Part shown: in pieces, positions 1-64,000 of the stretch | How positions within the stretch are numbered: position 1 is the stretch's first letter | How the letters are laid out: each line of letters begins with the position of its first letter | DNA from: Escherichia phage ETEC-TG | Reading direction: 5' to 3' (one strand) | Sequence record: OR786310.1 | Length of the DNA stretch: 64,000 nucleotides | The notes under the pieces: model-generated | Database searches by the model: none | What the model was told of the DNA's origin: nothing | What the model saw: the letters and a program-made list of their open reading frames with translations, nothing else | Program-made: the position numbers and the translations under genes

Positions 1-6
1 CAAAAA

Positions 7-492
7 TCACTCGTCTTGGCATTCTTCCTCCTCAAATGGATCATAAGAATCGTACTCGTAAGTATCATCTTCTGAAAATTCTACTTCGAAATAAATATCA
101 AACTCTGCAAACAGACGTAGGATGTTAGACATGCTGTAATAATTATCGTAGGCAGATTCAGCTTCATAGTAAACATAAAGCAAATGGTTAGCCTTATCAT
201 CTTCCAAATATTTCCCGTCTGCATACGCATAGTCTGCATATGCTTTACCTGCATCTTCCACAAGAGAACGATCAAGCAGAGTAGGAAATGGTTTCTCTTT
301 TTCTTTTAGTTTGCTCACCAACCAATGTGCAATATCATTCCATTCTGCATCCATACCACTAAAGCAACTTGCTTCTTCTCCAAAAGAAGCTTCTCCTAAA
401 TCGCCACTAATACGAACAACATTAGATGAATTATAGCCACACGTTTCACAATCAGAGTAACTATTATGCACATTGACATTTACTTGAAACAT
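7..492 (-). CDS. hypothetical acidic protein
   Basis: 161 aa ORF, D/E-rich, tightly packed with neighbours on the same strand. Confidence 0.4.
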   Translation of the reverse strand: MFQVNVNVHNSYSDCETCGYNSSNVVRISGDLGEASFGEEASCFSGMDAEWNDIAHWLVSKLKEKEKPFPTLLDRSLVEDAGKAYADYAYADGKYLEDDKANHLLYVYYEAESAYDNYYSMSNILRLFAEFDIYFEVEFSEDDTYEYDSYDPFEEEECQDE

Positions 493-550
493 ATTCCCTC
501 CTATAAAAGAAAAGCCCCCTGAAACAGGAGGCTTTGTTCAGATATCGGCA

Positions 551-1204
551 CTATACCAGACTTTCAAGGTATTTGTCAAGGGCTTCTTGATCACCTTGAC
601 AAACATAGCAACGGAAGTCTTGAGCCGAAGGTTGTTTATTTTCATCCCAGTCCCAATAAACATTACCCTTATAACGTGAACCAGGAAACTCAAAAGAGGC
701 TGTATGTGTAATGTACCCTGGGCCACCAGTGAAATCACAGAATGAGAATTGGGGGTATGCCGCCTTTACTGCCTCAATAAACCAAGCTTTACGATCTAAA
801 GCTTCATTGATGCTATACGCATGTCTCTCCATTTCTTCCCACGTTTTCCAGACACTTCTCTCATCAGGAGAAAAGACAAGCCATTCTGGAAGGTATAGAG
901 TGTCATAGTAATCATCATATTCGATCTCGGAGGCGCACGAAGCTGACTCCTCCAGTTTTGAGTAATCAAAAGCAGAATATACCCACCAACCATCTTCCAG
1001 TAAGGCTTTGATAGGGACGAAGCCTTTATCAGCATATTGATCGAATTGTTTGACACGGTGGCTTGTGCAGTCTTCAAACTCACATTCTAAACGATATGCA
1101 CCTTTTCGACGAGCCTCAAGACCGTGTGTACTGAAAATAACAACACTTCCTTCACCATCATTACGATCTACTTGATAAGCAACCACTGGTTTTGAATTTG
1201 ACAT
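551..1204 (-). CDS. hypothetical protein
   Basis: 217 aa ORF; no recognisable motifs by eye. Confidence 0.4.
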   Translation of the reverse strand: MSNSKPVVAYQVDRNDGEGSVVIFSTHGLEARRKGAYRLECEFEDCTSHRVKQFDQYADKGFVPIKALLEDGWWVYSAFDYSKLEESASCASEIEYDDYYDTLYLPEWLVFSPDERSVWKTWEEMERHAYSINEALDRKAWFIEAVKAAYPQFSFCDFTGGPGYITHTASFEFPGSRYKGNVYWDWDENKQPSAQDFRCYVCQGDQEALDKYLESLV

Positions 1205-1887
1205 TATTTCTCCTTATCTAGAAGATTGTTAGACAAAAACACTGCACGAGCAAAACCACGTGCGGTTAGTGATCTAAGTTGTTTTGTTTTTGCACTAGCT
1301 CCACCTAAGCTTTTCCAACCCCAGAAGCAGCCTATATGATCTACTGGTTTCTTCACTGGTTGAACAAAACCGTTGCCGTGCCAAATACAAGTTTTCTTTG
1401 TATACCCATCACGGGTAGGCATTTTAGGATGAAAGCTTCCTTCCTCTTCAAACAAATACCCACCATACTCATAAGGATCAAAGTAAAAATCGGGTTTACG
1501 CCATAAGGTTGAAAGTTTACCTACTGGGTTCTCAATCATCCAAGGAACATTATATTTGTTACCCAAAGCTTCCACTACACGAATATTAGCTAAAGCTTCA
1601 TCCAATGCCTCTGTGCTGCGTTCGTGTTTGCTACCACTACCTGCTAACATAGTGCAAGGTGGAAATCCAAAAATAATATCGGGTTTAGGTATCCCATGAT
1701 CTTCAGGGTTGAATGTAGAATCTATCCAGGCATTCACATAGGTTATGTTTGGGTGCTCCATCCTAACCTCGTATTTACCGTGATCCCCTTCATCAGCGTT
1801 TACACAAAAACATTTGTGACCTGCTTCGGCATAACGTAACACCATGATCCCAGATCCGTCAAACATAGACAAAACTGTTTTACTCAT
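1204..1887 (-). CDS. putative DNA (cytosine-5)-methyltransferase-like protein
   Basis: Motif I-like SMFDGSG, Cys-containing GFPPCT (PCQ-like) and ENPVG (ENV-like). Start moved to internal ATG (MSKTV) preceded by GGAGG, overlapping upstream stop as ATGAGTAA. Confidence 0.45.
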   Translation of the reverse strand: MSKTVLSMFDGSGIMVLRYAEAGHKCFCVNADEGDHGKYEVRMEHPNITYVNAWIDSTFNPEDHGIPKPDIIFGFPPCTMLAGSGSKHERSTEALDEALANIRVVEALGNKYNVPWMIENPVGKLSTLWRKPDFYFDPYEYGGYLFEEEGSFHPKMPTRDGYTKKTCIWHGNGFVQPVKKPVDHIGCFWGWKSLGGASAKTKQLRSLTARGFARAVFLSNNLLDKEK

Positions 1888-2293
1888 TACCCCTCCATTC
1901 AAGACAAGCCATAACTTTACGCCAATCACTTTCTGTAAGAAAAATCTCGTTTGCTTTCTTCCACAAATCTAAATCGTGAAGGGTTGGAATACGATATGTT
2001 AGTTCACAGAATCTATGCTCTTCTTCTGTAATATAACCAAAATGCAGAGCCACATCGTGAAACCAACACCAACCATGCATCTCTCGAACAACATGGTCAT
2101 GTTGAGACATTATTTTATGCCGTAAACCTAACCAACAAGGAACAGATACTTTAGTAGTCTTTAATCTGTGATCAACAGTATTAGAGTATTCAATAATAGC
2201 TGTCAGTTTCAATCGTGCTTTTTCTAAATCCTCATGGGTCACTTTGAAATAACTTTCTGAAAGATATCCACACATATTAATAACCTCCTTCAA
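1880..2293 (-). CDS. hypothetical protein
   Basis: 137 aa ORF, translationally coupled to neighbours. Confidence 0.4.
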   Translation of the reverse strand: MKEVINMCGYLSESYFKVTHEDLEKARLKLTAIIEYSNTVDHRLKTTKVSVPCWLGLRHKIMSQHDHVVREMHGWCWFHDVALHFGYITEEEHRFCELTYRIPTLHDLDLWKKANEIFLTESDWRKVMACLEWRGNE

Positions 2294-3218
2294 AAGGCTT
2301 AACTACATGTTGATTAGCTTTAAAACGTTCAACATAGTCGTTTTCGCCCATGTTTTCATATAGCTTAGTAATAACATAAAAGTTTTCCCAAGCATATTCC
2401 CTAAACCAACCACTAGTGATGGATGTGCAGACTTTAGATAAAGCCATTATAAAACTTTGCTTAGGGGTTGGACCTCCGATCTCTTCACCGAAAGGAATTT
2501 GTGAACGTTCCAAAGCCAAAACACACGCTTCTTCATAAACACCTAACAGGCGCACATGTTTTGGTTGAGCAAAAAACTTTTCTTTGCTGGTCATAACTTC
2601 ACTTCCATCTTTCATATAAGATTTATATGCTGGAGCATCCATTACCGCGATTGCTTCATGGATAGAATCATGATCATAAACATACGGAACCTCATCACCT
2701 TTAAAGAAGTCTTTACTTTTTACGTTTAAGTTCGGATGAGAGTAAGTGTATGTTTCTTTCTCACGCAACTCATAAATACTCTTAAGATTTTCTGGGATCT
2801 TTGCACCCAGTGACCGCATGAAATGAATATCTTTCATAGTTTTAAAGAAGTGAGGACTATCCTTTTTAAAACGATGACTCATTTTAAGAAGGTAGAGCAC
2901 ATCTAAAGGAGCAACAACATGTCCAGCGTAAGTTCGACGAACATCATCAGAATCTTCACAATAACTAATCAAAGCTTCTGTGCTATCTCCTTGAGAAGCA
3001 ATATCGTATTCCAAATGTGCACCAGCTATCATTTTGACATGGCCTTTGTTTCCTTTACGTTCTACAAGTTCAACAAACTCATCTTGAGAGAACATTTTTG
3101 ATAATTCTTCCCACTCTTGTTCTGTACACAGGTAATCTAAATCTACACAAGGGCGATACAAGTCTTTTCCCATGTCCATAGCATGAATTTGTAATGCACG
3201 GCTACCAATTAACACCAT
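2277..3218 (-). CDS. hypothetical protein, possible nucleotidyltransferase fold
   Basis: 313 aa; N-terminal GS followed by CVDLDYL resembles the hG[GS]...[DE]h[DE]h signature of Pol-beta-like NTases. Confidence 0.4.
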   Translation of the reverse strand: MVLIGSRALQIHAMDMGKDLYRPCVDLDYLCTEQEWEELSKMFSQDEFVELVERKGNKGHVKMIAGAHLEYDIASQGDSTEALISYCEDSDDVRRTYAGHVVAPLDVLYLLKMSHRFKKDSPHFFKTMKDIHFMRSLGAKIPENLKSIYELREKETYTYSHPNLNVKSKDFFKGDEVPYVYDHDSIHEAIAVMDAPAYKSYMKDGSEVMTSKEKFFAQPKHVRLLGVYEEACVLALERSQIPFGEEIGGPTPKQSFIMALSKVCTSITSGWFREYAWENFYVITKLYENMGENDYVERFKANQHVVKPFEGGY

Positions 3219-3275
3219 AATATTTCTCCTCTATTGGTTGATAGGTTAAGTTTATCAAGCTTCCAGATTCCTGTC

Positions 3276-3300
3276 AATAAAAAACCCGCCGAAGCGGGTT
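3276..3300 (-). terminator. intrinsic terminator (UUCG-loop hairpin plus U-run)
   Basis: Minus-strand reading CCCGC-TTCG-GCGGG followed by TTTTTT, downstream of ORF 3309..3581. Confidence 0.6.
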
Positions 3301-3308
3301 ATTATTTA

Positions 3309-3581
3309 CTAACACATTGAGGAAGAAGAGATCCAAACACCTCTTGTGGTTAAACCATTTTCATCCAACTCTACACCATAATCTTCACAAATGAAATCAA
3401 TATAGTGATCTGCGGCTGGCGTTCCTGTAGGGTAATAAGTTTCTCCGTTACCGTAGTCACCTATCCAAGCTTGTTCCTGAAACTGTTCACAAAGTTCTTC
3501 AATTTCCTTACGAAACTTTCTTTGTGCTTGTTCCATCTCTTTAACTTTCTTTTTTATCAGCAGTTCGCCTTCAGACTCCAC
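3309..3581 (-). CDS. small acidic protein, W-x-SSS-C tail family
   Basis: 90 aa ending RGVWISSSSMC; same C-terminal tail as two neighbouring ORFs. Confidence 0.45.
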   Translation of the reverse strand: MESEGELLIKKKVKEMEQAQRKFRKEIEELCEQFQEQAWIGDYGNGETYYPTGTPAADHYIDFICEDYGVELDENGLTTRGVWISSSSMC

Positions 3582-3590
3582 AATCCCTCC

Positions 3591-3809
3591 TTAACAGCTA
3601 CTACTGTGCCAAACGCCTTGAGAATTAACGACGAAACCATCATCACCTTCACCATAACAAGAAGAGGATTGCCAATCTTCAAAACAGATTGCGTCATTTT
3701 CTAAACTAAGACCAAAACCAGCATCTTCAGCTTCTTTTGTAAGTTCGTCCACTAAAGCCATAATAGCTTGGGCTTTTTCAGTTAATTCTTCAACATTACG
3801 ATCACTCAT
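3591..3809 (-). CDS. small acidic protein, W-x-SSS-C tail family
   Basis: Start taken at internal MSDRN; contains internal WQSSSC and ends QGVWHSSSC. Confidence 0.45.
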   Translation of the reverse strand: MSDRNVEELTEKAQAIMALVDELTKEAEDAGFGLSLENDAICFEDWQSSSCYGEGDDGFVVNSQGVWHSSSC

Positions 3810-4083
3810 TAGTATTTCTCCTCTGGTTGGAAAACTGAACGACAAGCCCACATACTAGCTTCTTTTAAATGTTTAATAGCACAACGGATTTGATCAATAC
3901 GTTCGTATGCAAGATCTAATTCTTTTTCTGTGCCGTCAAAAGACCCATGATATGCTTCACAATACTCTTCCTCTAAAGCTTTGAAGATTAAACCTAAACG
4001 CTCTTCTGCATCTTTAATAGCGTTAACCTTGCCAATCTTATCGTCAGTATGCGCCTTATAACCTTTGATATCTTCGATTCCCA
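3809..4083 (-). CDS. hypothetical protein (GTG start)
   Basis: TAGGAGGT then aaa then GTG gives VGIEDIKGY...; the ATG-extended form in the ORF track lacks an RBS and overlaps the upstream gene. Confidence 0.4.
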
Positions 4084-4095
4084 CTTTACCTCCTA

Positions 4096-4293
4096 TTAAC
4101 AACTTAAAGAAGATGGATGCCAATTTGTTCCAGTATTCTCATTTTCATCTTCTGGATCATAATAGCCACCCATCCCATATTCAGGGGAGAAACGGAAACC
4201 TTTACCAGTCTCATCTGCTAACTGCTCTGCTTCGGCTAAAGCCTCATAAGCTGCTTTTACGGCTTCTTCTACTGTTTTAAACTTGGTCGTCAT
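4096..4293 (-). CDS. small acidic protein, W-x-SSS-C tail family
   Basis: 65 aa ending TNWHPSSLSC. Confidence 0.45.
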   Translation of the reverse strand: MTTKFKTVEEAVKAAYEALAEAEQLADETGKGFRFSPEYGMGGYYDPEDENENTGTNWHPSSLSC

Positions 4294-4567
4294 AAAATTT
4301 CTCCTCTCCTAAAGACATGTTGACATGAAATGCACGATATGTAAATTCGTTGTCCGTTGTGTTTGAATAAAACTCAAATTGAACAACACCGTCTTGAGAA
4401 GACAGATACATGCCAATTTGAACTGTTCCTTCTGGTACCAGGTAAGCATACTCTGGACGTAGTGTTACATTGTAAAAATAAAGTTCCCCAACACCCATTT
4501 CATCCCAAGCTTCCCAAGCGGTAACGAAGTTACTTTCAAAACTTGTTACTGATCCGAACTCTGCCAT
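4277..4567 (-). CDS. hypothetical protein
   Basis: 96 aa ORF. Confidence 0.4.
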   Translation of the reverse strand: MAEFGSVTSFESNFVTAWEAWDEMGVGELYFYNVTLRPEYAYLVPEGTVQIGMYLSSQDGVVQFEFYSNTTDNEFTYRAFHVNMSLGEEKFYDDQV

Positions 4568-5058
4568 AAAACCTCCTCAATCTTGTAGTTTGACTCCATC
4601 TCCAACACATTTCCACGAACGTCTCTCCGAAGAAAGGCATAAGCTTTATTAGGTATTGTAGACTCATATTTAACCATATCTGGCACAGCAAAAGATACTA
4701 CTACTCCTGCTGGGCTTCTGTCAAGAGCCTTATTAATATTTCTAAGGATATCGTTAGCCAAGATTTCTGCCAATTCTCCAAGAACGGTTTCGGTTATATC
4801 TTTATATCCCATTAAGTATTTGTTGATATCTTTCATCTCTGTATTGTTCAGAGTATAATCCAAAGGATAGAAATTCAAAGCGGAGTCACTTTTATGTGTC
4901 CACATGAAATGCACCCGATCCGAGCAGAATCGTAACCCTCTTTGAAGAATATCTTCTACAACAGGCAGAATTTCTTTTGTCACATCATTAACCATGTTGT
5001 AATCTAAGATTTCTGCCAAGTTTGTTCTTTGTTCACCACGTTTACGTTTAGGAATCAC
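4546..5058 (-). CDS. hypothetical protein
   Basis: 170 aa ORF. Confidence 0.4.
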   Translation of the reverse strand: MIPKRKRGEQRTNLAEILDYNMVNDVTKEILPVVEDILQRGLRFCSDRVHFMWTHKSDSALNFYPLDYTLNNTEMKDINKYLMGYKDITETVLGELAEILANDILRNINKALDRSPAGVVVSFAVPDMVKYESTIPNKAYAFLRRDVRGNVLEMESNYKIEEVLWQSSDQ

Positions 5059-5629
5059 TTGTTATTGCCCTCATTACCAAAGGTCGTAGAAAATCGTAAA
5101 TCTCTTGTTTTGTTTTCCCACGAATGTTTAAACAAGGAACATTATTGGCTTTAGCTATCTTCCAAGCCGTAGCTGTTCCACCTTTTGCATCTCCATGTTT
5201 ATCAGTATTAGCACAAGCCAACAAGAAACATGATGGAGCAGGATTCTCCAAATCTCTACCTAACACTTGATGCACATTACGTTGGTGCAATTTTCTAGCA
5301 CCCTGCTTAAGCTTTTCATAGGCTGGGTGAACATCTTTGATCCATTGCACAGAGATAGCATAGTTCATTGTATCTGGTTTTGCAAGAACAATAACATCCC
5401 CTGGAATCTGATTACCTTTGAAATTTTCCCAAGGAACATAAATCTCCTTGTTAGTAGGATTTTCAGACTCTTGGACACCTGTTTCAAAAGCAGAATCACT
5501 ACCCTCTGCCTTCCCAGACCTTAATTTAAACCCAAGGTTTGAAAGCCATTTCCCTATGCCTACCATCAAAGCCCACTCTTCTTCGGATATGTCTCTACTT
5601 CCAACTCCCGTATAGAACAGTTCTGCCAT
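5048..5629 (-). CDS. hypothetical protein, possible DprA/SLOG-like Rossmann fold
   Basis: Start at MAELFYTGVGSRDI preceded by GAGGTGA; G-x-G-S-R motif resembles DprA/Smf-type nucleotide-binding proteins. Confidence 0.35.
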   Translation of the reverse strand: MAELFYTGVGSRDISEEEWALMVGIGKWLSNLGFKLRSGKAEGSDSAFETGVQESENPTNKEIYVPWENFKGNQIPGDVIVLAKPDTMNYAISVQWIKDVHPAYEKLKQGARKLHQRNVHQVLGRDLENPAPSCFLLACANTDKHGDAKGGTATAWKIAKANNVPCLNIRGKTKQEIYDFLRPLVMRAITSDS

Positions 5630-5636
5630 AATCACC

Positions 5637-5945
5637 TCAACAAGTAATTTCAAAAGGTGTATAGGGTTCCGTATTTCTCATGATCCAAGGACTGCTAGGA
5701 TTGCTCGGATCATAAGGGCCAAAAGGTTTTATGGTAGGTTGTGTTTCTTTCTTCTGAATCTCTTCAAAAATACGACGAAGTTCAGAATATTCTTGATCCA
5801 CCATAAGATTCGGTGCATCTGATTCTACAGCTTGCAGGTTATCTTCCTTAAGAACAATCTCACGAACAAGATTAACATCTTCTGTTTCTAAGATAACTTC
5901 TTTACGGATATTGCCTACACTTTGAATAATTGTAATCTTATACAT
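5637..5945 (-). CDS. hypothetical protein
   Basis: 102 aa ORF. Confidence 0.4.
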   Translation of the reverse strand: MYKITIIQSVGNIRKEVILETEDVNLVREIVLKEDNLQAVESDAPNLMVDQEYSELRRIFEEIQKKETQPTIKPFGPYDPSNPSSPWIMRNTEPYTPFEITC

Positions 5946-6688
5946 TAATCCTCCTCAAGAGTTGAATAAAATTGAAGACCACCGTCCATATCGAAATAAG
6001 CAAATGTTAAGTTATTATTGAACACAGATCCAGTATCCATATAAACACGATTCGCATTGATAACAGGTGTTTTTACATAAGAGTGTCCATGAAACACATA
6101 ATCCACACCCATCACAACAGGAAGTTTCATTCCCTCTTTAGCACAGTCTACCATATCTCTGTCCCACATAAGTGCTTCAGCAAAACGGTTTTCCTGTGTT
6201 TTTGTCATCTTCGAAATGTATTCTGGAATATCTGTTACAGGGAGATATTCCAAAGAAGATGGATACCCACCATGAATAAACGCAAGTTTCATGCCTCTGT
6301 AGTTAACAATGAGAACAACAGGTAAATCTTCTGTCATCATTGCTAAGGCTGTAGCTCCTTCTTCACCACATTCTTCAAAGACCGTATATCCTCCATTTTG
6401 ATACCAACACTCGTAGTAGCTACGATCTCCTTCCAGCATACCTTTAATCATCATGTCTTCATGATTGCCACGAATAGCGTAGCGATTGTGTTTACGAGTA
6501 AATTCTAAAACACAACGAAAGTTTTGCTTTCCACGGTCAGTAAGATCTCCTAGAGATACAACCACATCTGTATCTCGGATACCTAACTTTGCCTTTCCTT
6601 TTTCATACAAATTATAACAACCGTGTAGATCTCCAATTATAAAAAGATCTTGATCGCTTTTAACAGTAATTTCTCTGTGTATGATCAC
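5945..6688 (-). CDS. Ser/Thr protein phosphatase (calcineurin-like metallophosphoesterase)
   Basis: GDLHGCYN, GDLTDRG and RGNHE motifs typical of lambda-PPase/ApaH-type phosphoesterases. Confidence 0.75.
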   Translation of the reverse strand: MIIHREITVKSDQDLFIIGDLHGCYNLYEKGKAKLGIRDTDVVVSLGDLTDRGKQNFRCVLEFTRKHNRYAIRGNHEDMMIKGMLEGDRSYYECWYQNGGYTVFEECGEEGATALAMMTEDLPVVLIVNYRGMKLAFIHGGYPSSLEYLPVTDIPEYISKMTKTQENRFAEALMWDRDMVDCAKEGMKLPVVMGVDYVFHGHSYVKTPVINANRVYMDTGSVFNNNLTFAYFDMDGGLQFYSTLEED

Positions 6689-7014
6689 TTATCCTCCTCA
6701 AAATCTAAGAAAATAAAAATATTCACCTTTCCTTCAATCTCTTGTTCTAAAACAAGATCGGCAAATTCTGCATAAGCTTTCTCTTCAACTTTTTCAATAT
6801 GTTCTGCGGCATCTTTAAAAGGTGTATCCCCATCCACCTTTACTAATAAGAAAAGAGATCGCATTTCGACGCTTTTACTGTTACGAGGAAGGAAATCTAC
6901 AGCTTCAACAATTCTCCAACCCAAATAGCCAGGGGTTTTATGAATCTCCCCTAAATACTTTTCTAAGATTTTACGACCCTCGTCGATAAGGGCTTGTTCT
7001 GTAGTAATTTCCAT
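6685..7014 (-). CDS. hypothetical protein
   Basis: 109 aa ORF. Confidence 0.4.
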   Translation of the reverse strand: MEITTEQALIDEGRKILEKYLGEIHKTPGYLGWRIVEAVDFLPRNSKSVEMRSLFLLVKVDGDTPFKDAAEHIEKVEEKAYAEFADLVLEQEIEGKVNIFIFLDFEEDK

Positions 7015-7024
7015 TCCTTCCTCC

Positions 7025-7615
7025 TCAAATTATTAACGAAACCGCATGACTAAATCTTGGTTCAGATATAACCTCTGCTACAGTCACATATGTATCGTGC
7101 AGCCAAAAAGATTCTACTCTACAAACACAAATACCGTTGATAATGAAATCTACACAGGCTTTATTATTTTCGCACACTTGTTGACTATAAACAACCCCTA
7201 AAGAGTCATAAAGTGATCTCACTGTTGCTACCATTTCATCTGTTTCGTCTTCCTGTGAAACAAAGAAAACGAATACAGACAAGTTATTAGCGAAAGTATT
7301 GCTATTCTCTACTTCAACCGACTTACAAGGTAAAAAGGAGTAATATTTACCGTTAGGTATCAATTTCGCCTCAACCTGGTTAAGTATGCTTTGAGATGGT
7401 TTTGTTACATAAAAAAGATTTTCTGTTGGGTTTTCAACATTACTCCTTACTATGCAACGAGTGGGGTTCGAAGGATCAAAAACATGATCGAAATCGACAC
7501 ACACAGGTAAGTTAACAACTTTAAACTTTTTGCTAAGAATGCTTACTGCTGTAAAAATCAAACCAGCATTTATTTTGCCAGTGAAAGTTGAACGCATAAC
7601 TACTCCTCGGATCAT
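7025..7615 (-). CDS. hypothetical protein
   Basis: 196 aa ORF. Confidence 0.4.
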   Translation of the reverse strand: MIRGVVMRSTFTGKINAGLIFTAVSILSKKFKVVNLPVCVDFDHVFDPSNPTRCIVRSNVENPTENLFYVTKPSQSILNQVEAKLIPNGKYYSFLPCKSVEVENSNTFANNLSVFVFFVSQEDETDEMVATVRSLYDSLGVVYSQQVCENNKACVDFIINGICVCRVESFWLHDTYVTVAEVISEPRFSHAVSLII

Positions 7616-7806
7616 TCTACCAAAGAGAATTCCGCCTCTTCCAGGTAGATTACAGACCTTGTTGCATGATATTTAACGCTCCAGAAATTACCTTCGCGCC
7701 GTAAAAGTATCTCATTCACATCAAGATTGCTTAGAAAAACCATATAACTTAAAGCTTGTTGACGCGTTGAGAATTGTTTCTCTAAAAGTTCTTCTCCGCT
7801 CTGCAT
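7612..7806 (-). CDS. hypothetical protein
   Basis: 64 aa ORF, overlapping stop/start with neighbour. Confidence 0.3.
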   Translation of the reverse strand: MQSGEELLEKQFSTRQQALSYMVFLSNLDVNEILLRREGNFWSVKYHATRSVIYLEEAEFSLVE

Positions 7807-7851
7807 AATCCCTCCTTAAAATACTCCCTCCGAAAAGGGAGTATAAGTATA

Positions 7852-8055
7852 TCACGTAGTTGTTATGTTGTCTTCTTGGATACTAGAATCCACTTCTGCA
7901 AACATATCTTCTGCACTGTAATTATTTCCAGTCCAGCGTGATAAAAGGATAGCACCAATCTCTTTTGCATGAGATTCGGACTCCGCATAAACGTTAGTCC
8001 CAGTGTCACCTTTTTTCTTTTCATGTGCATAAATGCAGTAATAATTGTAAGCCAT
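7852..8055 (-). CDS. hypothetical protein
   Basis: 67 aa ORF. Confidence 0.3.
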   Translation of the reverse strand: MAYNYYCIYAHEKKKGDTGTNVYAESESHAKEIGAILLSRWTGNNYSAEDMFAEVDSSIQEDNITTT

Positions 8056-8291
8056 TAATCTTCCCAGTCATTGCCCTCGGTAGAGTGAACTAAAGCTCGC
8101 ACGATACCACCGTAATCTACTGCCTGATTTGCAGCATGTTCGGCATAAACTTCAATGGCTTTTTTGAAGAAAAGAGCAGTAGCTGCTTCAATATTATCCA
8201 TTTCACCATCTACGTCAGTAGAAAGTGAAAGGTTGAGGCTTTCATCTACTTCATCAAAATCAATAGCCACTGTCATAATTAGTTTACCCAT
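8055..8291 (-). CDS. hypothetical acidic protein
   Basis: 78 aa ORF. Confidence 0.35.
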   Translation of the reverse strand: MGKLIMTVAIDFDEVDESLNLSLSTDVDGEMDNIEAATALFFKKAIEVYAEHAANQAVDYGGIVRALVHSTEGNDWED

Positions 8292-8303
8292 AGTTCACAC
8301 TCC

Positions 8304-8813
8304 TTAAACAAAATAAAATGGTTGAGAGAGGCCCAAACGATTCTTTGGGTCGTATACATACCAAGCGTATGCTGTCTTATCTGTTCCACCTGCAACAAAC
8401 GAAGGCCGTTCTGAAAGGACTATAAGGTTTGTTGGTGGATTCTTTTGATGGAACTCTCGTCGTTTCTTTGACTCCAAGAAGCCCAACCGAAGAAGATAAA
8501 TACAAACATCCGCCTCTTTTAAGCTCTTTTCCAAGAACTCCATTGCTAACTTAAATGGAGGGTTTGTGATTATAATGTCGGGACGATTTTCCCATTCATG
8601 ACTAAAATAATCTTTACCTTCTTCAAGTTCGCAATATTCTGAACCTTCAGGAAAATGGCGATAAATCGCTTCAGCTTCACCTCTGCAAGGTTCTGCAAAA
8701 ACCCAACCTTCTTCCTTTAGATTTTTGAAATCTATAACACTAAACAAACTATTGATTGCTTTTTGCGGTGTCGGATAATAATCGCTCGTTGGGCGATCAT
8801 AATCTAATGCCAT
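8304..8813 (-). CDS. putative DNA methyltransferase (N6-adenine or N4-cytosine type)
   Basis: DYYPTPQ (AdoMet-binding-like) and NPPF (motif IV of amino-MTases) in a 169 aa protein. Confidence 0.55.
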   Translation of the reverse strand: MALDYDRPTSDYYPTPQKAINSLFSVIDFKNLKEEGWVFAEPCRGEAEAIYRHFPEGSEYCELEEGKDYFSHEWENRPDIIITNPPFKLAMEFLEKSLKEADVCIYLLRLGFLESKKRREFHQKNPPTNLIVLSERPSFVAGGTDKTAYAWYVYDPKNRLGLSQPFYFV

Positions 8814-9231
8814 CTAAAATCTCCTCTTTTGTAATATTATCCAACTCTTTAAAAGATGAAATCTCGTTTAATAATCCTATTTGATCAGCCTCTAGAGGAT
8901 AAGTGTTTTTATCTGTTTTTCTAGACAGAATATCTTCAACAAACTTATCAATAGCCAAAGAAGAATCATAAAATTTTAAAAGTTGGTAATCCATAGGAGA
9001 TATTTTATCATCTCTTAGAAATATTTCTAACATGTTTTCAGGAGTATCGTGGTTTAGTTTATGTTCACCAAAAATATTAACTTCGTAAACATCTTTGCCA
9101 AACCAACGTTTTTTCTTTTCAACAGTATAGGTTTTTGCCACCAGACCATCTAAACAGTTTCTTGCCCTCTTACATGTTTGACGGTAAGAGTGGATAGCGC
9201 CTTCAACAAACTTAGCAGGAACTTGTAACAT
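8797..9231 (-). CDS. hypothetical protein
   Basis: 144 aa ORF with RBS ATAGGAGA. Confidence 0.4.
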   Translation of the reverse strand: MLQVPAKFVEGAIHSYRQTCKRARNCLDGLVAKTYTVEKKKRWFGKDVYEVNIFGEHKLNHDTPENMLEIFLRDDKISPMDYQLLKFYDSSLAIDKFVEDILSRKTDKNTYPLEADQIGLLNEISSFKELDNITKEEILDGIRL

Positions 9232-9276
9232 TATTAATCTCCTATGTTTAAGAAATGCCCCCGAAGGGGCAGTTTG

Positions 9277-9969
9277 TTAAATAGCGGTTTCTTCGAAATC
9301 CGCCACATTTACGAGATTAATATTTTCAGATTTAGAAGTCAAGTTGTTTTCTGCAACAGATTTTTCTTCAGTATCCGCCTCGTTACCTGCCACGTTACGA
9401 GGTTCTTCTTCACCGTAGGGATTACCGAATTTCAAAAGATTGATTAATTCTTCTTTGGAGAAGTTTTCTAAATCATCATCTGTTAATTCAATAATCTCAT
9501 CTTGTTCTTCAATAAATGTTTCACCACCAGAAAAAGCATCTCGCTTTTTAGCTACTTCCATAGCCTGTTCTGGTGTTGCTCCTGCATCAAGAGCAGCTAA
9601 AGCAAAGTCTGACCCGCTTCCTACCGCATAATATTCTTCATCAATCGGATATGCACGTGTTGGGTTGTTACCTTCGTGCAGGAAAATACGTCCGTCTGGA
9701 TGAACAACAAGTGCAATAAACTCTTCATCTTCTTTATCTGGATCAGAGTGAATCATCAAACCAGGGACAGCATCACGTGCTGCTTCGCACTGTAGATTTT
9801 GTTCAAACCATTGAAAGAAAGAAAGCACGGAGGTCAGACGACCAGCACCACCTACAAGGTAATCTCCAATTTTTCGGACCTTTTTGAAATTAATAGAATC
9901 TACACGTCCACCAAAAGTTACCTTACCGTCACTCAAAATCTTATTTTTGGTCGCAATAATTGTCGTCAC
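9277..9969 (-). CDS. HslV-like (ClpQ) Ntn-hydrolase peptidase with acidic C-terminal extension
   Basis: MTTIIATKNKILSDGKVTFGG...KKVRK...GGAG...GSGSDFALAALDAG follows the HslV pattern (Thr2 nucleophile, GSG motif); about 90 extra D/E-rich residues at the C-terminus. Confidence 0.6.
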   Translation of the reverse strand: MTTIIATKNKILSDGKVTFGGRVDSINFKKVRKIGDYLVGGAGRLTSVLSFFQWFEQNLQCEAARDAVPGLMIHSDPDKEDEEFIALVVHPDGRIFLHEGNNPTRAYPIDEEYYAVGSGSDFALAALDAGATPEQAMEVAKKRDAFSGGETFIEEQDEIIELTDDDLENFSKEELINLLKFGNPYGEEEPRNVAGNEADTEEKSVAENNLTSKSENINLVNVADFEETAI

Positions 9970-10472
9970 TATTCTTCCTCCTCTGTTAATGTTTTAAGAA
10001 CCGCTTTCCCGCCATTCACATATTTGCAGATGTATTCTATCGCACGTAGTGTCTCTTTGTCAACAAAAATTTGATCAGACGTTGCGAGCGGGTTATTAAG
10101 AAGATCACTGCAATCACGAACAAGCAGTGCTTTCTTATTAAACAAATTACTTAAGAACAGTAACTTCGCCTCTTCTTCTGTTATGTGCAGAAGGCTAGGA
10201 TCGGAGCCAGCTATTCCTATTATACAATCAAACAAGCTTTCTTTACTATCAGAAAGTTCTTGAAAATGGTTTAAAAGCCAATCTTCTCCTAGACACCAAC
10301 ATTTAAACATTTCCAGTTTATCTCGGAGGGTCATATTCTCTAAAGTAAGAGCAATCTCTTTTTCAATATGGTTTACACAAATTTGACGAAATTCGTTAGG
10401 TTTTACGAGTCCCGTTTGATAGCACTCATCTATACCGCTTCTTCCGATAGCTATTGTTGCTACACCCATCAA
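9969..10472 (-). CDS. hypothetical protein
   Basis: 167 aa ORF. Confidence 0.4.
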   Translation of the reverse strand: MMGVATIAIGRSGIDECYQTGLVKPNEFRQICVNHIEKEIALTLENMTLRDKLEMFKCWCLGEDWLLNHFQELSDSKESLFDCIIGIAGSDPSLLHITEEEAKLLFLSNLFNKKALLVRDCSDLLNNPLATSDQIFVDKETLRAIEYICKYVNGGKAVLKTLTEEEE

Positions 10473-10504
10473 TCCTCCTTATAAATGGCTTCCCTGCCAC
10501 ATTA

Positions 10505-11264
10505 TTAAATAAACACTTCAGTAATCAGTTTAGACAAACGTCCACGTTTATTATCGTCCGTTGTCAGTTCAACATATCCAATAAAATCTACAATTGGCTC
10601 ACGAACACCTTCTTCATTCTCTGGATATAAAAGTTCCAAAATTTGATGCAGACCATTGCTACGTTTTTTAATTGCATATGTCTGGCGAACATCGCCTAAT
10701 ACAATAACATGCGTATTAATACCTGCACGTTCAATAAGAAGTTTAAGTGTTTCTGTTGACATAAGTTGTGCTTCGTCAATAATGACGATTGTATTATCCA
10801 GGGTAGCCCCCAACAAATAGTTAGGAATATTCAATTCGATCTTACCTGATCCAATATCGTTTTCCAATTTGTTGGCTGTCATGAATTGCTGGAAAATACG
10901 TTTTGTAGATTCATAGTGTGCTGCTAGTTTATCTGTTTTATCCCCAGACAAGAAACCAATCTGGTCATCTCCGACTTCAGTAGGGTTCTTGATAAAAAGT
11001 AGTTTACGGAAGTCTCCTGAACGAAGCATCTGCAAAGCTTTCCATAAAGCAACAGAGGTTTTACCAGTCCCTGCCGGAGCATTTACAACAGTCAGATCAT
11101 TCCAAATCATGCTTTGAACAATCTTATTTTGGTCCCCTTCAGGCATAAATTCATCTAAACGGTAATCGTCATTACCTACCGCTTTTGCTGCATAACGGCT
11201 TTCAATCTTTGCTGAATTAGCCAGTTTCTGCCGTTGTGTTTTAGCTGCGGTTTTATTTCCCATA
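10505..11264 (-). CDS. phoH: PhoH-like ATPase
   Basis: Walker A NAPAGTGKTSVAL and PhoH-like layout. Start moved to MGNKTAAK preceded by AAAAGGAG; the longer track ORF begins inside an upstream hairpin. Confidence 0.85.
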
Positions 11265-11300
11265 GTAGCACTCCTTTTAGAAGGGGCCGAAGCCCCTTTA

Positions 11301-11801
11301 TTAGTTGTAAGCATCTAAAGTTCCAGAAGTCAGAACTTTAATTACTCGTTCAGCACGGTTTGGCGTCTGGCTATACCATCGGCTTTTACGCATGTTTTTA
11401 CCTGCTTGAGTATAATATGCATTGCTGATTAAAGTCAAGCTATTTTGAAACCCTTCAGCACCTTTTAACCCCAACTGGAAAACCATGTTGATTATTCCCA
11501 ATTTACGAGTATCACTAACCTTATCATAGATTGGTGATAAGATAGTACTGTTTTTTATGTCTCTCTTCACTTTTGCAACATCGTCAGCAAAGATTTGACG
11601 GGCTTCTTTTTCTGTGATAACTCCATTAGTCTTACGACCAAGAAGATTATCTAAGATTTGAATAGCCTTTGCTTTATCTTTTATTTTAGTCAGAAGGTGT
11701 CCTATACCGACTGTCCAATAACCAAGATGGTCTTGATAAACAGTAAGCTTCAGTCCTTCATCGACTCGTAGCATATCAAACTCATCTACTACTTTAGCCA
11801 T
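11301..11801 (-). CDS. endolysin, T4-type lysozyme (GH24)
   Basis: N-terminus MAKVVDEFDMLRVDEGLKLTVYQDHLGYWTVGIGHLLTK matches the T4 lysozyme catalytic region (E11/D20/T26 context). Confidence 0.9.
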   Translation of the reverse strand: MAKVVDEFDMLRVDEGLKLTVYQDHLGYWTVGIGHLLTKIKDKAKAIQILDNLLGRKTNGVITEKEARQIFADDVAKVKRDIKNSTILSPIYDKVSDTRKLGIINMVFQLGLKGAEGFQNSLTLISNAYYTQAGKNMRKSRWYSQTPNRAERVIKVLTSGTLDAYN

Positions 11802-11963
11802 TTACTTCCTATTCGTCGTCTCCTACTCCGTGATCCAACTCGTTAAACAACAGATGTTCTGGAGAAGTTTCACGTTTTGGTTTCGTTTTCTTTATGTTGG
11901 ACTTCAGCTCATTTGCCAAAGCACGAGAAAAGATCTTACGTTTCTGTTTACTTTTCATAATTG

Positions 11964-12224
11964 TTACTCCGCAATTTGAGCCATGAGATCACGCAGTTCG
12001 GTAAAACCGCCTACGTATGTTACCTCCCCGTTCACTTCAGACAGAATTTGTGGAAATGTGCGTGGAGGAACTCCGGTAAGATCAACAACTGTTTTAGTCA
12101 TTGATTCTAAATCATAGTCTTGATCAAGACTTAAATATTCAAACTGTTTATTGCGCATGGTTAATAGTTGTTTTGACATTTCGCAAAATTGACAGTTAGG
12201 TTTACCAAAAATTACAAATTCCAT
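11964..12224 (-). CDS. glutaredoxin/NrdH-like redoxin
   Basis: 86 aa with N-terminal CQFC (CxxC) active site in thioredoxin-fold context. Confidence 0.75.
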   Translation of the reverse strand: MEFVIFGKPNCQFCEMSKQLLTMRNKQFEYLSLDQDYDLESMTKTVVDLTGVPPRTFPQILSEVNGEVTYVGGFTELRDLMAQIAE

Positions 12225-13066
12225 TACCTCTCCTTATTAAGTAATACTGCTAAAGACTGTTCAATACCTTTATTTAAATCTGATTTTGTAAGATAGTGAC
12301 TGGTTACTAGTTGTGACTTCACCGGACGTGCTGCTGGAGCATTATAGGTTGAAGCTGATACCGCCGATATCTTAACAGGTTCTGGCATCTGTGTCAAGAT
12401 CTTTTCCGCAAACTCCGCCCAAGAAATAAAATGGCTTCCTGCAAAATGGTAAGTCTTAACAGACCTTGACCAACCTGTTTTTAATACTTCAAAAATAGCT
12501 TCTGCTAAATCTGGAGCATATGTTGGACAAGAGAACTGATCAGCAACAATAATAAAATCACGTTGTCCATCATTATAGCGAGACAACATCGTTTTTAGAA
12601 AGTTATTTCCAAATTCGCTATATACTGAGGCTGTTCGAATAATATATGCATTTGGGTTAACTCCTCGCACCATTTTTTCACCAAGTTCTTTCGTATACCC
12701 ATAATTGTTTATTGGGTTAGGTGTAGTATCTTCAAAAATAGGATGAGAATAATTAAAAATATAGTCTGTAGAAATATGCACAAAATCAATTTTAAGTTTG
12801 CTGCACACTGCCGCAATATTTGCAGGTCCATACGCATTAACAGCCAAAGCAGTAGCAAAATCATGTTCCGCTTTATCTACAGCCGTATAAGCAGCGCAGT
12901 TAATAACACCGTCTACATAATCTTCAACAATAGCGTTTCGCACAGCTTCAAAATTTGTAATATCTACACGTTCTTTAGGATAAATTAAAGATACATTTGA
13001 AGGAACCACTTTACGTAAAGCTTGTCCCAGTTGTCCATTACCACCCAATACCAGATATGTTAGCAT
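12224..13066 (-). CDS. rmlD: dTDP-4-dehydrorhamnose reductase
   Basis: N-terminal Rossmann GGNGQLG, STDYIF and YGYTK (YxxxK) motifs typical of RmlD. Confidence 0.8.
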   Translation of the reverse strand: MLTYLVLGGNGQLGQALRKVVPSNVSLIYPKERVDITNFEAVRNAIVEDYVDGVINCAAYTAVDKAEHDFATALAVNAYGPANIAAVCSKLKIDFVHISTDYIFNYSHPIFEDTTPNPINNYGYTKELGEKMVRGVNPNAYIIRTASVYSEFGNNFLKTMLSRYNDGQRDFIIVADQFSCPTYAPDLAEAIFEVLKTGWSRSVKTYHFAGSHFISWAEFAEKILTQMPEPVKISAVSASTYNAPAARPVKSQLVTSHYLTKSDLNKGIEQSLAVLLNKER

Positions 13067-13626
13067 ACACCCTCACTACGCAACTGTTGAAAAGATTTAG
13101 CCATTGCATCTTTTGTTGATAAGATAGGTTTAAAATCTTCATCAAAAATCATATCAAAGCCCCAATCGATCCCTATATCAGGATCATCCCAACGTAAACT
13201 TTGTTCGCTAGAAGGGTCGTATGGAGTTGTGCATTTGTATTCAAAGATAGCATCCATACTCAAAACTATAAAACCATGTGCCAAACCAGGTGGAAGCCAA
13301 AATTGCGTATGGTGTCGTGCACGAAGAACAACACCGTCCCAAGCACCGTAAGTTGGACTATCTTTACGTAAATCTACAGCGAAATCCAATACTTCTCCAC
13401 TTACACAACGAACAAGCTTACCTTGCGGGTTGTTTGTTTGGAAGTGCATTCCTCGCAAAACACCGAAGTTTGATTTAGACATGTTATCTTGAACGAAAGT
13501 TTGTCTACCAATAATATCTTCGTATTTTTGTTCATTGTATGTTTCTAAAAAGAAACCACGATCATCTTTATAAACGTCTGGTTTGATAATTACCGCACCT
13601 TCAATTTTTGTTTTTTCTACTTTCAT
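13060..13626 (-). CDS. rmlC: dTDP-4-dehydrorhamnose 3,5-epimerase
   Basis: DDRGFFLETY and RGMHFQ cupin motifs characteristic of RmlC. Confidence 0.85.
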   Translation of the reverse strand: MKVEKTKIEGAVIIKPDVYKDDRGFFLETYNEQKYEDIIGRQTFVQDNMSKSNFGVLRGMHFQTNNPQGKLVRCVSGEVLDFAVDLRKDSPTYGAWDGVVLRARHHTQFWLPPGLAHGFIVLSMDAIFEYKCTTPYDPSSEQSLRWDDPDIGIDWGFDMIFDEDFKPILSTKDAMAKSFQQLRSEGVC

Positions 13627-13635
13627 TTTCTCTCC

Positions 13636-13962
13636 TTACCAGACATGTTGAGAAATAATAGTTTCCGTTTTAATGTTATATTTTTCAAGTAGCTCTGCAT
13701 AGGCTTCTTTTGCATTCTCATTTAATTGCTCAAGATCTACAGCTACGCTTCCTTCTCCGCCTTCTAAATAAATACCATATATGCAATAAGACTCATCAGC
13801 ATCGTAGAAAGGAGAGATGCGACTTAAGTCCAGACCTTCTTGTAAGAACCAGTTAAAATCTCCGTCAAATTCTTCTTCAATTCTAGGATCTTCTCCTACA
13901 GCCTCTTCCCACTTATTAAAAGGTGCACCCTGTAACATACGCCATTCGATATCAATACCCAT
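13636..13962 (-). CDS. hypothetical acidic protein
   Basis: 108 aa ORF. Confidence 0.4.
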   Translation of the reverse strand: MGIDIEWRMLQGAPFNKWEEAVGEDPRIEEEFDGDFNWFLQEGLDLSRISPFYDADESYCIYGIYLEGGEGSVAVDLEQLNENAKEAYAELLEKYNIKTETIISQHVW

Positions 13963-14254
13963 TTTTCATCTCCTCCTCTTGAGCAGCTTTAATAATTGCT
14001 TCATAAATATCGTAAGCAATGCCTCCACAACATCTAGCTTCGAAAGCTATTGCTTCTGCAATGTGGTCTGTTAGTTCTCGTGGAATTCGGACATACTCTT
14101 TTTCACTCTCCATCTTCTACCTCCGACCCTGCTTTTTCAAATACTACTACTCGTCCTTCACCATGACAATTCAGGCAAGGAAATGTTACCATAATTTCCA
14201 CTTCCATCTGTCCAGTCCCACCACACACAGGACAAAAAATAAGTTTTTCAGCCA

Positions 14255-14464
14255 TTATTCCTCCTTAATTATTTCAAACTTGGCAACACCATTTACAATA
14301 ATATGACCACAAGACATAACTCCTAGCCAAGGATCGCCGTTTTTCTTCAGGCGTTTACCGAATACATCACAAAAACCATTCTTCATTTCGGAGGCTTCAT
14401 AAGAAGCCCCTTTGTCAAAAACGTCTTTGAATGTGTCGATTATACCAACACATCTCAAAATCAT
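14255..14464 (-). CDS. hypothetical protein
   Basis: 69 aa ORF immediately downstream of nrdB. Confidence 0.35.
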   Translation of the reverse strand: MILRCVGIIDTFKDVFDKGASYEASEMKNGFCDVFGKRLKKNGDPWLGVMSCGHIIVNGVAKFEIIKEE

Positions 14465-15549
14465 TAGAAGTCAAGCTCCTCATCATCAGAGAGATCTTTG
14501 TTAGCTGAATTCAATTTGTAATTAGTTAACTGAATCTCTTGGGCTGCTGACTGAATCAAATCAGGATTCAACCATTTTTCCATCCAAGCTAAAGGACTAT
14601 GTTTAGGTGCTTTAAACTTGGCTTTCATTTTCAATCGACGATAAATAGGAGCAGCATTGAAATAAACCCACTGTTTAGACAATTCGGCGTTAAGACCTAC
14701 AATAAAACGACCTTCACTAAACAGGTAGTCACACCACTGTTCCTCTTGTTCAACAACAGTGTCGAGGATCAAAGTCAACTCTTCAATATTGTCTTCGTAA
14801 ATTTTACGCCAAATTGGGTCATGCATCAATGCATCAATTACAGCATAATCCATCTTAACATGCAAGATTTCATCTAGCATAATTTTCTGGATCAGCTTAC
14901 AAGCCCCAACAAACAATTGTTGTTCTGCCATAGCAAAAGTAGCAGAGAAGGAAGATATAAACTGAATACCTTCTAATCCAATCAGGGCTACCATCCCTTT
15001 AAGAATCAGCAATCGAAGTTCATCGTTAGCTTCAATCAATCCTAGAGCATACTTATGACCAGCTTCTTCCAACTGACCCATGATATCAGCAATGATACCC
15101 ATACGATTGAAAATTTTATCATTAATCATAATCTGATTGATGACTTCAATTGGATCTGGAGTACATTGACGGATTATTTCAGAATACGTTAACGCATGGA
15201 GAACTTCCATTTCACTCTGCTTCATCATCATAGCACAGGCTTCATTGTTACTCAAGAATGGAGAGAACAAAGTGATGATTGATTTTGCAAGAGAATCATT
15301 TTCCCATTGGAACGATAAGTTTTTAATCATAACATCGTAGTTGTTTTTAGAACAAGCTACGAAATCTTTACGTGTCTGATCCAAGTTAACTTCGTTTTCA
15401 TCCCAATCTTGTGCTTTTTGAAGTTTGTAGAGTTTGTGCATTTCTGGATAAGTTACGTTAACAGAATCAAAGATCCCTAATTGCTCCCCCAAAAATACTG
15501 GATATTTTCCTGTTTTGTAAACTTCGTTGTGTAAATTAATTGCTGCCAT
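14464..15549 (-). CDS. nrdB: ribonucleotide reductase class Ia small subunit
   Basis: 361 aa with diiron/tyrosyl-radical R2 layout, RBS GAGGAG, adjacent to nrdA. Confidence 0.9.
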   Translation of the reverse strand: MAAINLHNEVYKTGKYPVFLGEQLGIFDSVNVTYPEMHKLYKLQKAQDWDENEVNLDQTRKDFVACSKNNYDVMIKNLSFQWENDSLAKSIITLFSPFLSNNEACAMMMKQSEMEVLHALTYSEIIRQCTPDPIEVINQIMINDKIFNRMGIIADIMGQLEEAGHKYALGLIEANDELRLLILKGMVALIGLEGIQFISSFSATFAMAEQQLFVGACKLIQKIMLDEILHVKMDYAVIDALMHDPIWRKIYEDNIEELTLILDTVVEQEEQWCDYLFSEGRFIVGLNAELSKQWVYFNAAPIYRRLKMKAKFKAPKHSPLAWMEKWLNPDLIQSAAQEIQLTNYKLNSANKDLSDDEELDF

Positions 15550-15565
15550 TTAAAATTCTCCTCGA

Positions 15566-15590
15566 TAAAAAGGGGCCGAAGCCCCTTTAT
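15566..15590 (-). terminator. UUCG-loop hairpin plus U-run between homing endonuclease gene and nrdB
   Basis: Minus-strand GGGGC-TTCG-GCCCC followed by TTTTTAT, then the nrdB RBS. Confidence 0.55.
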
Positions 15591-15592
15591 AT

Positions 15593-16249
15593 TTAGCCTC
15601 GAAATACTGTTTTTGTTTCCGCCAGGTGCCAATAGAAATCCGCCTTGTTTACAAGAGTGTTGTACACCTCTGGATAAAAATGTTCTTCCTCTTTGTAACG
15701 ATCCGCTGTTTCCCTGATTGACTTAGCTTTATCCTTTAGCCAAGCGAAGTGTGCCTCTTCCTCTGTAGCGAAGTAGCCTAAATGCTTACCTTTACTTCCA
15801 GAAGCTTTTGCATAAATCTTACCATCTTTCCTAACATGTGCTCCTAGTAAGTATTTTCTTTCATACCTTTTAGCATAACTTAAGAGTGTATTTATGTAAG
15901 GAGGAACAAACCTACAATATTCAGGACAATAAACAGTATTTCCTTCAAGAACAAGATCTTTATCTAAAACAAAGCCTTCCACGCTATGTTCTTGATACCA
16001 GTTATCAAAGTTTGAAAAGGTGAACCAAGCATCACACACGGTAACATCTTTATAACCTGGTCTAATGTTTTCCATACGATATGCACGATTAAACATACCT
16101 TTCCAAGCTGCATAAGAAGGGTCTATGAATGTATTAACCCTTTTCCCATTGATAACACCACCTTCCCACAATCTACGTTCAACATCCACAATCAAGGGGA
16201 TTTCTCCCCTCTCTGTGAGAACGGTAACTTTACGTTTACCCTTCTTCAT
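15593..16249 (-). CDS. putative HNH-AP2 homing endonuclease (possibly degenerate)
   Basis: Sits between nrdA and nrdB; C-terminal LGYFATEEEAHFAW is AP2-like; central VLDKDLV...CPEYCRFV resembles an HNH-family core with altered catalytic residues. Confidence 0.5.
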   Translation of the reverse strand: MKKGKRKVTVLTERGEIPLIVDVERRLWEGGVINGKRVNTFIDPSYAAWKGMFNRAYRMENIRPGYKDVTVCDAWFTFSNFDNWYQEHSVEGFVLDKDLVLEGNTVYCPEYCRFVPPYINTLLSYAKRYERKYLLGAHVRKDGKIYAKASGSKGKHLGYFATEEEAHFAWLKDKAKSIRETADRYKEEEHFYPEVYNTLVNKADFYWHLAETKTVFRG

Positions 16250-16260
16250 CTGTTCTCCTA

Positions 16261-18504
16261 CTACATTTTACAGGCACTACACCCTTCGTCTTCAGAATCT
16301 TCTTGTGCTAAAGAGTCTGCTGATTTTGTTCTACTATTAAGGTAATACAACGACTTACCACCCAGTCTAGCAAAATTCAGAATAAACTGCATCTCAGCTT
16401 TCACTGATAAACGTCCACCTACCAATTTAGAATAATCTAGCCAAGAATCACAAGAAATTCCTTGGTCCGTAAACTTGGTAAAGATACCATACATTTCTGC
16501 AAGGTCTTTAGCCGGAGTGTCCCAGGCGGACTGGTAGAACATTTTCAGTTTTTCGTAGTCTGGAACAATAAATAATACACTACCTTTCTGACTTTGTTTA
16601 TACATAATAGTATCACGAACAGGATACAGAGAGTTAGTAGTATTGCTTACCAAACTGCTGGACTCATTAGGTGCGATAGCAGCCAAGACACTGTTACGGA
16701 TACCACCTTGTTCAATGATTTCAGCACGTAAGCCTTCCCAGTCCATTTTAAGATCAAAATTACCGATACTATCTACTGTTTTAGCATAAGTGTCAATTGG
16801 TAGCCAACCTTGAGGCCATTTGGTCTTATCAATCCATTCCGCATTACCTTTTTCCTTAGCCAGACGCAGAGAGGCTTTTGCCAACCAGAAGTAATGACGT
16901 TCTGCAAGTTCATGCATTAATTTTTTAGCATAAGCATCTGAATAATTTACAAAATTACTTGCCAAGTAATGCGCTAAGTTTGTAATGCCTACACCAATAG
17001 ATCTACGTGCTTTAGCAGTTATTTCGTTATGTTTAAATGGATAATCCATTGTTTCAATAACATTGTCAATTGTCAATACAGTGTAGTATGCAACATCCTC
17101 ATATTCTTCAGGTAAGACACGACCAGCAACAATAGAAGATAAGAAGCATAAAGCCAATTCTTGATCTTCTGTATTCTCCCCAGTAAAGAGATCCGGCATA
17201 CTGTGGAAAGCTTTAGTTGGTAAGAAGATCTCTTGACACAGGTTTGATTGATACACCGTATCCAGGAAAGGTGTATGGTTGTTAACGTTGTCAGCAAAGA
17301 ACATGTAAATACGTCCTGTTTCTGCACGTTGAACAATAATCTCTGTCAGAAGATCACGAGCCTTAACAAATTTTTTCTTAATGCGACGACGACTTACTTT
17401 GTCATAAACTGCATCAAACTCCTCTTCACTTTTATACAAAGCTTCATAAAGTTCAGGAGCATCATCACAACTAACTAACATCCAATCTTCGTTTTTTGCT
17501 GCTCGACGCAAGAACGAACGGTTAACAACAATAGAATAATCCAGTTTGTCTACTCGTTTATCTATAGGTGTTGTTGGATTTTTCAGTCGAATCAGATCGT
17601 CGAAGTCTGGTTCAAGTATGGTAAAGGTAACTGTAGCACTACCTCCACGGCTTGCTTGCTTCGAAGCTCCAACACTATCTTCCATCCATTTCAGATACGG
17701 AAGAAGACCACCATGAATAATACGATTATTCTTAACACCTTGACCTGTGGCACGAGTTTGAAGATTAACACCAATACCTGCGTTATTCAACGTATACTCA
17801 TGAGCTAAGTAATTAGCAATGGCTAAAGACTCTGCTGTGTCATCTGCACGGAATAAACAACAAGACGCACTTCCTTTGATTGGAGTTCGTAGAGTTGTCA
17901 GATATGGTGATGGCAGATTAATCTTAAGATCGCTAACATAAGTATACAGTTTTTTAATATCTTCTATACGGCGTTCTTTTGGTTGGATCTCCATAACCTT
18001 CATTGCGATACCAATGAAAAGAAACTGTGGAGACTCATGCACCACATCGTTTACTGCATCTCGGATAAGATATTTATCCACCATCTGACGTAAAACAGAA
18101 TAGCCATAAGTTAGATTTTTATTATGCTTTACAATCTTACCAATTTCTTTGATCTCTTCATCAGTATAATCCATTTTAGCCCAATGTCCACGTTCTACCA
18201 TATCATGATAAAAGGTATTCAGTGAAGGGATACTGTGGTATCCCCCATGAGCCTGTTTGTAAATCATACCCAGAAGAAGTCTTCCTGCCATATCACTGTA
18301 AGCTTGTGTTTTCTTGTCAATACACGCTGCAATCATTGCTTTATGCAGATCACGTGTAGACACACCGTCATAACACCGCTTCACAGCTTCTAATTCAATT
18401 TCAGACCAGTTTAGTTTACCTGCTGCAAATTCAGACCACTTGCGAAGTTTTTCTGGATTAAACTCCTCTGTCTTACCGTTAGATTTAGTTACAAAACGAA
18501 TCAA
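16261..18504 (-). CDS. nrdA: ribonucleotide reductase class Ia large subunit
   Basis: 747 aa, N-terminal ATP-cone-like region (VTKSNGKTEEFNPEKL), size and context with nrdB. Confidence 0.9.
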   Translation of the reverse strand: MIRFVTKSNGKTEEFNPEKLRKWSEFAAGKLNWSEIELEAVKRCYDGVSTRDLHKAMIAACIDKKTQAYSDMAGRLLLGMIYKQAHGGYHSIPSLNTFYHDMVERGHWAKMDYTDEEIKEIGKIVKHNKNLTYGYSVLRQMVDKYLIRDAVNDVVHESPQFLFIGIAMKVMEIQPKERRIEDIKKLYTYVSDLKINLPSPYLTTLRTPIKGSASCCLFRADDTAESLAIANYLAHEYTLNNAGIGVNLQTRATGQGVKNNRIIHGGLLPYLKWMEDSVGASKQASRGGSATVTFTILEPDFDDLIRLKNPTTPIDKRVDKLDYSIVVNRSFLRRAAKNEDWMLVSCDDAPELYEALYKSEEEFDAVYDKVSRRRIKKKFVKARDLLTEIIVQRAETGRIYMFFADNVNNHTPFLDTVYQSNLCQEIFLPTKAFHSMPDLFTGENTEDQELALCFLSSIVAGRVLPEEYEDVAYYTVLTIDNVIETMDYPFKHNEITAKARRSIGVGITNLAHYLASNFVNYSDAYAKKLMHELAERHYFWLAKASLRLAKEKGNAEWIDKTKWPQGWLPIDTYAKTVDSIGNFDLKMDWEGLRAEIIEQGGIRNSVLAAIAPNESSSLVSNTTNSLYPVRDTIMYKQSQKGSVLFIVPDYEKLKMFYQSAWDTPAKDLAEMYGIFTKFTDQGISCDSWLDYSKLVGGRLSVKAEMQFILNFARLGGKSLYYLNSRTKSADSLAQEDSEDEGCSACKM

Positions 18505-18520
18505 CTTCTCCTCCCTATTA

Positions 18521-18775
18521 TTAATGCATATTCAAAACATCTACATCATAACCGAACTTCATTTCATTAAAAAGTCCATTAGCATATAGAAAACCTTCAA
18601 AATGAGTTATGTCATCAAACCCTTTTGCTTTTGCTCGACGGTCTGCTTCTTGTCTTTTAGGAGATAAACGTTTTGAAGTGTCTAGAATTACAGTTACATT
18701 ACAACCAACAGTTTCATCAAAATAGACTTCGATTTCACAGCCTTCATATTTATTATCAGTCATTGTCCCTCTCAT
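18521..18775 (-). CDS. hypothetical protein
   Basis: 84 aa ORF. Confidence 0.35.
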   Translation of the reverse strand: MRGTMTDNKYEGCEIEVYFDETVGCNVTVILDTSKRLSPKRQEADRRAKAKGFDDITHFEGFLYANGLFNEMKFGYDVDVLNMH

Positions 18776-19182
18776 TGATTAGTATCATCTGCTTTCGCAG
18801 GATCATAAGAGTTACCGAAATCATCCATCTTAATATGTGACGCACCCCAACCTGTAAATTCTTCATCACCAAAATGAAAAATATCATTTTCTTGATAGAT
18901 TCGTTTAAAACCACAATTAGGTGAAACAGGGAAAGTGAAAAGCGTTGTATTTGCAAACACTACTCGCTTATCGTTATTGCTTCGGATATTCACATTACGC
19001 TCAACAGAATAGTGTGAATCTTCAGCCATACCCAGCATTACAAGCGACGCTCTAATAACAGCATTTTGTTTCTCGTGTGGGATATTGCCATTGTGTTTAT
19101 TTGATTCTAGTTTCCAGATAGGGGTAGACATTACAGTAGACATGCTTACGGTAGCCCAAGTTGTAGTATTTACTAATGACAT
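18772..19182 (-). CDS. hypothetical protein
   Basis: Start at MSLVN preceded by AAGGAG; the longer track ORF lacks an RBS. Confidence 0.4.
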   Translation of the reverse strand: MSLVNTTTWATVSMSTVMSTPIWKLESNKHNGNIPHEKQNAVIRASLVMLGMAEDSHYSVERNVNIRSNNDKRVVFANTTLFTFPVSPNCGFKRIYQENDIFHFGDEEFTGWGASHIKMDDFGNSYDPAKADDTNQ

Positions 19183-19280
19183 ATTTTCTCCTTCATTTTG
19201 AATGGGAGGACTCACCTCCTCCCAGTATTGTGCTATATTATACTAAAACTAATACTAAAGTCAATAATTATTTAAACAGA

Positions 19281-20279
19281 TCACCATTTAGTATGATTTG
19301 TTAAAAGTTGACGATGTTGAATCCAGCCTTTGAAATTGCCAGACCAAAACTTACCATTACGATCTACATGGGTAATACCTGGTTCCCAAGAGTTAAAATC
19401 CCAAGGAGCATTGATAAACAAATCTTCAAAACAGTTCTCCCCATATTGTTCGCATGTTTCTTGCATTGGGGTGGCTTGATGTTCAAACGGAGAAGCATGA
19501 ACCTTGCGCCCAGTCAGCAAACGACCATAGATATCTAAAGCTTTATCTTTAGTTGCATTCAAACGACGATAACTAACCTGTGCACAACACGAAGCTGAAA
19601 TAGCTTTGGCTTCTTCCAAAGTAAGCACAACAACTTCTCCAGATTCATCTTGAACATAGTATCCACCAAAAACAAAATGATCGTCACCTTCTGTGCCAAT
19701 ATTATCATAGAAATGGTTTACATAAGGTGTGTGCCATTGCCCTGGTTTCAGCACTTCTGGTGTAGATTCTTCATACTCTTTGTGCATCTCTTTAGCCAAA
19801 GCTTCGATAGTAGGATCGGCTTCTTTGTCATCACGTAGCCACCAGAAATTTTCATATTCTGTTGCTGTCAGAACTGTTTTAATTCGTTGGAAAGGTTCCA
19901 GAAGACGGTTTGCAACTTGTTTGTGGTACCCTGCCAAAGAGAATTCTTCTGCAAAACGTGCTGCACTAAGCGCGGCAAGATCCCACCACTCTTGAGCAGT
20001 ATAACCTGCATCAATAAGAGCATCATGGTCAACACCTTTGTCCTGCATACCAGGTTGGTTAGCCCCGAAACGATAAGGACGAGCAGGCTGATTTCGAACC
20101 ATTTCGATCAGTGTTTTAACAGGTATAGCACGGCTAGAAGCAGCATTACGACTGAACAGGCGGTGAGTCATCAGTTCTGAATGAATAATACGTGGATATT
20201 CAAGTTCGAAAGTTACAATCTCTTTTCCGTCTTCAGTGATGGAATGTGCAATAATACTAGCCGAAATCTGTTTTGTCAT
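19281..20279 (-). CDS. thyX: flavin-dependent thymidylate synthase ThyX-like
   Basis: ELMTHRLFSRNAASS matches the ThyX RHR-x7-S signature with the first Arg replaced by Thr. Confidence 0.7.
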   Translation of the reverse strand: MTKQISASIIAHSITEDGKEIVTFELEYPRIIHSELMTHRLFSRNAASSRAIPVKTLIEMVRNQPARPYRFGANQPGMQDKGVDHDALIDAGYTAQEWWDLAALSAARFAEEFSLAGYHKQVANRLLEPFQRIKTVLTATEYENFWWLRDDKEADPTIEALAKEMHKEYEESTPEVLKPGQWHTPYVNHFYDNIGTEGDDHFVFGGYYVQDESGEVVVLTLEEAKAISASCCAQVSYRRLNATKDKALDIYGRLLTGRKVHASPFEHQATPMQETCEQYGENCFEDLFINAPWDFNSWEPGITHVDRNGKFWSGNFKGWIQHRQLLTNHTKW

Positions 20280-20288
20280 TTTTTCTCC

Positions 20289-20897
20289 TTAGTTTTTAAA
20301 ATTGTTCAAAGTGTTAAAAACATCCAAACATGTTAGCCACTGATCTTCTAAACCTGTGATCACAACATTTGGTTTTTTCTTTAGTTCTTCTAGATGGTTA
20401 TCTTTATAAGGCGTATTAAAATATATTTTAACCACTTCATCTGGAAAATATAGTAGGTTATCAGCCCTGTCATCTATGGCTATATCACAAGGCAATAAAT
20501 ATTTTTCTTTTGTAGCAAAAAAGCCGTTACCAGATCCTTTGCTAAAATCAATCGTGTCCAATGTTCTTAAAACATGTTTATGTTTAGAACTTAAGTGACC
20601 ACCTTTTGTCACACTTGCGATCAAAAGATTGCCACCTTTCCTTGAAACATACTTTAAGAAATCTGGCATACCTGGAACAAAACCCATTGTATCGTAGAGA
20701 TGAGGATTATCCAGAAATCCGTAAGGATCTATGTTGAACTCTTCCCTGAAACCAGGAAAATAGTTGGTAAGATCGTAATCTGCATTTTTTGTGAATGTGT
20801 CGATTTTAACACCAAGGCCACTAATCTTATTCAACCATTCTAACCAAGCAACATCTAACGGAGCCACAACTAAATCCCAATCACATACTATCTGCAT
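20289..20897 (-). CDS. putative HAD-family nucleotidase
   Basis: N-terminal IVCDWDLVV (DxD-type HAD motif I) and later DDR motif. Confidence 0.45.
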   Translation of the reverse strand: MQIVCDWDLVVAPLDVAWLEWLNKISGLGVKIDTFTKNADYDLTNYFPGFREEFNIDPYGFLDNPHLYDTMGFVPGMPDFLKYVSRKGGNLLIASVTKGGHLSSKHKHVLRTLDTIDFSKGSGNGFFATKEKYLLPCDIAIDDRADNLLYFPDEVVKIYFNTPYKDNHLEELKKKPNVVITGLEDQWLTCLDVFNTLNNFKN

Positions 20898-20933
20898 AAA
20901 ACCTCCTCTCTCTTTTAGTATAGTTATCTTATA

Positions 20934-21509
20934 CTAACTTTCAATTTCCTGCAATAGGATTTTGACTATTTGTTTACGGCGTTTTGCTACTGTGCTTTCA
21001 GGTTCTATTTTACGCTTCTTCAGCCACGCTTTATCTTTCTTAGCTCTACACAAAGCTATCGCTTCTTTTTCAGCTTTTGCTTCTTCAAAAGATATGCCTT
21101 GCTTGTCTGCATAAGCAAGAATAGAGTTGCACAATTTACAAACCATTCGCAAATCTTCTTCTTTCACATAGATCAAACGGAAAACAAAAAGGGGAATATC
21201 CTCAAAACATTGAAGTTGTTTTGCTGCGTGAATATGATCCACTTGGAAGTCTTTCATTCCTCCTCTGTGTCCACATATTTCGCACTCACAATTCCAAACT
21301 TGTTTTGGTTTTCCAGTTTTCTTGTCTATCATCACATTGCCGTCTTTATCTACACGATCAACTTTAAAACGCCTTGCATTGATAACCTTAATTTTATTAG
21401 GGTGTCTCATCCATGCTTTTCTAAAACATCCCCTAAGATAAGTATAAAATTCAGCTTGTGTTTTCCAGGGTGTTCCTTCACCCCACATTATTTTTGGTTC
21501 ACCTGCCAA
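20934..21509 (-). CDS. hypothetical protein with HNH-like zinc-binding motifs
   Basis: CECEICG...QVDHIHA...CKLCN pattern (CxxC ... DH ... CxxCN). Confidence 0.4.
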   Translation of the reverse strand: MAGEPKIMWGEGTPWKTQAEFYTYLRGCFRKAWMRHPNKIKVINARRFKVDRVDKDGNVMIDKKTGKPKQVWNCECEICGHRGGMKDFQVDHIHAAKQLQCFEDIPLFVFRLIYVKEEDLRMVCKLCNSILAYADKQGISFEEAKAEKEAIALCRAKKDKAWLKKRKIEPESTVAKRRKQIVKILLQEIES

Positions 21510-21676
21510 TATTGCTCACCTTTTTAGCTGTATATTCCCCTGGTGGGATATTGTGTTTAAAAAACAAAAGGCGGTCTAACCCCGCCTTGCACATTGTTTC
21601 TGGAATAGTCAAAGTTAGTAAAAGTTTATCACCTTTTCGATTGAATATTTTATAAACTTCTCCTGCTCCATATTGT

Positions 21677-22078
21677 TTAGTATTGCTCGCCACTAATACG
21701 TTCCTTAAGTTGTTTAATAGCTTCAACTGCATCTACATAAGAAGAGTTATACATGTGTTTCAGTGCCACTCGGATTAAAGGATCTTTTGTGAAGAAATCA
21801 ATAAGAAGCATAGCTTGATCATGTTTAGCTGCATTTGTCATAGATGGATAATTTTCACGAACCATATACGTGTTATTTTGCATAAGGGTTCTTTCTAGTT
21901 CAATACAATGAATAGCTTTATCTAGGTTAATCTGACGTTCACCTTTAATACGTGTTGCGTATTTTGCCAATTTGCAAAAACAAGGTGTGCCACCAACCAA
22001 ATAAGCTAGTTCAATAGGTTGCATTGCCATTTTTGTGTAGTGATCACCGTCAACCTGATTATCAAAAGCATTAGACAT
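21677..22078 (-). CDS. hypothetical protein
   Basis: 133 aa ORF. Confidence 0.35.
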   Translation of the reverse strand: MSNAFDNQVDGDHYTKMAMQPIELAYLVGGTPCFCKLAKYATRIKGERQINLDKAIHCIELERTLMQNNTYMVRENYPSMTNAAKHDQAMLLIDFFTKDPLIRVALKHMYNSSYVDAVEAIKQLKERISGEQY

Positions 22079-22343
22079 AATTTTCCTCCTGAATTCCTAC
22101 TGCGCCTTCTTCTGGGTAATCTGTATAATAAGCTACCCTACCTTGATAGATAACATCACCATCATCATTGTAGATTGCTGTATCTTCTTGAATTGTTATT
22201 TCAACGTCAAGTAAATCTGGGTCTTTCTCGATGGTATAGTTTAAACCTAACATTTCAAACAGTTCGAAAATTTCGTTACCTGTTAATGTAATGCTCATAT
22301 TTCCTCCTTTTATTGTGGTTAGCAGAGTATACACTAATATCAA
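22071..22343 (-). CDS. hypothetical protein
   Basis: 90 aa ORF. Confidence 0.35.
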   Translation of the reverse strand: MILVYTLLTTIKGGNMSITLTGNEIFELFEMLGLNYTIEKDPDLLDVEITIQEDTAIYNDDGDVIYQGRVAYYTDYPEEGAVGIQEENYV

Positions 22344-22384
22344 ATTTTTGTCAATAAAAAAGGGAGCAATAAGCTCCCTGATTA

Positions 22385-23344
22385 TTAGATTCCAATAATA
22401 GTTGCTGCTCGTTTATCTTTGGATCTGGTGTTTGCTCTACTACGTGACAAACCTCCACAAGATTCACAACGAATGATATCGAAAGAACTTACCGCAGTGT
22501 GGTATTGCTTACCAGTAACAACGTGAACATGATCACTGCCGCAACGAGAACAACGGACTTTCTCATCTGGGTAATAAGCGGATAAGTTAGGATGCTGTGG
22601 AATCCACGGAAGGATTTTCATATACAAATCACGAAGTGAAACAACATCACCATCATTGTAAATCTGCATACGTTCAAAAGCATCACGATCACCTTCACAA
22701 CATGCTTTCCATAAAGGGAACCCCTCGTTATCCAGTTTTTCACTTTCTGTTTCAAAATACGCTCCCATCTCTTTAAGAGAATTGGAAGGAAGTGCAAACT
22801 GTTTCTTAGCTGCCTTCAAGGTATCAACAACTACATAGTTAGAAGGTGGAGCCATATCATGATATGCGAAGCGTTGGTTAATGTATGCACGGTCAAACTT
22901 GTACCCATTGTGAGCCACAACAACATCAGCTTCATTCAGAAGATTCCAAAGATCTTGGCAAAGTTCCCAATCATCTGTATGATCGATATCGAAAAGAGGA
23001 TAAGAAGATAAGTTCTTACCTTCTACTTCACCTGTATACAAATCAGCAGAAGAGTAAGATAACAAATAACCCCTACGAATTACCTGGTCTGGAGAAATGA
23101 AGGCTTTGAATCGACGGAAAGTATATGCAATCTCTGGTGCAGTTTCAACATCAATAATTTTAATAACTGGTTGTTTCTTTTTAACTGGCTCTTGTTTACT
23201 TGCACCGAAACGTGCAAGAAAATCATTTACTGTGCTTTTTCTTGTTGGACTACCTAAAACAATTGCTGCAATATTGCGAGAAGACATACCCTCTGCACTC
23301 ATACTAAGGATATCTGCTTTCTGCTCTTCTGTTAATCTGCTCAC
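22385..23344 (-). CDS. DEDDh 3'-5' exonuclease with N-terminal HTH and C-terminal zinc ribbon
   Basis: IIDVETA (Exo I), VAHNGYKFDRAYI (Exo II) and YNDGD (Exo III); N-terminal HTH-like ILSMSAEGMSSRNIA; C-terminal CSRCG...CESCG. Confidence 0.65.
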   Translation of the reverse strand: MSRLTEEQKADILSMSAEGMSSRNIAAIVLGSPTRKSTVNDFLARFGASKQEPVKKKQPVIKIIDVETAPEIAYTFRRFKAFISPDQVIRRGYLLSYSSADLYTGEVEGKNLSSYPLFDIDHTDDWELCQDLWNLLNEADVVVAHNGYKFDRAYINQRFAYHDMAPPSNYVVVDTLKAAKKQFALPSNSLKEMGAYFETESEKLDNEGFPLWKACCEGDRDAFERMQIYNDGDVVSLRDLYMKILPWIPQHPNLSAYYPDEKVRCSRCGSDHVHVVTGKQYHTAVSSFDIIRCESCGGLSRSRANTRSKDKRAATIIGI

Positions 23345-24459
23345 TCTGCCTCCTGTTGTGAGATGTATGACTGAAGCATACTCTCAAATGTTGTATCGTC
23401 ATTATCCCAGCGTTTCATGTATACCAACTGGAAAATTGTTTCTATCCATTCATCTGTTGTCATATGGACTTCTTCTCCATCCCAAGAAGTAAAATTAACG
23501 CCATCTGGGAACCACGAGTAGTAAGTATCTTTAACTGTTTGGAAAAGTTCTGCTTGAGTTTTACAAGCTGAAAGAAGATTAAAACAAGTAATATCTCCGA
23601 ACTTAATATCAAAATCTTGATAAGGTCGGATACTATCTGTTTTATCTCCCATTAGCATCTGATAGGCTAACCAATAACTTCCCCAACCTTTAACTTCTTT
23701 CTTTTTACCTTTATCTACGATCCATATGTCGCCAATAGACTCGTCAATAAGAATTATATCTGGATTTTTAAATACTCCATCCTCTTTGTAGAAATTAAAA
23801 AGGATACTAGGAGTATGTAAACTATCTTTATCTATAGACACTACGATATAAGAAAATTTACCCGTCCTTTTATAATCTTTATAACCTTGGAAACCATACT
23901 TCTCTAACTCATCGTCAGCCTCTATTACAGTAACAACATCACCATTGTGGAACTCCACAAGATAATCTTTGGTTTCTGAAAGCTGAAGTGGTTTGATATC
24001 TAATCGTTCAGATTTATATTCTACAGGCATTTTGAAGGCGTGTCTGAAAGTTTTTCCTACGCCAATAACTCCGCAATATTTTTCTAAACGTAGATGTTTT
24101 AGAATACCTAAGACTTTTGTTTTAGCTGCTTGGAAGGTGTGTCCGATATCTTCTGGCGGGTATTGCTTATCAATAATTTCGAACTCTTCCTTTGTGAAGG
24201 GACGTTTGTTTTTGGAGGCTCTTTCTGCATTTGTATCTCCTAGCCAACCTCCAATTTTAGTCTTACTTTTACCCCAAAACTCTGTCTTATTTTTAAATTC
24301 CTTTTGAGCACCTGAAGGGATGTGCTTCGCAATGATTGTTCTTTTCTCTAATGCAGACGCTGCTTGGAAAGCGATCTGATCATAATCAATTGCAGCTATT
24401 GTTTCTTCGTTGACATATAAATGAAGATCTTCAGGTTTAATTAAAATATAACCGCTAAT
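23341..24459 (-). CDS. hypothetical protein; N-terminus weakly resembles T4 RNase H / FEN 5'-3' exonuclease; no canonical start codon
   Basis: Open frame continues about 143 codons upstream of the first ATG (MPVEY) with no ATG/GTG/TTG; AAIDYDQIAFQAASAL resembles T4 RNase H ICLIDFSQIALSTAL; candidate ATT start 4 nt after AGGGGGG. Confidence 0.4.
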   Translation of the reverse strand: MSGYILIKPEDLHLYVNEETIAAIDYDQIAFQAASALEKRTIIAKHIPSGAQKEFKNKTEFWGKSKTKIGGWLGDTNAERASKNKRPFTKEEFEIIDKQYPPEDIGHTFQAAKTKVLGILKHLRLEKYCGVIGVGKTFRHAFKMPVEYKSERLDIKPLQLSETKDYLVEFHNGDVVTVIEADDELEKYGFQGYKDYKRTGKFSYIVVSIDKDSLHTPSILFNFYKEDGVFKNPDIILIDESIGDIWIVDKGKKKEVKGWGSYWLAYQMLMGDKTDSIRPYQDFDIKFGDITCFNLLSACKTQAELFQTVKDTYYSWFPDGVNFTSWDGEEVHMTTDEWIETIFQLVYMKRWDNDDTTFESMLQSYISQQEAE

Positions 24460-24472
24460 ATTTCCCCCCTAA

Positions 24473-24682
24473 TTATTCATCGTCATCCTCTGTTGAGAAT
24501 GTTTTAGTATACGGACATTGACGACTTTTCGGGATTGCTATAACTTCATCTTGGTTAGCGTTAGAATAGTAGCAATATTTTGTGTTGCCATTAACTTCAG
24601 GATCAGACAAGATTAAAGTAATTTGACCTGCTGCTACTGTGAAACTAAAAGCTAAAAGAACGACTGTCAGAATCTTTTTCAT
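24473..24682 (-). CDS. small secreted protein
   Basis: N-terminal signal peptide MKKILTVVLLAFSFTVAAG followed by acidic tail. Confidence 0.45.
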   Translation of the reverse strand: MKKILTVVLLAFSFTVAAGQITLILSDPEVNGNTKYCYYSNANQDEVIAIPKSRQCPYTKTFSTEDDDE

Positions 24683-24754
24683 AACGCCTCCTAAAAAGCC
24701 TACCTCATTAAGTAGGTAGGCATAATATCATAACTAATCCCGCAAGTCAAGAAC

Positions 24755-25633
24755 TTATTTAAGGATTGTTGCTTTGGTTAAATCTTCCATCAGACCTCGA
24801 ATCTCATTGAAGCACAGAAGGACTGAAGCTTCAATACTACCTTCTTCGTCTGCAAAATATTTCGGAAAACGTAGTTTAGAAAGTTTAAACTCTTTATCCA
24901 CTACAAAATCTACAACACCGTCATATTCAAGACCGATTGCAACCACATCTTTACCATCTTCTTTTAGTTCGACAGCTTTAGACTCATATAAGGATTCTTT
25001 ACTCCAAACAACAACGCCCTCGCTATCCTCCATTTTGATATAATTTCCGAGAGTAATACGATCTGCTTCGTGATTCTCCAGCAATTCACCAAAACCTTTT
25101 ACAATAGCTTCTTCGTGCACACTAAAACCTACTGAAGGGAAAGTCCCCAGAACGGAACGGAGGAAAGAAGTAATCTCTTCTGCAACCTTTTTACTTCCAT
25201 TAAGAACATAAAGAAGATTCGTAGTTTTATCCAAGACAACATAGTTAAAGAAATCTTCAGGTTCTGTTTCAGGCAATAGTGCAAATTCAATATCTTCCTT
25301 CATTGCTTTGACTACTTCTTTATCGACATAAAACTCTTTACCCTCGCTCTCCATGTCCTGACGCATTTCTTCTAGACGTTCATTCAGAATACGTTTAACT
25401 TTCTTTTTATCTACCTTCTTCACAGATTGACCTACATTAAGTAGTTCAAGATCTGAAAACTCTTTTACAAATTTAGAGTCATCTTCGAAACGAACAAGAC
25501 CGATAGTGTGGGACTGGGAGCCTTCTGCTGTTACAAATTCCAGAGGAATATCTGTAATGCTGTTAAGGGATGCTACAGAAGCATTGTCACCAACAACCAT
25601 AGGCAGAGCGGATTTAAAAGATTTTACAAACAT
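24755..25633 (-). CDS. hypothetical protein
   Basis: 292 aa ORF with RBS TAGGAGGAAAC. Confidence 0.45.
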   Translation of the reverse strand: MFVKSFKSALPMVVGDNASVASLNSITDIPLEFVTAEGSQSHTIGLVRFEDDSKFVKEFSDLELLNVGQSVKKVDKKKVKRILNERLEEMRQDMESEGKEFYVDKEVVKAMKEDIEFALLPETEPEDFFNYVVLDKTTNLLYVLNGSKKVAEEITSFLRSVLGTFPSVGFSVHEEAIVKGFGELLENHEADRITLGNYIKMEDSEGVVVWSKESLYESKAVELKEDGKDVVAIGLEYDGVVDFVVDKEFKLSKLRFPKYFADEEGSIEASVLLCFNEIRGLMEDLTKATILK

Positions 25634-25689
25634 GTTTCCTCCTATTTAATACATCTCACATTACCGCCCGTAAAGGGCGGCTTACAACA

Positions 25690-26415
25690 TTACTTGTTAA
25701 TAATACCTGCAATATTAGGTTTGACAAAGGTCGATGGTTTCATGATCTTACCTTTATCATCAAAGAACACATACACTTTCTGTTTTTCATTATAAACAGC
25801 ATGAACACCAGTGTATGCCCCTTCTGGACGATTGGCATTTCGTTCTTCAATTGCAGCGCATTCTTGTGCAATGGCTGAATCGATATCCGAAGTTTTCCAA
25901 GTTTTCAGCAACTGTTGTTTAGTTGGATACTTGGAATCATTACTTTTCAATACCTCTTTAATAACTTTCTTTTCTGGATATTTTGAACGGATTAGAGTGT
26001 CACGAGACATACGCATAATACCAGCAGCCATTAGTGCCATTTGAACTGGCTCTGTAAATGTTTGTTCCAAAGCATCAAAATCAGTATACACAGTTGGAGT
26101 AAAAACATCGCCTACAGCATAGTCCAAGAAATTCATCGTATGTTCTTCACCAAAGAACATGTAAGTCAGATAACTGGATACTACAAAAATATCTGCTGCT
26201 GCATCCAAGAGTTCTACATGATCGTTTACTTTCGCGGCTGTTTCATACTCTTTAAGCTCTTCACGAACGAACCCGATTTGGGACATAAATAGCTCTTGAG
26301 TGAATTCAGGTTGTTCACCACCTCGTGCTTTGGCATTCCAATCAATCACGTGCTTTGCTGCATTTTTGAAAAATTCAGTATCGAATTTAATATCTTTAAA
26401 AAAATTCTCAATCAT
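25690..26415 (-). CDS. MazG-like NTP pyrophosphohydrolase domain protein
   Basis: REELKEYETA...ELLDAAADIF resembles the MazG EExxE...E..D metal-binding helices. Confidence 0.5.
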   Translation of the reverse strand: MIENFFKDIKFDTEFFKNAAKHVIDWNAKARGGEQPEFTQELFMSQIGFVREELKEYETAAKVNDHVELLDAAADIFVVSSYLTYMFFGEEHTMNFLDYAVGDVFTPTVYTDFDALEQTFTEPVQMALMAAGIMRMSRDTLIRSKYPEKKVIKEVLKSNDSKYPTKQQLLKTWKTSDIDSAIAQECAAIEERNANRPEGAYTGVHAVYNEKQKVYVFFDDKGKIMKPSTFVKPNIAGIINK

Positions 26416-26424
26416 TATAACTCC

Positions 26425-26607
26425 TTATTTAAAATAGCTTTCTAGAAAGTTGCTAATATTTACTACAGTCTCACCCATGTAAATTCCTGCGAAACCGAAA
26501 ACAAGCATACGTGGAATATTGAAATACCATTTATCCGCCGGAAAAGATGCCAGAATTACAATAGCAATTGCTATCAACATCATAAGAATTGTTGCTAAAA
26601 TTATCAT
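26425..26607 (-). CDS. small membrane protein (two predicted TM segments)
   Basis: Start at MIILATILMM preceded by GGAGG; hydrophobic segments ILATILMMLIAIAIVILA and MLVFGFAGIYMG; ATGA overlap with upstream ORF. Confidence 0.4.
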   Translation of the reverse strand: MIILATILMMLIAIAIVILASFPADKWYFNIPRMLVFGFAGIYMGETVVNISNFLESYFK

Positions 26608-26798
26608 AAAAATGCCTCCAGGTATTTTGCACAATGGTAAGCTAAGAAACAAGAAACTACCGCATACCCAACTCCAGACATACATGAATCAATCGCAATA
26701 CATACGGTTCTTTTCTTTGAATTCTTAGGAAAGCTTTCCGAAGCATTCATACAATAAAAAGAAAGCACACTGAAAACGATTAAAATGGCTAAGAACAT
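26604..26798 (-). CDS. small membrane protein (two predicted TM segments)
   Basis: TAAGGAGG then aaaa then ATG; hydrophobic FLAILIVFSVLSFYC and GYAVVSCFLAY. Confidence 0.45.
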   Translation of the reverse strand: MFLAILIVFSVLSFYCMNASESFPKNSKKRTVCIAIDSCMSGVGYAVVSCFLAYHCAKYLEAFL

Positions 26799-26807
26799 TT
26801 TTCCTCC

Positions 26808-27935
26808 TTATTCTGCTGGTTCCCAAGTGCCTGGGATCATTTCTCGAATACGAACACCAACAGGTTTTGTTGGAATACCTTCATCTGAAAATTCTTCATA
26901 CTCTATTTCAACGAACTGATTAATCAAGGTAGAAGCATTCTCTGCTTTACGATAATTGATAGTCTCATGAGCATCTTTACGCATTAAGAATTCGACTACT
27001 TTACCATTTTCCATCTCACCTGTCAACACTCCATCACCATTTTTATCACTTTTTGAATTTGTTACTTTAACTTCAAGGGTGTGGCGAGGCTTACGTTTAA
27101 TAACGTCATAAGAACGTTTATCAAATTCGTAAACTCCGTGAGCATTACGATATACTACACCTTCAGCTTTCTCAAGTAAAGCTTTTTCATAGAAAGCATC
27201 AAACTGTTCTTGGTTTTCAATATACTCTGTATGAACTACACAAATAAGCTCGTCAAGACCATAATCTTCAACTACTGCCTTAAGAGCAGTAAGAACATCA
27301 ACACGTTTTTCAAACGGTAGATCTGGAACTGGAATATCATATACGTAATAATTCAGCAAAGGTGTATTTGCATTATGCTTCTTCCAGGCACTGTTAATTT
27401 GTTGCAGACTAAGGACACCTAACCCAGCAAACACTTCACCATCAAGAGGATGACCAACAACTTCACTAATAAAGTTTGGAATACCTTTCCAATGAGGTGG
27501 CAGGTTATACACTTCCCCAGCTTTTGATAAACACTCCCCTTTCATGTTAATCATAGAACGTAACCCGTTCAGTTTGTATTGTGCATAACCAGGGAACACA
27601 ACCCTTTCAGGATAATCTTTATAATCCTGGCATTTCATTGGTGTAGAAGGAACATGGTTTTCAGCTTCTTCTTTTGTTTTATAATAGCCATTCTTTAACT
27701 GTTTTGTCCATTTGGCAAAAGCTTCAAGTTCAGCTTGTTCTTCTGGTGTTGTTTCATTGGAACGACCGATGTTTTTTGCTTCTGCTGTATAAGATTTTTC
27801 TGTGATTTTTCCACCTACCCTTCCATGAGCTACAGTAACAACTGCACCATCTGTATACACTGTCCACTGTTTAAGTTTTCCTTTTGAATCTTTACCATAC
27901 AGCGTTTGATTTGTTTGTTGCATTAGTCCTCCCAT
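26808..27935 (-). CDS. ATP-dependent DNA ligase
   Basis: Motif I YKLNGLR (KxNG variant of KxDG), motif III DGEVF, motif IV EGVVYR, motif V VIKRKP; T7-ligase-like order. Confidence 0.8.
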   Translation of the reverse strand: MGGLMQQTNQTLYGKDSKGKLKQWTVYTDGAVVTVAHGRVGGKITEKSYTAEAKNIGRSNETTPEEQAELEAFAKWTKQLKNGYYKTKEEAENHVPSTPMKCQDYKDYPERVVFPGYAQYKLNGLRSMINMKGECLSKAGEVYNLPPHWKGIPNFISEVVGHPLDGEVFAGLGVLSLQQINSAWKKHNANTPLLNYYVYDIPVPDLPFEKRVDVLTALKAVVEDYGLDELICVVHTEYIENQEQFDAFYEKALLEKAEGVVYRNAHGVYEFDKRSYDVIKRKPRHTLEVKVTNSKSDKNGDGVLTGEMENGKVVEFLMRKDAHETINYRKAENASTLINQFVEIEYEEFSDEGIPTKPVGVRIREMIPGTWEPAE

Positions 27936-28144
27936 TTAAAAACTGAAATTTTCAATCTGTTACACACTTCATCCAAATCTGCGTCGAGTAACGTTGTAGA
28001 TGTTGCCAACATATAATCAATACTTGTGAAACCTTGCCCTTTGGCATAGTCAAGCATATCTTCATACATATCTTCAAGATCACCGTCATCAAAAGTAGCT
28101 AGAAAATCCTCGTCCCCGCTACGAACATAAAATGCAGTACTCAT
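27923..28144 (-). CDS. hypothetical acidic protein
   Basis: 73 aa ORF. Confidence 0.35.
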   Translation of the reverse strand: MSTAFYVRSGDEDFLATFDDGDLEDMYEDMLDYAKGQGFTSIDYMLATSTTLLDADLDEVCNRLKISVFKWED

Positions 28145-28329
28145 TCATCTTCATCCCAAGATTCAAAAACGCAGCAATCATCGGTTTCTATAATACCAAC
28201 ACGTCCGCAGGTATTGCAAGTGATTTTATCACCGTAGAATAAATAATTTTTATCACCCTCTGTGTTTACAGTTATGTCATTACTACCACAAGGGCAAGTC
28301 AGCCAACCAACAACGATATCTTTTTTCAT
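28141..28329 (-). CDS. small zinc-ribbon protein
   Basis: CPCG...CNTCG...CC cysteine pattern. Confidence 0.35.
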   Translation of the reverse strand: MKKDIVVGWLTCPCGSNDITVNTEGDKNYLFYGDKITCNTCGRVGIIETDDCCVFESWDEDE

Positions 28330-28338
28330 AATCCCTCC

Positions 28339-28665
28339 TTAAGCGTTCAGTTTGTTGTTGAGTTCGTAAATCTCTTCTTGAAGAGCATCAATCTCTTCCT
28401 CCAAACGGGAGATCTCTTCTTTTAGATATACCATTTCTGATTCTTTCTCTTCTAATTCATTTTCAAATTTTACTTTATTCGCCTCATTTTCATAATGCAG
28501 TTCAGCGTAATCATCACGCATTTGTTCAATAAGATGAATCAGAGATAAGATATAGTTATCCCCAGTTTCATCTCGCCACTCTTCCCCGTGGCGCAAGATT
28601 GTGATTCGTCCAGTGTTTTCATCTAAAATTGTCTCATATTTACGATCATCTGTATAAATCTGCAT
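28339..28665 (-). CDS. hypothetical coiled-coil protein
   Basis: E/L-rich heptad-like C-terminus. Confidence 0.4.
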   Translation of the reverse strand: MQIYTDDRKYETILDENTGRITILRHGEEWRDETGDNYILSLIHLIEQMRDDYAELHYENEANKVKFENELEEKESEMVYLKEEISRLEEEIDALQEEIYELNNKLNA

Positions 28666-28674
28666 TATTACTCC

Positions 28675-29079
28675 TTATTGAAGTTTAAGTGAACCACGAA
28701 GACGTTTCTCTTGCTGATCACGAATATATTGTGGAACCTCGTGAATTGAATCATTACCGTGCCTATTTTCAACAACTAAAGAGATAACTTGATAACCAAA
28801 CTCTTCAGCAAGAGTTAGATAAGGTTTAAGTTCTTTCTCTGTGGTTGAAGTGTTAGAAACAATAATCTTGTTAAGATTAGATGCCATAGCATCACGAACA
28901 ATACTCTGACACCATGCGTGTGCTTTACCTACATTTTCTGGCTTCCAATCGTAAACACCACTTTCTGTGTAATGGTATTGATCTGCCTCACAGATAGGCC
29001 AATAACCTTCAGAAATAATTTCTGCTACCGTAGATTTACCAGCACCTGAAACGCCACGTAAAATGATAAGTTGTTTCAT
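28675..29079 (-). CDS. polynucleotide 5'-kinase (T4 Pnk kinase-domain-like P-loop kinase)
   Basis: MKQLIILRGVSGAGKST parallels T4 Pnk MKKIILTIGCPGSGKST; later IIVSNTSTT parallels VIISDTN. Confidence 0.65.
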   Translation of the reverse strand: MKQLIILRGVSGAGKSTVAEIISEGYWPICEADQYHYTESGVYDWKPENVGKAHAWCQSIVRDAMASNLNKIIVSNTSTTEKELKPYLTLAEEFGYQVISLVVENRHGNDSIHEVPQYIRDQQEKRLRGSLKLQ

Positions 29080-30012
29080 TTATCCTCCAAAGAAGTTTTC
29101 GATTTTTTCACGTCGCTCTTGCTGATTTAAAGCAGCCCATTGAGTCTTCGTAAAATTATTTCGAATCCATTCTAACAAAGCGTAATATTCTTCGTCAACA
29201 ATTTGTTTGGCATTTTTTGGATTATCCCAAATCAGATCCCACTTTTTATCTCCACCACGCATAAGAAACTTCTTAGTAAGATAGTGTGGTGATTTAATTT
29301 TTAAAAGTAAGTTGAACGGATAGTTTGTTTCACGAACTACAAACCCTTCGTGTTTACAATGTTTAGACATTTCAACAACATCTGAAAACTTAACCATTGG
29401 ATGAACTTCAGGACGCTTAAATTTGGTGACAGAAGCAATTCCATCAAGAGCACCTTCAGGTAACATAAAACTTGTCCCATCAGGATTTTGAATTCTGGCA
29501 CCAATTAAGTATGCACCTGGTTCTTCTTCGACAATATGCGGATCAGAAGGATCACAGATTTCAAACAGGAAAGTTGCTTTTGCACTCTCTGCCCATTTGA
29601 TGAAATGTTCTATGTCATCGCACTCTGAAACAATATGATTCTTTGCAATACTTGCAAAATCTGATTCAAGGCTTCCTGTTGTCGATACAATAAGTTGACC
29701 TTTATATACACCTACAGAGGCCATAAAACCATTTACTTTACGAACCACATCTACAAGTTCATCCGCTGGTAGATCTGTGCCATTCTCAAAACGATTAAAA
29801 ATCTTAGTGAAAGGCCAAATAACAACATTGTCATCAGCATCAACAACGATTCCGCGACATTCTAGAAGACGAGAATCAATGCTCCATAAGTTATCCCAGA
29901 AAACTTTGTTCTTATACTTAAGAACAGATAGACCAGAATACTCTCCTTCTTTATATGTTTTCTTATGAACTAAACCTTTTTCAACCAAATCGTCGCAATT
30001 AAATTTAGTCAC
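29080..30012 (-). CDS. RNA ligase, T4 Rnl1-like
   Basis: LLECRGIVV (T4 ALECRGIMF), motif I KVNGF, motif IV EGFVVRE, motif V LLKIKS. Confidence 0.75.
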   Translation of the reverse strand: MTKFNCDDLVEKGLVHKKTYKEGEYSGLSVLKYKNKVFWDNLWSIDSRLLECRGIVVDADDNVVIWPFTKIFNRFENGTDLPADELVDVVRKVNGFMASVGVYKGQLIVSTTGSLESDFASIAKNHIVSECDDIEHFIKWAESAKATFLFEICDPSDPHIVEEEPGAYLIGARIQNPDGTSFMLPEGALDGIASVTKFKRPEVHPMVKFSDVVEMSKHCKHEGFVVRETNYPFNLLLKIKSPHYLTKKFLMRGGDKKWDLIWDNPKNAKQIVDEEYYALLEWIRNNFTKTQWAALNQQERREKIENFFGG

Positions 30013-30013
30013 A

Positions 30014-30565
30014 TTACTCTCCTTTGATTATTTTGTGATGGTCTACAGTCACGATATCTCGTTTACTCATCATAGAAATTATCTCATCAAAATGCAAGAT
30101 TTTTCCGTGTGCATCCCAACCCACATCTAACATTTTACCATAAGCTTCATCAGGGAAAGATCCGTGGGAATGCCCGTGTAGCATGATTGATCCACGACCT
30201 TGTTTATTCCAGGAGGCAATAGGGTAATGACTTAAGACGAAGAACAGCTTCTGGTATTTCACTTCGTCATAATACACCACTTCGCCATACTCTGCAAGCA
30301 CTTCTCGGTGCTTGCTGTAATCATGGTTCCCAACAAGATAAGTGATATCCCCTTGCAGACGGGAAGCAATCTTACGGGTATCTTCTTCAGTCCCGAAACA
30401 GAAGTCGCCCAAATGCCACATCTTAACACCAGGGGTAGTAGCACATTTGTTCCATGCTTCGATCAAGGCTTCTGTCATGTGGTCCATATCTTCCCACGGA
30501 CGATATTCAGGAGCAAACTCTCGAATGCGTTTATGCATAAAATGCAAATCGCTTGTAATAAACAT
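30014..30565 (-). CDS. metallophosphoesterase (calcineurin-like), candidate RNA end-healing phosphatase
   Basis: SDLHF, GDFCFG, GNHD and HGHSHG motifs of the binuclear metallophosphoesterase fold; coupled to the ligase gene. Confidence 0.7.
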   Translation of the reverse strand: MFITSDLHFMHKRIREFAPEYRPWEDMDHMTEALIEAWNKCATTPGVKMWHLGDFCFGTEEDTRKIASRLQGDITYLVGNHDYSKHREVLAEYGEVVYYDEVKYQKLFFVLSHYPIASWNKQGRGSIMLHGHSHGSFPDEAYGKMLDVGWDAHGKILHFDEIISMMSKRDIVTVDHHKIIKGE

Positions 30566-30921
30566 TAGTATAATCCCTCGCTAAATAATTCATGGTCGTG
30601 ACCATTACGCTCATGGTCGATCTGGTCAGCATTTTCCGCGATGATGTAAGCATCCGCACGACTCCACCAATTGTAATACTGATCGATAAAGCCTTGATTA
30701 TCTGGTGTGCACAAAGTTTTGTTGATTACACCTGCTTCTTTCAACACGTTTAACTGTGCATATAGTACAGGATTTGCATGTCGAACACAAGGAATAATTA
30801 ACTCTTCGCCATTATTCAAAATATACTTATTTGCAGCACAGACAATAACACGTTGCGCATAATGACCCTCACCCATCCAGGTAAGAGGTTGGTAACAAAT
30901 GTTGTTTTCAATACCACTCAT
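30565..30921 (-). CDS. hypothetical protein
   Basis: 118 aa ORF. Confidence 0.4.
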   Translation of the reverse strand: MSGIENNICYQPLTWMGEGHYAQRVIVCAANKYILNNGEELIIPCVRHANPVLYAQLNVLKEAGVINKTLCTPDNQGFIDQYYNWWSRADAYIIAENADQIDHERNGHDHELFSEGLY

Positions 30922-31080
30922 TGTTTCCTAATCCTCCTCTCTTAAATTATCCTCGAAAAAACTAGTATCTGGAAGTAAAAGATCATTGCTTGTGTCGGGC
31001 CAATCCTCTTCTTCTCTGTAGATAAAGTAACCTTCGTCCTCTTTTTGTTCCGACCAAACCGAATGATGCATGTTCTCTCC

Positions 31081-31437
31081 TTAGTAGTGCACACGAATCA
31101 TTTTAATACCATAACGCTGCATGGATTCTTTTGCAAGCATGAATTTATCCCCAGCGGCGGGATTAGAAGTATGCACGAAAATGGTAGGTGAACCAAAGCA
31201 AGGTTTACCAAACGCCAGAAGTTCTTCCAGGTGCAGGAAAACATCATACCCATCTTGGTCTGACTCCATACCTAAATCGTTGTCAAAATGCCACTCGTCT
31301 ACAAAACGATAACCCTTCTGCACCTCATTCATGTAACGAGAGGCAAGAAGTTCCTGTGAGGTTTTAAACCAGATTGCATCTGGACAACCATAATCTTTTG
31401 GATCACGTAAATCATCAAGCCAAATAATAGTACCCAT
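31081..31437 (-). CDS. hypothetical protein
   Basis: 118 aa ORF with IIWLDDLRDP and VHTSNPAAG motifs of unknown family. Confidence 0.4.
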   Translation of the reverse strand: MGTIIWLDDLRDPKDYGCPDAIWFKTSQELLASRYMNEVQKGYRFVDEWHFDNDLGMESDQDGYDVFLHLEELLAFGKPCFGSPTIFVHTSNPAAGDKFMLAKESMQRYGIKMIRVHY

Positions 31438-31447
31438 ATAACCTCCT

Positions 31448-31918
31448 CTAAGCTGGCATGATTAAAAAAGAACTCTCCACTTCAAAATGCCAATCATCCA
31501 CAAGCCCTGATTCCCAATCCTTCTCTTCATGGAAAGAGCAAATCCAACGGTACATACCTGGCGGTGTATTCTCAACATCTTCTGGCAACCCATAATCCAA
31601 AGCTGTCTTACCGTTCTCTGTAAAACCAGGATGGAGATTAGGAGCTTTCAGTACAGAAACCATACCTCCAACATCCACAGCTACGATCCACTCTGTCATG
31701 TATGGGCTGTCATATTGAGGCTCATCAGAACCTACCTCAACAGCCTCTGTGCGTAAGATGATAATAGCCTGCTCTGTGATTGGGGCTTTGACAATATACC
31801 CGTGATCCTCAAAAAGATCGATAACCTCGAACTCATCGCCGTTTTCTACACCATAACTCTTATTCAAAGAGATAAACTTCGGGTTATCATCGTAAGCTTT
31901 AGTTACTTTAATTTTCAT
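31448..31918 (-). CDS. hypothetical protein
   Basis: 156 aa ORF. Confidence 0.4.
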   Translation of the reverse strand: MKIKVTKAYDDNPKFISLNKSYGVENGDEFEVIDLFEDHGYIVKAPITEQAIIILRTEAVEVGSDEPQYDSPYMTEWIVAVDVGGMVSVLKAPNLHPGFTENGKTALDYGLPEDVENTPPGMYRWICSFHEEKDWESGLVDDWHFEVESSFLIMPA

Positions 31919-32139
31919 TTTTCCTCCTTCACTTTAACCTCAAATTCTACAGGCTTGCCCTCAATGTAAAAACACTGATACTCTGACTTATCATCCTCAT
32001 CACGAGGCCAAGTTACCAAGGAGTTATAGCAATCTTCTGGTGCTTTGAAGATGGTTTTAGTCTCCACAGTAACATTCCCATTAAGTGTTGCCAATACCAC
32101 CCACCCAGCTATATGGATCATAGTGCCTCCACTTTCCAC
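31915..32139 (-). CDS. hypothetical protein
   Basis: 74 aa ORF. Confidence 0.3.
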   Translation of the reverse strand: MESGGTMIHIAGWVVLATLNGNVTVETKTIFKAPEDCYNSLVTWPRDEDDKSEYQCFYIEGKPVEFEVKVKEEK

Positions 32140-32300
32140 GTTTTACCCTTATCAACCAAGGTCTTTGCTACAGCATACTCCTTCCCATTAACAAGGAAAT
32201 AATAAACGATAAAAGATTTCCCGATTGTTACTGTCTTAGTAACCTCTACACGTTTAACACCTTGCATGTATTTTGCCTTACCGGAATAGAGTAAAATCAT
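32118..32300 (-). CDS. hypothetical protein
   Basis: 60 aa ORF. Confidence 0.3.
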   Translation of the reverse strand: MILLYSGKAKYMQGVKRVEVTKTVTIGKSFIVYYFLVNGKEYAVAKTLVDKGKTWKVEAL

Positions 32301-32578
32301 TTTGCATTCCTCTTGTTGTTGATAACATCCATAGCAGTATATGGTTTATTAGTGCCATGATACTCCAGAATCATTGGAGAGCCTTCTTGCACTACTTCAA
32401 AGATACCATAAACAGAACTTTCAGCAAATACCATTTGCTTCGTTCCTTCATCATTTACAACAAGAGAAAACTTCTTGCCTGTTCCGTTGAGGATCTCGTA
32501 TTTCTTGCCAGCAGTGAATAATCCAGAGTACCACTCATTATCTGTTGCTTTTACACACTTCAGAAAAGTCTTGATCAT
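32297..32578 (-). CDS. hypothetical protein
   Basis: 93 aa ORF. Confidence 0.35.
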   Translation of the reverse strand: MIKTFLKCVKATDNEWYSGLFTAGKKYEILNGTGKKFSLVVNDEGTKQMVFAESSVYGIFEVVQEGSPMILEYHGTNKPYTAMDVINNKRNAK

Positions 32579-32928
32579 TTCTTTTTGCTCCTCTTTTTAG
32601 ATTTCTCATACAAACCTAACACAGCCGCTTCTTTTGCACAAGTAGGAACTGAAGTCATTCCTCTTCTTTTTGCTTCTGGCAGTTGCAAAGTCCATATTCC
32701 CCACCAATAAATTTGGTCTGCCGTGAGTGGTTCAGCCATTGGATCTGCCTCCTGCTCCTCAAGACGTTGCAACGCTTCTTCAATCTTCTCGATTGGTGTG
32801 TCAAAGACGAATGCCTCCGTATCAAATTTATCTTTCTTAGGAACTGATTTGGCTACTTTGAGAACCTCGTTTTTCGGTTTCTTAGTAACGTTCTTTGGCT
32901 TTGATAACTTCTTCGGTGTTTTCGCCAC
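32575..32928 (-). CDS. hypothetical basic protein (Lys-rich termini, possible nucleic-acid binding)
   Basis: 117 aa with K-rich N- and C-termini. Confidence 0.4.
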   Translation of the reverse strand: MAKTPKKLSKPKNVTKKPKNEVLKVAKSVPKKDKFDTEAFVFDTPIEKIEEALQRLEEQEADPMAEPLTADQIYWWGIWTLQLPEAKRRGMTSVPTCAKEAAVLGLYEKSKKRSKKK

Positions 32929-33117
32929 TTACTACCTCCATACGATCTAAAAAGTCATTCACAAATCTCCAGTAACGTTGACCTGTTCTAAGATCTTCAT
33001 AGATAACCACAGGATCAAACACTTTAGATATTCCGGCAGGTTTTGGAAATTCCACTACCGTATATAAACCACCTTTTGCTACACAAGAATAGGTTACGCC
33101 TGTAATTGGATAGTTGC

Positions 33118-33312
33118 TCATTTCTTTACGTACTCCATGATTGGGGTATGGTCGCCAGTAAGCGTAACACGGCTGTAGGACACATCTTGTGTCTTCAGTG
33201 TATCAATCCACTCTAAGAAGTGTTCTTTCGCTTCTGTGTAGTTCTGTGTGCCTTTAACAACGTGTATACCATCTAGAGTTACACGGAATACCATTTGAAT
33301 AACGTCTTTCAT
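33118..33312 (-). CDS. hypothetical protein
   Basis: 64 aa ORF. Confidence 0.35.
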   Translation of the reverse strand: MKDVIQMVFRVTLDGIHVVKGTQNYTEAKEHFLEWIDTLKTQDVSYSRVTLTGDHTPIMEYVKK

Positions 33313-33408
33313 TTCTTACCTCCTTTGTTATCAAAATAACTTACCAGAACATCGTGAACCACACACATGGCAAAAATCAGAACAATTGTTGTCAGGACCG
33401 GATTCTCA

Positions 33409-33732
33409 CTAATTAGTGCTATCATCTTTAACCACCTCCAATTGCCTTTCGAGTTTGACTTTGTTTGAGAACTGATAATGACACAACTTACATTGCATGT
33501 CAACAATCTGATCGTGATTTAACCCTACAATTTTAACTTCCTTTGCACCATCCCACTCCAAATACTCAAATCCATCCAAATGATTACTCTTGTCCAACAG
33601 GAATGCTATCTGCTGCCATTCAATCTGAATGTCATTTAAATGATATGCTGCACAGAAGATATCTTCATAGTAAAAGACGATCATTGTCATTGCTTCGTCC
33701 AGCACAACTACCTCTTGTCTTGTAAATCTCAT
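33409..33732 (-). CDS. hypothetical protein (first gene of the minus-strand block)
   Basis: 107 aa ORF with RBS AGGAGG, adjacent to the divergent control region. Confidence 0.4.
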   Translation of the reverse strand: MRFTRQEVVVLDEAMTMIVFYYEDIFCAAYHLNDIQIEWQQIAFLLDKSNHLDGFEYLEWDGAKEVKIVGLNHDQIVDMQCKLCHYQFSNKVKLERQLEVVKDDSTN

Positions 33733-33984
33733 TCTAGCCTCCTAAACGCGTCTCTGACGCACTTTTTATATATAAGATGATAAATCACCTTACCTAGTAA
33801 GTAAACTTGCTCTACGAGCCTCTTATGAAGCTTGTGTTATAGGCTATACTATTGCTACCTGTTTAAGCAAGGTTTTTGCACACAGAAAATAATTTTTAAT
33901 AAAACTCTTGACTTTTGTGTTCGAAGTATGCTACCCTAGAAATCTATTAACGAGCGCAGCGAGTTAAGGTTTTAAGGTTGTTGA

Positions 33985-34190
33985 TGTAGTACTCTGTACT
34001 CAAGTACTGTACTCCGTACTAGATTAATAATTATTAAATATTAATAATAAATAATTATTAGATCTAACAAACAGGTACAGTGTATCAGAACTGGTACGTA
34101 CAGATCAACTTCTATCAATTAAAAATAAAATAATAAATTATTATAAATAATACTTGATCTATAGATCGGTATGAAGTACAGTACGGAACA
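33985..34190. repeat. repeat-dense AT-rich divergent control region (candidate bidirectional promoter/origin)
   Basis: Five GTACT within about 32 bp (33989..34020), an AT-rich core with palindrome TTAATAATTATTAA (34021..34063), further GTAC copies at 34075..34101 and 34176..34184, palindrome GATCTATAGATC. Confidence 0.5.
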
Positions 34191-34214
34191 TCTTAACAAG
34201 AATGGAGGTGTGCA

Positions 34215-34400
34215 ATGATTAGTGAGAATCCGTGCAAATGGCATCATGTGCCTATTAAAGATTGTATGTCTTGTAATCCACGTTCTATTTATAACATTGC
34301 ATCTTATGATGATGACAATGTGTTAGACGATGATGAAGGCTGGGAGGATTTAGATTGGACTGGTTATGAAACCAAAAAGGATAAAATTATTCCTGGTTGA
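34215..34400 (+). CDS. hypothetical protein
   Basis: 61 aa ORF with RBS AATGGAGG. Confidence 0.4.
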   Translation: MISENPCKWHHVPIKDCMSCNPRSIYNIASYDDDNVLDDDEGWEDLDWTGYETKKDKIIPG

Positions 34401-34437
34401 CTTAAGATATCCTTCGTGCTAAACTAGAAGTGAGGAG

Positions 34438-34689
34438 ATGCCGATCACTCCCCATTTGGGGTTCGAAGGATATATGCAAAATAGCTTTTATTTTAGGTGC
34501 CGTGCTTGTAATAGGCATTTGACAAACCACTCCAGACGTGATAAAAATGGAGTCATCAAGGAATCAGACCTCTGTTCTATTTGCACAGGTTTGGCTTTTG
34601 ATGATAGTCCCGAAAGGGTTTATCAGCATCAATGTATAACAGACGTTCTCGTGTCAAACTTGGTAGAGGACGAACAACTAACAGATTAG
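34438..34689 (+). CDS. hypothetical Cys-rich protein
   Basis: 83 aa with CRAC...CSIC motifs. Confidence 0.35.
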   Translation: MPITPHLGFEGYMQNSFYFRCRACNRHLTNHSRRDKNGVIKESDLCSICTGLAFDDSPERVYQHQCITDVLVSNLVEDEQLTD

Positions 34690-34698
34690 GAGGAACAA

Positions 34699-34946
34699 TG
34701 TCTCTATTAGAAAAACACGTGTTTGAAGATGGTAACGGCAATGCAGTTTTTCTTTTCCATCCAGAAAAATACACATCTGAAAACAATGGTACAACTTCTA
34801 TTGTAATCACTAAAGATGTTAAAGTTATTGATTTCTTGGCTCTGATGCGAGAGATGGATCTTGAAATTAATACTTTTAACGCAGAAGCTTTGGTTGTTGC
34901 TCTTCTGGAAAAGAAAGATAGTGAAGAAGTAGCAGAATATGCTTAA
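34699..34946 (+). CDS. hypothetical protein
   Basis: Start at MSLLEKH preceded by TTAGGAGGAACA; the upstream ATG in the track lacks an RBS. Confidence 0.4.
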
Positions 34947-34953
34947 ATAACTA

Positions 34954-34983
34954 TTGACAAACGTATCCTTCATATGTTAGGAT
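34954..34983 (+). promoter_or_regulatory. sigma70-like promoter (TTGACA, 18 nt, TAGGAT) upstream of tRNA array
   Basis: -35 TTGACA at 34954..34959 and -10-like TAGGAT at 34978..34983. Confidence 0.4.
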
Positions 34984-35192
34984 ACGTTCATCAAGTGTGG
35001 TAACAGGGTCGTTGACTTTTGTTAAGAGGGGCTTGCACTGCGGTAGTGTTAGAGACTACTTCTTCAGAGGTTAGCTACCAAAGAGGAAAAGGAATAGTCT
35101 CGGCTCAAGAACTTTTACGCTGAAAGTTGGGCTTGGTCTTAGAGAATGTAGCGGTTCTCTACAATCGTCAGCGTCTCTGTTACCACATTTAC

Positions 35193-35267
35193 GGCCCTGT
35201 AGCTCAATGGGAGAGCTGTCGGCTCATAACCGATAGGTAGCTGGATCGAAACCAGCCAGGGCCACCA
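35193..35267 (+). tRNA. tRNA-Met (CAT)
   Basis: Manual cloverleaf: acceptor GGCCCTG/CAGGGCC, anticodon loop CTCATAA, T-stem GCTGG/CCAGC, encoded CCA. Confidence 0.65.
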
Positions 35268-35269
35268 AC

Positions 35270-35344
35270 GTCTTTATGGTGTAATGGATAGCACAGGAGT
35301 CTTCTAAACTCTTAGTCAAGGTTCGATTCCTTGTAAAGACACCA
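35270..35344 (+). tRNA. tRNA-Arg (TCT)
   Basis: Acceptor GTCTTTA/TAAAGAC, anticodon loop CTTCTAA, T-loop TTCGATT, encoded CCA. Confidence 0.65.
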
Positions 35345-35540
35345 GAACATTTTAACATGAATTAGCTCAAGTGATTTGAACCCACTACTGATCATGGTGG
35401 CAGAGAATGAGGCAAGTATGTCAGACATTATAAACAAAGGCCACGGTTATATTAGAAGACATAAATGCTCGAAGAGCACCGTTCGTGGAGAACGGGGGTT
35501 GGTGGAGTCACCATTCATGGTAAAATGTTTTAAAAAACTA

Positions 35541-35570
35541 TTGACAACTAACATTATTTTATGTTAGATT
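35541..35570 (+). promoter_or_regulatory. sigma70-like promoter (TTGACA, 18 nt, TAGATT) internal to tRNA array
   Basis: -35 TTGACA 35541..35546, -10-like 35565..35570, 8 nt upstream of tRNA-Ser. Confidence 0.4.
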
Positions 35571-35578
35571 ATAAGTAT

Positions 35579-35669
35579 GGAAGGGCAAATCGACGTGGCG
35601 ACGAAAACGGTCTTGAAAACCGCCGAGCTTGAAAGAGCCTTGGGAGTTCGACTCTCCCTCCTTCCGCCA
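35579..35669 (+). tRNA. tRNA-Ser (TGA), class II
   Basis: Acceptor GGAAGGG/TCCTTCC, anticodon loop CTTGAAA, long variable arm, T-arm GGGAG-TTCGACT-CTCCC, discriminator G, CCA. Confidence 0.6.
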
Positions 35670-35673
35670 GATT

Positions 35674-35759
35674 GGTAGATTGGTGAAATGGTAGCCACGA
35701 CAGTTTGCTAAACTGTAGTCGGAAACGGCGTGTAGGTTCGAGTCCTACATCTACCGCCA
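35674..35759 (+). tRNA. tRNA-Ser (GCT), class II
   Basis: Acceptor GGTAGAT/ATCTACC, anticodon stem-loop ACAGT-TTGCTAA-ACTGT, long variable arm, discriminator G, CCA. Confidence 0.6.
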
Positions 35760-35900
35760 AGTTCTTTTTAATATAGCTTACTTTAGCAGAGTAAATCTTC
35801 GGCAAGTGGCGGTAACCACTTTACCGATAACTCATAGTTAGTGGTGTGAACACTGGCTATTTTAAAAAGAATTTAAAAAGAATTTAAATATTAGTATTTA

Positions 35901-35988
35901 GGTGAGTTAATTCCGTAGGGGTAGCGGGGCAGACTGTAAATCTGTTATCATTGCGATTCGGGTGGTTCGACTCCATCACTCACCACCA
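35901..35988 (+). tRNA. tRNA-Tyr (GTA), class II
   Basis: Acceptor GGTGAGT/ACTCACC, anticodon stem-loop GCAGA-CTGTAAA-TCTGT, long variable arm, discriminator A, CCA; extra nucleotides between acceptor and D-stem. Confidence 0.55.
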
Positions 35989-35994
35989 AATTAA

Positions 35995-36080
35995 GATGAG
36001 TTGGCTGAATGGTTTAAGCGGCGGACTGTTAATCCGTGTTCGAAAGAACGATATAGGTTCAAATCCTATACTCATCGCCA
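35995..36080 (+). tRNA. class II (long variable arm) tRNA with GTT anticodon (Asn codons)
   Basis: Acceptor GATGAGT/ACTCATC, D-stem GCT/AGC, anticodon stem-loop GCGGA-CTGTTAA-TCCGT, variable hairpin GTTC-GAAA-GAAC, T-arm ATAGG-TTCAAAT-CCTAT, discriminator G, CCA. Confidence 0.55.
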
Positions 36081-36087
36081 GAATTAT

Positions 36088-36165
36088 GGACTTGTAGAGT
36101 TAAGGTAAACCCCCAGTCGCCAAGAGGCTTCTGGAATTGCAGGTATCGAATCCTGCCGAGTCCCA
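36088..36165 (+). ncRNA. irregular tRNA-like element (anticodon region not canonical)
   Basis: Acceptor GGACTTG pairs with CGAGTCC; T-arm GCAGG with 8-nt loop TATCGAAT; the anticodon position is a 4-bp stem CCAG/CTGG enclosing 14 nt; fills the slot between two tRNAs. Confidence 0.3.
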
Positions 36166-36170
36166 GCTTT

Positions 36171-36245
36171 GCTCCTATAGTATAATGGCTATTACAACGG
36201 TTTTGTAATCCGTGGATCTCTGTTCGATTCAGAGTGGGAGCACCA
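36171..36245 (+). tRNA. tRNA-Thr (TGT)
   Basis: Acceptor GCTCCTA/TGGGAGC (one GU pair), anticodon loop TTTGTAA, T-arm CTCTG-TTCGATT-CAGAG, CCA. Confidence 0.6.
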
Positions 36246-36522
36246 ACACAACATTAAGAGCACTGTGATTGATCGTCGTATCCTGTGCACAAGGTCTGTT
36301 CGAAAGACAGTGTTCTTAGTATTGTGTTGATCACACAAAAAAAGAGTTACCTGAAACTTGACCGGAGTAGGGTTGGATGGGGCAAAAGAAGAAGCGGCTC
36401 TCCCATCGACAGCAACGAAGAATAATATTTGACTTTGGTTTTGTATTATTTTAAGTTAGCTTACCGAACGTAGGGCTAGTCACCCAACGGGATACTCGTC
36501 ACTGTCCCACTCAATAAAACTA

Positions 36523-36552
36523 TTGACAACCAATAGTAAAATGTAGTATAGT
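36523..36552 (+). promoter_or_regulatory. sigma70-like promoter (TTGACA, 18 nt, TATAGT)
   Basis: -35 TTGACA 36523..36528 and -10 TATAGT 36547..36552, about 12 nt upstream of tRNA-Gly. Confidence 0.45.
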
Positions 36553-36563
36553 AAAGATGTAGG

Positions 36564-36637
36564 GCGTTCTTGGTGTAGCGGTAGCATTCCGTCCTTCCAA
36601 GTCGGCGGCACGAGTTCGATCCTCGTAGAACGCTCCA
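36564..36637 (+). tRNA. tRNA-Gly (TCC)
   Basis: Acceptor GCGTTCT/AGAACGC, anticodon loop CTTCCAA, T-arm ACGAG-TTCGATC-CTCGT, CCA. Confidence 0.6.
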
Positions 36638-36735
36638 AATTATTTAATAAAGGGTTGCCAGAAAACTTTCTCTTTTACTCATGGTTTTCTCCTTCTCTCA
36701 CACCTCTTCTGGTTGCCCTTCATTAAATGATTTAT

Positions 36736-36811
36736 TGGTTTGTAGTGTAGTCCGGTAGCACACGACACTTTGACTGTCGTAGGTTTGGTTCAAATCCAGA
36801 CAGACCAGCCA
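36736..36811 (+). tRNA. tRNA-Gln (TTG)
   Basis: U1-A72 acceptor TGGTTTG/CAGACCA, anticodon loop CTTTGAC, T-loop TTCAAAT, CCA. Confidence 0.55.
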
Positions 36812-36904
36812 TATAACAAAGGTGAGTCACTACCTCAAGTGTGAAGTTAAAAACGAGGAGCCGCCGAACACTTTCTTTTGCGGTGTACCTTTAGAATGTT
36901 ATGA

Positions 36905-36981
36905 CGGAATTTAGCTCAGTTTGGTAGAGTGTACGCTTTGGGAGCGTATTGTCGCAGGTTCGAATCCTGCAATTCCGACCA
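36905..36981 (+). tRNA. tRNA-Pro (TGG)
   Basis: C1-G72 acceptor CGGAATT/AATTCCG, D-arm GCTC-AGTTTGGTA-GAGT, anticodon loop TTTGGGA, T-arm GCAGG-TTCGAAT-CCTGC, CCA. Confidence 0.65.
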
Positions 36982-36987
36982 ATTAAA

Positions 36988-37061
36988 TGTTTCGTAGTTC
37001 AATGGTAGAACCCACGACTGATAATCGTGAGATACAAGTTCGATTCTTGTCGAAACAACCA
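36988..37061 (+). tRNA. tRNA-Ile (GAT)
   Basis: Acceptor TGTTTCG/CGAAACA, D-arm GTTC-AATGGTA-GAAC, anticodon stem-loop CACGA-CTGATAA-TCGTG, T-loop TTCGATT, CCA. Confidence 0.65.
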
Positions 37062-37063
37062 GT

Positions 37064-37133
37064 TTCCCGTTAGACTTACAGGATAAGAGTTCCACAATTT
37101 ATTGTGACGCTGGTTCGAATCCAGCACGGGATA
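37064..37133 (+). ncRNA. tRNA-like element with collapsed anticodon loop
   Basis: Acceptor TCCCGT/ACGGGA, D-arm with GG loop, canonical T-arm GCTGG-TTCGAAT-CCAGC, but the anticodon arm is CACAA-TTTA-TTGTG (4-nt loop); no encoded CCA. Confidence 0.35.
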
Positions 37134-37139
37134 CATAAT

Positions 37140-37218
37140 AGCGGGATAGAGGAGTCTGGTCGTCCTCGCCAGTTTCATATGCTGGAGATCATTGGTTCAA
37201 ATCCAATTCCCGCCTCCA
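37140..37218 (+). tRNA. tRNA with CAT anticodon (Met or Ile2)
   Basis: Acceptor (A)GCGGGA/TCCCGC(C), anticodon stem-loop CCAGT-TTCATAT-GCTGG, T-arm ATTGG-TTCAAAT-CCAAT, CCA; position 1 may be unpaired. Confidence 0.5.
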
Positions 37219-37333
37219 AATATCGCTTGCCAGCGGTATCTTTGAAGACCTTGCCTGGTTCCTTCTAAGATGGAGGGGTGCGACTCCTTAACGCACAATT
37301 ATAATAAAGCATTTCAAATTAACAGTATTTATT

Positions 37334-37357
37334 AGCCTCCTTATTGGAGGCTTTTTG
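37334..37357 (+). terminator. intrinsic terminator closing the tRNA array
   Basis: AGCCTCC-ttatt-GGAGGCT followed by TTTTT. Confidence 0.65.
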
Positions 37358-37375
37358 CTATCTATTGAATAAAAC

Positions 37376-37404
37376 TTGACTTATTATTTTTTATATGTTA
37401 AGAT
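37376..37404 (+). promoter_or_regulatory. sigma70-like promoter (TTGACT, 17 nt, TAAGAT)
   Basis: -35 TTGACT 37376..37381, -10-like TAAGAT 37399..37404, then RBS TAGGAGGA and ATG at 37426. Confidence 0.45.
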
Positions 37405-37425
37405 AAAGTTTAGGAGGATTTTATT

Positions 37426-37722
37426 ATGCCTAAACTAAAACGTGGTCGTGGAAGACCAACAGCCGAAATGCAACAGATTTACGCAATGGATGCGGCGCAA
37501 GCAAGTGTAAAAGAATTATTTGCAGAGCATTATTTAGAAGCTATGCGGTATATTGTTGAACTTGTTAATGATAAGGATGCAGCAAAACCTCTCCGCTTCC
37601 AAGCAGCTAAAGCTATTAAAGAGCAAGTAGAAGAATGGTTAGAAGAACATTATGAAGCTATGGAAGAAGAAACCCCTGCCGTGCAGAATACAGATGACGT
37701 TCCTAAAAAGATCGTAATCTAA
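37426..37722 (+). CDS. hypothetical DNA-binding protein, possible small terminase subunit
   Basis: 98 aa, N-terminal basic KRGRGRP, acidic C-terminus; about 1 kb upstream of the large terminase. Confidence 0.35.
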   Translation: MPKLKRGRGRPTAEMQQIYAMDAAQASVKELFAEHYLEAMRYIVELVNDKDAAKPLRFQAAKAIKEQVEEWLEEHYEAMEEETPAVQNTDDVPKKIVI

Positions 37723-37862
37723 TCCCTCTCCTCTCTTGGGGCTTTGCCCCTCCTCCTTGTTATTTTTAACACCCCTCTCCGAAAGGTTAGGGGCTTTTTT
37801 ATTTTTAATGCTTGCAATTGTATATCATTTTATGATAAGATCAGATATGAGGAGGATAAAAT

Positions 37863-38033
37863 ATGCGCAATTTTGTAGTTAAAAATGATTTTAACCGTTC
37901 TTCTTATCATAAAGATAAAAAGAATGATTACACACGGGCTTGGAACTTGGAGGAAGAACTTTATGATGACAGAGAAGACTTGGGAAGAGATCCTAGCGAA
38001 GGCTCAACCAATGGAAGTGAAGAAGATAGTTAA
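37863..38033 (+). CDS. small acidic protein
   Basis: 56 aa ORF preceded by GAGGAGG; preferred over the overlapping track ORF 37885..38100, which lacks an RBS. Confidence 0.35.
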   Translation: MRNFVVKNDFNRSSYHKDKKNDYTRAWNLEEELYDDREDLGRDPSEGSTNGSEEDS

Positions 38034-38083
38034 CAACGCCCCTTCTCTTCCTAAAATAAAATTTTATGAGGAAGTAGAAGATA

Positions 38084-38476
38084 ATGAATCTAAAGACTAA
38101 AACTGTATTAAGTTTTGTTTTAATTGTTGTTCTTATTCTTGCCGGAATGTTTGCTTATAACAAGATACGTGAGTCTGGCTACAAAGATGGTGTTGCCTAT
38201 CAAACGCAAGTATATCAAGCAGCCCAAGCAAAAGCAAAACAAGATTTTGATGTTCTTCAAAAAAGAGCAGATGAAGAAAGAGCATTATTAAATACTCAAA
38301 TAAACAACTTGTCTAAAAACAATGCACAATTAAAAGCAGATTTAGAGAAGAAGAAACAAACGATCAACGAGGATACAACGAATTATGCAAAAACTAATTC
38401 TGGCAGTATGTCTTGCTTTGCCCCTAATGATGACGGGTTGTTCATCATCAACAAAAGTTTCCCCAGTTCTTATTGA
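38084..38476 (+). CDS. i-spanin (Rz-like)
   Basis: N-terminal TM helix LSFVLIVVLILAGMFAY followed by coiled-coil periplasmic region; overlaps the o-spanin gene. Confidence 0.6.
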   Translation: MNLKTKTVLSFVLIVVLILAGMFAYNKIRESGYKDGVAYQTQVYQAAQAKAKQDFDVLQKRADEERALLNTQINNLSKNNAQLKADLEKKKQTINEDTTNYAKTNSGSMSCFAPNDDGLFIINKSFPSSY

Positions 38477-38711
38477 TGAGTGTAAGGCTGTAGCCATAGA
38501 AAAGGTTAAAGGTCCAGATTCGGACTTGATGGATAAAGTATCGACACCTGTGCCATACACTAAAAATCAAATTGCAAAAGGGGTTAGTAGATCTGAAGTT
38601 GTTAACAACCAAACTCAAAACAATGCTCTTTGGGAGCAAGATAGACGAAAGGTTCTAGGTTTACAAACATATATTAAAACACTGCAAGAAAAAGGTATTA
38701 TTGCTGAATAA
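38385..38711 (+). CDS. o-spanin (Rz1-like lipoprotein)
   Basis: Lipoprotein signal with lipobox LMMTGC, starts inside the i-spanin gene in another frame and extends past it. Confidence 0.65.
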   Translation: MQKLILAVCLALPLMMTGCSSSTKVSPVLIDECKAVAIEKVKGPDSDLMDKVSTPVPYTKNQIAKGVSRSEVVNNQTQNNALWEQDRRKVLGLQTYIKTLQEKGIIAE

Positions 38712-38720
38712 GGAGGGAAT

Positions 38721-40796
38721 GTGGCAAAGAAAAAGGCAGCAGGTAGTTTAGCTGGAGTAGATATTGAAGTAAAGGCTCAACCAGGTAAACAGACTCTTGC
38801 AATGGATTTAATGCCAGAAGTTATGATTTATGGTGGTGCCGCTGGATGTGTTTCTGCTGAAACGGAATATCTTACAAAAGATGGTTGGAGGCAGATTAGT
38901 GAATATTCGGGAGAGGATATTTACCAATACAATCCTAAGAATAAGCGTTTAGAATTGGTAACACCTTATTTTGTAGAATACGATTTAAATGGAGATAACC
39001 TATACAGAATAACAAATGGTGTAGGATTATTCCAAGAACTTAGTATGGAACACCGTTTTGTATTCTATAAGAAAAAGAAATCAAAGAAACATTTCGAGAT
39101 TCTTGTAGGAGATCTTATTGCATTACAGCAAATAGGAAAACCCCTGCAAGGTTATGTAGAAAATCCATTCGGTAAACGTGTTCCTTTTAACATACCTGGT
39201 AAAAAGAGCACTTACTTAAAAATACACGAGGTTATTTCAACAGATGATAAGAAATATTGTTTTGAGACTCCAAGCAGCTATATTGTCTTTAGACGTGGCG
39301 ATCACTGCTTCGTTACTGGGAATAGCGGCAAGTCTCGTCTGCTATTGCTGAAAGCTTTAAAATACGCCTACAAAGACCCTTTGTTTGGTGGAATACTTTT
39401 CCGTAAGAACACCACTGCTCACCGTAAACCAGGTGGTCTGTTTACAGAAGCAAAACGTTTGTATCTTCCTTTACAACCACATGTAAAAGAAAGTACAATG
39501 GATATCATTTTTGAAGCCACTGGTGGTGGAACCCTCAAATTTGACCATTTGGAAAATGATAACGTAACAGCAGAAACAAACCATCAGGGTACACAGTATT
39601 CAATGGTAGGTTTTGACGAGTTAACCCACTTCACACAATATGAAATGCTCTATCTTCTGGGACGTATGCGTTCAGAGTCAGAAACAAGTTTCATGTTGTG
39701 CACATGTAACCCTGACGCAGATAGTTGGGTTTTGAATTGGGTGTTACCTTATCTTGATGAGGGTGGTTATCCTAGAGAAGATATGTGTGGTAAACAAAAA
39801 TATTTCATCATTGTTAACGATGAACCTGTTTTTGCTGACACACCTGAAGAACTGAAAGAAAAATATCCAGAAAACTGTTTCATGGAAAACCCTAATACAG
39901 GGGAGACAGTTGTTATTGAACCACAAACTTTCGTATTTATTGGTGGGACAATATTTGATAACCCAGAACTCATTAGGCTTAACCCTAATTACTTAGCACA
40001 GCTTAAATCACAAACAGCTATCAAAAGAGCACAGCTTCTGGACGGTTGTTGGTTTGCACGTATCCAGAAAGAATCTTTCTTTCAACGTGAATGGTTACAT
40101 AAAATATCTTATAAAGATGTTCCTAACAATCTTAAACTAATGCGAGCATGGGATAAAGCTGTTTCAGTTCCTACAGAAACTTACCGTTATCCAGACTATA
40201 CAACATCTGTCAAAATGGGTAAAGACCAAGATGGTAATATCTACATCTTTGGCGACTATGATTATGATGCTGTGGATGAGAAAAGTAAAATTTTCGGAAG
40301 GTTTCGAAGACTACCTGGGGAAAGGGATAACCTGATTCTAAATCAATGTAAGATTGATGGACCAGAAGTTACAGTAGTGCTTCCTAAAGACCCATCTGGT
40401 GCTGGGACAATAGAATACACAGAGTCTGCAAAGAAACTTATTCTAGAGGGTTTTGTTGTTAAACCAGATGCTATGCCAGGCAACAAGAAAAAACTTCAGC
40501 GTTTTATGCCTTTTAGTAGTGCGTGTCAAAACGGCTTTGTTTATATTGTTGAAGATTCTTTCCCTAATGTGGAAACTTTAACCCACTTTTATAAAGAATT
40601 GGAATCTTTCAATGGTGAAAGATCTACAGCCACTATTAAAGATGACATTCCCGATGCTGCTGCCTCTTGTTTTAATACTCTGTCAAAAGAGAATACTTTC
40701 AAAGCAGTAGCAATCCCTACAACAACAAATGCTCCTACAGGATACAGTAGAATGAACAGCGGATTTCACCAACCGTATAGTGTCCGTAAAAGATAA
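38721..40796 (+). CDS. terminase large subunit (interrupted by putative mini-intein)
   Basis: 691 aa; Walker A split as ...YGGAAG | C...N | SGKSRLLL; position after spanins and before portal. Confidence 0.8.
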   Translation: MAKKKAAGSLAGVDIEVKAQPGKQTLAMDLMPEVMIYGGAAGCVSAETEYLTKDGWRQISEYSGEDIYQYNPKNKRLELVTPYFVEYDLNGDNLYRITNGVGLFQELSMEHRFVFYKKKKSKKHFEILVGDLIALQQIGKPLQGYVENPFGKRVPFNIPGKKSTYLKIHEVISTDDKKYCFETPSSYIVFRRGDHCFVTGNSGKSRLLLLKALKYAYKDPLFGGILFRKNTTAHRKPGGLFTEAKRLYLPLQPHVKESTMDIIFEATGGGTLKFDHLENDNVTAETNHQGTQYSMVGFDELTHFTQYEMLYLLGRMRSESETSFMLCTCNPDADSWVLNWVLPYLDEGGYPREDMCGKQKYFIIVNDEPVFADTPEELKEKYPENCFMENPNTGETVVIEPQTFVFIGGTIFDNPELIRLNPNYLAQLKSQTAIKRAQLLDGCWFARIQKESFFQREWLHKISYKDVPNNLKLMRAWDKAVSVPTETYRYPDYTTSVKMGKDQDGNIYIFGDYDYDAVDEKSKIFGRFRRLPGERDNLILNQCKIDGPEVTVVLPKDPSGAGTIEYTESAKKLILEGFVVKPDAMPGNKKKLQRFMPFSSACQNGFVYIVEDSFPNVETLTHFYKELESFNGERSTATIKDDIPDAAASCFNTLSKENTFKAVAIPTTTNAPTGYSRMNSGFHQPYSVRKR
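38847..39323 (+). mobile_element. putative mini-intein in terminase P-loop
   Basis: 159 codons beginning with Cys (CVSAETEYLTKDGW) and ending with Asn before Ser; removal gives GGAAGSGKS; no homing-endonuclease domain. Confidence 0.6.
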
Positions 40797-40897
40797 TTGT
40801 TGACAAAAGTCACTTTAAAGTGTATTATAACTAGATAGGTGAGGTTGTATATAATACAGCCTTGCCTTAACGATTTTATACCTGACTGGAGGAACAA

Positions 40898-42463
40898 GTG
40901 TCAACAGGAAAAAGAACGTACACTAAAAAGTCAGAATACTGGGACAAAGGTGCTGCAAATAAAGCTGCTCTCTCTCCAACAAAAGAAGCAGAGAAAGAGA
41001 AAACGTTACTCCTGTCACCTGAAATAGGAACGATCGGATTAAACTCAATCAAAGCATTTACGAATTTCATGCAACCTTATGAGACTCGTTTCCCAGAATG
41101 TATTCGCACTTTTAAAGAGATGGGTGAAGACCCTGATGTAGCTACTGCTCTTGACGCTACATATATCTTTGTAGATAGAGCATTCTTTGATTTCAAGATA
41201 AAATACAATGTAAACTCGGCAAAGTCAAGAAAAGCTGCTAAGTTTATTGATTACATGTTACGCAATATGCAAGCCCCTCTACGTCAATATGTTAGATCAC
41301 TTTTGACATATAAGCAATATGGTTTTGCATTCGCAGAGAAAGTTTATGAGTTGGATGAAGATCCTAAAAGTCCTTACTTTGGGTATTGGCGATTAACCAA
41401 ACTGGCTTTTAGACCACAAGACACCCTTCACATGGCTCAACCTTTTACATATTCGGCAGACGGACGTTCTATTCTATCTGTTAACCAGAATATCACCAAT
41501 ACGATGTTAGCTCCAGGCAATACAACTTTAGAAACTGGTATTAAAGAAATTCCTTTCAGTAAAGTTTTATTTGTTGGTAGCAACATTACAGAGAATAACC
41601 CATTAGGAGTTAGTCCGCTTTTAGCTGTATATCGTAGCTGGCGTGAAAAATCTCTTATTCAGGAATTTGAGGTTATTGGGGTATCTAAAGATTTAGGCGG
41701 TATGCCAGTTCTTAAGGTTCCAAGTGACATTCTAAACAGGGCATCTTTAGATCCTGCGGGGGATGAAGCACAATCTCTTCGAGTTCTCCAAGCCAACATC
41801 GCTAACCTGCACTCTGGTGAGCAAGCCTACATGGTGTTGCCTTCAGACGTTTATGAAGGCACAGTGATGCGTCAATACGATCTTGTATTCCAAGGTGTTG
41901 ATGGCACGGGTAAACAGTTTGACACTCAAGCACTAATCAAACAACGTAAACTGGATATTTATAACCGCTTTGGTGCGGGTGTGTTGATTATGGGTGATGG
42001 TGACGCAGGAAGTTTTGCGCTTTCTGACAACAAACAAACACTATTGTCTCATTTTATTGAGCGAGATGTAGATATTGTTGTAGAAGCTATAAACTCTCAA
42101 CTGATCCCTCAAACACTACGACTAAACAATATCTTCCTTTCTGATGAAGATATGCCTAAATTTGTCAGTGGTGAAATGGGTGATCCTGATATTGAAGTAA
42201 ATGCTAAAGCTATTCAGCAGTTGGTAGCCTCTGGTGCAATACCTTTAACCCCAGAAGTTATTAACGAGTTTCTTGAAAAAATTGGTTTTGAATATCGCAT
42301 CCCTGATGATATTGTTGCCAATAAAGAGAAATTCTTTGAATTCATGGATAACTATATGCCTGACAAAACTTCACGATCAGGAGATGGTTTAGCTACAGCG
42401 GGAACTGGAACGTCTGATACTGTTTCTGCTCTAGATCCTTCAGCACAAAACCTGTCGAATTAA
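40898..42463 (+). CDS. portal protein
   Basis: 521 aa ORF directly downstream of the large terminase; size and position typical of portal. Confidence 0.6.
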   Translation: MSTGKRTYTKKSEYWDKGAANKAALSPTKEAEKEKTLLLSPEIGTIGLNSIKAFTNFMQPYETRFPECIRTFKEMGEDPDVATALDATYIFVDRAFFDFKIKYNVNSAKSRKAAKFIDYMLRNMQAPLRQYVRSLLTYKQYGFAFAEKVYELDEDPKSPYFGYWRLTKLAFRPQDTLHMAQPFTYSADGRSILSVNQNITNTMLAPGNTTLETGIKEIPFSKVLFVGSNITENNPLGVSPLLAVYRSWREKSLIQEFEVIGVSKDLGGMPVLKVPSDILNRASLDPAGDEAQSLRVLQANIANLHSGEQAYMVLPSDVYEGTVMRQYDLVFQGVDGTGKQFDTQALIKQRKLDIYNRFGAGVLIMGDGDAGSFALSDNKQTLLSHFIERDVDIVVEAINSQLIPQTLRLNNIFLSDEDMPKFVSGEMGDPDIEVNAKAIQQLVASGAIPLTPEVINEFLEKIGFEYRIPDDIVANKEKFFEFMDNYMPDKTSRSGDGLATAGTGTSDTVSALDPSAQNLSN

Positions 42464-42556
42464 AAATATTTAATATTTTTTAATTTTTCTATTGACAAAA
42501 CAACAAATATCCTGTAGACTAAGATTTATGGGATATCTGTTTTTAAGAGGTTTCAA

Positions 42557-43036
42557 ATGGAACTCAATAAAGATACACTGTGGGAACTCTTCAAAACCTT
42601 CGCTGGTTTTAAAGAGAATTCTGAATCCCAACAAGATTCTATACCATCTCAAAAACCTGAAACTCTAGTCAAACAAAATAAATTTGATGAAGAAAAGATG
42701 CAGGTTATTGAGGTCTTGTATTGTCCACCTGAAGAAGACGATCTCCACGGAGAGCGCATGTCTGATTTGGAAATCAGGAAGATGGTTGACAACTTCAATG
42801 AGAATATTACCAATATTAGCGGTAATCTTGGTCATATGAAGAACACCGATAAGTTTGCTCCAATTAAAGCTTGGGTAAATGAAGTCGATTGTTACATTGG
42901 TGACGAACTCGTTGTGGAAGGAACTCCCCTCGTTAAAATCCAATTCAACGACCCTGAATTATATCAAGCTCGTAAAGACGGCGTTCTTAAAGGTTTGAGT
43001 ATAGGCGCAATGGGCGTTAAAGTCAAGAAGGACTAA
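42557..43036 (+). CDS. hypothetical head morphogenesis protein
   Basis: 159 aa ORF between portal and scaffold genes. Confidence 0.4.
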   Translation: MELNKDTLWELFKTFAGFKENSESQQDSIPSQKPETLVKQNKFDEEKMQVIEVLYCPPEEDDLHGERMSDLEIRKMVDNFNENITNISGNLGHMKNTDKFAPIKAWVNEVDCYIGDELVVEGTPLVKIQFNDPELYQARKDGVLKGLSIGAMGVKVKKD

Positions 43037-43038
43037 TC

Positions 43039-44154
43039 GTGGCAAATACATATTTAACTAACGTAGACTTTTCAGGAAAAGCTACGGAAGAGTCACTAGG
43101 TGCTCATATTGCTTACACTTTTGATTTTCAAGGTGGAGCGGCATCTGGTTATAATACCCCCCTTTTATTTAAGTCAGACGGATCTCCAGACATAACTTTT
43201 GAAAAGTTAGAAGCTCTCACTAAAATGGGAGAAGATGTTACAGAGTTACGTAAAAGCTATATTCAACAAGTGATGGATCGCATTTCTGAAAAAGTGCGTG
43301 AAAAATTTGAAGCTGGTTGGGATTGGGTTTACGTTATTGATGCTGACTTCGATGCGAACGTTGCAATTTTCTGTTCAGATAACGGTATGTTCTCTGTTGG
43401 CTTTAAAGTTGACGGACTGAATGTTGAAGTTGAAGAGGTTGCTAAACCTGTTGTTCGTGTTACTGATTATCAAGTTGTTGATGGTGATGTAATGATCTCC
43501 ATTGATTTCTTTGAGGACGTTTTAGACGATGCTTTGAGTAATCTCGTTAAGAGTTCCTTGAAACAAAGTCAAGTTAAAGATTATTTAGTGAAAGCTCACG
43601 CTAAAGCTAATACAAACTCTGTGGATGCAGAGGCTAACCCCGCAGGTGATAAATCTGCAAACACAACTGGAATCAATAAAGGAGAAACCCCTTTGGAAAA
43701 TATCAACAAAGAAGAATTCCTGAAATCTGCTGAATTCCAAGAACTGATGAAAGCACAGATCGCTGAAGCTGTAGAAAAAGCAGCAGCAGATGCACGTGCA
43801 GCCGCAGAACTTGAAGCACAGGAAAAAATCGCTAAGGCAGAACAGGAAGCAGAAGAACTTCGTAAAGCTGAACAAGCTCGTATCGAAGAAGAATATACAA
43901 CTGTTGTTAAATCCTATTCTTTCGTAGAAGAAGACAAAGTTGAAGCTCTCGTTAAATATCTGGTAGACAATAAAGATATCGCTGAAACTATCGTCAAAGC
44001 ATTCGAAAAAGCACGTGCAGAAGTGGACGCAGTTAAGAAAGAATTTGGAACAGAACGTGGTGTTGACGTGATCAATACTCAACCTGTAGCTAAATCTTCT
44101 TCTGAACTGATTAGTCAGAAAGCTGCTGAACTTAAAAAAGCCCAGAAACAATAA
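43039..44154 (+). CDS. putative head scaffolding protein
   Basis: GTG start after RBS; 371 aa, acidic, long A/E/K-rich helical C-terminus (AAADARAAAELEAQEKIAKAEQEAEEL). Confidence 0.5.
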   Translation: MANTYLTNVDFSGKATEESLGAHIAYTFDFQGGAASGYNTPLLFKSDGSPDITFEKLEALTKMGEDVTELRKSYIQQVMDRISEKVREKFEAGWDWVYVIDADFDANVAIFCSDNGMFSVGFKVDGLNVEVEEVAKPVVRVTDYQVVDGDVMISIDFFEDVLDDALSNLVKSSLKQSQVKDYLVKAHAKANTNSVDAEANPAGDKSANTTGINKGETPLENINKEEFLKSAEFQELMKAQIAEAVEKAAADARAAAELEAQEKIAKAEQEAEELRKAEQARIEEEYTTVVKSYSFVEEDKVEALVKYLVDNKDIAETIVKAFEKARAEVDAVKKEFGTERGVDVINTQPVAKSSSELISQKAAELKKAQKQ

Positions 44155-44173
44155 TCTTAGGAGATTAAATTAA

Positions 44174-44572
44174 ATGGCTAAAGGAATTACTTTATCTAAC
44201 TCTCGCCAGGAATTCGGACACCTGGTTCTGGGTGGAGTGTTTAGCTCTGACCTTGGACACTGTGTACGTGAAGTTAACCTGGTTAAAACAGCAACCATGA
44301 AAATTGGTTCTATCCTGAAAGCTGACAACACTGAAGCTGCTAAAGCTGAAGCTGCCGATGCTGCTAAAGTTCTGATTTGGACTGATGCTCTGTTCGGTAT
44401 TGACGATGTAGCAGTAGGTGACACTTTCACCGCAGTTGTTGGCGTACGTGATCTTACTCTGAACCGCTTTGCAGTATACTACAAAGATGGCTCCCTTGTA
44501 GATGAAGCTGGCGTAGCAGCACTGGAAACACATGATCTGAAACTGACCGAAAAAGTCGTTTTCACTTCTTAA
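44174..44572 (+). CDS. putative head decoration protein
   Basis: 132 aa ORF immediately upstream of major capsid gene (lambda D/E-like arrangement), RBS TAGGAGA, host-optimal codons. Confidence 0.45.
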   Translation: MAKGITLSNSRQEFGHLVLGGVFSSDLGHCVREVNLVKTATMKIGSILKADNTEAAKAEAADAAKVLIWTDALFGIDDVAVGDTFTAVVGVRDLTLNRFAVYYKDGSLVDEAGVAALETHDLKLTEKVVFTS

Positions 44573-44593
44573 TTTTAATAGGAGATTAATATA

Positions 44594-45595
44594 ATGCCAG
44601 CAGTAATTTTAGATCAGGTTGTAGATTTCAGCCCTATGATCGAACTTCAGGATTCCCCTGATACACTGATTGCCAGCCTGAATCTGTTCAGTGTTGACTA
44701 TCATTCAACTACCGCTATTGAAATCGGTAAAGAAAAAGCTGAAGATGCTCTGATCTCCGCTCGTGAGCGTGGTGGTGAGCGTAACTTCCTGAGCATGAAA
44801 AATCCAGAACTGAAAGCGTTCCGCATTCCGTTCTTCCCTCTGGATAAAAACATCAAAGCTCAAGATATTCAATCTTTCCGTAGCTTTGCAATGGCAGGAA
44901 TCAATGACTCTCTGCGCACAGACGCTGAAGTTGTTAACCGCTATATGTCCCAGATTCTGCGTGACGTAGCAAAAACCAAAGAGAAAATCTTTGCAGAAGC
45001 AGTTATGGGTCGTGCCTATAACGGCGTAGGTGGTGCAGCTAACTCTGCATACAACTGGTATACCGAATGGGGTGCTACCCAGAAATCTGTTGCTGTAGAC
45101 TTTGCTTCTACCACTGTTTCTCCAGCAGCCACTATCGAGAAAGAAGCTCGTGCTTACATCATCGATACTAAACAAGATGGCTCTACCGCTACTCGTATCG
45201 TAGCTCTGTGTTCTCGTGAATTTTTCGCATCTCTGGTTAACTCTCCATTTGTTCGCCAGGCATATCAGTATTTCCAGGGAACTCCTAACCTTCTGCGTGA
45301 TCGCCTTAGCGGTAACATGGATGTTCAGGTGTTCGAATGGAACGGTGTAACTTACATTGAAGATATCCACGGTAACATCCCTGCTGGTGAAGCATATGTT
45401 CTGCCTATGGGTATCGAAGGTATGTTCCAGGCGCACTACGCTCCTGCGGATACTCCAGAACTGGCTAACACCCAGGCTCGTGAACTGTATACCTTCATGA
45501 TCAGCCAGCACCGCACTATTCAGCTTCAGTCTGAATTCTCGCTGCTCGCAGTTAACACCCGTCCAGAACTGGTAGTTAAACTGACTACGGCTTAA
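44594..45595 (+). CDS. major capsid protein
   Basis: 333 aa, strong RBS, highly biased codon usage, followed by a terminator; position after scaffold/decoration genes. Confidence 0.7.
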   Translation: MPAVILDQVVDFSPMIELQDSPDTLIASLNLFSVDYHSTTAIEIGKEKAEDALISARERGGERNFLSMKNPELKAFRIPFFPLDKNIKAQDIQSFRSFAMAGINDSLRTDAEVVNRYMSQILRDVAKTKEKIFAEAVMGRAYNGVGGAANSAYNWYTEWGATQKSVAVDFASTTVSPAATIEKEARAYIIDTKQDGSTATRIVALCSREFFASLVNSPFVRQAYQYFQGTPNLLRDRLSGNMDVQVFEWNGVTYIEDIHGNIPAGEAYVLPMGIEGMFQAHYAPADTPELANTQARELYTFMISQHRTIQLQSEFSLLAVNTRPELVVKLTTA

Positions 45596-45617
45596 TAGAA
45601 CTCTGTTAAGATTAGAG

Positions 45618-45647
45618 GCTCGTCCGTGATGGGCGAGCCTTTTCTGT
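45618..45647 (+). terminator. intrinsic terminator after major capsid gene
   Basis: GGCTCG...CGAGCC hairpin followed by TTTTCTGTTT. Confidence 0.55.
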
Positions 45648-45679
45648 TTACAATAAGAGTTTACAACGAGGAGATTGAT

Positions 45680-46024
45680 ATGTCAAACCCAGAATTGAAA
45701 CGTTACTTTAGTTATCACGAAATGATTCGTGATTTCGAATCGCTTTCACCACTGATCGATGCTGATAAAACATTAGTATCTGCGCCACCAATGTCTTTCT
45801 ATCTGAAAGATGGTCGTATTGCATTAGGTGGAAACTTCATTCACTTCCTCACGCGTTTGAGAGAAGAAACAGGTATTCTTGTGCATCCTTTTGCAAGTGA
45901 AGAACACATGGGTTACTATCTTGTAAGTTACGAAGACTATGCACCTGTAAAAATCAAAGAAGAAGTTTTAAAAGTAGAAGCGGTAGACACTCCAGCTAAA
46001 AAACGTTCCCTTCGTAAAAAATAA
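45680..46024 (+). CDS. hypothetical structural protein
   Basis: Start at MSNPELKRY preceded by GAGGAG; the track ATG at 45626 lies inside the terminator hairpin. Confidence 0.4.
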   Translation: MSNPELKRYFSYHEMIRDFESLSPLIDADKTLVSAPPMSFYLKDGRIALGGNFIHFLTRLREETGILVHPFASEEHMGYYLVSYEDYAPVKIKEEVLKVEAVDTPAKKRSLRKK

Positions 46025-46033
46025 GGTGGGCTT

Positions 46034-46582
46034 ATGCTGAATGCGGTAGAGTTGGCACCACTGATCCGAATTCTTGTTTATAACCCTTCTCAAGAAGTAT
46101 TGCCAGATGCAATGCTGATTCAGATCATCCAAACTTGGATTGATATTATAGGGAATGAAGATAAGGATAAGTGTGCAGTATTGTGGAACAGCTTGATTTC
46201 TGTTTTAGAGTATTTATGGAACAACGATGTTCTTAACAATAGTACTCAAACAGGAGGAGCTATGTCCCGCAGAGAAAAGATGGGTGAAGTCGAAGTTGAA
46301 GTTAAATTTAACAACGGTCAAGTAACTTATAAGTCTCCGTGGGAAGATATCTATCATAACTATTTAAATGGTCTTATGGTCATTCCTGGGTGCACGGCAG
46401 GACGAGGGGCAACCAGTAAAGTTCTTATTGGCGGTGTTGATGCTCGTGAGATTGATCGAGTAAACAGCGATCCTAACTCTGTGAATGGTCTTGGTAATGT
46501 TGCAAGTGTTGATCGTAATACCCGCAACGTTAATTATTTGCGAAATTACGGACCTGTTTCTTTTTATCGTAGGGACAAATAA
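46034..46582 (+). CDS. hypothetical structural protein
   Basis: 182 aa ORF in head-tail joining position. Confidence 0.4.
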   Translation: MLNAVELAPLIRILVYNPSQEVLPDAMLIQIIQTWIDIIGNEDKDKCAVLWNSLISVLEYLWNNDVLNNSTQTGGAMSRREKMGEVEVEVKFNNGQVTYKSPWEDIYHNYLNGLMVIPGCTAGRGATSKVLIGGVDAREIDRVNSDPNSVNGLGNVASVDRNTRNVNYLRNYGPVSFYRRDK

Positions 46583-47070
46583 TGGAAAGTGAGATCTTAC
46601 CAGGTGACGATACAGATTGGGAAACCATTATCAAAAAGATGATGGACCTTGAACAAGTTCAAATCGAAGCTGGTTTTTTAACAAACAAAAGGCATCCTGA
46701 ATCAGATCTCACTATTCCTGCAATAGCAGCTATTCAACAATATGGTAATGAAACAAATAACATACCTGCTCGTCCTTTTATAACAGATGGTGCTGTTATC
46801 TCACAGAACAATATCGCTAAAAAGATGAAGCAGGTTTTTGCAAATTACCTAATGAACAATGTCGGATTAGCTGTTTTTGAGCCTATAGCGAGAGCCTCTA
46901 GAGAAGGAATAGCTCAAGCGATTGCAATGCAACGTTATCGTCCTTTATCTCCTGTGACAATTAAGATACGACAAGATAAAGGCAACTATTCTAATCATAT
47001 CTTAATAGATACGGCATATATGATAAATGCAATCGAAACAAAAATCACAAAAAGCAAGTCTAAAAAATAA
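46582..47070 (+). CDS. hypothetical structural protein
   Basis: 162 aa ORF, ATGA overlap with upstream gene. Confidence 0.4.
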   Translation: MESEILPGDDTDWETIIKKMMDLEQVQIEAGFLTNKRHPESDLTIPAIAAIQQYGNETNNIPARPFITDGAVISQNNIAKKMKQVFANYLMNNVGLAVFEPIARASREGIAQAIAMQRYRPLSPVTIKIRQDKGNYSNHILIDTAYMINAIETKITKSKSKK

Positions 47071-47115
47071 CTTGCATAAACTTTGTTTTTGATGTATACT
47101 AAAAAGGAGATACAA

Positions 47116-47532
47116 GTGTTACTAGATCAATTTACTCTCCTTGATCTAACTGAATACCAAGGTCGTAGACGAGTCTACAAAGAGGCAGTTGGTTCAGTTA
47201 TTGCTAACTTAGAAAGTAGTGTAGAATATGAACCATTTACTATTGAAGCGGCAAGCTTACAACCGATATCTGGTAAAACACTGAATGCACTACCTGAAGG
47301 TTACAGATCTAAGGCTCAATATAGTTTCTGGACTAAAACAGAAATGAAGGGGTTACAACAAGGAACAGAACAGTTATCAGATCAGATATTGATAGATGGT
47401 AAATGGTATTCTGTTTATTCCCTTAAAGATTGGACCAGAACATCTTTCTTAGTCCATCATCACTGTGTTGCGATATTAGACGATCAAAACAACTCCTGGT
47501 CTTATGGAACAGAAGGAGGAAACTTTGGCTAA
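47116..47532 (+). CDS. hypothetical structural protein (GTG start)
   Basis: AAGGAG then atacaa then GTG; the upstream ATG in the track sits in a promoter-like TTGCAT/TATACT region. Confidence 0.4.
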   Translation: MLLDQFTLLDLTEYQGRRRVYKEAVGSVIANLESSVEYEPFTIEAASLQPISGKTLNALPEGYRSKAQYSFWTKTEMKGLQQGTEQLSDQILIDGKWYSVYSLKDWTRTSFLVHHHCVAILDDQNNSWSYGTEGGNFG

Positions 47533-48163
47533 TATTTACCAACAAATAGAAGCATACGAAAATGCCATCTACTTAAATATAGGTGGCTTCCTTCAAGAAT
47601 TAGTGGGGTTGCCAGTCTATGTTATGGATAAGCCATTCATTAAACCGGATACTCCTTACCTAGCACTACGTATTATCACTTCCAGCGATTCTGGAGGTTG
47701 GTCTTACCGAAGCTCTATTCAAAATGATATGTATTCCTACGAGATGGATAATACCTACGAGATTGAACTTGTAGCCTATCGTGGAAGACCTACCACTTTG
47801 ATGAGCTATGTTCTGGCTGCTCTCCGTGGTGCAGAGGAATTAAAATACAAACATCTCTATTCTAAAGGTCTTGGTTTTTTAGGAGCCTCTAATATAGCTC
47901 AAGCCAATACAATTGTAGACGGAGATAAGACTGAATTAAGAGCGCGTATGGTTATGACGTTCAACACTCGTATGAGTATTGAAGATATTGCTACTACACC
48001 AATAGAAGCAATCAACATGCACATCCGTTCATTCAGAGATAGTTACAATGATCCTATCCCTTTAGATTTAATTCTAAACAGGGTTTATGCAATTACTTTG
48101 GTTCCAGGCGAATACTCGTCAGTTAATCAAAATGGATCATTATTTAACAACCCTACCGAATAA
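47504..48163 (+). CDS. hypothetical structural protein
   Basis: 219 aa ORF. Confidence 0.4.
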   Translation: MEQKEETLANIYQQIEAYENAIYLNIGGFLQELVGLPVYVMDKPFIKPDTPYLALRIITSSDSGGWSYRSSIQNDMYSYEMDNTYEIELVAYRGRPTTLMSYVLAALRGAEELKYKHLYSKGLGFLGASNIAQANTIVDGDKTELRARMVMTFNTRMSIEDIATTPIEAINMHIRSFRDSYNDPIPLDLILNRVYAITLVPGEYSSVNQNGSLFNNPTE

Positions 48164-48197
48164 ACTCATTGGAATTAAGTTTCTAACAGGAGCATAA

Positions 48198-49571
48198 ATG
48201 GCAACTTTTCGTGAAAAGGTAGCAACCGTAACTTTACTGTATGGTGCTACATCAATTCGTGAAACCCAGTTCGATATTCCCCTGATCCTTACAGGTCAGA
48301 ACGTAACTGGCGAAGCGATTCAATATTACTCTTCTTCCGATGCACTTTTGGAAGCAGGTTATGGATTAAATGATCCAGCGTATATTATGGCAGTCAAACT
48401 GTTTAACGGTTTGTTCCCACCAGATCAAGTCATGGTTGGTAAGCGTGAAGTTACAAACTTTACTCTAACTCCAATCGTAGAAGATAGTGCAACTTACACA
48501 ATTACCATCAAAAATGGTACCAAGAAAAAAGAATTTAAATTCATTGCTGATGACACTGCAACTGCACAAGAGATTGTAGTTGGTCTGACTGAAATGATCA
48601 ATGCAGATCTTGTTTATGGCCCACTGTTTACAGTAGCTAACAACGGCGCTGCAATGACTTTCACTCCAGTAGAAGGTAAGTTTGGTTCTATTGACAGCAC
48701 AGGTTTCACTCAAGAAACTGTCTATGCTAATGCTATTACGGAAGATATTGCTGCTCTGCATGATATTGATAGTAGCTGGTTCTGGACCCTTTCAGATTCC
48801 CATGAAACAGAAGATGTTCTAGCTTTGGCTGCATGGGTAGAAGAGAATGATAAAGTTTACTTCTTCTCTAGCTCTGAACCTGGAATTAAAACGAAAGCAG
48901 AAGATAACGTTCTGGAACGACTGAATGACCTCGGTTATAATAACACTTGCTTTGCTTTGTGGATGACCGATGCAGATTCTGTATTCCCAGAAGCAGCAGT
49001 TGTTGGTGCAATCTGTTCTCGTCAGCCTGGTTTAACTACTCTTCACGGTAAAACACTGGTAGGTGTAGAGATCGAGAAACTGGATCAGACTTCGGAAAAC
49101 AATATTGTTCAACAGAACGGTAACATCTATCGTAAAGAGCATGGAACTCTGTTCTATCGTGATGGATTGATGGTTAGCGGTTTCTTTGTTGACTATGTTG
49201 TTCATGCTTTGTGGTTTAAAGCTCGCACAGAAGAATCACTGTTTACACTGTTTAAACAACAGTCTATGCTGGGTGGTGGTGTTCGTGCTACTTCAAACGG
49301 TCTGGCTTTGATTCGACAAGCTGTTCTGGCTAACCCGATCCAAGTAGGTATCCTCAACGGTTCCATCGCTAATGAAGTTGTTACTTCTGAAGAGACTGGT
49401 TTGCGTGTCGATCTGAAACCTATTGTTTATATTCCTTCTCGTGCTGATATGACTGATGCGCAAATCAATGCTCGTCTGGTCGATGGAATGAAGATTGAAT
49501 ATGTTTACGCTGGCTTCTTCCATTACGTTAAAGTTCAGGTCAACGTCCTGACTAACCGTACTGCAAACTAA
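48198..49571 (+). CDS. putative tail sheath protein
   Basis: 457 aa, biased codon usage, immediately upstream of tube-like gene and chaperone/tape-measure module. Confidence 0.5.
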   Translation: MATFREKVATVTLLYGATSIRETQFDIPLILTGQNVTGEAIQYYSSSDALLEAGYGLNDPAYIMAVKLFNGLFPPDQVMVGKREVTNFTLTPIVEDSATYTITIKNGTKKKEFKFIADDTATAQEIVVGLTEMINADLVYGPLFTVANNGAAMTFTPVEGKFGSIDSTGFTQETVYANAITEDIAALHDIDSSWFWTLSDSHETEDVLALAAWVEENDKVYFFSSSEPGIKTKAEDNVLERLNDLGYNNTCFALWMTDADSVFPEAAVVGAICSRQPGLTTLHGKTLVGVEIEKLDQTSENNIVQQNGNIYRKEHGTLFYRDGLMVSGFFVDYVVHALWFKARTEESLFTLFKQQSMLGGGVRATSNGLALIRQAVLANPIQVGILNGSIANEVVTSEETGLRVDLKPIVYIPSRADMTDAQINARLVDGMKIEYVYAGFFHYVKVQVNVLTNRTAN

Positions 49572-49617
49572 TACGGCGGGGGTTAAGCCCCCGTTATCAA
49601 AATAAAGAGGATCTATA

Positions 49618-50097
49618 ATGGATAAAATGCTTACTGGCGTAATGGCCTACGACCCATCTCAAGTTATCCTTTCATTAGGTGGTTGGGAACCGTGGGGTTT
49701 TGCGGCTGATACTAAAATCGTTATTGCTAAATCTAACGATATTATCAACCCTTATTCAGGGACTGATGGTGACGTTTCACTAGCTTTGAGTCGTAACCGT
49801 TTGGGAACACTCACAATGTCTTTGCAACGCACATCTCCAGCTAACGAAGTACTTGCAACATATGCACAAACAATGTATTCTACTCGTCAAGTAGCATTCA
49901 GCGTTTACTTGGAAGACCCACGTGGCTATTACATTAGCACGATTGGATGGATTCAAAGTCAGCCTGAAGATACTATTGGCGAAATGATTACAGAGAACCA
50001 ATGGGTTATTGGTCTTAAAGATGCAAGCCTTCTGCGTAATGAAGTTGGTGTAGGTTTGAGCACCCTTAACTCAATCTCTGCTCTGACAATTCAATAA
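49618..50097 (+). CDS. putative tail tube protein
   Basis: 159 aa, RBS AAAGAGGA, followed by a terminator; sheath-tube-chaperone-tape-measure order. Confidence 0.5.
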   Translation: MDKMLTGVMAYDPSQVILSLGGWEPWGFAADTKIVIAKSNDIINPYSGTDGDVSLALSRNRLGTLTMSLQRTSPANEVLATYAQTMYSTRQVAFSVYLEDPRGYYISTIGWIQSQPEDTIGEMITENQWVIGLKDASLLRNEVGVGLSTLNSISALTIQ

Positions 50098-50104
50098 TAA
50101 ATAA

Positions 50105-50125
50105 AGGGCAGAAATGCCCTTTTTA
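50105..50125 (+). terminator. intrinsic terminator after tube gene
   Basis: AGGGCA-gaaa-TGCCCT followed by TTTTT. Confidence 0.65.
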
Positions 50126-50142
50126 TCATTAGAGAGGAAAAT

Positions 50143-50625
50143 ATGTCACAAGAACAAGATAACACAATTCAAAAATATGCTCGACCAGAAGAAGTAGTTG
50201 AGATTCCGTTAGATGGAAACAGATCTGTTACTTTCCGTATTATGAAGTGGAGTCCATCTAAAGTGTTTGACAGGATTCCAGAATTGGGTAGTGTTCTGGT
50301 TGTTCCTATGACTATGTACAGCACAGCAACAATGTCCGCAGACGAAGACCTTGAGTCACGTATTGCTATGGCACTGATCCAACTTTTTGCAGGTTTGGAA
50401 GAAAAGAATTTAACTGTCTTTTTGCGTAAAATTTTAGATGAGGTTTATACTCAAGACGGTTATAACGTTGCAGAAAATTTTGATGAATTATTTATGGCTC
50501 ACCCAGAACTAGTGTTAGATCTTACTGCTAAAGTTCTGGAGGTAAACTACGGCCCTTTTTTCAAACGAGGTTTCGGAAAACTGTTCACACAGCTTCAGGC
50601 GATGACGAGTTTAGCAGCAAATTAA
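50143..50625 (+). CDS. tail assembly chaperone (G-like)
   Basis: 160 aa ORF between tube and tape measure; contains slippery site near its 3' end. Confidence 0.5.
   Translation: MSQEQDNTIQKYARPEEVVEIPLDGNRSVTFRIMKWSPSKVFDRIPELGSVLVVPMTMYSTATMSADEDLESRIAMALIQLFAGLEEKNLTVFLRKILDEVYTQDGYNVAENFDELFMAHPELVLDLTAKVLEVNYGPFFKRGFGKLFTQLQAMTSLAAN
50556..50562 (+). promoter_or_regulatory. candidate -1 programmed ribosomal frameshift site (T_TTT_TTC)
   Basis: Heptamer TTTTTTC in the chaperone frame; the -1 frame is open from here to 50891. Confidence 0.5.
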
Positions 50626-50672
50626 CACCTGCGATTGAACATGCTATCGACACAGCAACGAAAACCCTTACT

Positions 50673-50891
50673 TTGAAGTGGTATGAGGTTATTCTTTGCA
50701 AAGTCGTTAAAGATACCTCGGAAACACTGAAAACATTGGATAACTACGGTGTAGATTATCTTTTAAAACTATATGAGTATTTAACATACGAAGAGTATGT
50801 TGAAGCCATGTATGTTAAAGACACTTCAATAAAGAGAAAACATCAAAACCAGACAAATAAAATGTCAGATTTGTTTAAGAAACTTGTTTAA
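50673..50891 (+). CDS. tail assembly chaperone frameshift extension (GT-like C-terminal part)
   Basis: Frame is -1 relative to 50143..50625 and open upstream through the slippery site. Confidence 0.45.
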   Translation: MKWYEVILCKVVKDTSETLKTLDNYGVDYLLKLYEYLTYEEYVEAMYVKDTSIKRKHQNQTNKMSDLFKKLV

Positions 50892-50911
50892 TCCAACACG
50901 AGGAACATACT

Positions 50912-52900
50912 TTGTTAGAAATTAACGCCTCCAAAATTAGTAACGTGGTTACGTTTAAGGTGGACAAGAACAGTCTCAAGGAAGCAAAAGATGCCGTGTT
51001 GAGTGTTCAGAAGTTTGCAAATAAAATGCAACCCACTATGAACATGACCAAGTTTAGACAACAAATGAAAGAGATTGAGCGTGAACTTAAGAAAGCTCAA
51101 ACTCAAAGTCAAAAACCTATGCGAGCACCTACTCCCGCTGGAGCGGGTGCTCCTGTAGGTGGATCTGGCAGACCAAGAACTCCTAAAACCCCGCAAGGAA
51201 GAGAAGAAGAAAAAGCTCGTAAAGCGGCTGAACGCGAAGCTAAAGCAGCAGCACGTAGGGAAGACTTAGGTAATCTTCGTTTGCAAAACTTTAACTACCG
51301 AGCAAAAGCATTTAGTAAAGCCAGCCCTGGCGCTATGCAAGAAGCTAGAGACGTTATGGGTAAAGCTGTAGAGCAATACAAAAAGGGTGAAATAACTCTT
51401 CAACGTATGAACCAAGCTCTTGCTCACCAGTTAGATGCCTTACGCAGATCTCATCGTGAAAAGAATGCTGAAATAGAAGACGAGGTTCGCGGTCGTCGCC
51501 GTATTCGTAGAGAGCTAGAAGCAGAAGCTAAAATGCGTATACGTATGCGAAATCGTGAACTTAGAGATATAGAACGCAACCGTAAGCGTGAATTAGCTCA
51601 ACAAAAACGTGATCGTGATCGTCGATATGGACAATTAAAAGAAGGTGCAGCAGGTCTTAATCCACGTATGATTGCATCCTCTTTGATAGGTGCTGGGCTG
51701 TTTGCAGGTGGTTCTGTAGTTGGTAACACGTTGATGAATACTAACGAAAGAATTAAACTTGTAAGTCGTGGCGCTGAAAACGTTCAGACAAACGCCAACG
51801 CTATTTTGGCAATGACAGCTTGGGGTGAACAGAACGGTGTAGACTCTGCAAATATTATTAAATCAATAGATAATATTAAAGACGTTCGTGAACGTCTTGG
51901 TAATACAGTTTTAGCCTCAAAATGGAATGAGAAAGAAGGGAAGTGGAAAGGCGGTGATAATGGCATAAATGACATTATGAACTTGTTTGGATGGAATCCA
52001 GAACAGCTTAAACCTTTACAGAACGACCCTTTAGCTTTTATTCAGGCTACTGTTAATGAAGGTGAGCGTCGAGGTATGAACTCTGCTCAAATCGGGCGAC
52101 TTCTTGAAAACCTTGGTGACGACCTTATGCACTACCAGCGCATGTTTAGTAAAAACGGCGAAGGGTATAATGAGGTATTGAAAATGCTTCAAAGAACAGG
52201 TGCAACATTAACTCAAGAACAAATAGATGCTTCTAAAGAGTTTACTCGTTTTGCTGCAACAGTTCAGCTTGTAGGTCAAGGTATGCAGAACCATTTCTTA
52301 GAGGGTTTTGTGAAAGCCTTACCTAAAGATGATTCTTGGTTGGATAACGTTAAAGTGCTAGATCAGTTTGCCAAAGATTTAGGTGAAGAACTTGGTAAAA
52401 CAACAGTTCAACTTGGTGGTTTTGCTAAAGAATTGGGAGATGGTTTCGGATCTTTTACCAATTGGCTTAAAGAAACATTCCCAGATACCTTCGGAGACAA
52501 CACAGATCCTAATAAATCTATGGTACAAAAAGCATACGAGGCAACGCAAAGTGGAGACAGTAACCCTGTAGCAGATTGGTTGTACAATTTAACAGGTATT
52601 GATACACAAGATATTGGTCGTATGTGGAGAGGAGAACAAACAAGGACACGTGCTTTTGGATTTGGTAATCCTCTTGAAGATTTACGTGAATCAGCCTATA
52701 CACCTAACGTAAGTTTGGCTCGTAATCAACCTGTTGTTGAGAATACGGTAGCAATACCAAGTGATCTTATCAAAGTTACGATCAGCCCTTCTTCCGAGTT
52801 TGGAAATATTCTTGATGCAAGAATTCAAAATAGCGGAAATAGCATTTTCCAACGTTTGTCTCTTTCAACTCTAAGTGGACAATCTAACACTGGTGGTTAA
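50912..52900 (+). CDS. tail tape measure protein
   Basis: 662 aa, K/R/E-rich coiled-coil N-terminal region, Gly-rich hydrophobic segment, downstream of chaperone pair. Confidence 0.65.
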   Translation: MLEINASKISNVVTFKVDKNSLKEAKDAVLSVQKFANKMQPTMNMTKFRQQMKEIERELKKAQTQSQKPMRAPTPAGAGAPVGGSGRPRTPKTPQGREEEKARKAAEREAKAAARREDLGNLRLQNFNYRAKAFSKASPGAMQEARDVMGKAVEQYKKGEITLQRMNQALAHQLDALRRSHREKNAEIEDEVRGRRRIRRELEAEAKMRIRMRNRELRDIERNRKRELAQQKRDRDRRYGQLKEGAAGLNPRMIASSLIGAGLFAGGSVVGNTLMNTNERIKLVSRGAENVQTNANAILAMTAWGEQNGVDSANIIKSIDNIKDVRERLGNTVLASKWNEKEGKWKGGDNGINDIMNLFGWNPEQLKPLQNDPLAFIQATVNEGERRGMNSAQIGRLLENLGDDLMHYQRMFSKNGEGYNEVLKMLQRTGATLTQEQIDASKEFTRFAATVQLVGQGMQNHFLEGFVKALPKDDSWLDNVKVLDQFAKDLGEELGKTTVQLGGFAKELGDGFGSFTNWLKETFPDTFGDNTDPNKSMVQKAYEATQSGDSNPVADWLYNLTGIDTQDIGRMWRGEQTRTRAFGFGNPLEDLRESAYTPNVSLARNQPVVENTVAIPSDLIKVTISPSSEFGNILDARIQNSGNSIFQRLSLSTLSGQSNTGG

Positions 52901-52907
52901 TAAAATA

Positions 52908-52930
52908 CCTCGCTTCGGCGGGGTTTTTTC
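52908..52930 (+). terminator. intrinsic terminator after tape measure gene (UUCG-loop hairpin)
   Basis: CCTCGC-TTCG-GCGGGG followed by TTTTTT. Confidence 0.65.
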
Positions 52931-53026
52931 GTTTCCCTTGACACGAAGTTTCTATATGTGTTACAATAATCAATATGGGAAGATCTTGCATCTTCCTTTT
53001 GGCATTATCATTACTACGAGGTTATC

Positions 53027-53728
53027 ATGGCAGCAATGACTCCACAACAGTCGGTGAGAGCCGTCTATAAGGCAGAACAGGAAATCAACTCTACCGAGAA
53101 TAAAAATACCTCGGCATCTACTGTAAAGGGTGATAATGGTTTCTGCATTTTAGCAAGTGTTTATAATAGTTCAAGTGATCAATACATTCAAAACTTTAAA
53201 GCAATTACTTTCGATTCAGTCCCTGAAATAGGTGTAACTCGTGAGGCAGATGTTACAAGTTTTCCAGTAGAATCAGGATCGGATGTAAGCGACCACGTTC
53301 AAATAAAAAACAACAGATTTAAACTTTCAGGTATAATTACCGAAACACCAATTCGGCTTATGCGAGATCAATTATACAGTGCAGGTGTAAATGGGGCAAG
53401 GATTTCTCAAGCAATAGAATATCTAGATCAAATATTTGAGTCAAGACAACCAATAGTTCTTTTGACAGAACACAGAACTTTTGAAAATGTTATTCTCAAA
53501 GGTTATTCATATGATTATAAATCTGAATTTGCTATGCAATTTGATTTAGAGTTTGAACAAATCCGTCTCGTTTCTAAGGCCACTACTAACGCTATTGCTG
53601 TAAAAACAGCACCAAATAAGTCAACTGGTGGTGATGTGAAAGGTCAAGTTGCTTCTAATGGTCCTAAGTCAGATATTACAGTAAGAACTGCTGAAGCTAC
53701 TAATACCCCAACAAACAATGGAGGTTAA
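53027..53728 (+). CDS. hypothetical tail/baseplate protein
   Basis: 233 aa ORF following tape measure. Confidence 0.4.
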   Translation: MAAMTPQQSVRAVYKAEQEINSTENKNTSASTVKGDNGFCILASVYNSSSDQYIQNFKAITFDSVPEIGVTREADVTSFPVESGSDVSDHVQIKNNRFKLSGIITETPIRLMRDQLYSAGVNGARISQAIEYLDQIFESRQPIVLLTEHRTFENVILKGYSYDYKSEFAMQFDLEFEQIRLVSKATTNAIAVKTAPNKSTGGDVKGQVASNGPKSDITVRTAEATNTPTNNGG

Positions 53729-53730
53729 TA

Positions 53731-54144
53731 GTGACAACTTATTCTAAAACAACAAGGTCTACAAGTAATACTGGCTACAGTGCAGTTTATCTGGAGGACC
53801 ATTCTACTTATTTTGCATGGTATCTGAAAACTGAAGAGTACCCCGATCAAACATATACAGTTACATTGGATGGAGTTGATTATGACATTCGTTTAAGGTG
53901 GAACACTAGGGACGAATCTTGGCAATGTCAAATGGGATTATCTGGAGATGATCCGAGTATAAGTTTCAAAGTTACAAATGGTTTAGATCTTCTTAAACCT
54001 TATAAATATCTTGAAAGTGTACCAGATGGTCAATTGTATATAGTAGATACAGTTAAGATTAATGGTCGTCCTGGGTATACAACTACAGGTCGAGATAAAC
54101 GTTTTGTATTGGTTTATATTGATAACAAACCTAATCAGGCGTAA
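53731..54144 (+). CDS. hypothetical tail/baseplate protein (GTG start)
   Basis: GGAGG then GTG; 137 aa. Confidence 0.4.
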   Translation: MTTYSKTTRSTSNTGYSAVYLEDHSTYFAWYLKTEEYPDQTYTVTLDGVDYDIRLRWNTRDESWQCQMGLSGDDPSISFKVTNGLDLLKPYKYLESVPDGQLYIVDTVKINGRPGYTTTGRDKRFVLVYIDNKPNQA

Positions 54145-54153
54145 GGAGATAAT

Positions 54154-55164
54154 ATGGCAGAAAGAGAGTATACAAAAGCTCCTGCCCCTAATTTAAACAG
54201 GGCATACAAATTATTAATTGGTTCTGCCACAAACACAATACAGAAGAGAACTAAGAACTCGGCATTTAAATCTACAGTAGATTTGGATACCAAGTTAGGG
54301 ACAACAGAAAAATCCTCTTCTAATTTGTATTTGTTGCAAGACCATCAAATAACCTTCAGTATTAAGAAAGATAATAACAAAGATCCTAACCAAGCAGAGA
54401 TTGTAGTTTATAACCTTTCAGATGATACTGTTAACTATATAAACCGTGGTATCCGAAATAACTTGGCTGTTGCTTTAGCGGTAGGATACGAAGGTGAAGA
54501 GTTGGTTATGATCTTCAAAGGAACTATCCAGTGGGTTAGTGATACTTTTGACTCGGTAGACAGGAAAACCACTTTACACTGTTTGGATGGTGGTATTAAC
54601 ATTGCAGAAGCAAGAACAAGCCGCAGTTACCCAAAAGGAACTAAAATCAAACGTGTTGTGACAGATTTGGTAAAGGATTTAGGGACTACAGAAGGTAATA
54701 TACATGTAGACAATGACCAAACCCTATCTTCAGCAACAGCTATGTGTGGGAACACTTCACATTACCTAGAACATATTTGTAAGAGTATTGATCACAATGT
54801 GTCAATACAAGACGGATCTGTTTATGTTACTCCACGTTCCCAAATGTCTAGTGCACGTAGCGCCTACATTAGTCCTGAAACTGGTTTAATAGGAAGCCCA
54901 GAACCATTCCACAACGATATTAAACCTACTAAAAAAGTTACCAAATCCTCTAAGAAGGCAAAGAAACCTACAGATGGTGTTAAATTTAAATGCCAAATGA
55001 ATGGTGCAATCTTACCAGAAAAAACAATCTGGTTAAAAAGCCGAGATTATGATGGTCCATTTAAAGTAGTCTCTGTTTCCCACAATGGGGATAAAGAAGG
55101 TAAAGAGTGGGTTACTGAAGTGGAATGTGTATCCGTGTCTGAAATAATGACTAAGGAGAAATAA
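54154..55164 (+). CDS. putative baseplate hub protein
   Basis: 336 aa ORF directly upstream of the spike gene; assignment by position. Confidence 0.35.
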   Translation: MAEREYTKAPAPNLNRAYKLLIGSATNTIQKRTKNSAFKSTVDLDTKLGTTEKSSSNLYLLQDHQITFSIKKDNNKDPNQAEIVVYNLSDDTVNYINRGIRNNLAVALAVGYEGEELVMIFKGTIQWVSDTFDSVDRKTTLHCLDGGINIAEARTSRSYPKGTKIKRVVTDLVKDLGTTEGNIHVDNDQTLSSATAMCGNTSHYLEHICKSIDHNVSIQDGSVYVTPRSQMSSARSAYISPETGLIGSPEPFHNDIKPTKKVTKSSKKAKKPTDGVKFKCQMNGAILPEKTIWLKSRDYDGPFKVVSVSHNGDKEGKEWVTEVECVSVSEIMTKEK

Positions 55165-55898
55165 TGGACGCATTAAATTTTGTCACAGCAATGCGTGGCT
55201 TAATGACAGAACAATTGGCAGAAGTCCATACAGCCCTGCCAGTCCGTGTGACTGGCGTTAATTATGGTGCTAAAACTGTCACTTTAGAATCTATTGTTAA
55301 AAACACACGATCTAGTGAAGATGAAATAGATTACCCTACTTTTGAAGATGTTCCTTTTATGGTTAATGGGGGTGGGACAGGAAGAATCTCATTCCCTATT
55401 AAAGCTGGCGATTTAGGAACTGTTATATTTTCTGAAAGAGATCCTTCTAATGCACTGCAAACTAGTGGAGAAACCTCTTCATCATCCACTTTTATGCAGC
55501 CTTGTGGATTATACCCTATTTGTTTTATTCCCAAAATAGCTACAGGAACAGATTCAACAGAAGCTGTAGATTCTGAAAAGGTAGTTATTTCTAATAACAA
55601 AAACACGTACGCTTCTTTCGACCCTACAGGTAATATTTCAATATGGAATAGTCAAGGGATGAAAATAGATATTACTACCTCCGGTATTACTATTACAGAT
55701 GGCACAGGAACTTTGGATCTAAAAGGTGGTAATTTAACTTTCAAAGGCGGCGTGGCAGATATCAATGGTCTTAAAATAGATCAGAACGGTTTGATGACAG
55801 ATGGTAATGGCATCGGATTCCATACTCACACGCACACGGTTCGTAACATTCAGAGCGGTAACTCAAGTGCCGAGTCCTTAAAACCAACAGGAGCCTAA
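55164..55898 (+). CDS. baseplate central spike protein (gpV-like)
   Basis: PIKAGDLGTVIFSERDPSNAL-type OB region and C-terminal HTHTHT His-rich apex motif. Confidence 0.55.
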   Translation: MDALNFVTAMRGLMTEQLAEVHTALPVRVTGVNYGAKTVTLESIVKNTRSSEDEIDYPTFEDVPFMVNGGGTGRISFPIKAGDLGTVIFSERDPSNALQTSGETSSSSTFMQPCGLYPICFIPKIATGTDSTEAVDSEKVVISNNKNTYASFDPTGNISIWNSQGMKIDITTSGITITDGTGTLDLKGGNLTFKGGVADINGLKIDQNGLMTDGNGIGFHTHTHTVRNIQSGNSSAESLKPTGA

Positions 55899-55899
55899 C

Positions 55900-56526
55900 A
55901 TGGGAATCCCTTTTGACTTAAAACTTGGACCAAACAACGACCTCATCATGGATGATGGGGATTTGGTCCTCACTACAACCAGAACAGAAATTGCAGCACA
56001 AACTCTTGGGATAACTCTGAACACGTATCGTGGGGAGTGGTTTTTAAATACTAACTTCGGTGTTCCTTACTTACAAGAGATTATTGGTGTTGCTAGAAAG
56101 AAAGATATTGTAGACAGAATATTTTTAGCAGAGATTGCCAAAAACGTTTACATAGATACAATAAACAGTTATAAATCTGCTTATGACATGGACCAACGTT
56201 ATTATTCAATGACAGTTATGGTCACAGTTGGAGCAGATACAGTAACATCTATATTCAATACTCAACCTTCTGAAGAGTTTATTTACCCTGAAGCTGGTGA
56301 AGACAATGCAGCGATCATTTGTGAAGCTTACAGTATTGTTGAGAATTCGAATAGACTTTATCGCTTTATCAACTTTGTTGGTTTGCCACGTGATACCTAC
56401 TCTACTTGGTGGAATGAATGGTCTACAGAGTCAGCAGTGGAAAGAATCATGGTTAACGAAAAAGGTGATGCATTAGCTACAAACAATGACTTCGGTATAA
56501 CAGCTATGACAGGAGTAGAAGAGTAA
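55900..56526 (+). CDS. putative baseplate wedge protein
   Basis: 208 aa ORF following spike; N-terminal GIPFDLKLGPNNDL...DGDL pattern. Confidence 0.35.
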   Translation: MGIPFDLKLGPNNDLIMDDGDLVLTTTRTEIAAQTLGITLNTYRGEWFLNTNFGVPYLQEIIGVARKKDIVDRIFLAEIAKNVYIDTINSYKSAYDMDQRYYSMTVMVTVGADTVTSIFNTQPSEEFIYPEAGEDNAAIICEAYSIVENSNRLYRFINFVGLPRDTYSTWWNEWSTESAVERIMVNEKGDALATNNDFGITAMTGVEE

Positions 56527-56999
56527 TGGCAGATTTAACTACGATCAAAATTTCTGATCTTACACAAACAACCTCTGTGTCTGATACAGATTTCTTTGTA
56601 ACAGATCAGGCTGGAATAACAAAGAAAACTTCTTTGAAAGTGCTGTTGAGTGGTGCAGGGGTAACTAGAAACCGTCTGAATGCACGGGGAACAGTAACTA
56701 GCACCTTGGCATTAGATATTAGTTCAGCAGAATATTTTTCTGCAACTTTATCTTCTGCAACGTGCACAATTAGTTTTACTAATATTCCAGTAGCAACAAA
56801 TGCAGTTTTAAACTTTACTTTAGCTTTGCGTCAAGGAAGTGGTGCAAATAAAGTCGTATGGCCTTCTTCTGTAAAATGGAGTTTTGGTCGCCCCCCAGTT
56901 TTGAGTTATCGTCAAGGTGCAACAGACACTTTTGAGTTTATCAGTTATGATAATGGAGCAACTTGGACAGGTAGCTTAGTTTTAGCAGGAGTTATTTAA
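56526..56999 (+). CDS. hypothetical tail protein sharing N-terminal motif with the distal fibre
   Basis: MADLTTIKISDLTQTTSVSDTDFFVTDQAGITKKTSLKVLL resembles the N-terminus of ORF 62046 (TNLPETSKVNGSDYLVLDQPDKTVKSTVSNFL). Confidence 0.4.
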   Translation: MADLTTIKISDLTQTTSVSDTDFFVTDQAGITKKTSLKVLLSGAGVTRNRLNARGTVTSTLALDISSAEYFSATLSSATCTISFTNIPVATNAVLNFTLALRQGSGANKVVWPSSVKWSFGRPPVLSYRQGATDTFEFISYDNGATWTGSLVLAGVI

Positions 57000-59875
57000 T
57001 GTCAAGAGTTAAGCACAATATTGACAACACGTTTCAGTTGATTGAAGGGTTGGTTCAGTTTTTGGAAAGAAATACTGGTCTTACCATAGATCCTACGGTT
57101 CAGCACTACATTATCAACCCACAAAACGTATTGGCGAACAACAGACACTTTATTAACTGGACAGCGCAGGAAGGGCAACCAAACGGTGACGCTACTACCG
57201 AAGGTCAATCTGTGCTTATCACTGGTTTTGCTTATGCATATTTGGCTACAGGAGATAAAAAATATCTTGAATCTGCCGAGAAGTATTGGCAAGCCTATAT
57301 AGATCACTTCTTCGGGGGCCAACCTATTCCTGATCCTCCAGCTAAGTATCGTCCCAACTGGATCATCAATGGTAAAGAACCACGTTTAGCACACTACCCT
57401 CTCACAGATGATGGGTATCCTACGCACGGTGGGTTCAAAGGTAGCATGATGACTTGGATTAACGGAAGGACTGTTATTCCTAAAGGTGCGCCACATTGGG
57501 GAGAATACTTAGATAAAGCTTGGTTTGCTTTCAATGGTAATCTTGGTTGGAACTCTGTTAACGCAACAGTGTATGCAACTAACCCAGATGGTTCAACCAA
57601 CTGGAAAGAATATGGAGATCAGTGGGACGTTGAATGGATTATAGATCGTCTAGGACGTAAAGTTGATTGGGATGGTAACATTTTATCCACTGGGCATAGC
57701 TTTGCAGAATATGGAACAGTGCAACTTAAAAACGCTTCTGTGAACGGAGACTATAAATTCAACTACGCTACATGCAATCCTGTAGAACACGGTGGATATC
57801 TGCTTAAGCGTAATGAGATGTGGCATAACCGTCCTGTAAACGTTCCGGTAGAGTTAGGTTATCAAGACAATGCTTCCGATGCTGAAACGTGGTGGTGTGA
57901 TGCAAACTACTTGATGTATCAGATCACAGGAGAGAGAAAATACTGGCTTTGCTGGCAATCTTCTTTATTGTTGTGTCAAGACTACTCAAACATCGATATG
58001 TTTGATAAATTCTTCCGTAGATCTACGACAGCAATAATTCCTTTTACAGATGGTATCTCGTATGATTACTCATACCCATCTACAGCAATACCTAAATATT
58101 CTCGTGACGAGTTAGGATACACAGTAATTCGCCAAGATGTTGCAGCACAAACAACTCTAGAACAACAGGCAGTTTGGTTCAGAGTGGATCAGAATTCAAA
58201 ACTGCGTATTGAGTTTCAAGGCGTAGATGATGCAGGGGAAGGTGTTCTTTTCCGTCCAGAGTTAGAATTAAGCAAGACTAAGAGTGAAACAGACACAGTG
58301 ACATATCGTTGTGGCTTACCTCTTGGTGCAGCTAATATGACTAAGATGGATATACCTTTATCCAGTTTTATGCGCACTGAACCTCCTGGAGGTGGTGTAT
58401 ATATTATTGCTGAACCTAGAATCATTGTTGACTGGGGAAGCAATACTGTGATACAATATAAATATGCAACTGGTATTGCTGGGACAAATAGTGATCAGAT
58501 AGTTTCTGCTAATATGGATTCAGATGGTGGTTTTACTATTGGGTTTTGGTTAACACCAACTAAAACAACCAATTTAAAATCTATTACGTATCGTTCATAC
58601 GCAGATGATTTTAACATCACTATTACGGATTCCGCAGGTTGGAGATGGTGGGCCATGTTAGAAAAAACAAATTCTGCATGGGTTACTAAAGCTTTAAGTC
58701 CTGCTGATTTCAAATTAAGTACTTGGCAACCTAATCACAATGACACAGAGACAAAACCTTCGTCAATAAACCTGACTGCTGTTGATCAGATGAACATTGC
58801 ATTGGATTCTGAACCTGCAAATGGCTTGACAGGGGCAATCGACTTTTATTGCGTTAACGATATCCCATCTTTGTATTCTTCAGCCGCTGGTGATGATTAC
58901 ACAATGTATTTCAGGGTTACAGTTTCATCTGAAAATCCTTATACAGCAAAACTTGGAGATTGTACAATACTGGACTACAAACTTGACAGTTTGAATTATA
59001 CTCCAGGAATCATCCCATTTTCCAATATTAGTGATCCTAATACAGCATTATATGACGGTTGGCGTGGTATTCCTTACCCAGGTTATCAATACCCATCCTT
59101 ATATTGTTTTAAAGGGAGAGATATTGACTGGGTTCGTATGAACAACAGTATAGACTTTTTATATGATTCACAAATGTGGTTTTATAATAAGTTTGCCCCT
59201 GTAATGCCTGGGCCAATGGCACAAGCTTATGTTTGGGATCGTTGGGATGCTCATAAATATGGAAACAAAAATGAGTTCACAATGTATCATTGGAACGATA
59301 AAGCTTGGGATGGTTATGAAGCAAGAGCATTCTTCTGTGCGTGTCATACGGTATACGAACTAAAGCGACGAGGAGCCGAAGTTCCTGAAAAACTTTTAAC
59401 AGTTTGTAAAAACTGGATCAACTACCTGAAGTGGTTCCAAGATAACAACGAAGGAAGAACACCAACAATATTTTATCCCAACGGAGAAGTGGCTGCGCCT
59501 GTAGATGACTTTACAAGTCACATGTCTGCGCTCTTTATGGCGGGATGTGCTATAATGGGGATGGCTGGATATGATTCAGAAATTCCTAACATTAGAATAG
59601 TAGCAGATCGCTGTTTTGAACTTATTCAGGAAAACTATATTGTTCTTGGTCCTAATCACGTCATGAATGGTTGTTGGAGTGCTGCTCCTAGACCAGACAG
59701 TGATAACGGAGTCTTCTTTGGCTTCCACGCTGGAGAGTTGTTACGTGGTTTTGGGTTGTATGCTTTATACAAAAAACTTAATCCCCAAAATGCATTACCT
59801 GTTTTGGATTCGAGCAATATTCCTGCACTTACTGTTTTGACAATGGCAAACATTAGTGTGGACGTTACCGAGTAA
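56999..59875 (+). CDS. large baseplate/tail fibre-associated protein
   Basis: 958 aa, Trp/Tyr-rich ORF in baseplate module. Confidence 0.4.
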   Translation: MSRVKHNIDNTFQLIEGLVQFLERNTGLTIDPTVQHYIINPQNVLANNRHFINWTAQEGQPNGDATTEGQSVLITGFAYAYLATGDKKYLESAEKYWQAYIDHFFGGQPIPDPPAKYRPNWIINGKEPRLAHYPLTDDGYPTHGGFKGSMMTWINGRTVIPKGAPHWGEYLDKAWFAFNGNLGWNSVNATVYATNPDGSTNWKEYGDQWDVEWIIDRLGRKVDWDGNILSTGHSFAEYGTVQLKNASVNGDYKFNYATCNPVEHGGYLLKRNEMWHNRPVNVPVELGYQDNASDAETWWCDANYLMYQITGERKYWLCWQSSLLLCQDYSNIDMFDKFFRRSTTAIIPFTDGISYDYSYPSTAIPKYSRDELGYTVIRQDVAAQTTLEQQAVWFRVDQNSKLRIEFQGVDDAGEGVLFRPELELSKTKSETDTVTYRCGLPLGAANMTKMDIPLSSFMRTEPPGGGVYIIAEPRIIVDWGSNTVIQYKYATGIAGTNSDQIVSANMDSDGGFTIGFWLTPTKTTNLKSITYRSYADDFNITITDSAGWRWWAMLEKTNSAWVTKALSPADFKLSTWQPNHNDTETKPSSINLTAVDQMNIALDSEPANGLTGAIDFYCVNDIPSLYSSAAGDDYTMYFRVTVSSENPYTAKLGDCTILDYKLDSLNYTPGIIPFSNISDPNTALYDGWRGIPYPGYQYPSLYCFKGRDIDWVRMNNSIDFLYDSQMWFYNKFAPVMPGPMAQAYVWDRWDAHKYGNKNEFTMYHWNDKAWDGYEARAFFCACHTVYELKRRGAEVPEKLLTVCKNWINYLKWFQDNNEGRTPTIFYPNGEVAAPVDDFTSHMSALFMAGCAIMGMAGYDSEIPNIRIVADRCFELIQENYIVLGPNHVMNGCWSAAPRPDSDNGVFFGFHAGELLRGFGLYALYKKLNPQNALPVLDSSNIPALTVLTMANISVDVTE

Positions 59876-59883
59876 GGGGTAAA

Positions 59884-62037
59884 ATGAAACAAGCTATATT
59901 TACTGTCACGCGAGACAAGAGAGTAAATGCGAGTTCATTTAACTACACGACTGTTGACGGAACAGCAGTCGCTGGTAGAGATTATATTGCAAAATCGGGA
60001 ACACTTGTGTTCCCTGATGATGCTGATTCTGCTACTATTGTGGTTGAAGTATTTGAACGACCAAAGAACTCAATAGATCTTAACTTCTCCCTCCAAGTTT
60101 CAGGGATTAGTCAAAATAACATGATGGTTGAAACAACCATCAATTGTATTATAACTACTATCCAAGAAAATACTACTCCAATAACTTGGACTACAAAAGA
60201 CGTTAAAATGTTCTCTCCTATGTATTGGACAATAGATTCTCAAGCAACGGAAAGTTGTTCTATTGTATCTCATGGAGACTCTTTTACTGCAAGATTTGTA
60301 AACAGAACAACAGCAGGTTTGGCAGGGGTTATCTGGAGCACAGTTGACAAATATGACCATAAAGGTGTTGGGTATTTGCCTCACACAGATTTAAGTTCAG
60401 AGAAACTTTGGTTTAAAATGGAAATTAGTCAAAACATGCCAGGTTTTAAAGAAGAACCTTTGGTGCCGACTTTGACTGTAACTCTCCTGGATAAAAGTGT
60501 TCATTATGTCAGTTTAGGATTCTACGCTTCAGATATTTCAGAAGATGGTAAAACAGCCACAATAAAGTTAGATTTTGGTAATATCTTTTCTGGCCCTAAT
60601 AATGATATTCCTTTGGATATGAGTGCTGTAGATAATATTTTCTTCTCTTTGATTACAGCAAGGTATGAAAAAATAGAAGAGGTTGTACCTATTGACAGTC
60701 AAGAGGCTTGGTTTACTTTCACTCTTCTTGAACCTACTTCTGGTTACAGTATGATGAAAGTCAGCAACCTTGTCCAGCCTGAACATGATATTCGCATGTG
60801 CACATCTTATGATGATATGTATAACCTGACTCCAGAGAGAGTTATTTATAATACATATGCACTAGGTTATCGTGGAATGATTAACCATTACAACGGAATG
60901 TCTCACTATTATGAGTTCTCATGGAACGGAACATCTTGGGCTTTAAATAGATCTGTTTTCCTGAATCCGGCTACAGAAGCTTGGCTAAATAGTTTCCATT
61001 CTATAGCAAACGAGAAGGGCTACACGATAATGAACTCTTTAAGTTTTGAATTGATGAGCACAGTTTGTCCTGTAGAATGGGTCCAGCATGATTGGAACGA
61101 TGCTCTTGCAGCAACAGGGTATGAACCTCCTAGTTATGTGTTGTCTCCAACTATTGACGAAGGTATGGAATATTTGCAAAATGTTATTAACAAAATAGCA
61201 TCTATTTCGCAAGCTAATAATATTCCAGTTGTCATTCAAATTGGTGAGCCTTGGTGGTGGTATAATACAGCAAGTAAAATGCCTTGCATATATGATTACA
61301 CTACCAAACTGGCATTCAACACAGAAACAGGCTTATTTGCACAAGATGCAGGAACAATAGATAATTATAAAACAGGAACACCGTTTGACGAATACTATGC
61401 ATTTTTGTCTCGTAAACTAGGGTTAAGAGTTACAAAGTTTGCAACAGACACTAGAGCAACTTATCCAGGAGCTAAAGTAACATTGCTGCCATTCTTACCA
61501 TCAATTATCGGCAATGGTTTAATGGAGAAAGTTAACTTTCCGTCTGATTACTACATTCCTGAAGCTTTTGATTTTTATTGTTCAGAGTGTTACGACTGGC
61601 TTCTGGAAGGTAAAATGATGAAAGCATTTGATGCAATTACCATACCACATGAAAAATTAGGTTTTGAATATTCTGATATTCACTATCTTGCAGGTTTTGT
61701 TCCAGATGCTACTCTTGCACCTTTGTATGGCTTTGATCCTGAATCAAACTACCGCACGTATCTTTGGAAAATGATTATAGGTAACATAGTGTTGAACGCC
61801 AATAAGTTCAATGGACTTACACAATATATATGGGCCTATCCTCAAATAATGCACGATTCTATCACGGTAGTTAATTCTCAATCCCAAGTTTTCTATATGG
61901 GTAACGTGCCTTTGAACGCTTATTTACAGGATATCACTCTTAAACAGGTAAATGTTGAGATTGCCACCATAAGTGGAATTACATTAGCCACTAAATCTGG
62001 AGAAGATTTAGTAACAACACAAAAATTTTATATATAG
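59884..62037 (+). CDS. tail-associated protein with N-terminal Calx-beta-like motif
   Basis: 717 aa; N-terminal SFNYTTVDGTAVAGRDYIAKSGTLVFPDDADSATIVVEV resembles a Calx-beta repeat. Confidence 0.4.
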   Translation: MKQAIFTVTRDKRVNASSFNYTTVDGTAVAGRDYIAKSGTLVFPDDADSATIVVEVFERPKNSIDLNFSLQVSGISQNNMMVETTINCIITTIQENTTPITWTTKDVKMFSPMYWTIDSQATESCSIVSHGDSFTARFVNRTTAGLAGVIWSTVDKYDHKGVGYLPHTDLSSEKLWFKMEISQNMPGFKEEPLVPTLTVTLLDKSVHYVSLGFYASDISEDGKTATIKLDFGNIFSGPNNDIPLDMSAVDNIFFSLITARYEKIEEVVPIDSQEAWFTFTLLEPTSGYSMMKVSNLVQPEHDIRMCTSYDDMYNLTPERVIYNTYALGYRGMINHYNGMSHYYEFSWNGTSWALNRSVFLNPATEAWLNSFHSIANEKGYTIMNSLSFELMSTVCPVEWVQHDWNDALAATGYEPPSYVLSPTIDEGMEYLQNVINKIASISQANNIPVVIQIGEPWWWYNTASKMPCIYDYTTKLAFNTETGLFAQDAGTIDNYKTGTPFDEYYAFLSRKLGLRVTKFATDTRATYPGAKVTLLPFLPSIIGNGLMEKVNFPSDYYIPEAFDFYCSECYDWLLEGKMMKAFDAITIPHEKLGFEYSDIHYLAGFVPDATLAPLYGFDPESNYRTYLWKMIIGNIVLNANKFNGLTQYIWAYPQIMHDSITVVNSQSQVFYMGNVPLNAYLQDITLKQVNVEIATISGITLATKSGEDLVTTQKFYI

Positions 62038-62045
62038 GAGTAAAA

Positions 62046-64000
62046 ATGTCAACTACAATTACTAATTTACCCGAAACATCAAAAGTTAATGGTTCTGATT
62101 ACCTGGTTTTAGACCAACCTGATAAGACTGTTAAAAGCACAGTTTCCAACTTTCTTACTGACACTGGGGTGGTTTTAGCCACCCAGTTGAAAGATACAGA
62201 TGGAGCTACCAAGTATCCAGAACTTCAGATTGCACGCTGGCGAGACGAGGGAGATATCAGAGGGTGGGGCACGGAAACAAACGGTGATGTTACCGAAGCA
62301 ATCATTGAGGCGGTAGCGGCGACAAGCGGCACTATCATTGTGCCACCTGGTGACTATGTTGCCACACCTACGCTGGCCGAAGTTCCGGCTGTGCTGAAAT
62401 TGCTGTCCCGCGCTGATTTTCGTGGCAGGTTGACCATTAATCTGCCAGCTGGGACGGTCAATCTGAACGAGCAGACAGTCATAAATTCTAACAGGAGTAA
62501 TCTGTGCAAGGTCATTGGCGTAGCGCTAAACACGAGCGTTACAGGGCTTGTTTCTGTAGCTGGGTCAAGCAAGCAATATTCGATAACTCTGTCCCTGGCA
62601 GATGCCTCGCAGGTGTCAGTCGGTGACTATGCCATCTTCAGGCACGATCTGACGGGAACTGGTTTTTTCCACATACACTGCGGGGGCTGGCGGGTAACGG
62701 CTGTGTCCGGCAATAACGTGACCGTGCTCAACACATGCGTCTTGGATTCATTCCCTTCGTCAACCGTTACCGGTGGATCAGTCTCCATTATCAAGTCCGT
62801 TCTGAAATACACCGGCTGTGATGGGATTAGACCGGAGGGCGGCGACTGTATCGGAATTATTGATAATGTCGCCATCGTGGGTGATTACAACCTTGCTACC
62901 GGCGCAGGGACAATCGGTGCTCACGGCGTAATATCCTCAACACCCGTAGTAGTCACCGACGCCGCCAACGCATCCAACAACGTAGCGAATATGGCGGCAG
63001 CGCTGGCCCTGGGACGAAATATTGCAATCAGTGCCTGGGGTGAGCAAGGGCTGGCAGTGTCGGGTCGCTCTGCGCTTGTGTGTAACTTCATCGCATCCTG
63101 TGCCAACCGTAAGCGTGGTATTTATGCGGAAGGTGCTCATATACGCGGGAAATTTATGATCGCCTCCGGAAACGGAGAGGACGGCATTATTTCAGATACC
63201 ACTGGATTTGTGCAGGCTGCATATGCCGTTTGCTCGGGTAACGGATTAAACGGGTTCTGGTCAACAAACCTCTCTCTTATTGCGGCGGCAAGGGGAGTGG
63301 CTTGCTGTAACAAAACAAATGGTGTGGAGGCAAGGGGGCAGACAAGGCTCGCATTTGATCTCGGCCTTTCCTACGGAAACGTTCTAAACGGTGTCAGCGC
63401 CTCTGATGGGGGCATGATTGACTTTGATGGCGGCATGTCAAGAGACAATCTCGTTGACGGGATCGCAGCGACATACAATGCAGTAGTTGACGCGAACAAC
63501 GCCTCCAGTACCACCAATGGTCGTTACGGTACTAACGTGACCTCCGCGTGCATTATCATTTCAGGGACTGGTACTATATCTGGGAATACAGGGGCGGATG
63601 TTCGTGATAACGGCAATGGGATGGTTGTCCGACCAGACGGCACGATCTACCCATTCACTGGGGTCGCACAGGGTAATCTGTCGCTAAGAAACACCGTCAG
63701 CGGCGCGGGGGTTGACATTGTTCCTACAAGTATAGGTGACTTAATTCTGAGCTTTAAAAACTCAGCAGGCGGAACGCTTAACCCGTTATACAACTTCAAA
63801 GCCGACGGTACTCAGTACCCTCAAAATGACGCGACGCAAAGCCTTGGGCGTGCCGCTAACCGATACAATGTCGGTTTCTTCGCTGGCGGAACACAGTCAA
63901 CTTCAGATGCCACACTTAAAGACCCTATCCGGGAGTTCAATCAGGCCGAACTTAATGCAGCAATGCGAATCGCAAAAATGCTGGGTTTCTGGACATGGCT
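62046..64000 (+). CDS. tail fibre/tailspike protein, 3' end beyond window; GC-rich distal module
   Basis: RBS TAGGAG, N-terminal adapter-like motif, then from about 62290 visibly GC-rich and Gly/Ala/Thr/Asn-rich sequence; open to the window end. Confidence 0.55.
   Translation, partial: MSTTITNLPETSKVNGSDYLVLDQPDKTVKSTVSNFLTDTGVVLATQLKDTDGATKYPELQIARWRDEGDIRGWGTETNGDVTEAIIEAVAATSGTIIVPPGDYVATPTLAEVPAVLKLLSRADFRGRLTINLPAGTVNLNEQTVINSNRSNLCKVIGVALNTSVTGLVSVAGSSKQYSITLSLADASQVSVGDYAIFRHDLTGTGFFHIHCGGWRVTAVSGNNVTVLNTCVLDSFPSSTVTGGSVSIIKSVLKYTGCDGIRPEGGDCIGIIDNVAIVGDYNLATGAGTIGAHGVISSTPVVVTDAANASNNVANMAAALALGRNIAISAWGEQGLAVSGRSALVCNFIASCANRKRGIYAEGAHIRGKFMIASGNGEDGIISDTTGFVQAAYAVCSGNGLNGFWSTNLSLIAAARGVACCNKTNGVEARGQTRLAFDLGLSYGNVLNGVSASDGGMIDFDGGMSRDNLVDGIAATYNAVVDANNASSTTNGRYGTNVTSACIIISGTGTISGNTGADVRDNGNGMVVRPDGTIYPFTGVAQGNLSLRNTVSGAGVDIVPTSIGDLILSFKNSAGGTLNPLYNFKADGTQYPQNDATQSLGRAANRYNVGFFAGGTQSTSDATLKDPIREFNQAELNAAMRIAKMLGFWTW

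Follow-up and report, generated by a model that had tools for sequence, protein, structure and literature searches.

Short GC-rich hairpins closed by a UUCG tetraloop recur in the spacers between genes of Escherichia phage ETEC-TG, and they are probably C(UUCG)G hairpins of the intrinsic-terminator type, some of them leaky or mainly stabilising, a reading drawn from the sequence and its comparison with relatives. The stretch analysed (the window) comprises 64,000 nt of record OR786310.1 and is ~98% identical to Phapecoctavirus genomes, phAPEC8-like E. coli myoviruses of the Stephanstirmvirinae (e.g. OR437326 and NC_052659, 'nieznany'). Its genes run on the minus strand to ~34 kb and on the plus strand from there onwards. 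Five of the hairpins, called sites A to E here, had been reported in a preliminary description of the window; a sixth is found at 7821.

3283..3300, minus strand: site A, AACCCGC-UUCG-GCGGGUU, 8-10 nt past the UAG of ORF 3309-3581 and followed by U6.
7821..7844, minus strand: sixth UUCG hairpin, AUACUCCCUU-UUCG-GAGGGAGUAU with a closing U·G pair, 7 nt past a UGA; UUUA and then an AGGAGG SD (4 nt) follow, and the spacer has an MFE of -14.3 kcal/mol.
9256..9271, minus strand: site B, UGCCCC-UUCG-GGGGCA, 5 nt past the UAA of the HslV-like gene (9277-9969), with the tail UUUCUUAAAC and an SD 13 nt downstream; ORF 8797-9231 starts at 9231.
11281..11298, minus strand: site C, AAGGGGC-UUCG-GCCCCUU, 2 nt past the lysozyme UAA (11301-11303), with the tail CUAAA, no real U-tract, and the AGGAG SD of phoH (start 11263).
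15569..15588, minus strand: site D, AAAGGGGC-UUCG-GCCCCUUU, 4 nt past the UAA of an HNH gene (15593-16249), followed by U5 and then the AGGAG SD of nrdB (start 15549).
52907..52924, plus strand: site E, ACCUCGC-UUCG-GCGGGGU with one U·G pair, 7 nt past the UAA of the tape-measure gene (50912-52900); U6 at 52924-52929.

Genome-wide counts were made on a complete relative, nieznany (98% identical), assembled from four pieces. The loci of relatives came from viral and metagenome collections, which were queried with NrdB, PhoH, the HslV-like protein, the product of ORF 2277-3218 and that of the gene after site E. At gathering thresholds, Rfam recognised only tRNAs in the window, and no Rfam family was found for the UUCG hairpins; a literature search on Phapecoctavirus and rV5-like phages found no transcriptome or end-mapping paper.

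35.2-37.2 kb: cluster of 11 tRNA genes (Rfam).

Are the hairpins more frequent than chance would have them? The strict pattern SSSSS-TTCG-SSSSS has four exact matches in the window (at 3285, 9257, 11283 and 15572), all on the minus strand, which is the transcribed one; the expectation from 100 dinucleotide shuffles of the window was 0.01, and none of the 100 reached four. When the stem was relaxed to at least five pairs with G·U allowed, the sense strand of nieznany held 16 UUCG hairpins, where 200 shuffles gave 3.6 on average and never more than 11; CGAA-loop hairpins under the same loose rule numbered 2 against a shuffle mean of 4.2. Perfect tetraloop hairpins in nieznany (at least five pairs, at least four of them G-C) come to 36, and the transcribed strand carries nine with UUCG, none with CGAA and six with GNRA. 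Strand bias is absent from the bare hexamer CTTCGG in that genome (26 versus 25). Enrichment that is specific both to the strand and to the hairpin points to a function in RNA and counts against a palindrome acting in DNA. The preliminary description had proposed that the hairpins are non-random and intergenic, and both the motif search over the full genome and the comparison with shuffled sequence bear this out, including for its plus-strand example at 52907-52924.

The GC-rich UUCG copies all lie between annotated CDS, just past stop codons, in the window as in nieznany. Those of nieznany beyond the window are likewise intergenic and just 3' of stops, and the cores of C/D and of A recur exactly in two of them; within that genome, identical 18-mers are found three times (AAGGGGCTTCGGCCCCTT) and twice (AACCCGCTTCGGCGGGTT). 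All five reported sites have the C(UUCG)G form with 5-8 pairs, E having one internal U·G. They are over-represented, intergenic and carry UUCG on the transcribed strand, all of them marks of the T4-type C(UUCG)G class.

The distance from stop codon to hairpin is 2-10 nt at every site, and the sites have part of what defines an intrinsic terminator: a GC-rich stem and a loop of 3-8 nt, on the sense strand and 3' of a stop codon. A short GC stem, a stable tetraloop, A-rich 5' and U-rich 3' flanks, sense orientation and the post-stop position together make up the intrinsic-terminator signature. For the short spacers that hold B, C and D, nearest-neighbour folding predicts an MFE of -12.8 to -15.3 kcal/mol, and a terminator scan of the window listed A, B and E as terminator-like. 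Predicted Rho-independent terminators number 20 in rV5 (PMC3606486) and 55 in the Phapecoctavirus ASO2A (PMC10612097). A counter-point to the terminator reading is that 5-7 bp is short for a stem that terminates efficiently.

At least five U in the 8 nt past the GC core are found in 10 of 11 genome copies, against a background of 6.5% (binomial) or 10% (empirical, from intergenic 8-mers), giving P ~1e-11. By site, the U count in these 8 nt is 7/8 for A, 6/8 for D and for E, 5/8 for B (3-5 in its relatives) and 3/8 for C (again 3-5 in relatives), and five further genome copies are U-rich. A decay-weighted tail score, a rough guide that uses the 0.9/0.6 decay rule of d'Aubenton-Carafa and TransTermHP, separates A (4.76), E (4.3) and D (4.0) from C (2.15) and B (1.9). 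The 18-mer AAGGGGCTTCGGCCCCTT, common to sites C and D, offers a second view of the tail, as it is present in at least 120 unrelated IMG/VR contigs. Among 123 listed occurrences, T makes up 71-86% at each base from +1 to +4, and the sequence on the 5' side is rich in A; of the 8 nt that come next to GCCCC, at least six are T in 92 occurrences and never fewer than four, so that the site C tail, with 3 U, is an outlier below this minimum. Judged by these flanks, the AAGGGGCTTCGGCCCCTT hairpin appears to be a widely reinvented terminator module. The hairpins had been called 'not simple terminators' on the ground that two of them lack a U-run, and as a class they do not fit that description: the full signature is present, with a U-tract in 10 of 11 copies and with T at the frequencies just given past the 18-mer. 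What holds of the original observation is that the tails at 9256 (AUUUCUU) and 11283 are weak, and are so in all relatives examined, but only 11283 clearly lacks a U-run and 15572 has one.

Sites A and E combine the hairpin and its U6 with a sigma-70-type promoter:

3249..3277, minus strand: promoter TTGACA-N17-TGaTAAACT with an extended -10 (10/12 matches, TG present), directly past the U-tract of site A.
52938..52967, plus strand: promoter TTGACA-N18-TACAAT (11/12 matches, TG present), ahead of the baseplate/tail genes (53027 onward).

At site A the hairpin, a U5-6 tail and the promoter are kept in relatives down to ~67% protein identity, with TTGACA and TGnTAAACT conserved. At ~52% identity the CCCGC-UUCG-GCGGG hairpin is found without the promoter and with the SD directly next, and at ~43% another stem occupies the same place, GGGCUC and GAGCCC enclosing UUCG or UCCG. 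The TTGACA of the site E promoter is conserved in five relatives. Orthologues of site E carry UUCG on wholly different stems (GGGGC, GCCUCGC, CCCGC); five pairs differ on either side of the stem and pairing stays at 100%, figures from a small alignment that was hand-anchored on the hairpins and thus leans towards structure. In distant rV5-like contigs the GC hairpin is kept, the stop codon sometimes lying in the loop, and is followed by a non-U tail and directly by an SD; these tails imply that at some junctions the conserved part is the hairpin and not the terminator signature. With hairpin, U-tract and promoter in succession, A and E read as boundaries between transcription units.

Site D, the locus under which the hairpins were first reported, lies inside an operon, between an HNH endonuclease gene and nrdB, with nrdA just upstream:

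14464-15549: nrdB.
15593-16249: HNH endonuclease gene.
16261-18504: nrdA.

Its tail reads GCCCC-UUUUUAU and leads into the nrdB SD. Every relative examined has a hairpin and a U-rich tail at its nrdA/nrdB junction, in five gene arrangements in all: nrdA-hairpin-nrdB; nrdA-hairpin-small ORF-nrdB; nrdA-HNH-hairpin-small ORF-nrdB; nrdA-HNH-hairpin-nrdB, as in the window; and nrdA-hairpin-HNH'-nrdB. In most relatives the hairpin comes directly past the nrdA stop, whichever gene is next (orfX, an HNH gene or nrdB), and its loop is UUCG, GAAA or a degenerate CUUUGU on a longer G5/C5 stem. As nrdB lacks its own promoter, any termination at D must be partial. A further counter-point to the terminator reading is that the two subunits of one enzyme would be thrown out of balance if termination between nrdA and nrdB were efficient. 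Was the hairpin brought in with the HNH cassette? This origin was rejected: two relatives whose NrdB is 100% identical, and which have no HNH gene, carry the same hairpin between nrdA and nrdB. It is also contradicted by other relatives, in which the hairpin stands straight after the nrdA stop and before the small ORF or a different HNH gene.

The remaining three, B, C and 7821, stand before an SD, with weak U-tracts at B and C. Past the stem of site B comes AUUUCUUAAAC, ahead of the SD. Stems and loops vary among its relatives, e.g. AUGCCUC-UUAG-GAGGCAU, or AACCCCC and GGGGGUU enclosing UCAA or UCAC, and three pairs changed on both sides with 95% of cells paired, again in a small hand-anchored alignment. 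The relatives' tails hold 3-5 U of 8, often as AUUCCUAA, and the hairpin is missing at 62% identity. The predicted fold of the site B spacer has one further element:

9237..9256, minus strand: predicted weak second helix, the tail AUUUCUUA with the SD region UAGGAGAU of ORF 8797-9231 (MFE and centroid; spacer z-score -3.67).

Checked by eye, this pairing of tail and SD is seen as UUCCU with AGGAG in three relatives and is inconsistent across relatives. At site C the tail UUCUAAAA passes without a break into the SD of phoH. All relatives share the stem GGGGC/GCCCC unchanged; UUCG loops are confined to the clade of the window, the others having GCAA, GUAA or GAAA, and the tails are weak in every relative examined. 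It is possible, though we put this forward tentatively, that B, C and 7821, together with the site E orthologues of rV5-like phages that have no U-tract, form a distinct conserved module of stop, hairpin and SD which does not terminate. Such a module would act post-transcriptionally: it would fix the 3' end and half-life of the cistron before it, or it would insulate or gate the RBS that follows. Its tetraloop, whether UUCG or GNRA, would have been selected solely because it folds fast and stably a few nt from the terminating ribosome.

How would the hairpins act as terminators? They would form in the mRNA and cause generic factor-independent termination by E. coli RNA polymerase. Site D and most other genome copies, with a U-rich tract and no promoter before the next gene, would be partial, leaky terminators inside operons. 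Readthrough may be favoured by translation, as a ribosome stopped 2-7 nt upstream would cover the 5' arm of the hairpin (at site D, ~4-7 nt from the stop); such ribosome-gated leakiness would be in keeping with the finding of Li et al. (2015, PMC4824070) that a terminator a few bp past a gene is almost fully repressed. B and C could be very leaky terminators, or stable 3' hairpins that shield the upstream cistron from 3' exonucleases, or insulators of the RBS. UUCG, and GNRA in relatives, would be selected for letting a short stem of 5-7 bp fold quickly and stably. The AU-rich tail would double as the leader of the next RBS, and the closeness to the RBS would come from the 37-45 nt spacers of a compact genome. 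A phage antiterminator that overrides the sites was also considered and dropped; the 50-aa ORF annotated as a 'Q-like anti-termination protein' (PQ433349; 14103-14255 in the window) matches only PHROGs of unknown function.

In the preliminary description the hairpins were placed directly upstream of ribosome-binding sites. Those at 9256, 11283 and 15572 (and 7821) do stand directly before an SD, but at 3284 and 52908 a promoter comes first. This proximity is better explained by the stop codon 2-10 nt upstream combined with short spacers, and the nrdA-junction hairpin stays whichever gene follows. The suggestion that the hairpins may be attenuators fares no better: no antiterminator pairing was predicted, and the 37-45 nt spacers fold as a single hairpin, plus the SD helix at B, in both MFE and centroid structures.

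Could the hairpins do their work only after transcription? On this alternative, which we regard as rather unlikely, at least B, C and 7821 would not terminate; once an endonuclease had cut the AU-rich spacer, or decay had set in at a distal 3' end, they would block 3'-to-5' exonucleases and set the half-life of the upstream cistron, or they would provide a protective 5' hairpin for the downstream one. It accommodates the conservation of the hairpin at B and C next to a U-tract that is weak in all relatives examined, the distant orthologues of site E with their non-U tails, and the odd position of the site C tail among the 123 listed copies of the same hairpin. The loop swaps between UUCG, GCAA, GUAA and GAAA point to selection on thermodynamic stability, and in T4 a CUUCGG hairpin is reported to stabilise the gene 32 transcript (PMC8948821). 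U-tracts, however, are needless for a pure exonuclease barrier and yet are carried by 10 of 11 copies, and inspection by eye beside B and C showed no consistent RNase E-like motif. Nor are the two roles exclusive, since a terminator hairpin also shields the 3' end. More doubtful still is an element of translation initiation, in which a rigid hairpin 15-26 nt before the start codon insulates the RBS from base pairing to coding RNA upstream, or brings stop and SD together for re-initiation, and in which the tail and hairpin of B form a switchable helix that masks the SD. The nrdA-junction hairpin, which follows the nrdA stop before orfX, an HNH gene or nrdB, is not tied to one RBS, and a promoter separates A and E from the next RBS. 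In B, C, D and 7821 only 4-13 nt separate the 3' base of the hairpin from the SD. The folds predicted for C and D leave the SD unpaired. At B, the predicted pairing of AUUUCUUA with the SD-containing UAGGAGAU, echoed by UUCCU/AGGAG in some relatives, is what suggests masking; this is not conserved across all relatives, and any U-rich terminator tail can G·U-pair with a purine-rich SD. The phoH locus is one case in favour of a translational role, as one relative has a different gene upstream of phoH and the hairpin nevertheless stays with phoH.

An element acting at the level of DNA, be it a palindrome in double-stranded or cruciform form (for protein binding, recombination or as the target of a homing endonuclease) or a mobile REP- or MITE-like repeat, is very improbable. 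A palindrome needs no loop orientation, yet all nine perfect copies have UUCG, not CGAA, on the transcribed strand, and the GNRA loops of relatives are on the same strand. Identical 18-mers do recur in one genome (AAGGGGCTTCGGCCCCTT three times and AACCCGCTTCGGCGGGTT twice), as a mobile repeat would lead one to expect, but similarity ends at the hairpin core and the flanks of identical cores differ. Insertions and rearrangements adjoin the hairpins as well: the hairpin of site D may have an HNH gene before or after it, and in one relative the gene upstream of phoH is a different one; against this stand the orthologous, stable positions across relatives, the compensatory substitutions in the stems and the occurrence of the same 18-mer, with its U-tract, in at least 120 unrelated phages. 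A mobile palindromic repeat or DNA-level site was rejected on the strand asymmetry of the loop and the orthologous positions.

The UUCG hairpins had also been described as the only strongly GC-rich islands in their AT-rich surroundings. This does not hold, as eight other GC hairpins without UUCG were found in spacers of the window (511-535, 19203-19224, 22361-22379, 24698-24721, 25664-25680, 37334-37352, 49577-49593 and 50103-50122). Four of them deserve mention:

22361..22379, minus strand: putative non-UUCG terminator AGGGAGC-UUAUU-GCUCCCU-UUUUUAUUGACA, ahead of a promoter.
37334..37352, plus strand: putative non-UUCG terminator AGCCUCC-UUAUU-GGAGGCU-UUUU, past the tRNA cluster and with a TTGACT promoter next.
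49577..49593, plus strand: GC hairpin CGGGGG-UUAAG-CCCCCG, past the tail-sheath gene (identity taken from nieznany gp238/gp237), with a non-U tail and the next SD downstream.
50103..50122, plus strand: GAAA-loop hairpin AAAGGGCA-GAAA-UGCCCUUU of the same architecture, between tail genes and followed by UUAUC and an SD.

What do these hairpins offer to those who work with such phages? They have some value for annotation and engineering in a genus that is widely isolated for therapy, as they would mark unit boundaries (A and E) and a probable leaky terminator inside an operon (D). It is of moderate interest that tetraloops are swapped at orthologous places in the mRNA and that a subset without a U-tract is conserved. 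Loop swaps, compensatory stems and one 18-mer in at least 120 unrelated phages make up a natural example of selection for hairpin stability itself, and B and C, though few, lend themselves to tests that tell termination apart from roles in RNA stability or RBS insulation.

The hairpins are a class known in T4 and E. coli since Tuerk et al. (1988, PNAS 85:1364), whose account of intercistronic C(UUCG)G hairpins in T4 is summarised in PMC8948821; the finding is largely ordinary and leaves current understanding unchanged. The likeness to the T4 hairpins is close: a UUCG loop closed by C-G on a short stem, over-represented and almost always intergenic, on the mRNA strand of a large lytic coliphage. 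Intergenic stem-loops of T4, terminators for example, often have a UUCG tetraloop (PMC1702504) and, as in the T4 set, some copies here appear to be terminators and others merely stable intercistronic stem-loops. The lineage differs, being Phapecoctavirus (Stephanstirmvirinae) and not Tevenvirinae. With the intrinsic terminators of E. coli and its phages, A, D, E and most other copies share the GC stem, the 4-nt loop, the 3' U-tract, the A-rich 5' flank and the post-stop position, often with a promoter next. They depart from them in stems of only 5-7 bp and in the lack of an adequate U-tract at B and especially at C. Several copies are intra-operon with no promoter downstream and for that reason cannot be efficient terminators. 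B, C and the distant orthologues of E rather resemble stem-loops that stabilise mRNA, such as the gene 32 leader hairpin of T4 (PMC8948821), in being stable hairpins between cistrons for which a U-tract is not needed. The REP elements of E. coli (malEFG) are intercistronic stem-loops that stabilise mRNA as well; they are longer and imperfect, and belong to dispersed repeat families with conserved sequence. Unlike REP, the phage hairpins share only the minimal hairpin and occupy orthologous positions from which they do not move; neither shared sequence beyond the stem-loop nor variable, non-orthologous positions, as would be expected of REP/BIME- or MITE-like elements, were found. Lastly, Woese and colleagues are said to have described, in 1990, the interchange of UUCG and GNRA tetraloops at homologous hairpins of rRNA. 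The stem of site C, seen with UUCG, GCAA, GUAA and GAAA, and that of site D, seen with UUCG or GAAA, behave in the same manner, with the difference that the interchange takes place here in the mRNA spacers of a phage and not in a structural RNA.

The preliminary description's list of UUCG hairpins lacks a sixth such element, at 7821-7844 (minus strand). This hairpin has 10 pairs with a U·G closing pair, and it lies between a UGA stop 7 nt upstream and an AGGAGG Shine-Dalgarno (SD) site 4 nt downstream. At the hairpin that follows the HslV-like gene, the pyrimidine-rich 3′ tail (AUUUCUUA) and the SD region of ORF 8797-9231 (UAGGAGAU) form a predicted helix (9237-9256, minus strand); among relatives, some carry UUCCU and AGGAG at these positions and others are unable to form the helix.

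Hairpins without this loop also occur beside promoter-like sequences:

24683-24754, minus strand: promoter-like TTGACT...TATGATATTAT, followed directly by a hairpin
24698-24721, minus strand: that hairpin, GCCUACCU-ACUUAAUG-AGGUAGGC, then U5 and an SD site
35193-37215, plus strand: tRNA cluster of 11 genes
37334-37352, plus strand: non-UUCG terminator 3′ of the tRNA cluster, then a TTGACT promoter

The hairpin at 24698-24721 would sit at the very 5′ terminus of the mRNA, or would function as a leader terminator.

In nieznany (NC_052659), a complete relative of about 98% identity, the conserved hairpin (G)GCGGCA-AUGG-UGCCGC(C) is present in six copies between small early ORFs outside the window (50.7-57.2 kb; ~15700-22200 of piece L064), with two GGGGCG-GYAA-CGCCCC hairpins close by. 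The AUGG-loop hairpin is a repeated intergenic element separate from the UUCG class.

In contig CYGL01000168.1 of another relative (L054, 8999-10000), the end of a 320-aa protein lies directly 5′ of phoH and the hairpin preceding it. Judged by its size, this protein was taken as gp024 of nieznany, which carries the annotation DNA polymerase exonuclease subunit; the arrangement would then imply a deletion or rearrangement of ~13 kb, or a chimeric assembly, with its junction at the hairpin. Compared with nieznany (piece L001, 13745-15624), the window is missing, at ~13060-13640, two dTDP-rhamnose pathway genes that nieznany has, glucose-1-phosphate thymidylyltransferase gp041 and dehydratase/epimerase gp040; the difference is visible as a 1881-nt change of offset. 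The 50-aa ORF at 14103-14255 (minus strand) is a homologue of a PQ433349 ORF labelled 'Q-like anti-termination protein', a label that appears unsupported, as only PHROGs families of unknown function matched. An ORF of >650 aa (62046-64000, plus strand) continues past the window end. Its GC content is ~52%, compared with ~38% elsewhere, and climbs from ~62.0 kb, close to where the ORF begins, suggesting that a tailspike or receptor-binding module was gained by horizontal transfer.

The nrdA/nrdB junction holds an HNH gene:

14464-15549, minus strand: nrdB, one flank of the HNH gene
15593-16249, minus strand: free-standing HNH endonuclease gene between nrdA and nrdB
16261-18504, minus strand: nrdA, the other flank

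Comparison of relatives gave five arrangements of this junction:

Arrangement 1: no insert
Arrangement 2: small ORF of ~110 aa
Arrangement 3: HNH gene ahead of the junction's hairpin
Arrangement 4: HNH gene and small ORF
Arrangement 5: HNH gene, 49% identical, 3′ of the hairpin

Mobile endonuclease genes appear to have a hot spot at this junction, which is reminiscent of the arrangement in T4, where mobE is located between nrdA and nrdB.

Follow-up and report, generated by a model that had tools for sequence, protein, structure and literature searches.

The window, the 64,000-nucleotide stretch of DNA analysed here, holds an intact gene whose predicted product is a 372-residue 5'-3' exonuclease of the flap-endonuclease type, and translation very probably starts at an AUU codon (24459..24457, minus strand). 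Over 1.5 kb, the window shares 99.9% identity with Escherichia phage anhysbys; it represents the genome of a phAPEC8-like myovirus (Phapecoctavirus). The gene features the following elements.

23341..24459, minus strand: complete CDS of the predicted 372-aa flap-endonuclease-like 5'-3' exonuclease, from the ATT start to the TGA stop (23343..23341)
24457..24459, minus strand: putative ATT initiation codon, translated as fMet if used; the earliest near-cognate following the in-frame TAG, and one of a series in relatives
24031..24456, minus strand: codons 2-143, an extension absent from most annotations, recognized by third-position bias, invariant residues, the secondary-structure map and PHROG 107
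24028..24030, minus strand: internal ATG (Met144) within TFRHAFK-M-PVEYKSER, wrongly taken as the start in most database records
24464..24470, minus strand: Shine-Dalgarno element AGGGGGG, read directly and followed by the 4-nt spacer AAAT (24463..24460)

The frame containing MPVEY is open on the minus strand from 24468 to the TGA at 23343..23341 (375 codons), and an in-frame TAG (24471..24469) sits just before the open stretch. The earliest ATG, GTG or TTG of the frame is the ATG at 24030, located 143 codons downstream of the ATT, or 146 codons if counted from the stop. Reading the minus-strand frame thus confirmed the statement of the earlier note that about 143 codons are open upstream of MPVEY without any of the three canonical start codons. 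At this base composition, the chance of 146 stop-free codons is about 7.5e-5, and the binomial probability of finding 143 codons without ATG, GTG or TTG is about 7e-4. No 143-codon window of this kind was found in the other long ORFs of the window (0/7648). Among the window's 97 open stretches that are 100 codons or longer, none has a larger start-less lead than this one (146 codons), and the median lead is 6 codons. Five other start-less stretches, 62175..62525(-), 16016..16345(+), 43596..43913(-), 17479..17808(+) and 44705..45682(-), were discarded, as each overlaps a longer open frame. In four of the five, the longer frame lies on the opposite strand, and the stretches are antisense shadows; 43596..43913(-) is also nested, on its own strand, in an open stretch of 194 codons (43588..44169). 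The nuclease frame appears to be the sole case of this type in the window.

The codon homologous to the ATT is never canonical (0/16) in the 16 lineages sharing 50-100% identity, being ATT in 8, ATC in 4, ATA in 3 and CTG in 1. Across the family, substitutions at this start codon lead only from one near-cognate of AUG to another. TTG, GTG or ATG occupies the homologous site in orthologues at 37-47% identity, and where the start of an orthologue is canonical, it coincides in the alignment with the ATT (MGYP.. vs I-SGY..). The earlier note had proposed to locate the start codons of aligned orthologues; these align with the ATT, and none is found at the MPVEY-equivalent position. The codon immediately 5' of the start is free to vary in relatives (AAT, AGT, AAG, AAA, AAC, TTA or ATT) and is an in-frame stop abutting the start codon in lineages L016 (TAA ATC) and L031 (TAG TTG). 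Start picking by program was unreliable for the most distant loci, which have no Shine-Dalgarno element (L079, L080, L082 and L083), and these were left out of the count, as was L060, in which an ATG one codon downstream is likelier as the start.

In place of AGGGGGG, relatives carry GGAGG(T/G/A) at an equal distance from the start. In all 16 lineages that share 50-100% identity, 4-5 nt separate the start codon from GGAGG or GGGGG or, in L030, from a weaker GGAGA; orthologues further away mostly have 4-6 nt (7 nt in PAK_P5). GGAGG followed by 4 nt is the modal arrangement in the genes of this phage (13/23 in the window), whose spacings cluster at 4-5 nt. The RNA structure around the start is unremarkable (z = -0.17 relative to shuffles). 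The near-cognate series at the same site behind a conserved Shine-Dalgarno element in relatives bears out the suggestion of the earlier note that translation starts at the ATT.

Homology to full-length orthologues extends through the first 143 codons to the N-terminus, and these codons are under purifying selection. In tblastn searches, 900 phage records, including rV5, Mydovirus, PAK_P5 and ICP1, match at least 80% of the 372 residues. In codons 2-143, differences from relatives fall preferentially at third codon positions (for instance, 34/18/64 against L012). Codons 2-143 by themselves match PHROG 107 (E 5e-7), and the AF2 model of all 372 residues has a pLDDT of 96.1 and a pTM of 0.90. The tblastn matches, the third-position bias and the model uphold the view that the upstream codons are coding. 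According to the secondary-structure map, the first FEN strand, which carries IDYD, falls in the extension, as do an inserted subdomain and the beginning of the FRH..YK..R motif. The D25 codon (24387..24385) falls within IDYD; both D25 and R139, which are located in the extension, are invariant in 44 homologues, and D27 is nearly so. The extension carries catalytic and structural elements, and the PIN-like nuclease core cannot form otherwise. It is very probably coding and intact, as evidenced by the lack of stops in lineages down to 50% identity, the third-position bias, the invariant D25 and R139, and the core strands of the nuclease fold.

In the predicted protein, an H3TH DNA-binding module comes after a PIN-like alpha/beta nuclease core, and Foldseek matched the protein with a probability of 1.0 to both T5 FEN and ExoIX. 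Besides D25 and R139, the residues Y148, K149, E180, D182, D183, D210, D212, D272 and D275 are invariant in the 44 homologues, and R152 is conserved in at least 90% of them. The protein shares the motifs I-D-x-D, FRH..YK..R, EADD, S-x-DKD and GDxxD with T5 D15, T4 RNase H, ExoIX, FenA and the 5' nuclease domain of Pol I. In contrast, identity to T5 D15, T4 RNase H and bacterial 5'-3' exonucleases is limited to 12-20% over approximately 210 aligned residues of the 372. The remaining 150 or so residues look like insertions at about 39-100 and 218-260 plus a C-terminal extension in the secondary-structure map.

The likeness of the N-terminus to T4 RNase H / FEN proposed in the earlier note holds. 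The T4 sequence quoted there is accurate, as the N-terminus of T4 rnh reads ...EGICLIDFSQIALSTAL, and the local alignment of the first 60 residues of the two proteins scores 41, a value reached by none of 500 shuffles (21 +/- 4.2). T4 RNase H is, however, not the closest structural relative, as it is outscored by bacterial, plastid and T5-type 5' nucleases. The acidic metal-binding residues of T4 RNase H are D19, D71, E130, D132, D155, D157, D197 and D200. D25 aligns with D19 in the local N-terminal alignment, EADD and S-DKD align with T4 EADD and SDGD, and the Y-K-x-x-R motif at the base of the helical arch aligns with T4 YYKKNR. The position of T4 D71 aligns to IGV, a non-acidic Gly/Val site, in a weak hhalign match (E 1.6e-3, probability 16%), and the nearly invariant D27 may stand in for the absent equivalent of T4 D71 and T5 D68. 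In the hhalign comparison of the family profile with T4 RNase H, the central motifs were matched and the N-terminal motif fell outside the match.

A Pfam scan of the window protein, at full length and as two halves, gave no nuclease-family match at E <= 1, which puts the protein below the gathering threshold of PF02739 / PF01367, and no sequence-profile match of the nuclease to solved structures was found. Among the 44 homologues, 13 match PF02739 (best E 1.7e-6) and one matches PF01367. Precomputed PF02739 assignments are also present in some distant homologues. Membership in the FEN superfamily is based on the modelled fold and on the motifs, which identify the protein as a predicted member of a divergent subfamily, PHROG 107.

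The 372-residue protein is not new, since the exact sequence is already in RefSeq and an ATT-started CDS has been deposited. The "putative exonuclease" of Escherichia phage ESCO13 (AQM50955.1 / YP_009786567.1) is identical to the window protein. In the ESCO13 record (KX552041.2, CDS 45700..46818), the CDS likewise begins at this ATT, and the G-run, with 5 G rather than the 6 G of the window, is labelled as an RBS. The UniRef100 cluster A0A1Q1N971 includes 12 Phapecoctavirus entries in which the protein is identical, and the sequence is also found in NCBI. The ESCO13 genome announcement does not mention the start codon, and we found no description of an ATT start in the literature on Phapecoctavirus, ESCO13 or phage exonucleases.

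The nuclease gene is part of a replication/recombination cluster, adjoining RdgC and a 3'-5' exonuclease. Its neighbours and nearby signals are the following.

24473..24682, minus strand: upstream 69-aa ORF with a signal-peptide-like N-terminus (ORF list; PHROG 4641, E 2.6e-26)
22385..23344, minus strand: downstream gene for a 319-aa 3'-5' exonuclease, "DNA polymerase exonuclease subunit" (PHROG 403, E 6.8e-107)
24698..24750, minus strand: shortly before the 69-aa ORF, a site resembling a promoter (24750..24722) and a hairpin resembling a terminator (24721..24698), by consensus match alone
22361..22379, minus strand: terminator-like hairpin after the 319-aa gene, by consensus match alone

The GTG start of the 319-aa gene overlaps the nuclease stop (GTGA), and the hairpin at 22361..22379 would end a three-gene unit. 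The 69-aa ORF is kept upstream of the nuclease gene in relatives and is a possible translational-coupling partner. Its stop (TAA 24475..24473) is located 13 nt before the ATT and, together with TGA 24481..24479 and TAG 24471..24469, closes all three frames just upstream of the nuclease gene.

Other origins of the start-less frame were considered. The real product could be a 229-aa protein initiated at the ATG at 24030, the upstream codons being an untranslated remnant of a 5'-truncated pseudogene or a decaying N-terminus. This ATG is the sole canonical start in the frame, is annotated as such in anhysbys, iGC_PHA_EC001, Ro121lw, EF1-1 and KKP_3264, and more than 385 contigs have entries for the 229-aa form. 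However, it falls within the conserved FRH..YK..R motif, where R139, Y148 and K149 are invariant and R152 is nearly so, and no GGAG-like motif was found in the 20 nt upstream. N-termini assigned by gene callers in the clade are ragged (MEKR.., MAFQ.., MIDY.., MHKY..) and have the look of arbitrary internal starts. The short product is thus highly improbable, and the truncated pseudogene envisaged in the earlier note was rejected, as the upstream part is conserved, is free of stops, shows third-position-biased substitution and holds both invariant residues and core strands of the nuclease fold. Initiation at another near-cognate codon is easier to imagine, though still very unlikely. We infer the N-terminus from sequence, and two more in-frame ATT codons are found 4 and 6 codons downstream (24447, codon 5; 24441, codon 7), near the Shine-Dalgarno element. 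They are 16 and 22 nt from the G-run, in contrast to the 4-5 nt typical of the phage genes; moreover, codon 5 is AAA in L027 and GAA in L017 and L018, whereas codon 1 is a near-cognate in every lineage.

The earlier note had also raised a homopolymer error in GGGGGG, which might hide a canonical start or continuity with the upstream frame. Homopolymers are error-prone in sequencing, and the run is one G longer in the window (6 G) than in most relatives (5 G). However, the G-run is 5' of the ATT and follows stops in all three frames, and no G-run length creates a canonical start. The run consists of 5, 6 or 7 G among near-identical genomes, which marks it as non-coding, and the downstream ORF is the same in all of them; relatives with GGAGGT in place of the homopolymer are likewise devoid of a canonical start. 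There is next to no chance that such an error accounts for the frame. Barely more credible is a fusion of the nuclease to the 69-aa ORF, through stop-codon readthrough or programmed frameshifting, that would dispense with a start of its own. The two reading frames are close to each other, and the TAA and the nuclease ORF share a frame in genomes with 5 G. A 444-aa database protein (P0005) resembles a fusion of this type; it is an artefact, as the contig DNA has a TAG that was read as sense by the gene caller, and translating the locus does not yield the query. Yet the phase between the ORFs varies: the offset is +1 in the window, 5-G genomes have none, and phi92-like phages show the third phase. 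Moreover, the signal-peptide-like N-terminus of the upstream protein is unsuited to a replication nuclease, and the rV5 and PAK_P5 orthologues have canonical starts of their own at the site. Sequencing error, pseudogene and fusion are effectively ruled out by the variation in the G-run and the closure of all three frames upstream.

With the ATT at 24457..24459 as the start, the AUU would be positioned 4 nt behind a strong G-rich Shine-Dalgarno element and 13 nt behind the stop of the small upstream ORF. By analogy with E. coli infC and pcnB, fMet-tRNA would initiate at the AUU with reduced, IF3-sensitive efficiency. The strong Shine-Dalgarno element, and possibly ribosomes terminating on the upstream ORF, may make up in part for the weak codon. 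The outcome would be a deliberately low output of a nuclease assumed to be potentially toxic.

The weak start of pcnB, which encodes poly(A) polymerase I, keeps low a nucleic-acid enzyme that is harmful in excess. The same low-level logic may apply to the phage nuclease and its AUU start, although the two proteins are unrelated, and pcnB is chromosomal whereas the nuclease gene is viral. As in infC, which encodes IF3 and has an AUU/AUC start, a non-canonical AUU-class codon is phylogenetically conserved behind a Shine-Dalgarno element. In contrast, the infC AUU autoregulates via its own product, whereas the phage product is a nuclease for which any IF3 dependence would be host-imposed, and the phage start codon also drifts to AUA and CUG. 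Besides infC, pcnB is the only E. coli gene with an AUU start, and IF3 discriminates against AUU, AUC, AUA and CUG start codons (PMC5499595).

It is possible, but we hold it only tentatively and would sooner doubt it, that the Stephanstirmvirinae-like clade has kept the nuclease on IF3-discriminated starts (AUU, AUC, AUA, CUG) because a weak start is selected, either as a throttle or as a sensor of host initiation factors, possibly with reinitiation from the small ORF. In the neighbouring Vequintavirinae-like clade, the nuclease is mostly found on UUG or GUG. The weak codon may be selected for low expression, or its drift may merely be tolerated.

Most deposited phAPEC8-like and phi92-like genomes annotate a 229-344-aa fragment of the nuclease, which is regarded as probably non-functional, and some add spurious small ORFs in the gap left by the misplaced start. 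Gene callers restricted to ATG, GTG and TTG will keep spreading the error, and ragged N-termini already pollute protein databases. The case is a tidy example of a known phenomenon and reveals no new mechanism. It provides a natural example of a start codon that has moved among all AUG near-cognates at a fixed Shine-Dalgarno distance over deep divergence, and the nuclease gene lends itself to studying whether selection favours weak initiation as a means of limiting a nuclease. If the weak start is indeed selected, the gene would extend the infC/pcnB logic to a virus, either by throttling the output of the flap nuclease or by coupling it to the state of the host initiation factors.

The window derives from a phAPEC8-like myovirus (Phapecoctavirus, a genus of the Stephanstirmvirinae). 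Over the 1.5 kb surrounding the nuclease start it shares 99.9% identity with Escherichia phage anhysbys, and 64 phage records reach 95% identity or more. The minus-strand frame containing MPVEY is open from 24468 to a TGA at 23343..23341, is limited upstream by an in-frame TAG (24471..24469), and has its first ATG, GTG or TTG at 24030 (ATG). The start region reads TAA-TTAG-GGGGG-AAAT-ATT-AGC-GGT-TAT and includes the following features, the last two read directly from the sequence:

24475..24473, minus strand, TAA, stop of the 69-codon upstream ORF
24470..24464, minus strand, AGGGGGG, Shine-Dalgarno
24459..24457, minus strand, ATT, proposed start codon

The coordinates and the description of a start-less ORF in the earlier note are thus exact. 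At 146 codons, the start-less lead of the nuclease frame is the longest in the window, where 97 open stretches reach 100 codons or more (median lead 6). The remaining long start-less stretches each overlap a longer open frame, in most cases as its antisense shadow. At the base composition of the window, 146 stop-free codons have a probability of ~7.5e-5. ATG, GTG and TTG account for ~5% of codons in genuine coding sequence of this phage, and none of the 7648 stretches of 143 codons in the other long ORFs is devoid of them (binomial P ~7e-4). Standard gene callers miss the nuclease start because these codons are absent from the first 143 positions. In relatives of the non-canonical-start clade, in-frame canonical codons are also few early in the gene, the first occurring at positions 16–83 or later.

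The proposal that the upstream 143 codons are coding is borne out by homologues, codon bias, invariant residues and structure prediction. A tblastn search with the 372-residue translation matched 1379 phage records, and in 900 of these one match alone spans at least 80% of the query. Among the 900 are rV5-like, Mydovirus, PAK_P5-like and ICP1 phages, whose records carry the gene at full length as an exodeoxyribonuclease. Relative to phages of 75–83% identity, differences in codons 2–143 at positions 1/2/3 number 34/18/64, 42/29/82 and similar; this third-position bias indicates purifying selection in the nuclease frame. In an alignment of 44 homologues, D25, R139, Y148 and K149 are invariant within or spanning the extension, as are E180, D182, D183, D210, K211, D212, D272 and D275 beyond it. 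Met144, encoded by the ATG at 24030, sits in the middle of the family FRH..YK..R motif (TFRHAFK-M-PVEYKSER), and direct reading found no Shine-Dalgarno ahead of this ATG. AlphaFold2, run on the homologue alignment, modelled all 372 residues with a pLDDT of 96.1 and a pTM of 0.90, and placed core strands and helices of the predicted fold at residues 16–37 and 127–141.

Homologous start regions were gathered from GenBank phages, IMG/VR contigs and metagenome contigs. In 16 lineages, a strong GGAGG, AGGAGG or GGGGG Shine-Dalgarno (the weaker GGAGA in one lineage, L030) is followed by a gap of 4–5 nt, a single codon and a conserved peptide, (S)GY/F.... GGAGG plus 4 nt is also the modal spacing in ordinary genes of the window phage (13/23).

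Codon at the start site in 16 lineages (50–100% protein identity)
ATT, 8 of 16
ATC, 4 of 16
ATA, 3 of 16
CTG, 1 of 16
ATG, GTG or TTG, 0 of 16

At 37–47% identity (Vequintavirinae-like phages), TTG, GTG or ATG occupies the same position, and still more distant relatives carry ATG, the codon used by ~75% of the other genes in the window. Within a Vequintavirinae-like group of 40–43% identity (L053–L072), ATG, GTG and TTG alternate at one position (x-G-Y-P...). Across two phage subfamilies, the start codon of the nuclease gene appears to be unusually changeable, or weak. The codon directly 5' of the site is unconstrained (AAT, AGT, AAG, AAA, AAC, TTA, ATT), and in two relatives an in-frame stop abuts the start codon (TAA-ATC in L016, TAG-TTG in L031), leaving no space for a start farther upstream. 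Near-cognate codons at a fixed site behind a Shine-Dalgarno in 16 lineages bear out the suggestion that ATT initiates; judged from these sequences, the initiation codon is very probably the ATT at 24459, and the doubt left mostly concerns which exact codon is used. Initiation at the in-frame ATT at 24447 or 24441 is disfavoured, as both are too distant from the Shine-Dalgarno and neither is conserved as a near-cognate. In seven IMG/VR contigs of ~65% identity (L045–L050, L052), an out-of-frame ATG lies directly against the Shine-Dalgarno (AGGAGGATGTT-ATT), and in Mydovirus KNP2 an in-frame ATG lies 1 nt past GGAGG and is followed by TTG (GGAGGA-ATG-TTG). These ATGs are unlikely starts, being too close, yet they could compete.

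The earlier note also considered a homopolymer sequencing error in the G-run as the cause of the missing start. This is excluded, since stops lie nearby upstream in all three frames (TGA 24481..24479, TAA 24475..24473, TAG 24471..24469) and the architecture is unchanged in relatives lacking any homopolymer. Run length does vary within Phapecoctavirus, as found by a comparison that took in near-identical genomes and loci (including L001, L036, L037 and L038): most genomes, including phAPEC8, anhysbys and ESCO13, have 5 G, the 6-G run of the window (24464..24469, minus strand) recurs in PNJ1809-36, vB_EcoM_01 and 536P1, and BI-EHEC has 7 G. This variation could be true polymorphism or homopolymer sequencing noise, and in either case run length sets the phase between the 69-aa ORF and the nuclease ORF. 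Such an indel would kill if located inside coding sequence.

A second alternative of that note, a 5'-truncated pseudogene, is contradicted, as is a true product of 229 residues, by the selection, structure and motif content of the extension; gene-caller N-termini across the clade are moreover ragged and mutually inconsistent. A readthrough or frameshift fusion with the 69-aa ORF is likewise contradicted, as the phase between the two ORFs differs among close relatives. One apparent fusion, the 444-residue database protein P0005 (L024 601..1935, Logan contig SRR30397360_28145), is a gene-calling artefact. A TAG separates the two ORFs in this contig; evidently the gene was called under a code in which TAG is sense, a choice probably favoured by the absence of a canonical start.

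The nuclease is divergent at the sequence level. The window protein matches PHROG 107 "exonuclease" (E 1.4e-55); a Pfam scan gave no match for it, PF02739 matches just 13 of 44 relatives, and a sequence search of PDB chains found no match. Structural comparison identified nuclease relatives, in agreement with Foldseek (probability 1.0).

Structural relatives of the nuclease (comparison value)
Plastid exonuclease 9l55, 16.8
M. smegmatis FenA, 15.2
E. coli ExoIX, 14.8
T5 5'-exonuclease, 14.4
T4 RNase H (1tfr), 13.5

The N-terminal resemblance to T4 RNase H proposed earlier is real: the first 60 residues (ETIAAIDYDQIAFQAA vs EGICLIDFSQIALSTA) align locally with a score of 41, compared with 21 +/- 4.2 for shuffled controls, 0/500 of which reach 41, and D25 falls opposite T4 D19. 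The hhalign alignment to T4 RNase H is weak, and aligns FRH..YK..R, EADD and S-DKD; in it, the position of T4 D71 is Gly/Val in the window nuclease. Residues 130–137 (~24049..24072, minus strand) place IGVG opposite D71, an acidic residue that the family does not conserve. The first motif is D-x-D, with no variation at D25 and at least 90% conservation at D27. This FEN subfamily may form its metal site in a different way.

The gene-start call is already known at the database level, because the exact 372-residue protein was deposited for ESCO13 from the same ATT, the G-run being marked as an RBS (KX552041.2; AQM50955.1 / YP_009786567.1). Its UniRef100 cluster holds 12 Phapecoctavirus entries. 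The ESCO13 announcement leaves the start codon unmentioned, and a literature search found no paper on it. The gene is shortened to 229, 286 or 344 residues in 7 of 8 Stephanstirmvirinae-like records inspected, two of which fill the resulting gap with spurious ORFs:

L004 970..1092 (Ro121lw), spurious 40-aa ORF
L006 402..626 (vB_Eco_PATM), minus strand, spurious antisense ORF labelled 'putative exonuclease'

Four GenBank records labelled as Campylobacter, Acinetobacter or Klebsiella phages (MG065650.1, MG065659.1, OP562383.1, MH252123.1) share 98.6–99.2% identity in this region with E. coli Phapecoctavirus or with rV5-like phages, and their host labels look doubtful. Initiation at AUU is well known, as is the FEN family; a clade-wide series of near-cognate codons at one fixed site appears undocumented, and is a neat, modest observation rather than a new kind of system.

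The nuclease stop overlaps the GTG start of the 319-residue 3'-5' exonuclease gene (PHROG 403) as GTGA (23341..23344, minus strand), which suggests translational coupling along the cluster. Consensus scans returned the following flanking elements:

24750..24698, minus strand, promoter-like and terminator-like pair
22379..22361, minus strand, terminator-like hairpin

Their positions suggest a three-gene unit. RNA structure at the nuclease start region was not notable. Going by established E. coli translation biology, the strong Shine-Dalgarno would position the 30S subunit at the start, where fMet-tRNA would pair imperfectly with AUU; nuclease output would be low because IF3 would discriminate against such complexes. 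The stop of the 69-aa ORF, 13 nt upstream of the ATT, could supply terminating ribosomes to the site. By analogy with pcnB, the weak start may plausibly serve to limit the amount of a potentially harmful nuclease.

What the first reader, a model, noticed from the sequence alone, without database searches (positions are those of the whole stretch)
28675..30565. Three-gene RNA end-healing and sealing cassette (phosphoesterase, Rnl1-like ligase, Pnk-like kinase)
Three translationally coupled minus-strand genes: a calcineurin-like metallophosphoesterase (SDLHF, GDFCFG, GNHD), an RNA ligase with T4 Rnl1 hallmarks (LLECRGIVV, KVNGF, EGFVVRE, LLKIKS) and a stand-alone P-loop kinase matching the T4 Pnk kinase domain (LRGVSGAGKST). 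Together they supply the 3'-phosphatase, 5'-kinase and ligase activities needed to repair tRNAs cut by host anticodon nucleases. In T4 the kinase and phosphatase are fused in one Pnkp protein; here they are separate genes and the phosphatase is a metallophosphoesterase, as in bacterial Pnkp/Hen1 systems. Both this ligase and the nearby DNA ligase (YKLNGLR) use KxNG rather than KxDG in motif I. The cassette sits in the same genome as a large tRNA array.
Basis: partly seen in the sequence, partly recalled or inferred. Interest (0 to 1): 0.7.

Follow-up and report, generated by a model that had tools for sequence, protein, structure and literature searches.

The report
Phage RNA break-repair gene cassette
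Three adjacent genes of a phAPEC8-like E. coli phage (a small polynucleotide kinase, an RNA ligase and a metallophosphoesterase) almost certainly form a repair kit for RNAs cut by host defence nucleases; it is real and widely conserved, but it is already annotated in GenBank and was predicted in the literature, and no one has tested it.

Summary
Three tightly packed minus-strand ORFs sit exactly at 28675-30565, with every quoted motif present.

Family placement:
- Kinase: closest solved relatives are RNA-repair polynucleotide kinases (Pnkp1, T4 Pnk, CthPnkp).
- Ligase: passes Pfam RNA_lig_T4_1.
- Third protein: complete binuclear metallophosphoesterase (MPE).

Linkage is strong. In 62 ligase-anchored viral loci, 48 keep both kinase and MPE within 3 kb, with shuffled gene order. 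Elsewhere the kinase pairs with a different RNA ligase family or a T4-type HAD phosphatase instead.

1. The window is a Phapecoctavirus. GenBank already names these genes, and Iyer et al. 2022 describe the rV5-type neighbourhood (sirtuin, ligase, cREC, kinase, MazG, phosphoesterase).
2. The cassette extends to a cREC gene (31081-31437).
3. The MPE is aq_1665-like, not Pnkp/Hen1-like.
4. The ligase is not a T4 RnlA orthologue. It belongs to a KxNG, short-C-domain clade that is as close in fold to fungal Trl1 as to T4 Rnl1.

Verdict: interpretation supported, novelty low, activity untested. The open question is whether the ligase seals 2'-phosphate ends as Trl1 does.

The parts
28675..29079 (-). 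Stand-alone polynucleotide 5'-kinase-like P-loop kinase (134 aa)
   Evidence: Pfam AAA_33 4e-10; phrog_2071 3e-56 and phrog_505 'polynucleotide kinase' 2e-8. Family profile vs PDB: Pnkp1 4xrp 4e-7, T4 Pnk 1.6e-5, CthPnkp kinase 6e-4. Invariant P-loop, D33 (aligned to T4 D35) and R106.
29080..30012 (-). Rnl1-like ATP-dependent RNA ligase of the KxNG, short-C-domain clade (310 aa, GTG start)
30014..30565 (-). aq_1665-like binuclear metallophosphoesterase (183 aa), candidate 3'-end healing enzyme
30565..30921 (-). phrog_839 protein of unknown function (118 aa); membership uncertain
   Evidence: Overlaps the MPE start by 1 nt. phrog_839 4e-47, no Pfam or NCBIfam hit. Adjacent only in close relatives; distant relatives lie near the kinase in 5 other loci.
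30928..31071 (-). 47-aa acidic ORF between cREC and the phrog_839 gene; membership uncertain
   Evidence: Annotated in related records. Conserved only in close relatives.
31081..31437 (-). cREC (cyclic-phosphate processing receiver-like) protein (118 aa), candidate cyclic phosphodiesterase
   Evidence: Pfam PF20274 cREC_REC 1.2e-13, 52 bits vs 27 cut-off. 54% identical to the rV5 ORF directly downstream of its RNA ligase. Role predicted in PMC7824862 and PMC9503650.
25690..26415 (-). MazG-like nucleotide pyrophosphohydrolase; associated neighbour named in the published neighbourhood
   Evidence: Pfam PRA-PH 2.7e-6; phrog_671 7.5e-29. Homologue next to Sir2 in rV5. Listed in PMC9503650 section 3.7.3.
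26808..27935 (-). ATP-dependent DNA ligase with motif I KLNG; conserved neighbour, probably a separate function
   Evidence: Pfam DNA_ligase_A_M 1.2e-9; phrog_114 3e-74. Within 8 kb of the RNA ligase in 30 of 62 loci. KLNG at residues 121-124, lineage-specific.
1..22 (-). First seven codons (MPRRVIF) of the Sir2 gene, cut by the window edge
   Evidence: The full gene in phage anhysbys is 46% identical (E 1e-89) to the rV5 sirtuin that sits beside the rV5 RNA ligase.
35193..37218 (+). tRNA array: 10 called tRNAs plus an unannotated tRNA-Tyr(GUA) at 35901-35985
   Evidence: ARAGORN; Rfam; relaxed ARAGORN.

Best explanation
This is a phage-encoded RNA 'heal-and-seal' module. It is expressed from a long early/middle operon of a phAPEC8-like myovirus.

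Proposed sequence of events:
1. [quoted passage not shown]
2. The 134-aa P-loop kinase phosphorylates the 5'-OH. D33 acts as general base and the P-loop binds the NTP.
3. The binuclear metallophosphoesterase, possibly helped by the upstream cREC protein, opens and removes the cyclic phosphate to give a ligatable 3'-OH.
4. The ligase is adenylylated on K92, transfers AMP to the 5'-phosphate and seals the break.

What is shown: family membership, intact catalytic residues and conserved linkage of the genes. What is inferred: the enzymatic steps, the order of healing, the identity of the RNA substrate, and whether a 2'-phosphate is retained at the junction.
For: 1. Family placement. The kinase profile's best solved relatives are RNA-repair polynucleotide kinases: Pnkp1 4e-7, T4 Pnk 1.6e-5, CthPnkp 6e-4. 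The ligase passes Pfam RNA_lig_T4_1, hits only T4 Rnl1 in the PDB (2e-10), and conserves every nucleotidyl-transfer residue. The MPE has all metal-binding motifs invariant.
2. Conserved linkage with shuffled order in rV5, PAK_P1, two Vibrio Demerecviridae and an Acinetobacter Saclayvirus.
3. Ligase-anchored sample: of 62 loci with full flanks, 51 have the kinase within 3 kb, 52 the MPE, and 48 both. After dereplication, 34 of 43 clusters have both.
4. Kinase-anchored sample: of 64 loci with full flanks, 35 have an RNA ligase within 3 kb (24 Rnl1-like, 11 of the unrelated PF09414 family). All 35 also have a phosphoesterase. Four loci have a stand-alone HAD_PNKP domain instead, and HAD_PNKP never co-occurs with the MPE. 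Partner swapping of this kind is what a heal-and-seal module predicts.
5. The same neighbourhood type was independently predicted to be RNA repair (PMC9503650 section 3.7.3). A Pfam cREC gene lies 0.5 kb upstream.
6. An MPE is experimentally able to do the 3'-healing step in CthPnkp (PMC1920235 abstract).
Against: - No member of this kinase, MPE or ligase clade has been assayed. I found no paper on them.
- In the HMMER alignment the kinase has His at the T4 Pnk R38 position and Asp at the R126 position. The roles of those T4 residues are from my memory of the T4 Pnk literature.
- 15 of 64 kinase loci have neither a ligase nor a phosphoesterase within 8 kb.
- The neighbourhood is also rich in NAD-salvage and ADP-ribose-processing genes, so co-location may partly reflect a general counter-defence island.
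- Tight packing is not specific to the trio.
Confidence: 0.75

Rival explanations
1. The cassette is the same repair module but uses fungal/plant Trl1-type chemistry. The cyclic phosphate is opened to 3'-OH/2'-PO4 by cREC or the MPE. The KxNG ligase requires or tolerates the 2'-PO4. The 2'-phosphate at the junction is then removed with NAD+ by the phage sirtuin or the host KptA. The frequently linked NAD-salvage genes supply the NAD+.
For: - Motif I is KxNG, as in Trl1-LIG, where the Asn contacts a sulfate proposed to mimic the 2'-PO4 (PMC6379707; PMC10946426).
- Three features covary perfectly in my loci. The KxNG clade (27/27) has a 69-86 aa tail, an invariant DPH with His at Glu(III)+8, and KK...R at Lys(V)+7/+8/+12. 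The KxDG clade (6/6) has a 118-142 aa tail, N(R/Q/I)IV, and (R/E)LH.
- Trl1's sulfate ligands are H227 (Glu218+9) and R334/R337 (Lys325+9/+12), and its C-domain is 79 aa.
- 44 of 62 KxNG-ligase loci have NAD-linked genes within 8 kb, against only one Macro-like hit among the six KxDG loci.
- Iyer et al. proposed a KptA-like role for the linked sirtuin.
- One residue change in an MPE healing enzyme switches the product to 2'-PO4.
Against: - The residue correspondences come from counting positions, not from a superposition. I had no access to coordinates.
- No sequence profile of the family detects Trl1.
- cREC and Sir2 accompany only 10-11 of 62 KxNG-ligase loci. No KptA or 2H enzyme recurs nearby.
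- In this phage Sir2 is 28.6 kb away, and the window has no NAD-salvage genes.
- The NAD-salvage linkage has an independent explanation as counter-defence against NAD depletion (PMC9503650 section 3.6).
Confidence: 0.2
2. The three genes are not one pathway. The kinase and phosphoesterase act on small molecules (nucleotides, NAD/ADP-ribose derivatives or cyclic-nucleotide immune signals) as part of a counter-defence or nucleotide-metabolism island. Only the ligase touches RNA.
For: - The neighbourhood commonly holds NAMPT, PRPP synthetase, Macro, NADAR, Nudix, MazG and HD hydrolase genes.
- Weaker kinase-profile hits include nicotinamide riboside, gluconate and adenylate kinases.
- MPE structural neighbours include LpxH, YfcE, Ap4A hydrolases and cyclic-nucleotide phosphodiesterases.
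- Iyer et al. call the kinase only a 'nucleotide kinase'.
- 15 of 64 kinase loci lack both a ligase and a phosphoesterase.
Against: - The top five kinase-profile hits include Pnkp1 and two T4 Pnk entries, ahead of any small-molecule kinase.
- In the kinase-anchored sample, an Rnl1-like ligase never appears without the MPE (0 of 64).
- The kinase-MPE pair recruits two unrelated RNA ligase families.
- The MPE is replaced by the T4 Pnk-type HAD phosphatase in some loci and never co-occurs with it.
Confidence: 0.08
3. The ligase gene mainly serves virion assembly (tail-fibre attachment, as T4 gp63 does) or joins DNA, and its neighbours are incidental.
For: Database names such as 'RNA ligase and tail fiber protein attachment catalyst', inherited from T4 gp63. 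An ATP-dependent DNA ligase lies 1.1 kb away.
Against: - The name is transferred from T4, and nothing here tests it.
- The gene sits in the early/middle DNA-metabolism operon, not in the structural module at 38-64 kb.
- It lacks the T4-type C-terminal domain.
- The phage already has a dedicated DNA ligase.
- The conserved kinase and MPE partners make no sense for fibre attachment.
Confidence: 0.02

Closest known systems
Phage T4 tRNA repair pathway (Pnkp/PseT plus Rnl1/gp63) countering the PrrC anticodon nuclease
   Same: Same three chemical activities are predicted: 5'-kinase, 3'-end healing and ATP-dependent sealing. The kinase is a relative of the T4 Pnk kinase domain. The ligase adenylyltransferase domain is homologous to T4 Rnl1, with all catalytic residues present.
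   Different: - The kinase is a stand-alone 134-aa protein with no HAD phosphatase domain.
- 3' healing is assigned to an unrelated metallophosphoesterase.
- The ligase has KxNG rather than KxDG and a 70-aa tail in place of the ~130-aa tRNA-specificity domain, and it fails the T4 RnlA equivalog threshold.
- The genes are adjacent here. My recollection, not checked, is that they are dispersed in T4.
rV5/Mydo-type sirtuin-centred phage RNA-repair neighbourhood (Iyer, Burroughs, Anantharaman & Aravind 2022, Viruses 14:1977, section 3.7.3)
   Same: Same gene set: T4-like tRNA ligase, cREC, nucleotide kinase, MazG pyrophosphatase and calcineurin-like phosphoesterase. The phage's Sir2 is orthologous to the rV5 sirtuin (46% identity).
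   Different: - Here the sirtuin is 28.6 kb from the cassette rather than inside it.
- The paper calls the phosphoesterase 'occasional'. In my samples it is the most constant partner of the ligase (52 of 62 loci) and of the kinase (40 of 64).
- That description is computational only.
Bacterial Pnkp/Hen1 and Pnkp1-Rnl-Hen1 RNA repair systems (Clostridium thermocellum, Capnocytophaga gingivalis)
   Same: A P-loop polynucleotide kinase of the same clade: Pnkp1 is the best PDB hit, 4e-7. [quoted passage not shown]
   Different: - The domains are separate genes rather than one polypeptide.
- No Hen1 methyltransferase was seen in the cassette; this was not tested by profile.
Fungal tRNA ligase Trl1 (Rnl6 clade) and the Mucorales stand-alone 'sealing-only' ligase
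   Same: - KxNG motif I.
- A short helical C-terminal module.
- Conserved His after motif III and basic residues 7-12 positions after motif V.
- Fold similarity equal to that with T4 Rnl1.
- Separate healing and sealing proteins, as in Mucorales.
   Different: - No sequence-profile link to Trl1.
- No 2H cyclic phosphodiesterase.
- The kinase is not fused.
- A 2'-PO4 requirement is unknown.

Membership tests
Rnl1 family RNA ligase (Pfam PF09511 RNA_lig_T4_1) | Scores above Pfam's gathering threshold | tested here: met
   56.6 bits vs 28.3; residues 51-244 cover profile positions 1-227 of 227.
Rnl1 family RNA ligase (Pfam PF09511 RNA_lig_T4_1) | Covalent nucleotidyltransferase motifs with the lysine nucleophile, plus the Rnl1-type N-terminal sub-domain residues (T4 R54, K75, F77) | tested here: met
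   R53, K70, F72, K92, G95, E151, E222-G223, K238 and K240 are conserved in 33 of 33 family members and aligned to T4 Rnl1 by HMMER. The T4 residue roles come partly and partly from memory.
T4 RnlA orthologue (NCBIfam TIGR02308 equivalog) | Curated equivalog score, and the ~130-aa C-terminal domain that gives T4 Rnl1 its tRNA specificity | tested here: not met
   24.7 bits vs 242.25 cut-off. The profile alignment to T4 Rnl1 ends at residue 238. The tail after motif V is 70 aa, vs 118-142 aa in KxDG relatives. The role of the C-domain is stated in PMC6379707.
T4 RnlA orthologue (NCBIfam TIGR02308 equivalog) | Motif I KxDG | tested here: not met
   KVNG at 92-95. N is found in 27 of 33 relatives in my loci and in all 62 ligase-anchored loci.
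Trl1-LIG / Rnl6 clade | KxNG motif I and a short helical C-domain after motif V | tested here: met
   KVNG. The model has six short helices at 242-307. The Trl1 C-domain is 79 aa with five helices. Homology of the two C-domains is not established.
Trl1-LIG / Rnl6 clade | Residues binding the RNA 2'-PO4 (Trl1 N150, H227, R334, R337) | tested here: inconclusive
   N94, H159 (Glu+8), K247/K248 and R252 (Lys+7/+8/+12) are invariant or nearly so and specific to the clade. Equivalence rests on position counting only. No superposition was possible, and sequence profiles do not reach Trl1.
Trl1-LIG / Rnl6 clade | Requirement for a 3'-OH/2'-PO4 end | not testable with these tools
   Needs a biochemical assay.
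T4 Pnk-type polynucleotide 5'-kinase | P-loop plus the catalytic Asp that activates the 5'-OH (T4 D35) | tested here: met
   G12, G14, K15, T17 and A32-D33 are invariant in 20 diverse homologues. D33 aligns with T4 D35.
T4 Pnk-type polynucleotide 5'-kinase | Arg residues contacting the acceptor and the NTP (T4 R38, R126) | tested here: not met
   H36 occupies the R38 column and D110 the R126 column. Invariant R106 aligns with T4 R122. The roles of the T4 residues are recalled from the literature, not checked here.
T4 Pnk-type polynucleotide 5'-kinase | Closest characterised relatives are polynucleotide kinases | tested here: met
   Profile vs PDB: Pnkp1 4e-7, T4 Pnk 1.6e-5 and 2.7e-5, CthPnkp kinase 6e-4, all ahead of gluconate, NR and adenylate kinases. 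A single-sequence search was uninformative.
T4 Pnkp bifunctional enzyme | C-terminal HAD (DxDxT) 3'-phosphatase fused to the kinase | tested here: not met
   The protein is 134 aa, kinase domain only. No HAD_PNKP ORF exists anywhere in the window.
CthPnkp / Pnkp-Hen1 type metallophosphoesterase healing domain | Binuclear metallophosphoesterase active site | tested here: met
   D6, H8, D54, N80, H81, H113, H132 and H134 are invariant in 24 homologues.
CthPnkp / Pnkp-Hen1 type metallophosphoesterase healing domain | Specific relationship to the CthPnkp phosphatase domain (lambda-phosphatase-like clade) | tested here: not met
   [not shown]
CthPnkp / Pnkp-Hen1 type metallophosphoesterase healing domain | Hydrolysis of RNA 2',3'-cyclic phosphate and 2'/3'-phosphomonoesters | not testable with these tools
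   Needs a biochemical assay.
rV5-type sirtuin-centred phage RNA-repair neighbourhood (Iyer et al. 2022) | Co-located T4-like ligase, cREC, nucleotide kinase, MazG and (optionally) a calcineurin-like phosphoesterase | tested here: met
   All five lie within 25690-31437. They are homologous to the rV5 set.
rV5-type sirtuin-centred phage RNA-repair neighbourhood (Iyer et al. 2022) | Sirtuin gene inside the neighbourhood | tested here: not met
   The orthologous Sir2 (46% identity to rV5 Sir2) starts at window position 22 on the minus strand, 28.6 kb from the kinase.

The most novel reading that the evidence does not exclude
The KxNG, short-C-domain phage ligases may be bacterial-virus counterparts of the eukaryal Trl1 (Rnl6) tRNA ligases. 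In this reading they seal 3'-OH/2'-PO4 ends produced by cREC or the MPE. The junction then carries a 2'-phosphate that is removed with NAD+ by the phage sirtuin or by the host KptA/Tpt1. That would give a physiological substrate to bacterial KptA, whose role in bacteria has, to my recollection, long been unclear. It would also explain why these ligases travel with NAD-salvage, sirtuin, Macro and NADAR genes.
Probability: 0.2. Interest if true: 0.75.

Novelty: already known. Interest (0 to 1): 0.33.

Why it matters
tRNA-cleaving defences (PrrC, RloC, PARIS, some retron and PtuAB systems, Cas13) are now recognised as common. T4 is still essentially the only phage whose RNA repair has been shown experimentally.

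This cassette is present in hundreds of deposited phages: 682 records carry a relative of the ligase. They include lineages used in therapy and typing, such as phAPEC8-, rV5- and PAK_P1-like phages. Testing it would show how widespread repair, rather than tRNA replacement, is as a counter-defence.

As a genome-scan finding, though, it is ordinary. The genes are already named in GenBank, and the neighbourhood type is already in the literature. The one part with real upside is the ligase clade's Trl1-like signature.

Tried and rejected
1. Single-sequence phmmer of the kinase against the PDB gave only P-loop noise. A family profile was needed.
2. tblastn of rV5 Sir2 and of PAK_P1 NAMPT, PRPP synthetase, Macro and HD proteins against the window found nothing. 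I first placed Sir2 and the NinI-like phosphatase at the wrong window coordinates, because of a ~670-bp indel relative to phage anhysbys (error, corrected).
3. The promoter and terminator scan gave no cassette-specific signal: 38 promoter-like sites vs 32.8 expected. The only convincing terminator is at 24721-24698, far downstream. An internal promoter-like site at 29198-29169 was not pursued.
4. A profile of only the C-terminal two-thirds of the ligase (A4), meant to obtain a residue-level alignment to Trl1-LIG, hit neither Trl1 nor T4 Rnl1.
5. I looked for a recurrent KptA/Tpt1 or 2H gene beside KxNG ligases and found none. An HD hydrolase, a probable dCMP deaminase (judged by eye from the sequence, not profile-tested) and unknowns recur instead.
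6. Burroughs & Aravind 2016 (NAR) could not be opened under the id I tried.
7. I considered and rejected the idea that the three ORFs are chance ORFs or pseudogenes. They are 96-100% conserved across dozens of genomes and have strong profile hits.
8. Literature searches for experiments on this cassette in Phapecoctavirus or Vequintavirinae found none.
Full report
**What is there.** The window is a Phapecoctavirus, a phAPEC8-like E. coli myovirus. Positions 28000-31500 are 99.6% identical to phages dw-ec and BI-EHEC and 96-99% identical to dozens of others. The three ORFs lie exactly where stated, on the minus strand: MPE at 30565-30014 (183 aa), ligase at 30012-29080 (310 aa, GTG start) and kinase at 29079-28675 (134 aa). 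The junctions are tight. The upstream gene overlaps the MPE start by 1 nt. One nucleotide separates the MPE stop from the ligase GTG, which follows AAGGAG. The ligase stop abuts the kinase ATG after GGAGGA. This packing is shared by the whole minus-strand run from about 33.7 kb down to a terminator-like hairpin at 24721-24698, so it is not evidence for a special three-gene unit.

**Family placement: kinase.** The kinase passes Pfam AAA_33 (4e-10) and matches PHROG 'ATPase' (3e-56) and 'polynucleotide kinase' (2e-8). A profile of 20 diverse homologues finds RNA-repair polynucleotide kinases as its best solved relatives: Capnocytophaga Pnkp1 (4e-7), T4 Pnk (1.6e-5) and the C. thermocellum Pnkp kinase domain (6e-4). 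The P-loop and D33 (aligned with T4 D35) are invariant. The T4 R38 and R126 columns hold His and Asp, and invariant R106 aligns with T4 R122.

**Family placement: ligase.** The ligase passes Pfam RNA_lig_T4_1 (56.6 vs 28.3 bits). Its family profile hits only T4 Rnl1 in the PDB (2e-10), and only over residues 48-238. R53, K70, F72, K92, G95, E151, E222-G223, K238 and K240 are conserved in all 33 relatives examined.

**Do the genes work together?**
- Hand-picked distant phages keep the trio linked while shuffling order and orientation: rV5, PAK_P1, Vibrio JSF12 and Gary, and Acinetobacter Aci05.
- In 80 IMG/VR loci anchored on the kinase, 64 have at least 3 kb on both sides. Of these, 40 carry the MPE and 24 the Rnl1-like ligase within 3 kb, and no ligase locus lacks the MPE.
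- Where the Rnl1-like ligase is missing, the commonest neighbour is an unrelated RNA ligase (Pfam RNA_ligase PF09414 plus the PHA02142 OB fold). In four loci a stand-alone HAD_PNKP phosphatase (the T4 Pnk phosphatase domain) appears, and it never co-occurs with the MPE.
- Counting these alternatives, 35 of 64 loci have an RNA ligase within 3 kb, and all 35 also have a phosphoesterase.
- In 80 loci anchored on the ligase, 62 have full flanks. The kinase is within 3 kb in 51, the MPE in 52 and both in 48. After dereplication at 80% identity, 34 of 43 clusters have both.
- Swapping of ligase family and of phosphatase family around a constant kinase is what a heal-and-seal module predicts. It is hard to reconcile with a small-molecule role for the kinase and MPE.

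**The cassette is bigger than three genes and is already in the literature.** The ORF at 31081-31437 is a Pfam cREC_REC 'cyclic-phosphate processing receiver' domain (1.2e-13). Several records mis-name it 'RNA ligase and tail attachment protein'. Iyer, Burroughs, Anantharaman and Aravind (2022) describe a neighbourhood 'prototyped by Escherichia phage V5'. [quoted passage not shown] All of these are present here:
- MazG lies at 25690-26415.
- The phage's Sir2 is 46% identical to the rV5 sirtuin.
- Sir2 has moved, however. Its first seven codons (MPRRVIF) are at window 22-2 on the minus strand, 28.6 kb from the cassette.

GenBank record MK373788 already names the trio 'putative polynucleotide kinase / putative RNA ligase / putative phosphoesterase'. 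I found no experimental work on any of these proteins. The finding is therefore a correct re-derivation of an existing, untested prediction.

**What the ligase is not, and what it might be.** It falls far below NCBIfam's T4 RnlA equivalog threshold (24.7 vs 242 bits). In my loci two clades separate cleanly:

| Feature | KxNG clade (27/27) | KxDG, T4-like clade (6/6) |
|---|---|---|
| Tail after motif V | 69-86 aa | 118-142 aa |
| After the motif III Glu | invariant DPH, His at Glu+8 | N(R/Q/I)IV |
| After motif V | KK...R at Lys+7/+8/+12 | (R/E)LH |

Together these observations keep a Trl1-like, NAD-dependent route alive. The evidence is weak, though:
- The residue equivalences come from counting, not superposition.
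- No sequence profile reaches Trl1.
- cREC and Sir2 accompany only 10-11 of 62 loci, and no KptA or 2H enzyme recurs nearby.
- This window has no NAD-salvage genes.
- NAD salvage has its own counter-defence rationale.

I give this reading a probability of about 0.2.

**Mechanism and confidence.** The most likely mechanism (0.75) runs as follows. [quoted passage not shown] The MPE, perhaps with cREC, frees the 3'-OH. The ligase then seals through a K92-AMP intermediate. Homology, intact active sites and conserved linkage are shown. Activities, substrates (tRNA vs other RNA) and end chemistry are inferred. The 11-member tRNA array (10 by ARAGORN plus an unannotated tRNA-Tyr) lies about 4 kb away on the other strand. 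It has no tRNA-Lys, which I recall is the PrrC target in the T4 system, so repair and replacement could be complementary. That last point is speculation.

**Verdict.** Novelty is low: the cassette is already annotated and predicted. Interest is modest overall. The specific, testable lead is the ligase clade's Trl1-like signature.

Noticed in passing
window 35901-35985 (+): Unannotated class-II tRNA-Tyr(GUA) between tRNA-Ser and tRNA-Asn. Rfam tRNA scores 39 bits with a clean acceptor stem. ARAGORN finds it only at a relaxed threshold, and it is absent from the anhysbys and Schickermooser annotations. The array therefore has 11 members.
   Followed up: yes
window 26808-27935 (-), residues 121-124: The ATP-dependent DNA ligase has motif I KLNG instead of KxDG. 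Among 19 related phage DNA ligases, only this lineage (2 of 19) has Asn; the rest have K[LYF]DG. It is 100% conserved in phage anhysbys and 99% in Schickermooser, so it is not a sequencing error. The functional consequence is unknown.
   Followed up: partly
window 31081-31437 (-): The cREC-domain protein is mis-named 'putative RNA ligase and tail attachment protein' in several GenBank and RefSeq records of related phages.
   Followed up: yes
window 30565-30921 (-): A phrog_839 protein of unknown function overlaps the MPE start codon by 1 nt. It has no Pfam or NCBIfam hit. Distant relatives, sharing a QGF...R..A core and a C-terminal LYSEDLY-like end, lie within 8 kb of the kinase in five unrelated viral contigs (e.g. 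L051, L077).
   Followed up: partly
window 1-22 (-): The start of a Sir2 gene (MPRRVIF...) is cut by the window edge. The full gene in phage anhysbys is orthologous to the rV5 sirtuin that lies next to the rV5 RNA ligase.
   Followed up: yes
window 5945-6688 (-); L005 6186-6929: A second metallophosphoesterase, NinI/lambda-phosphatase-like (Pfam Metallophos 2.7e-13). In Vibrio phage JSF12 its homologue sits immediately upstream of the RNA ligase, so it may also be linked to the repair module in some lineages.
   Followed up: partly
window 7025-7615 (-): This ORF is named 'histidyl tRNA synthetase' in RefSeq (a PHROG-derived name), but it has no Pfam or NCBIfam support. The name looks unreliable.
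   Followed up: partly
window, between about 7 kb and 25 kb: A net ~670-bp length difference relative to phage anhysbys. Coordinates match at 25.7 kb but are offset by 668-674 bp at 0-7 kb. The indel was not located.
   Followed up: no
window 33.7-35.2 kb: A strand switch, with GC skew changing sign at about 34 kb. It lies between the minus-strand early/middle operon and the plus-strand tRNA-plus-structural module. Phage anhysbys annotates a repeat_region here, and several promoter-like sites face both ways. This is likely a divergent promoter region.
   Followed up: no
L010, L012-L017, L025, L029, L030, L037, L062 and many of L092-L170: NAD-salvage genes (NAMPT, PRPP synthetase) and Macro or NADAR genes lie within 8 kb of the KxNG ligase in most lineages. 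They are absent from this window, so Phapecoctavirus appears to have lost or never gained that part of the island. An HD-domain hydrolase is the commonest additional neighbour (21 of 80 loci).
   Followed up: partly
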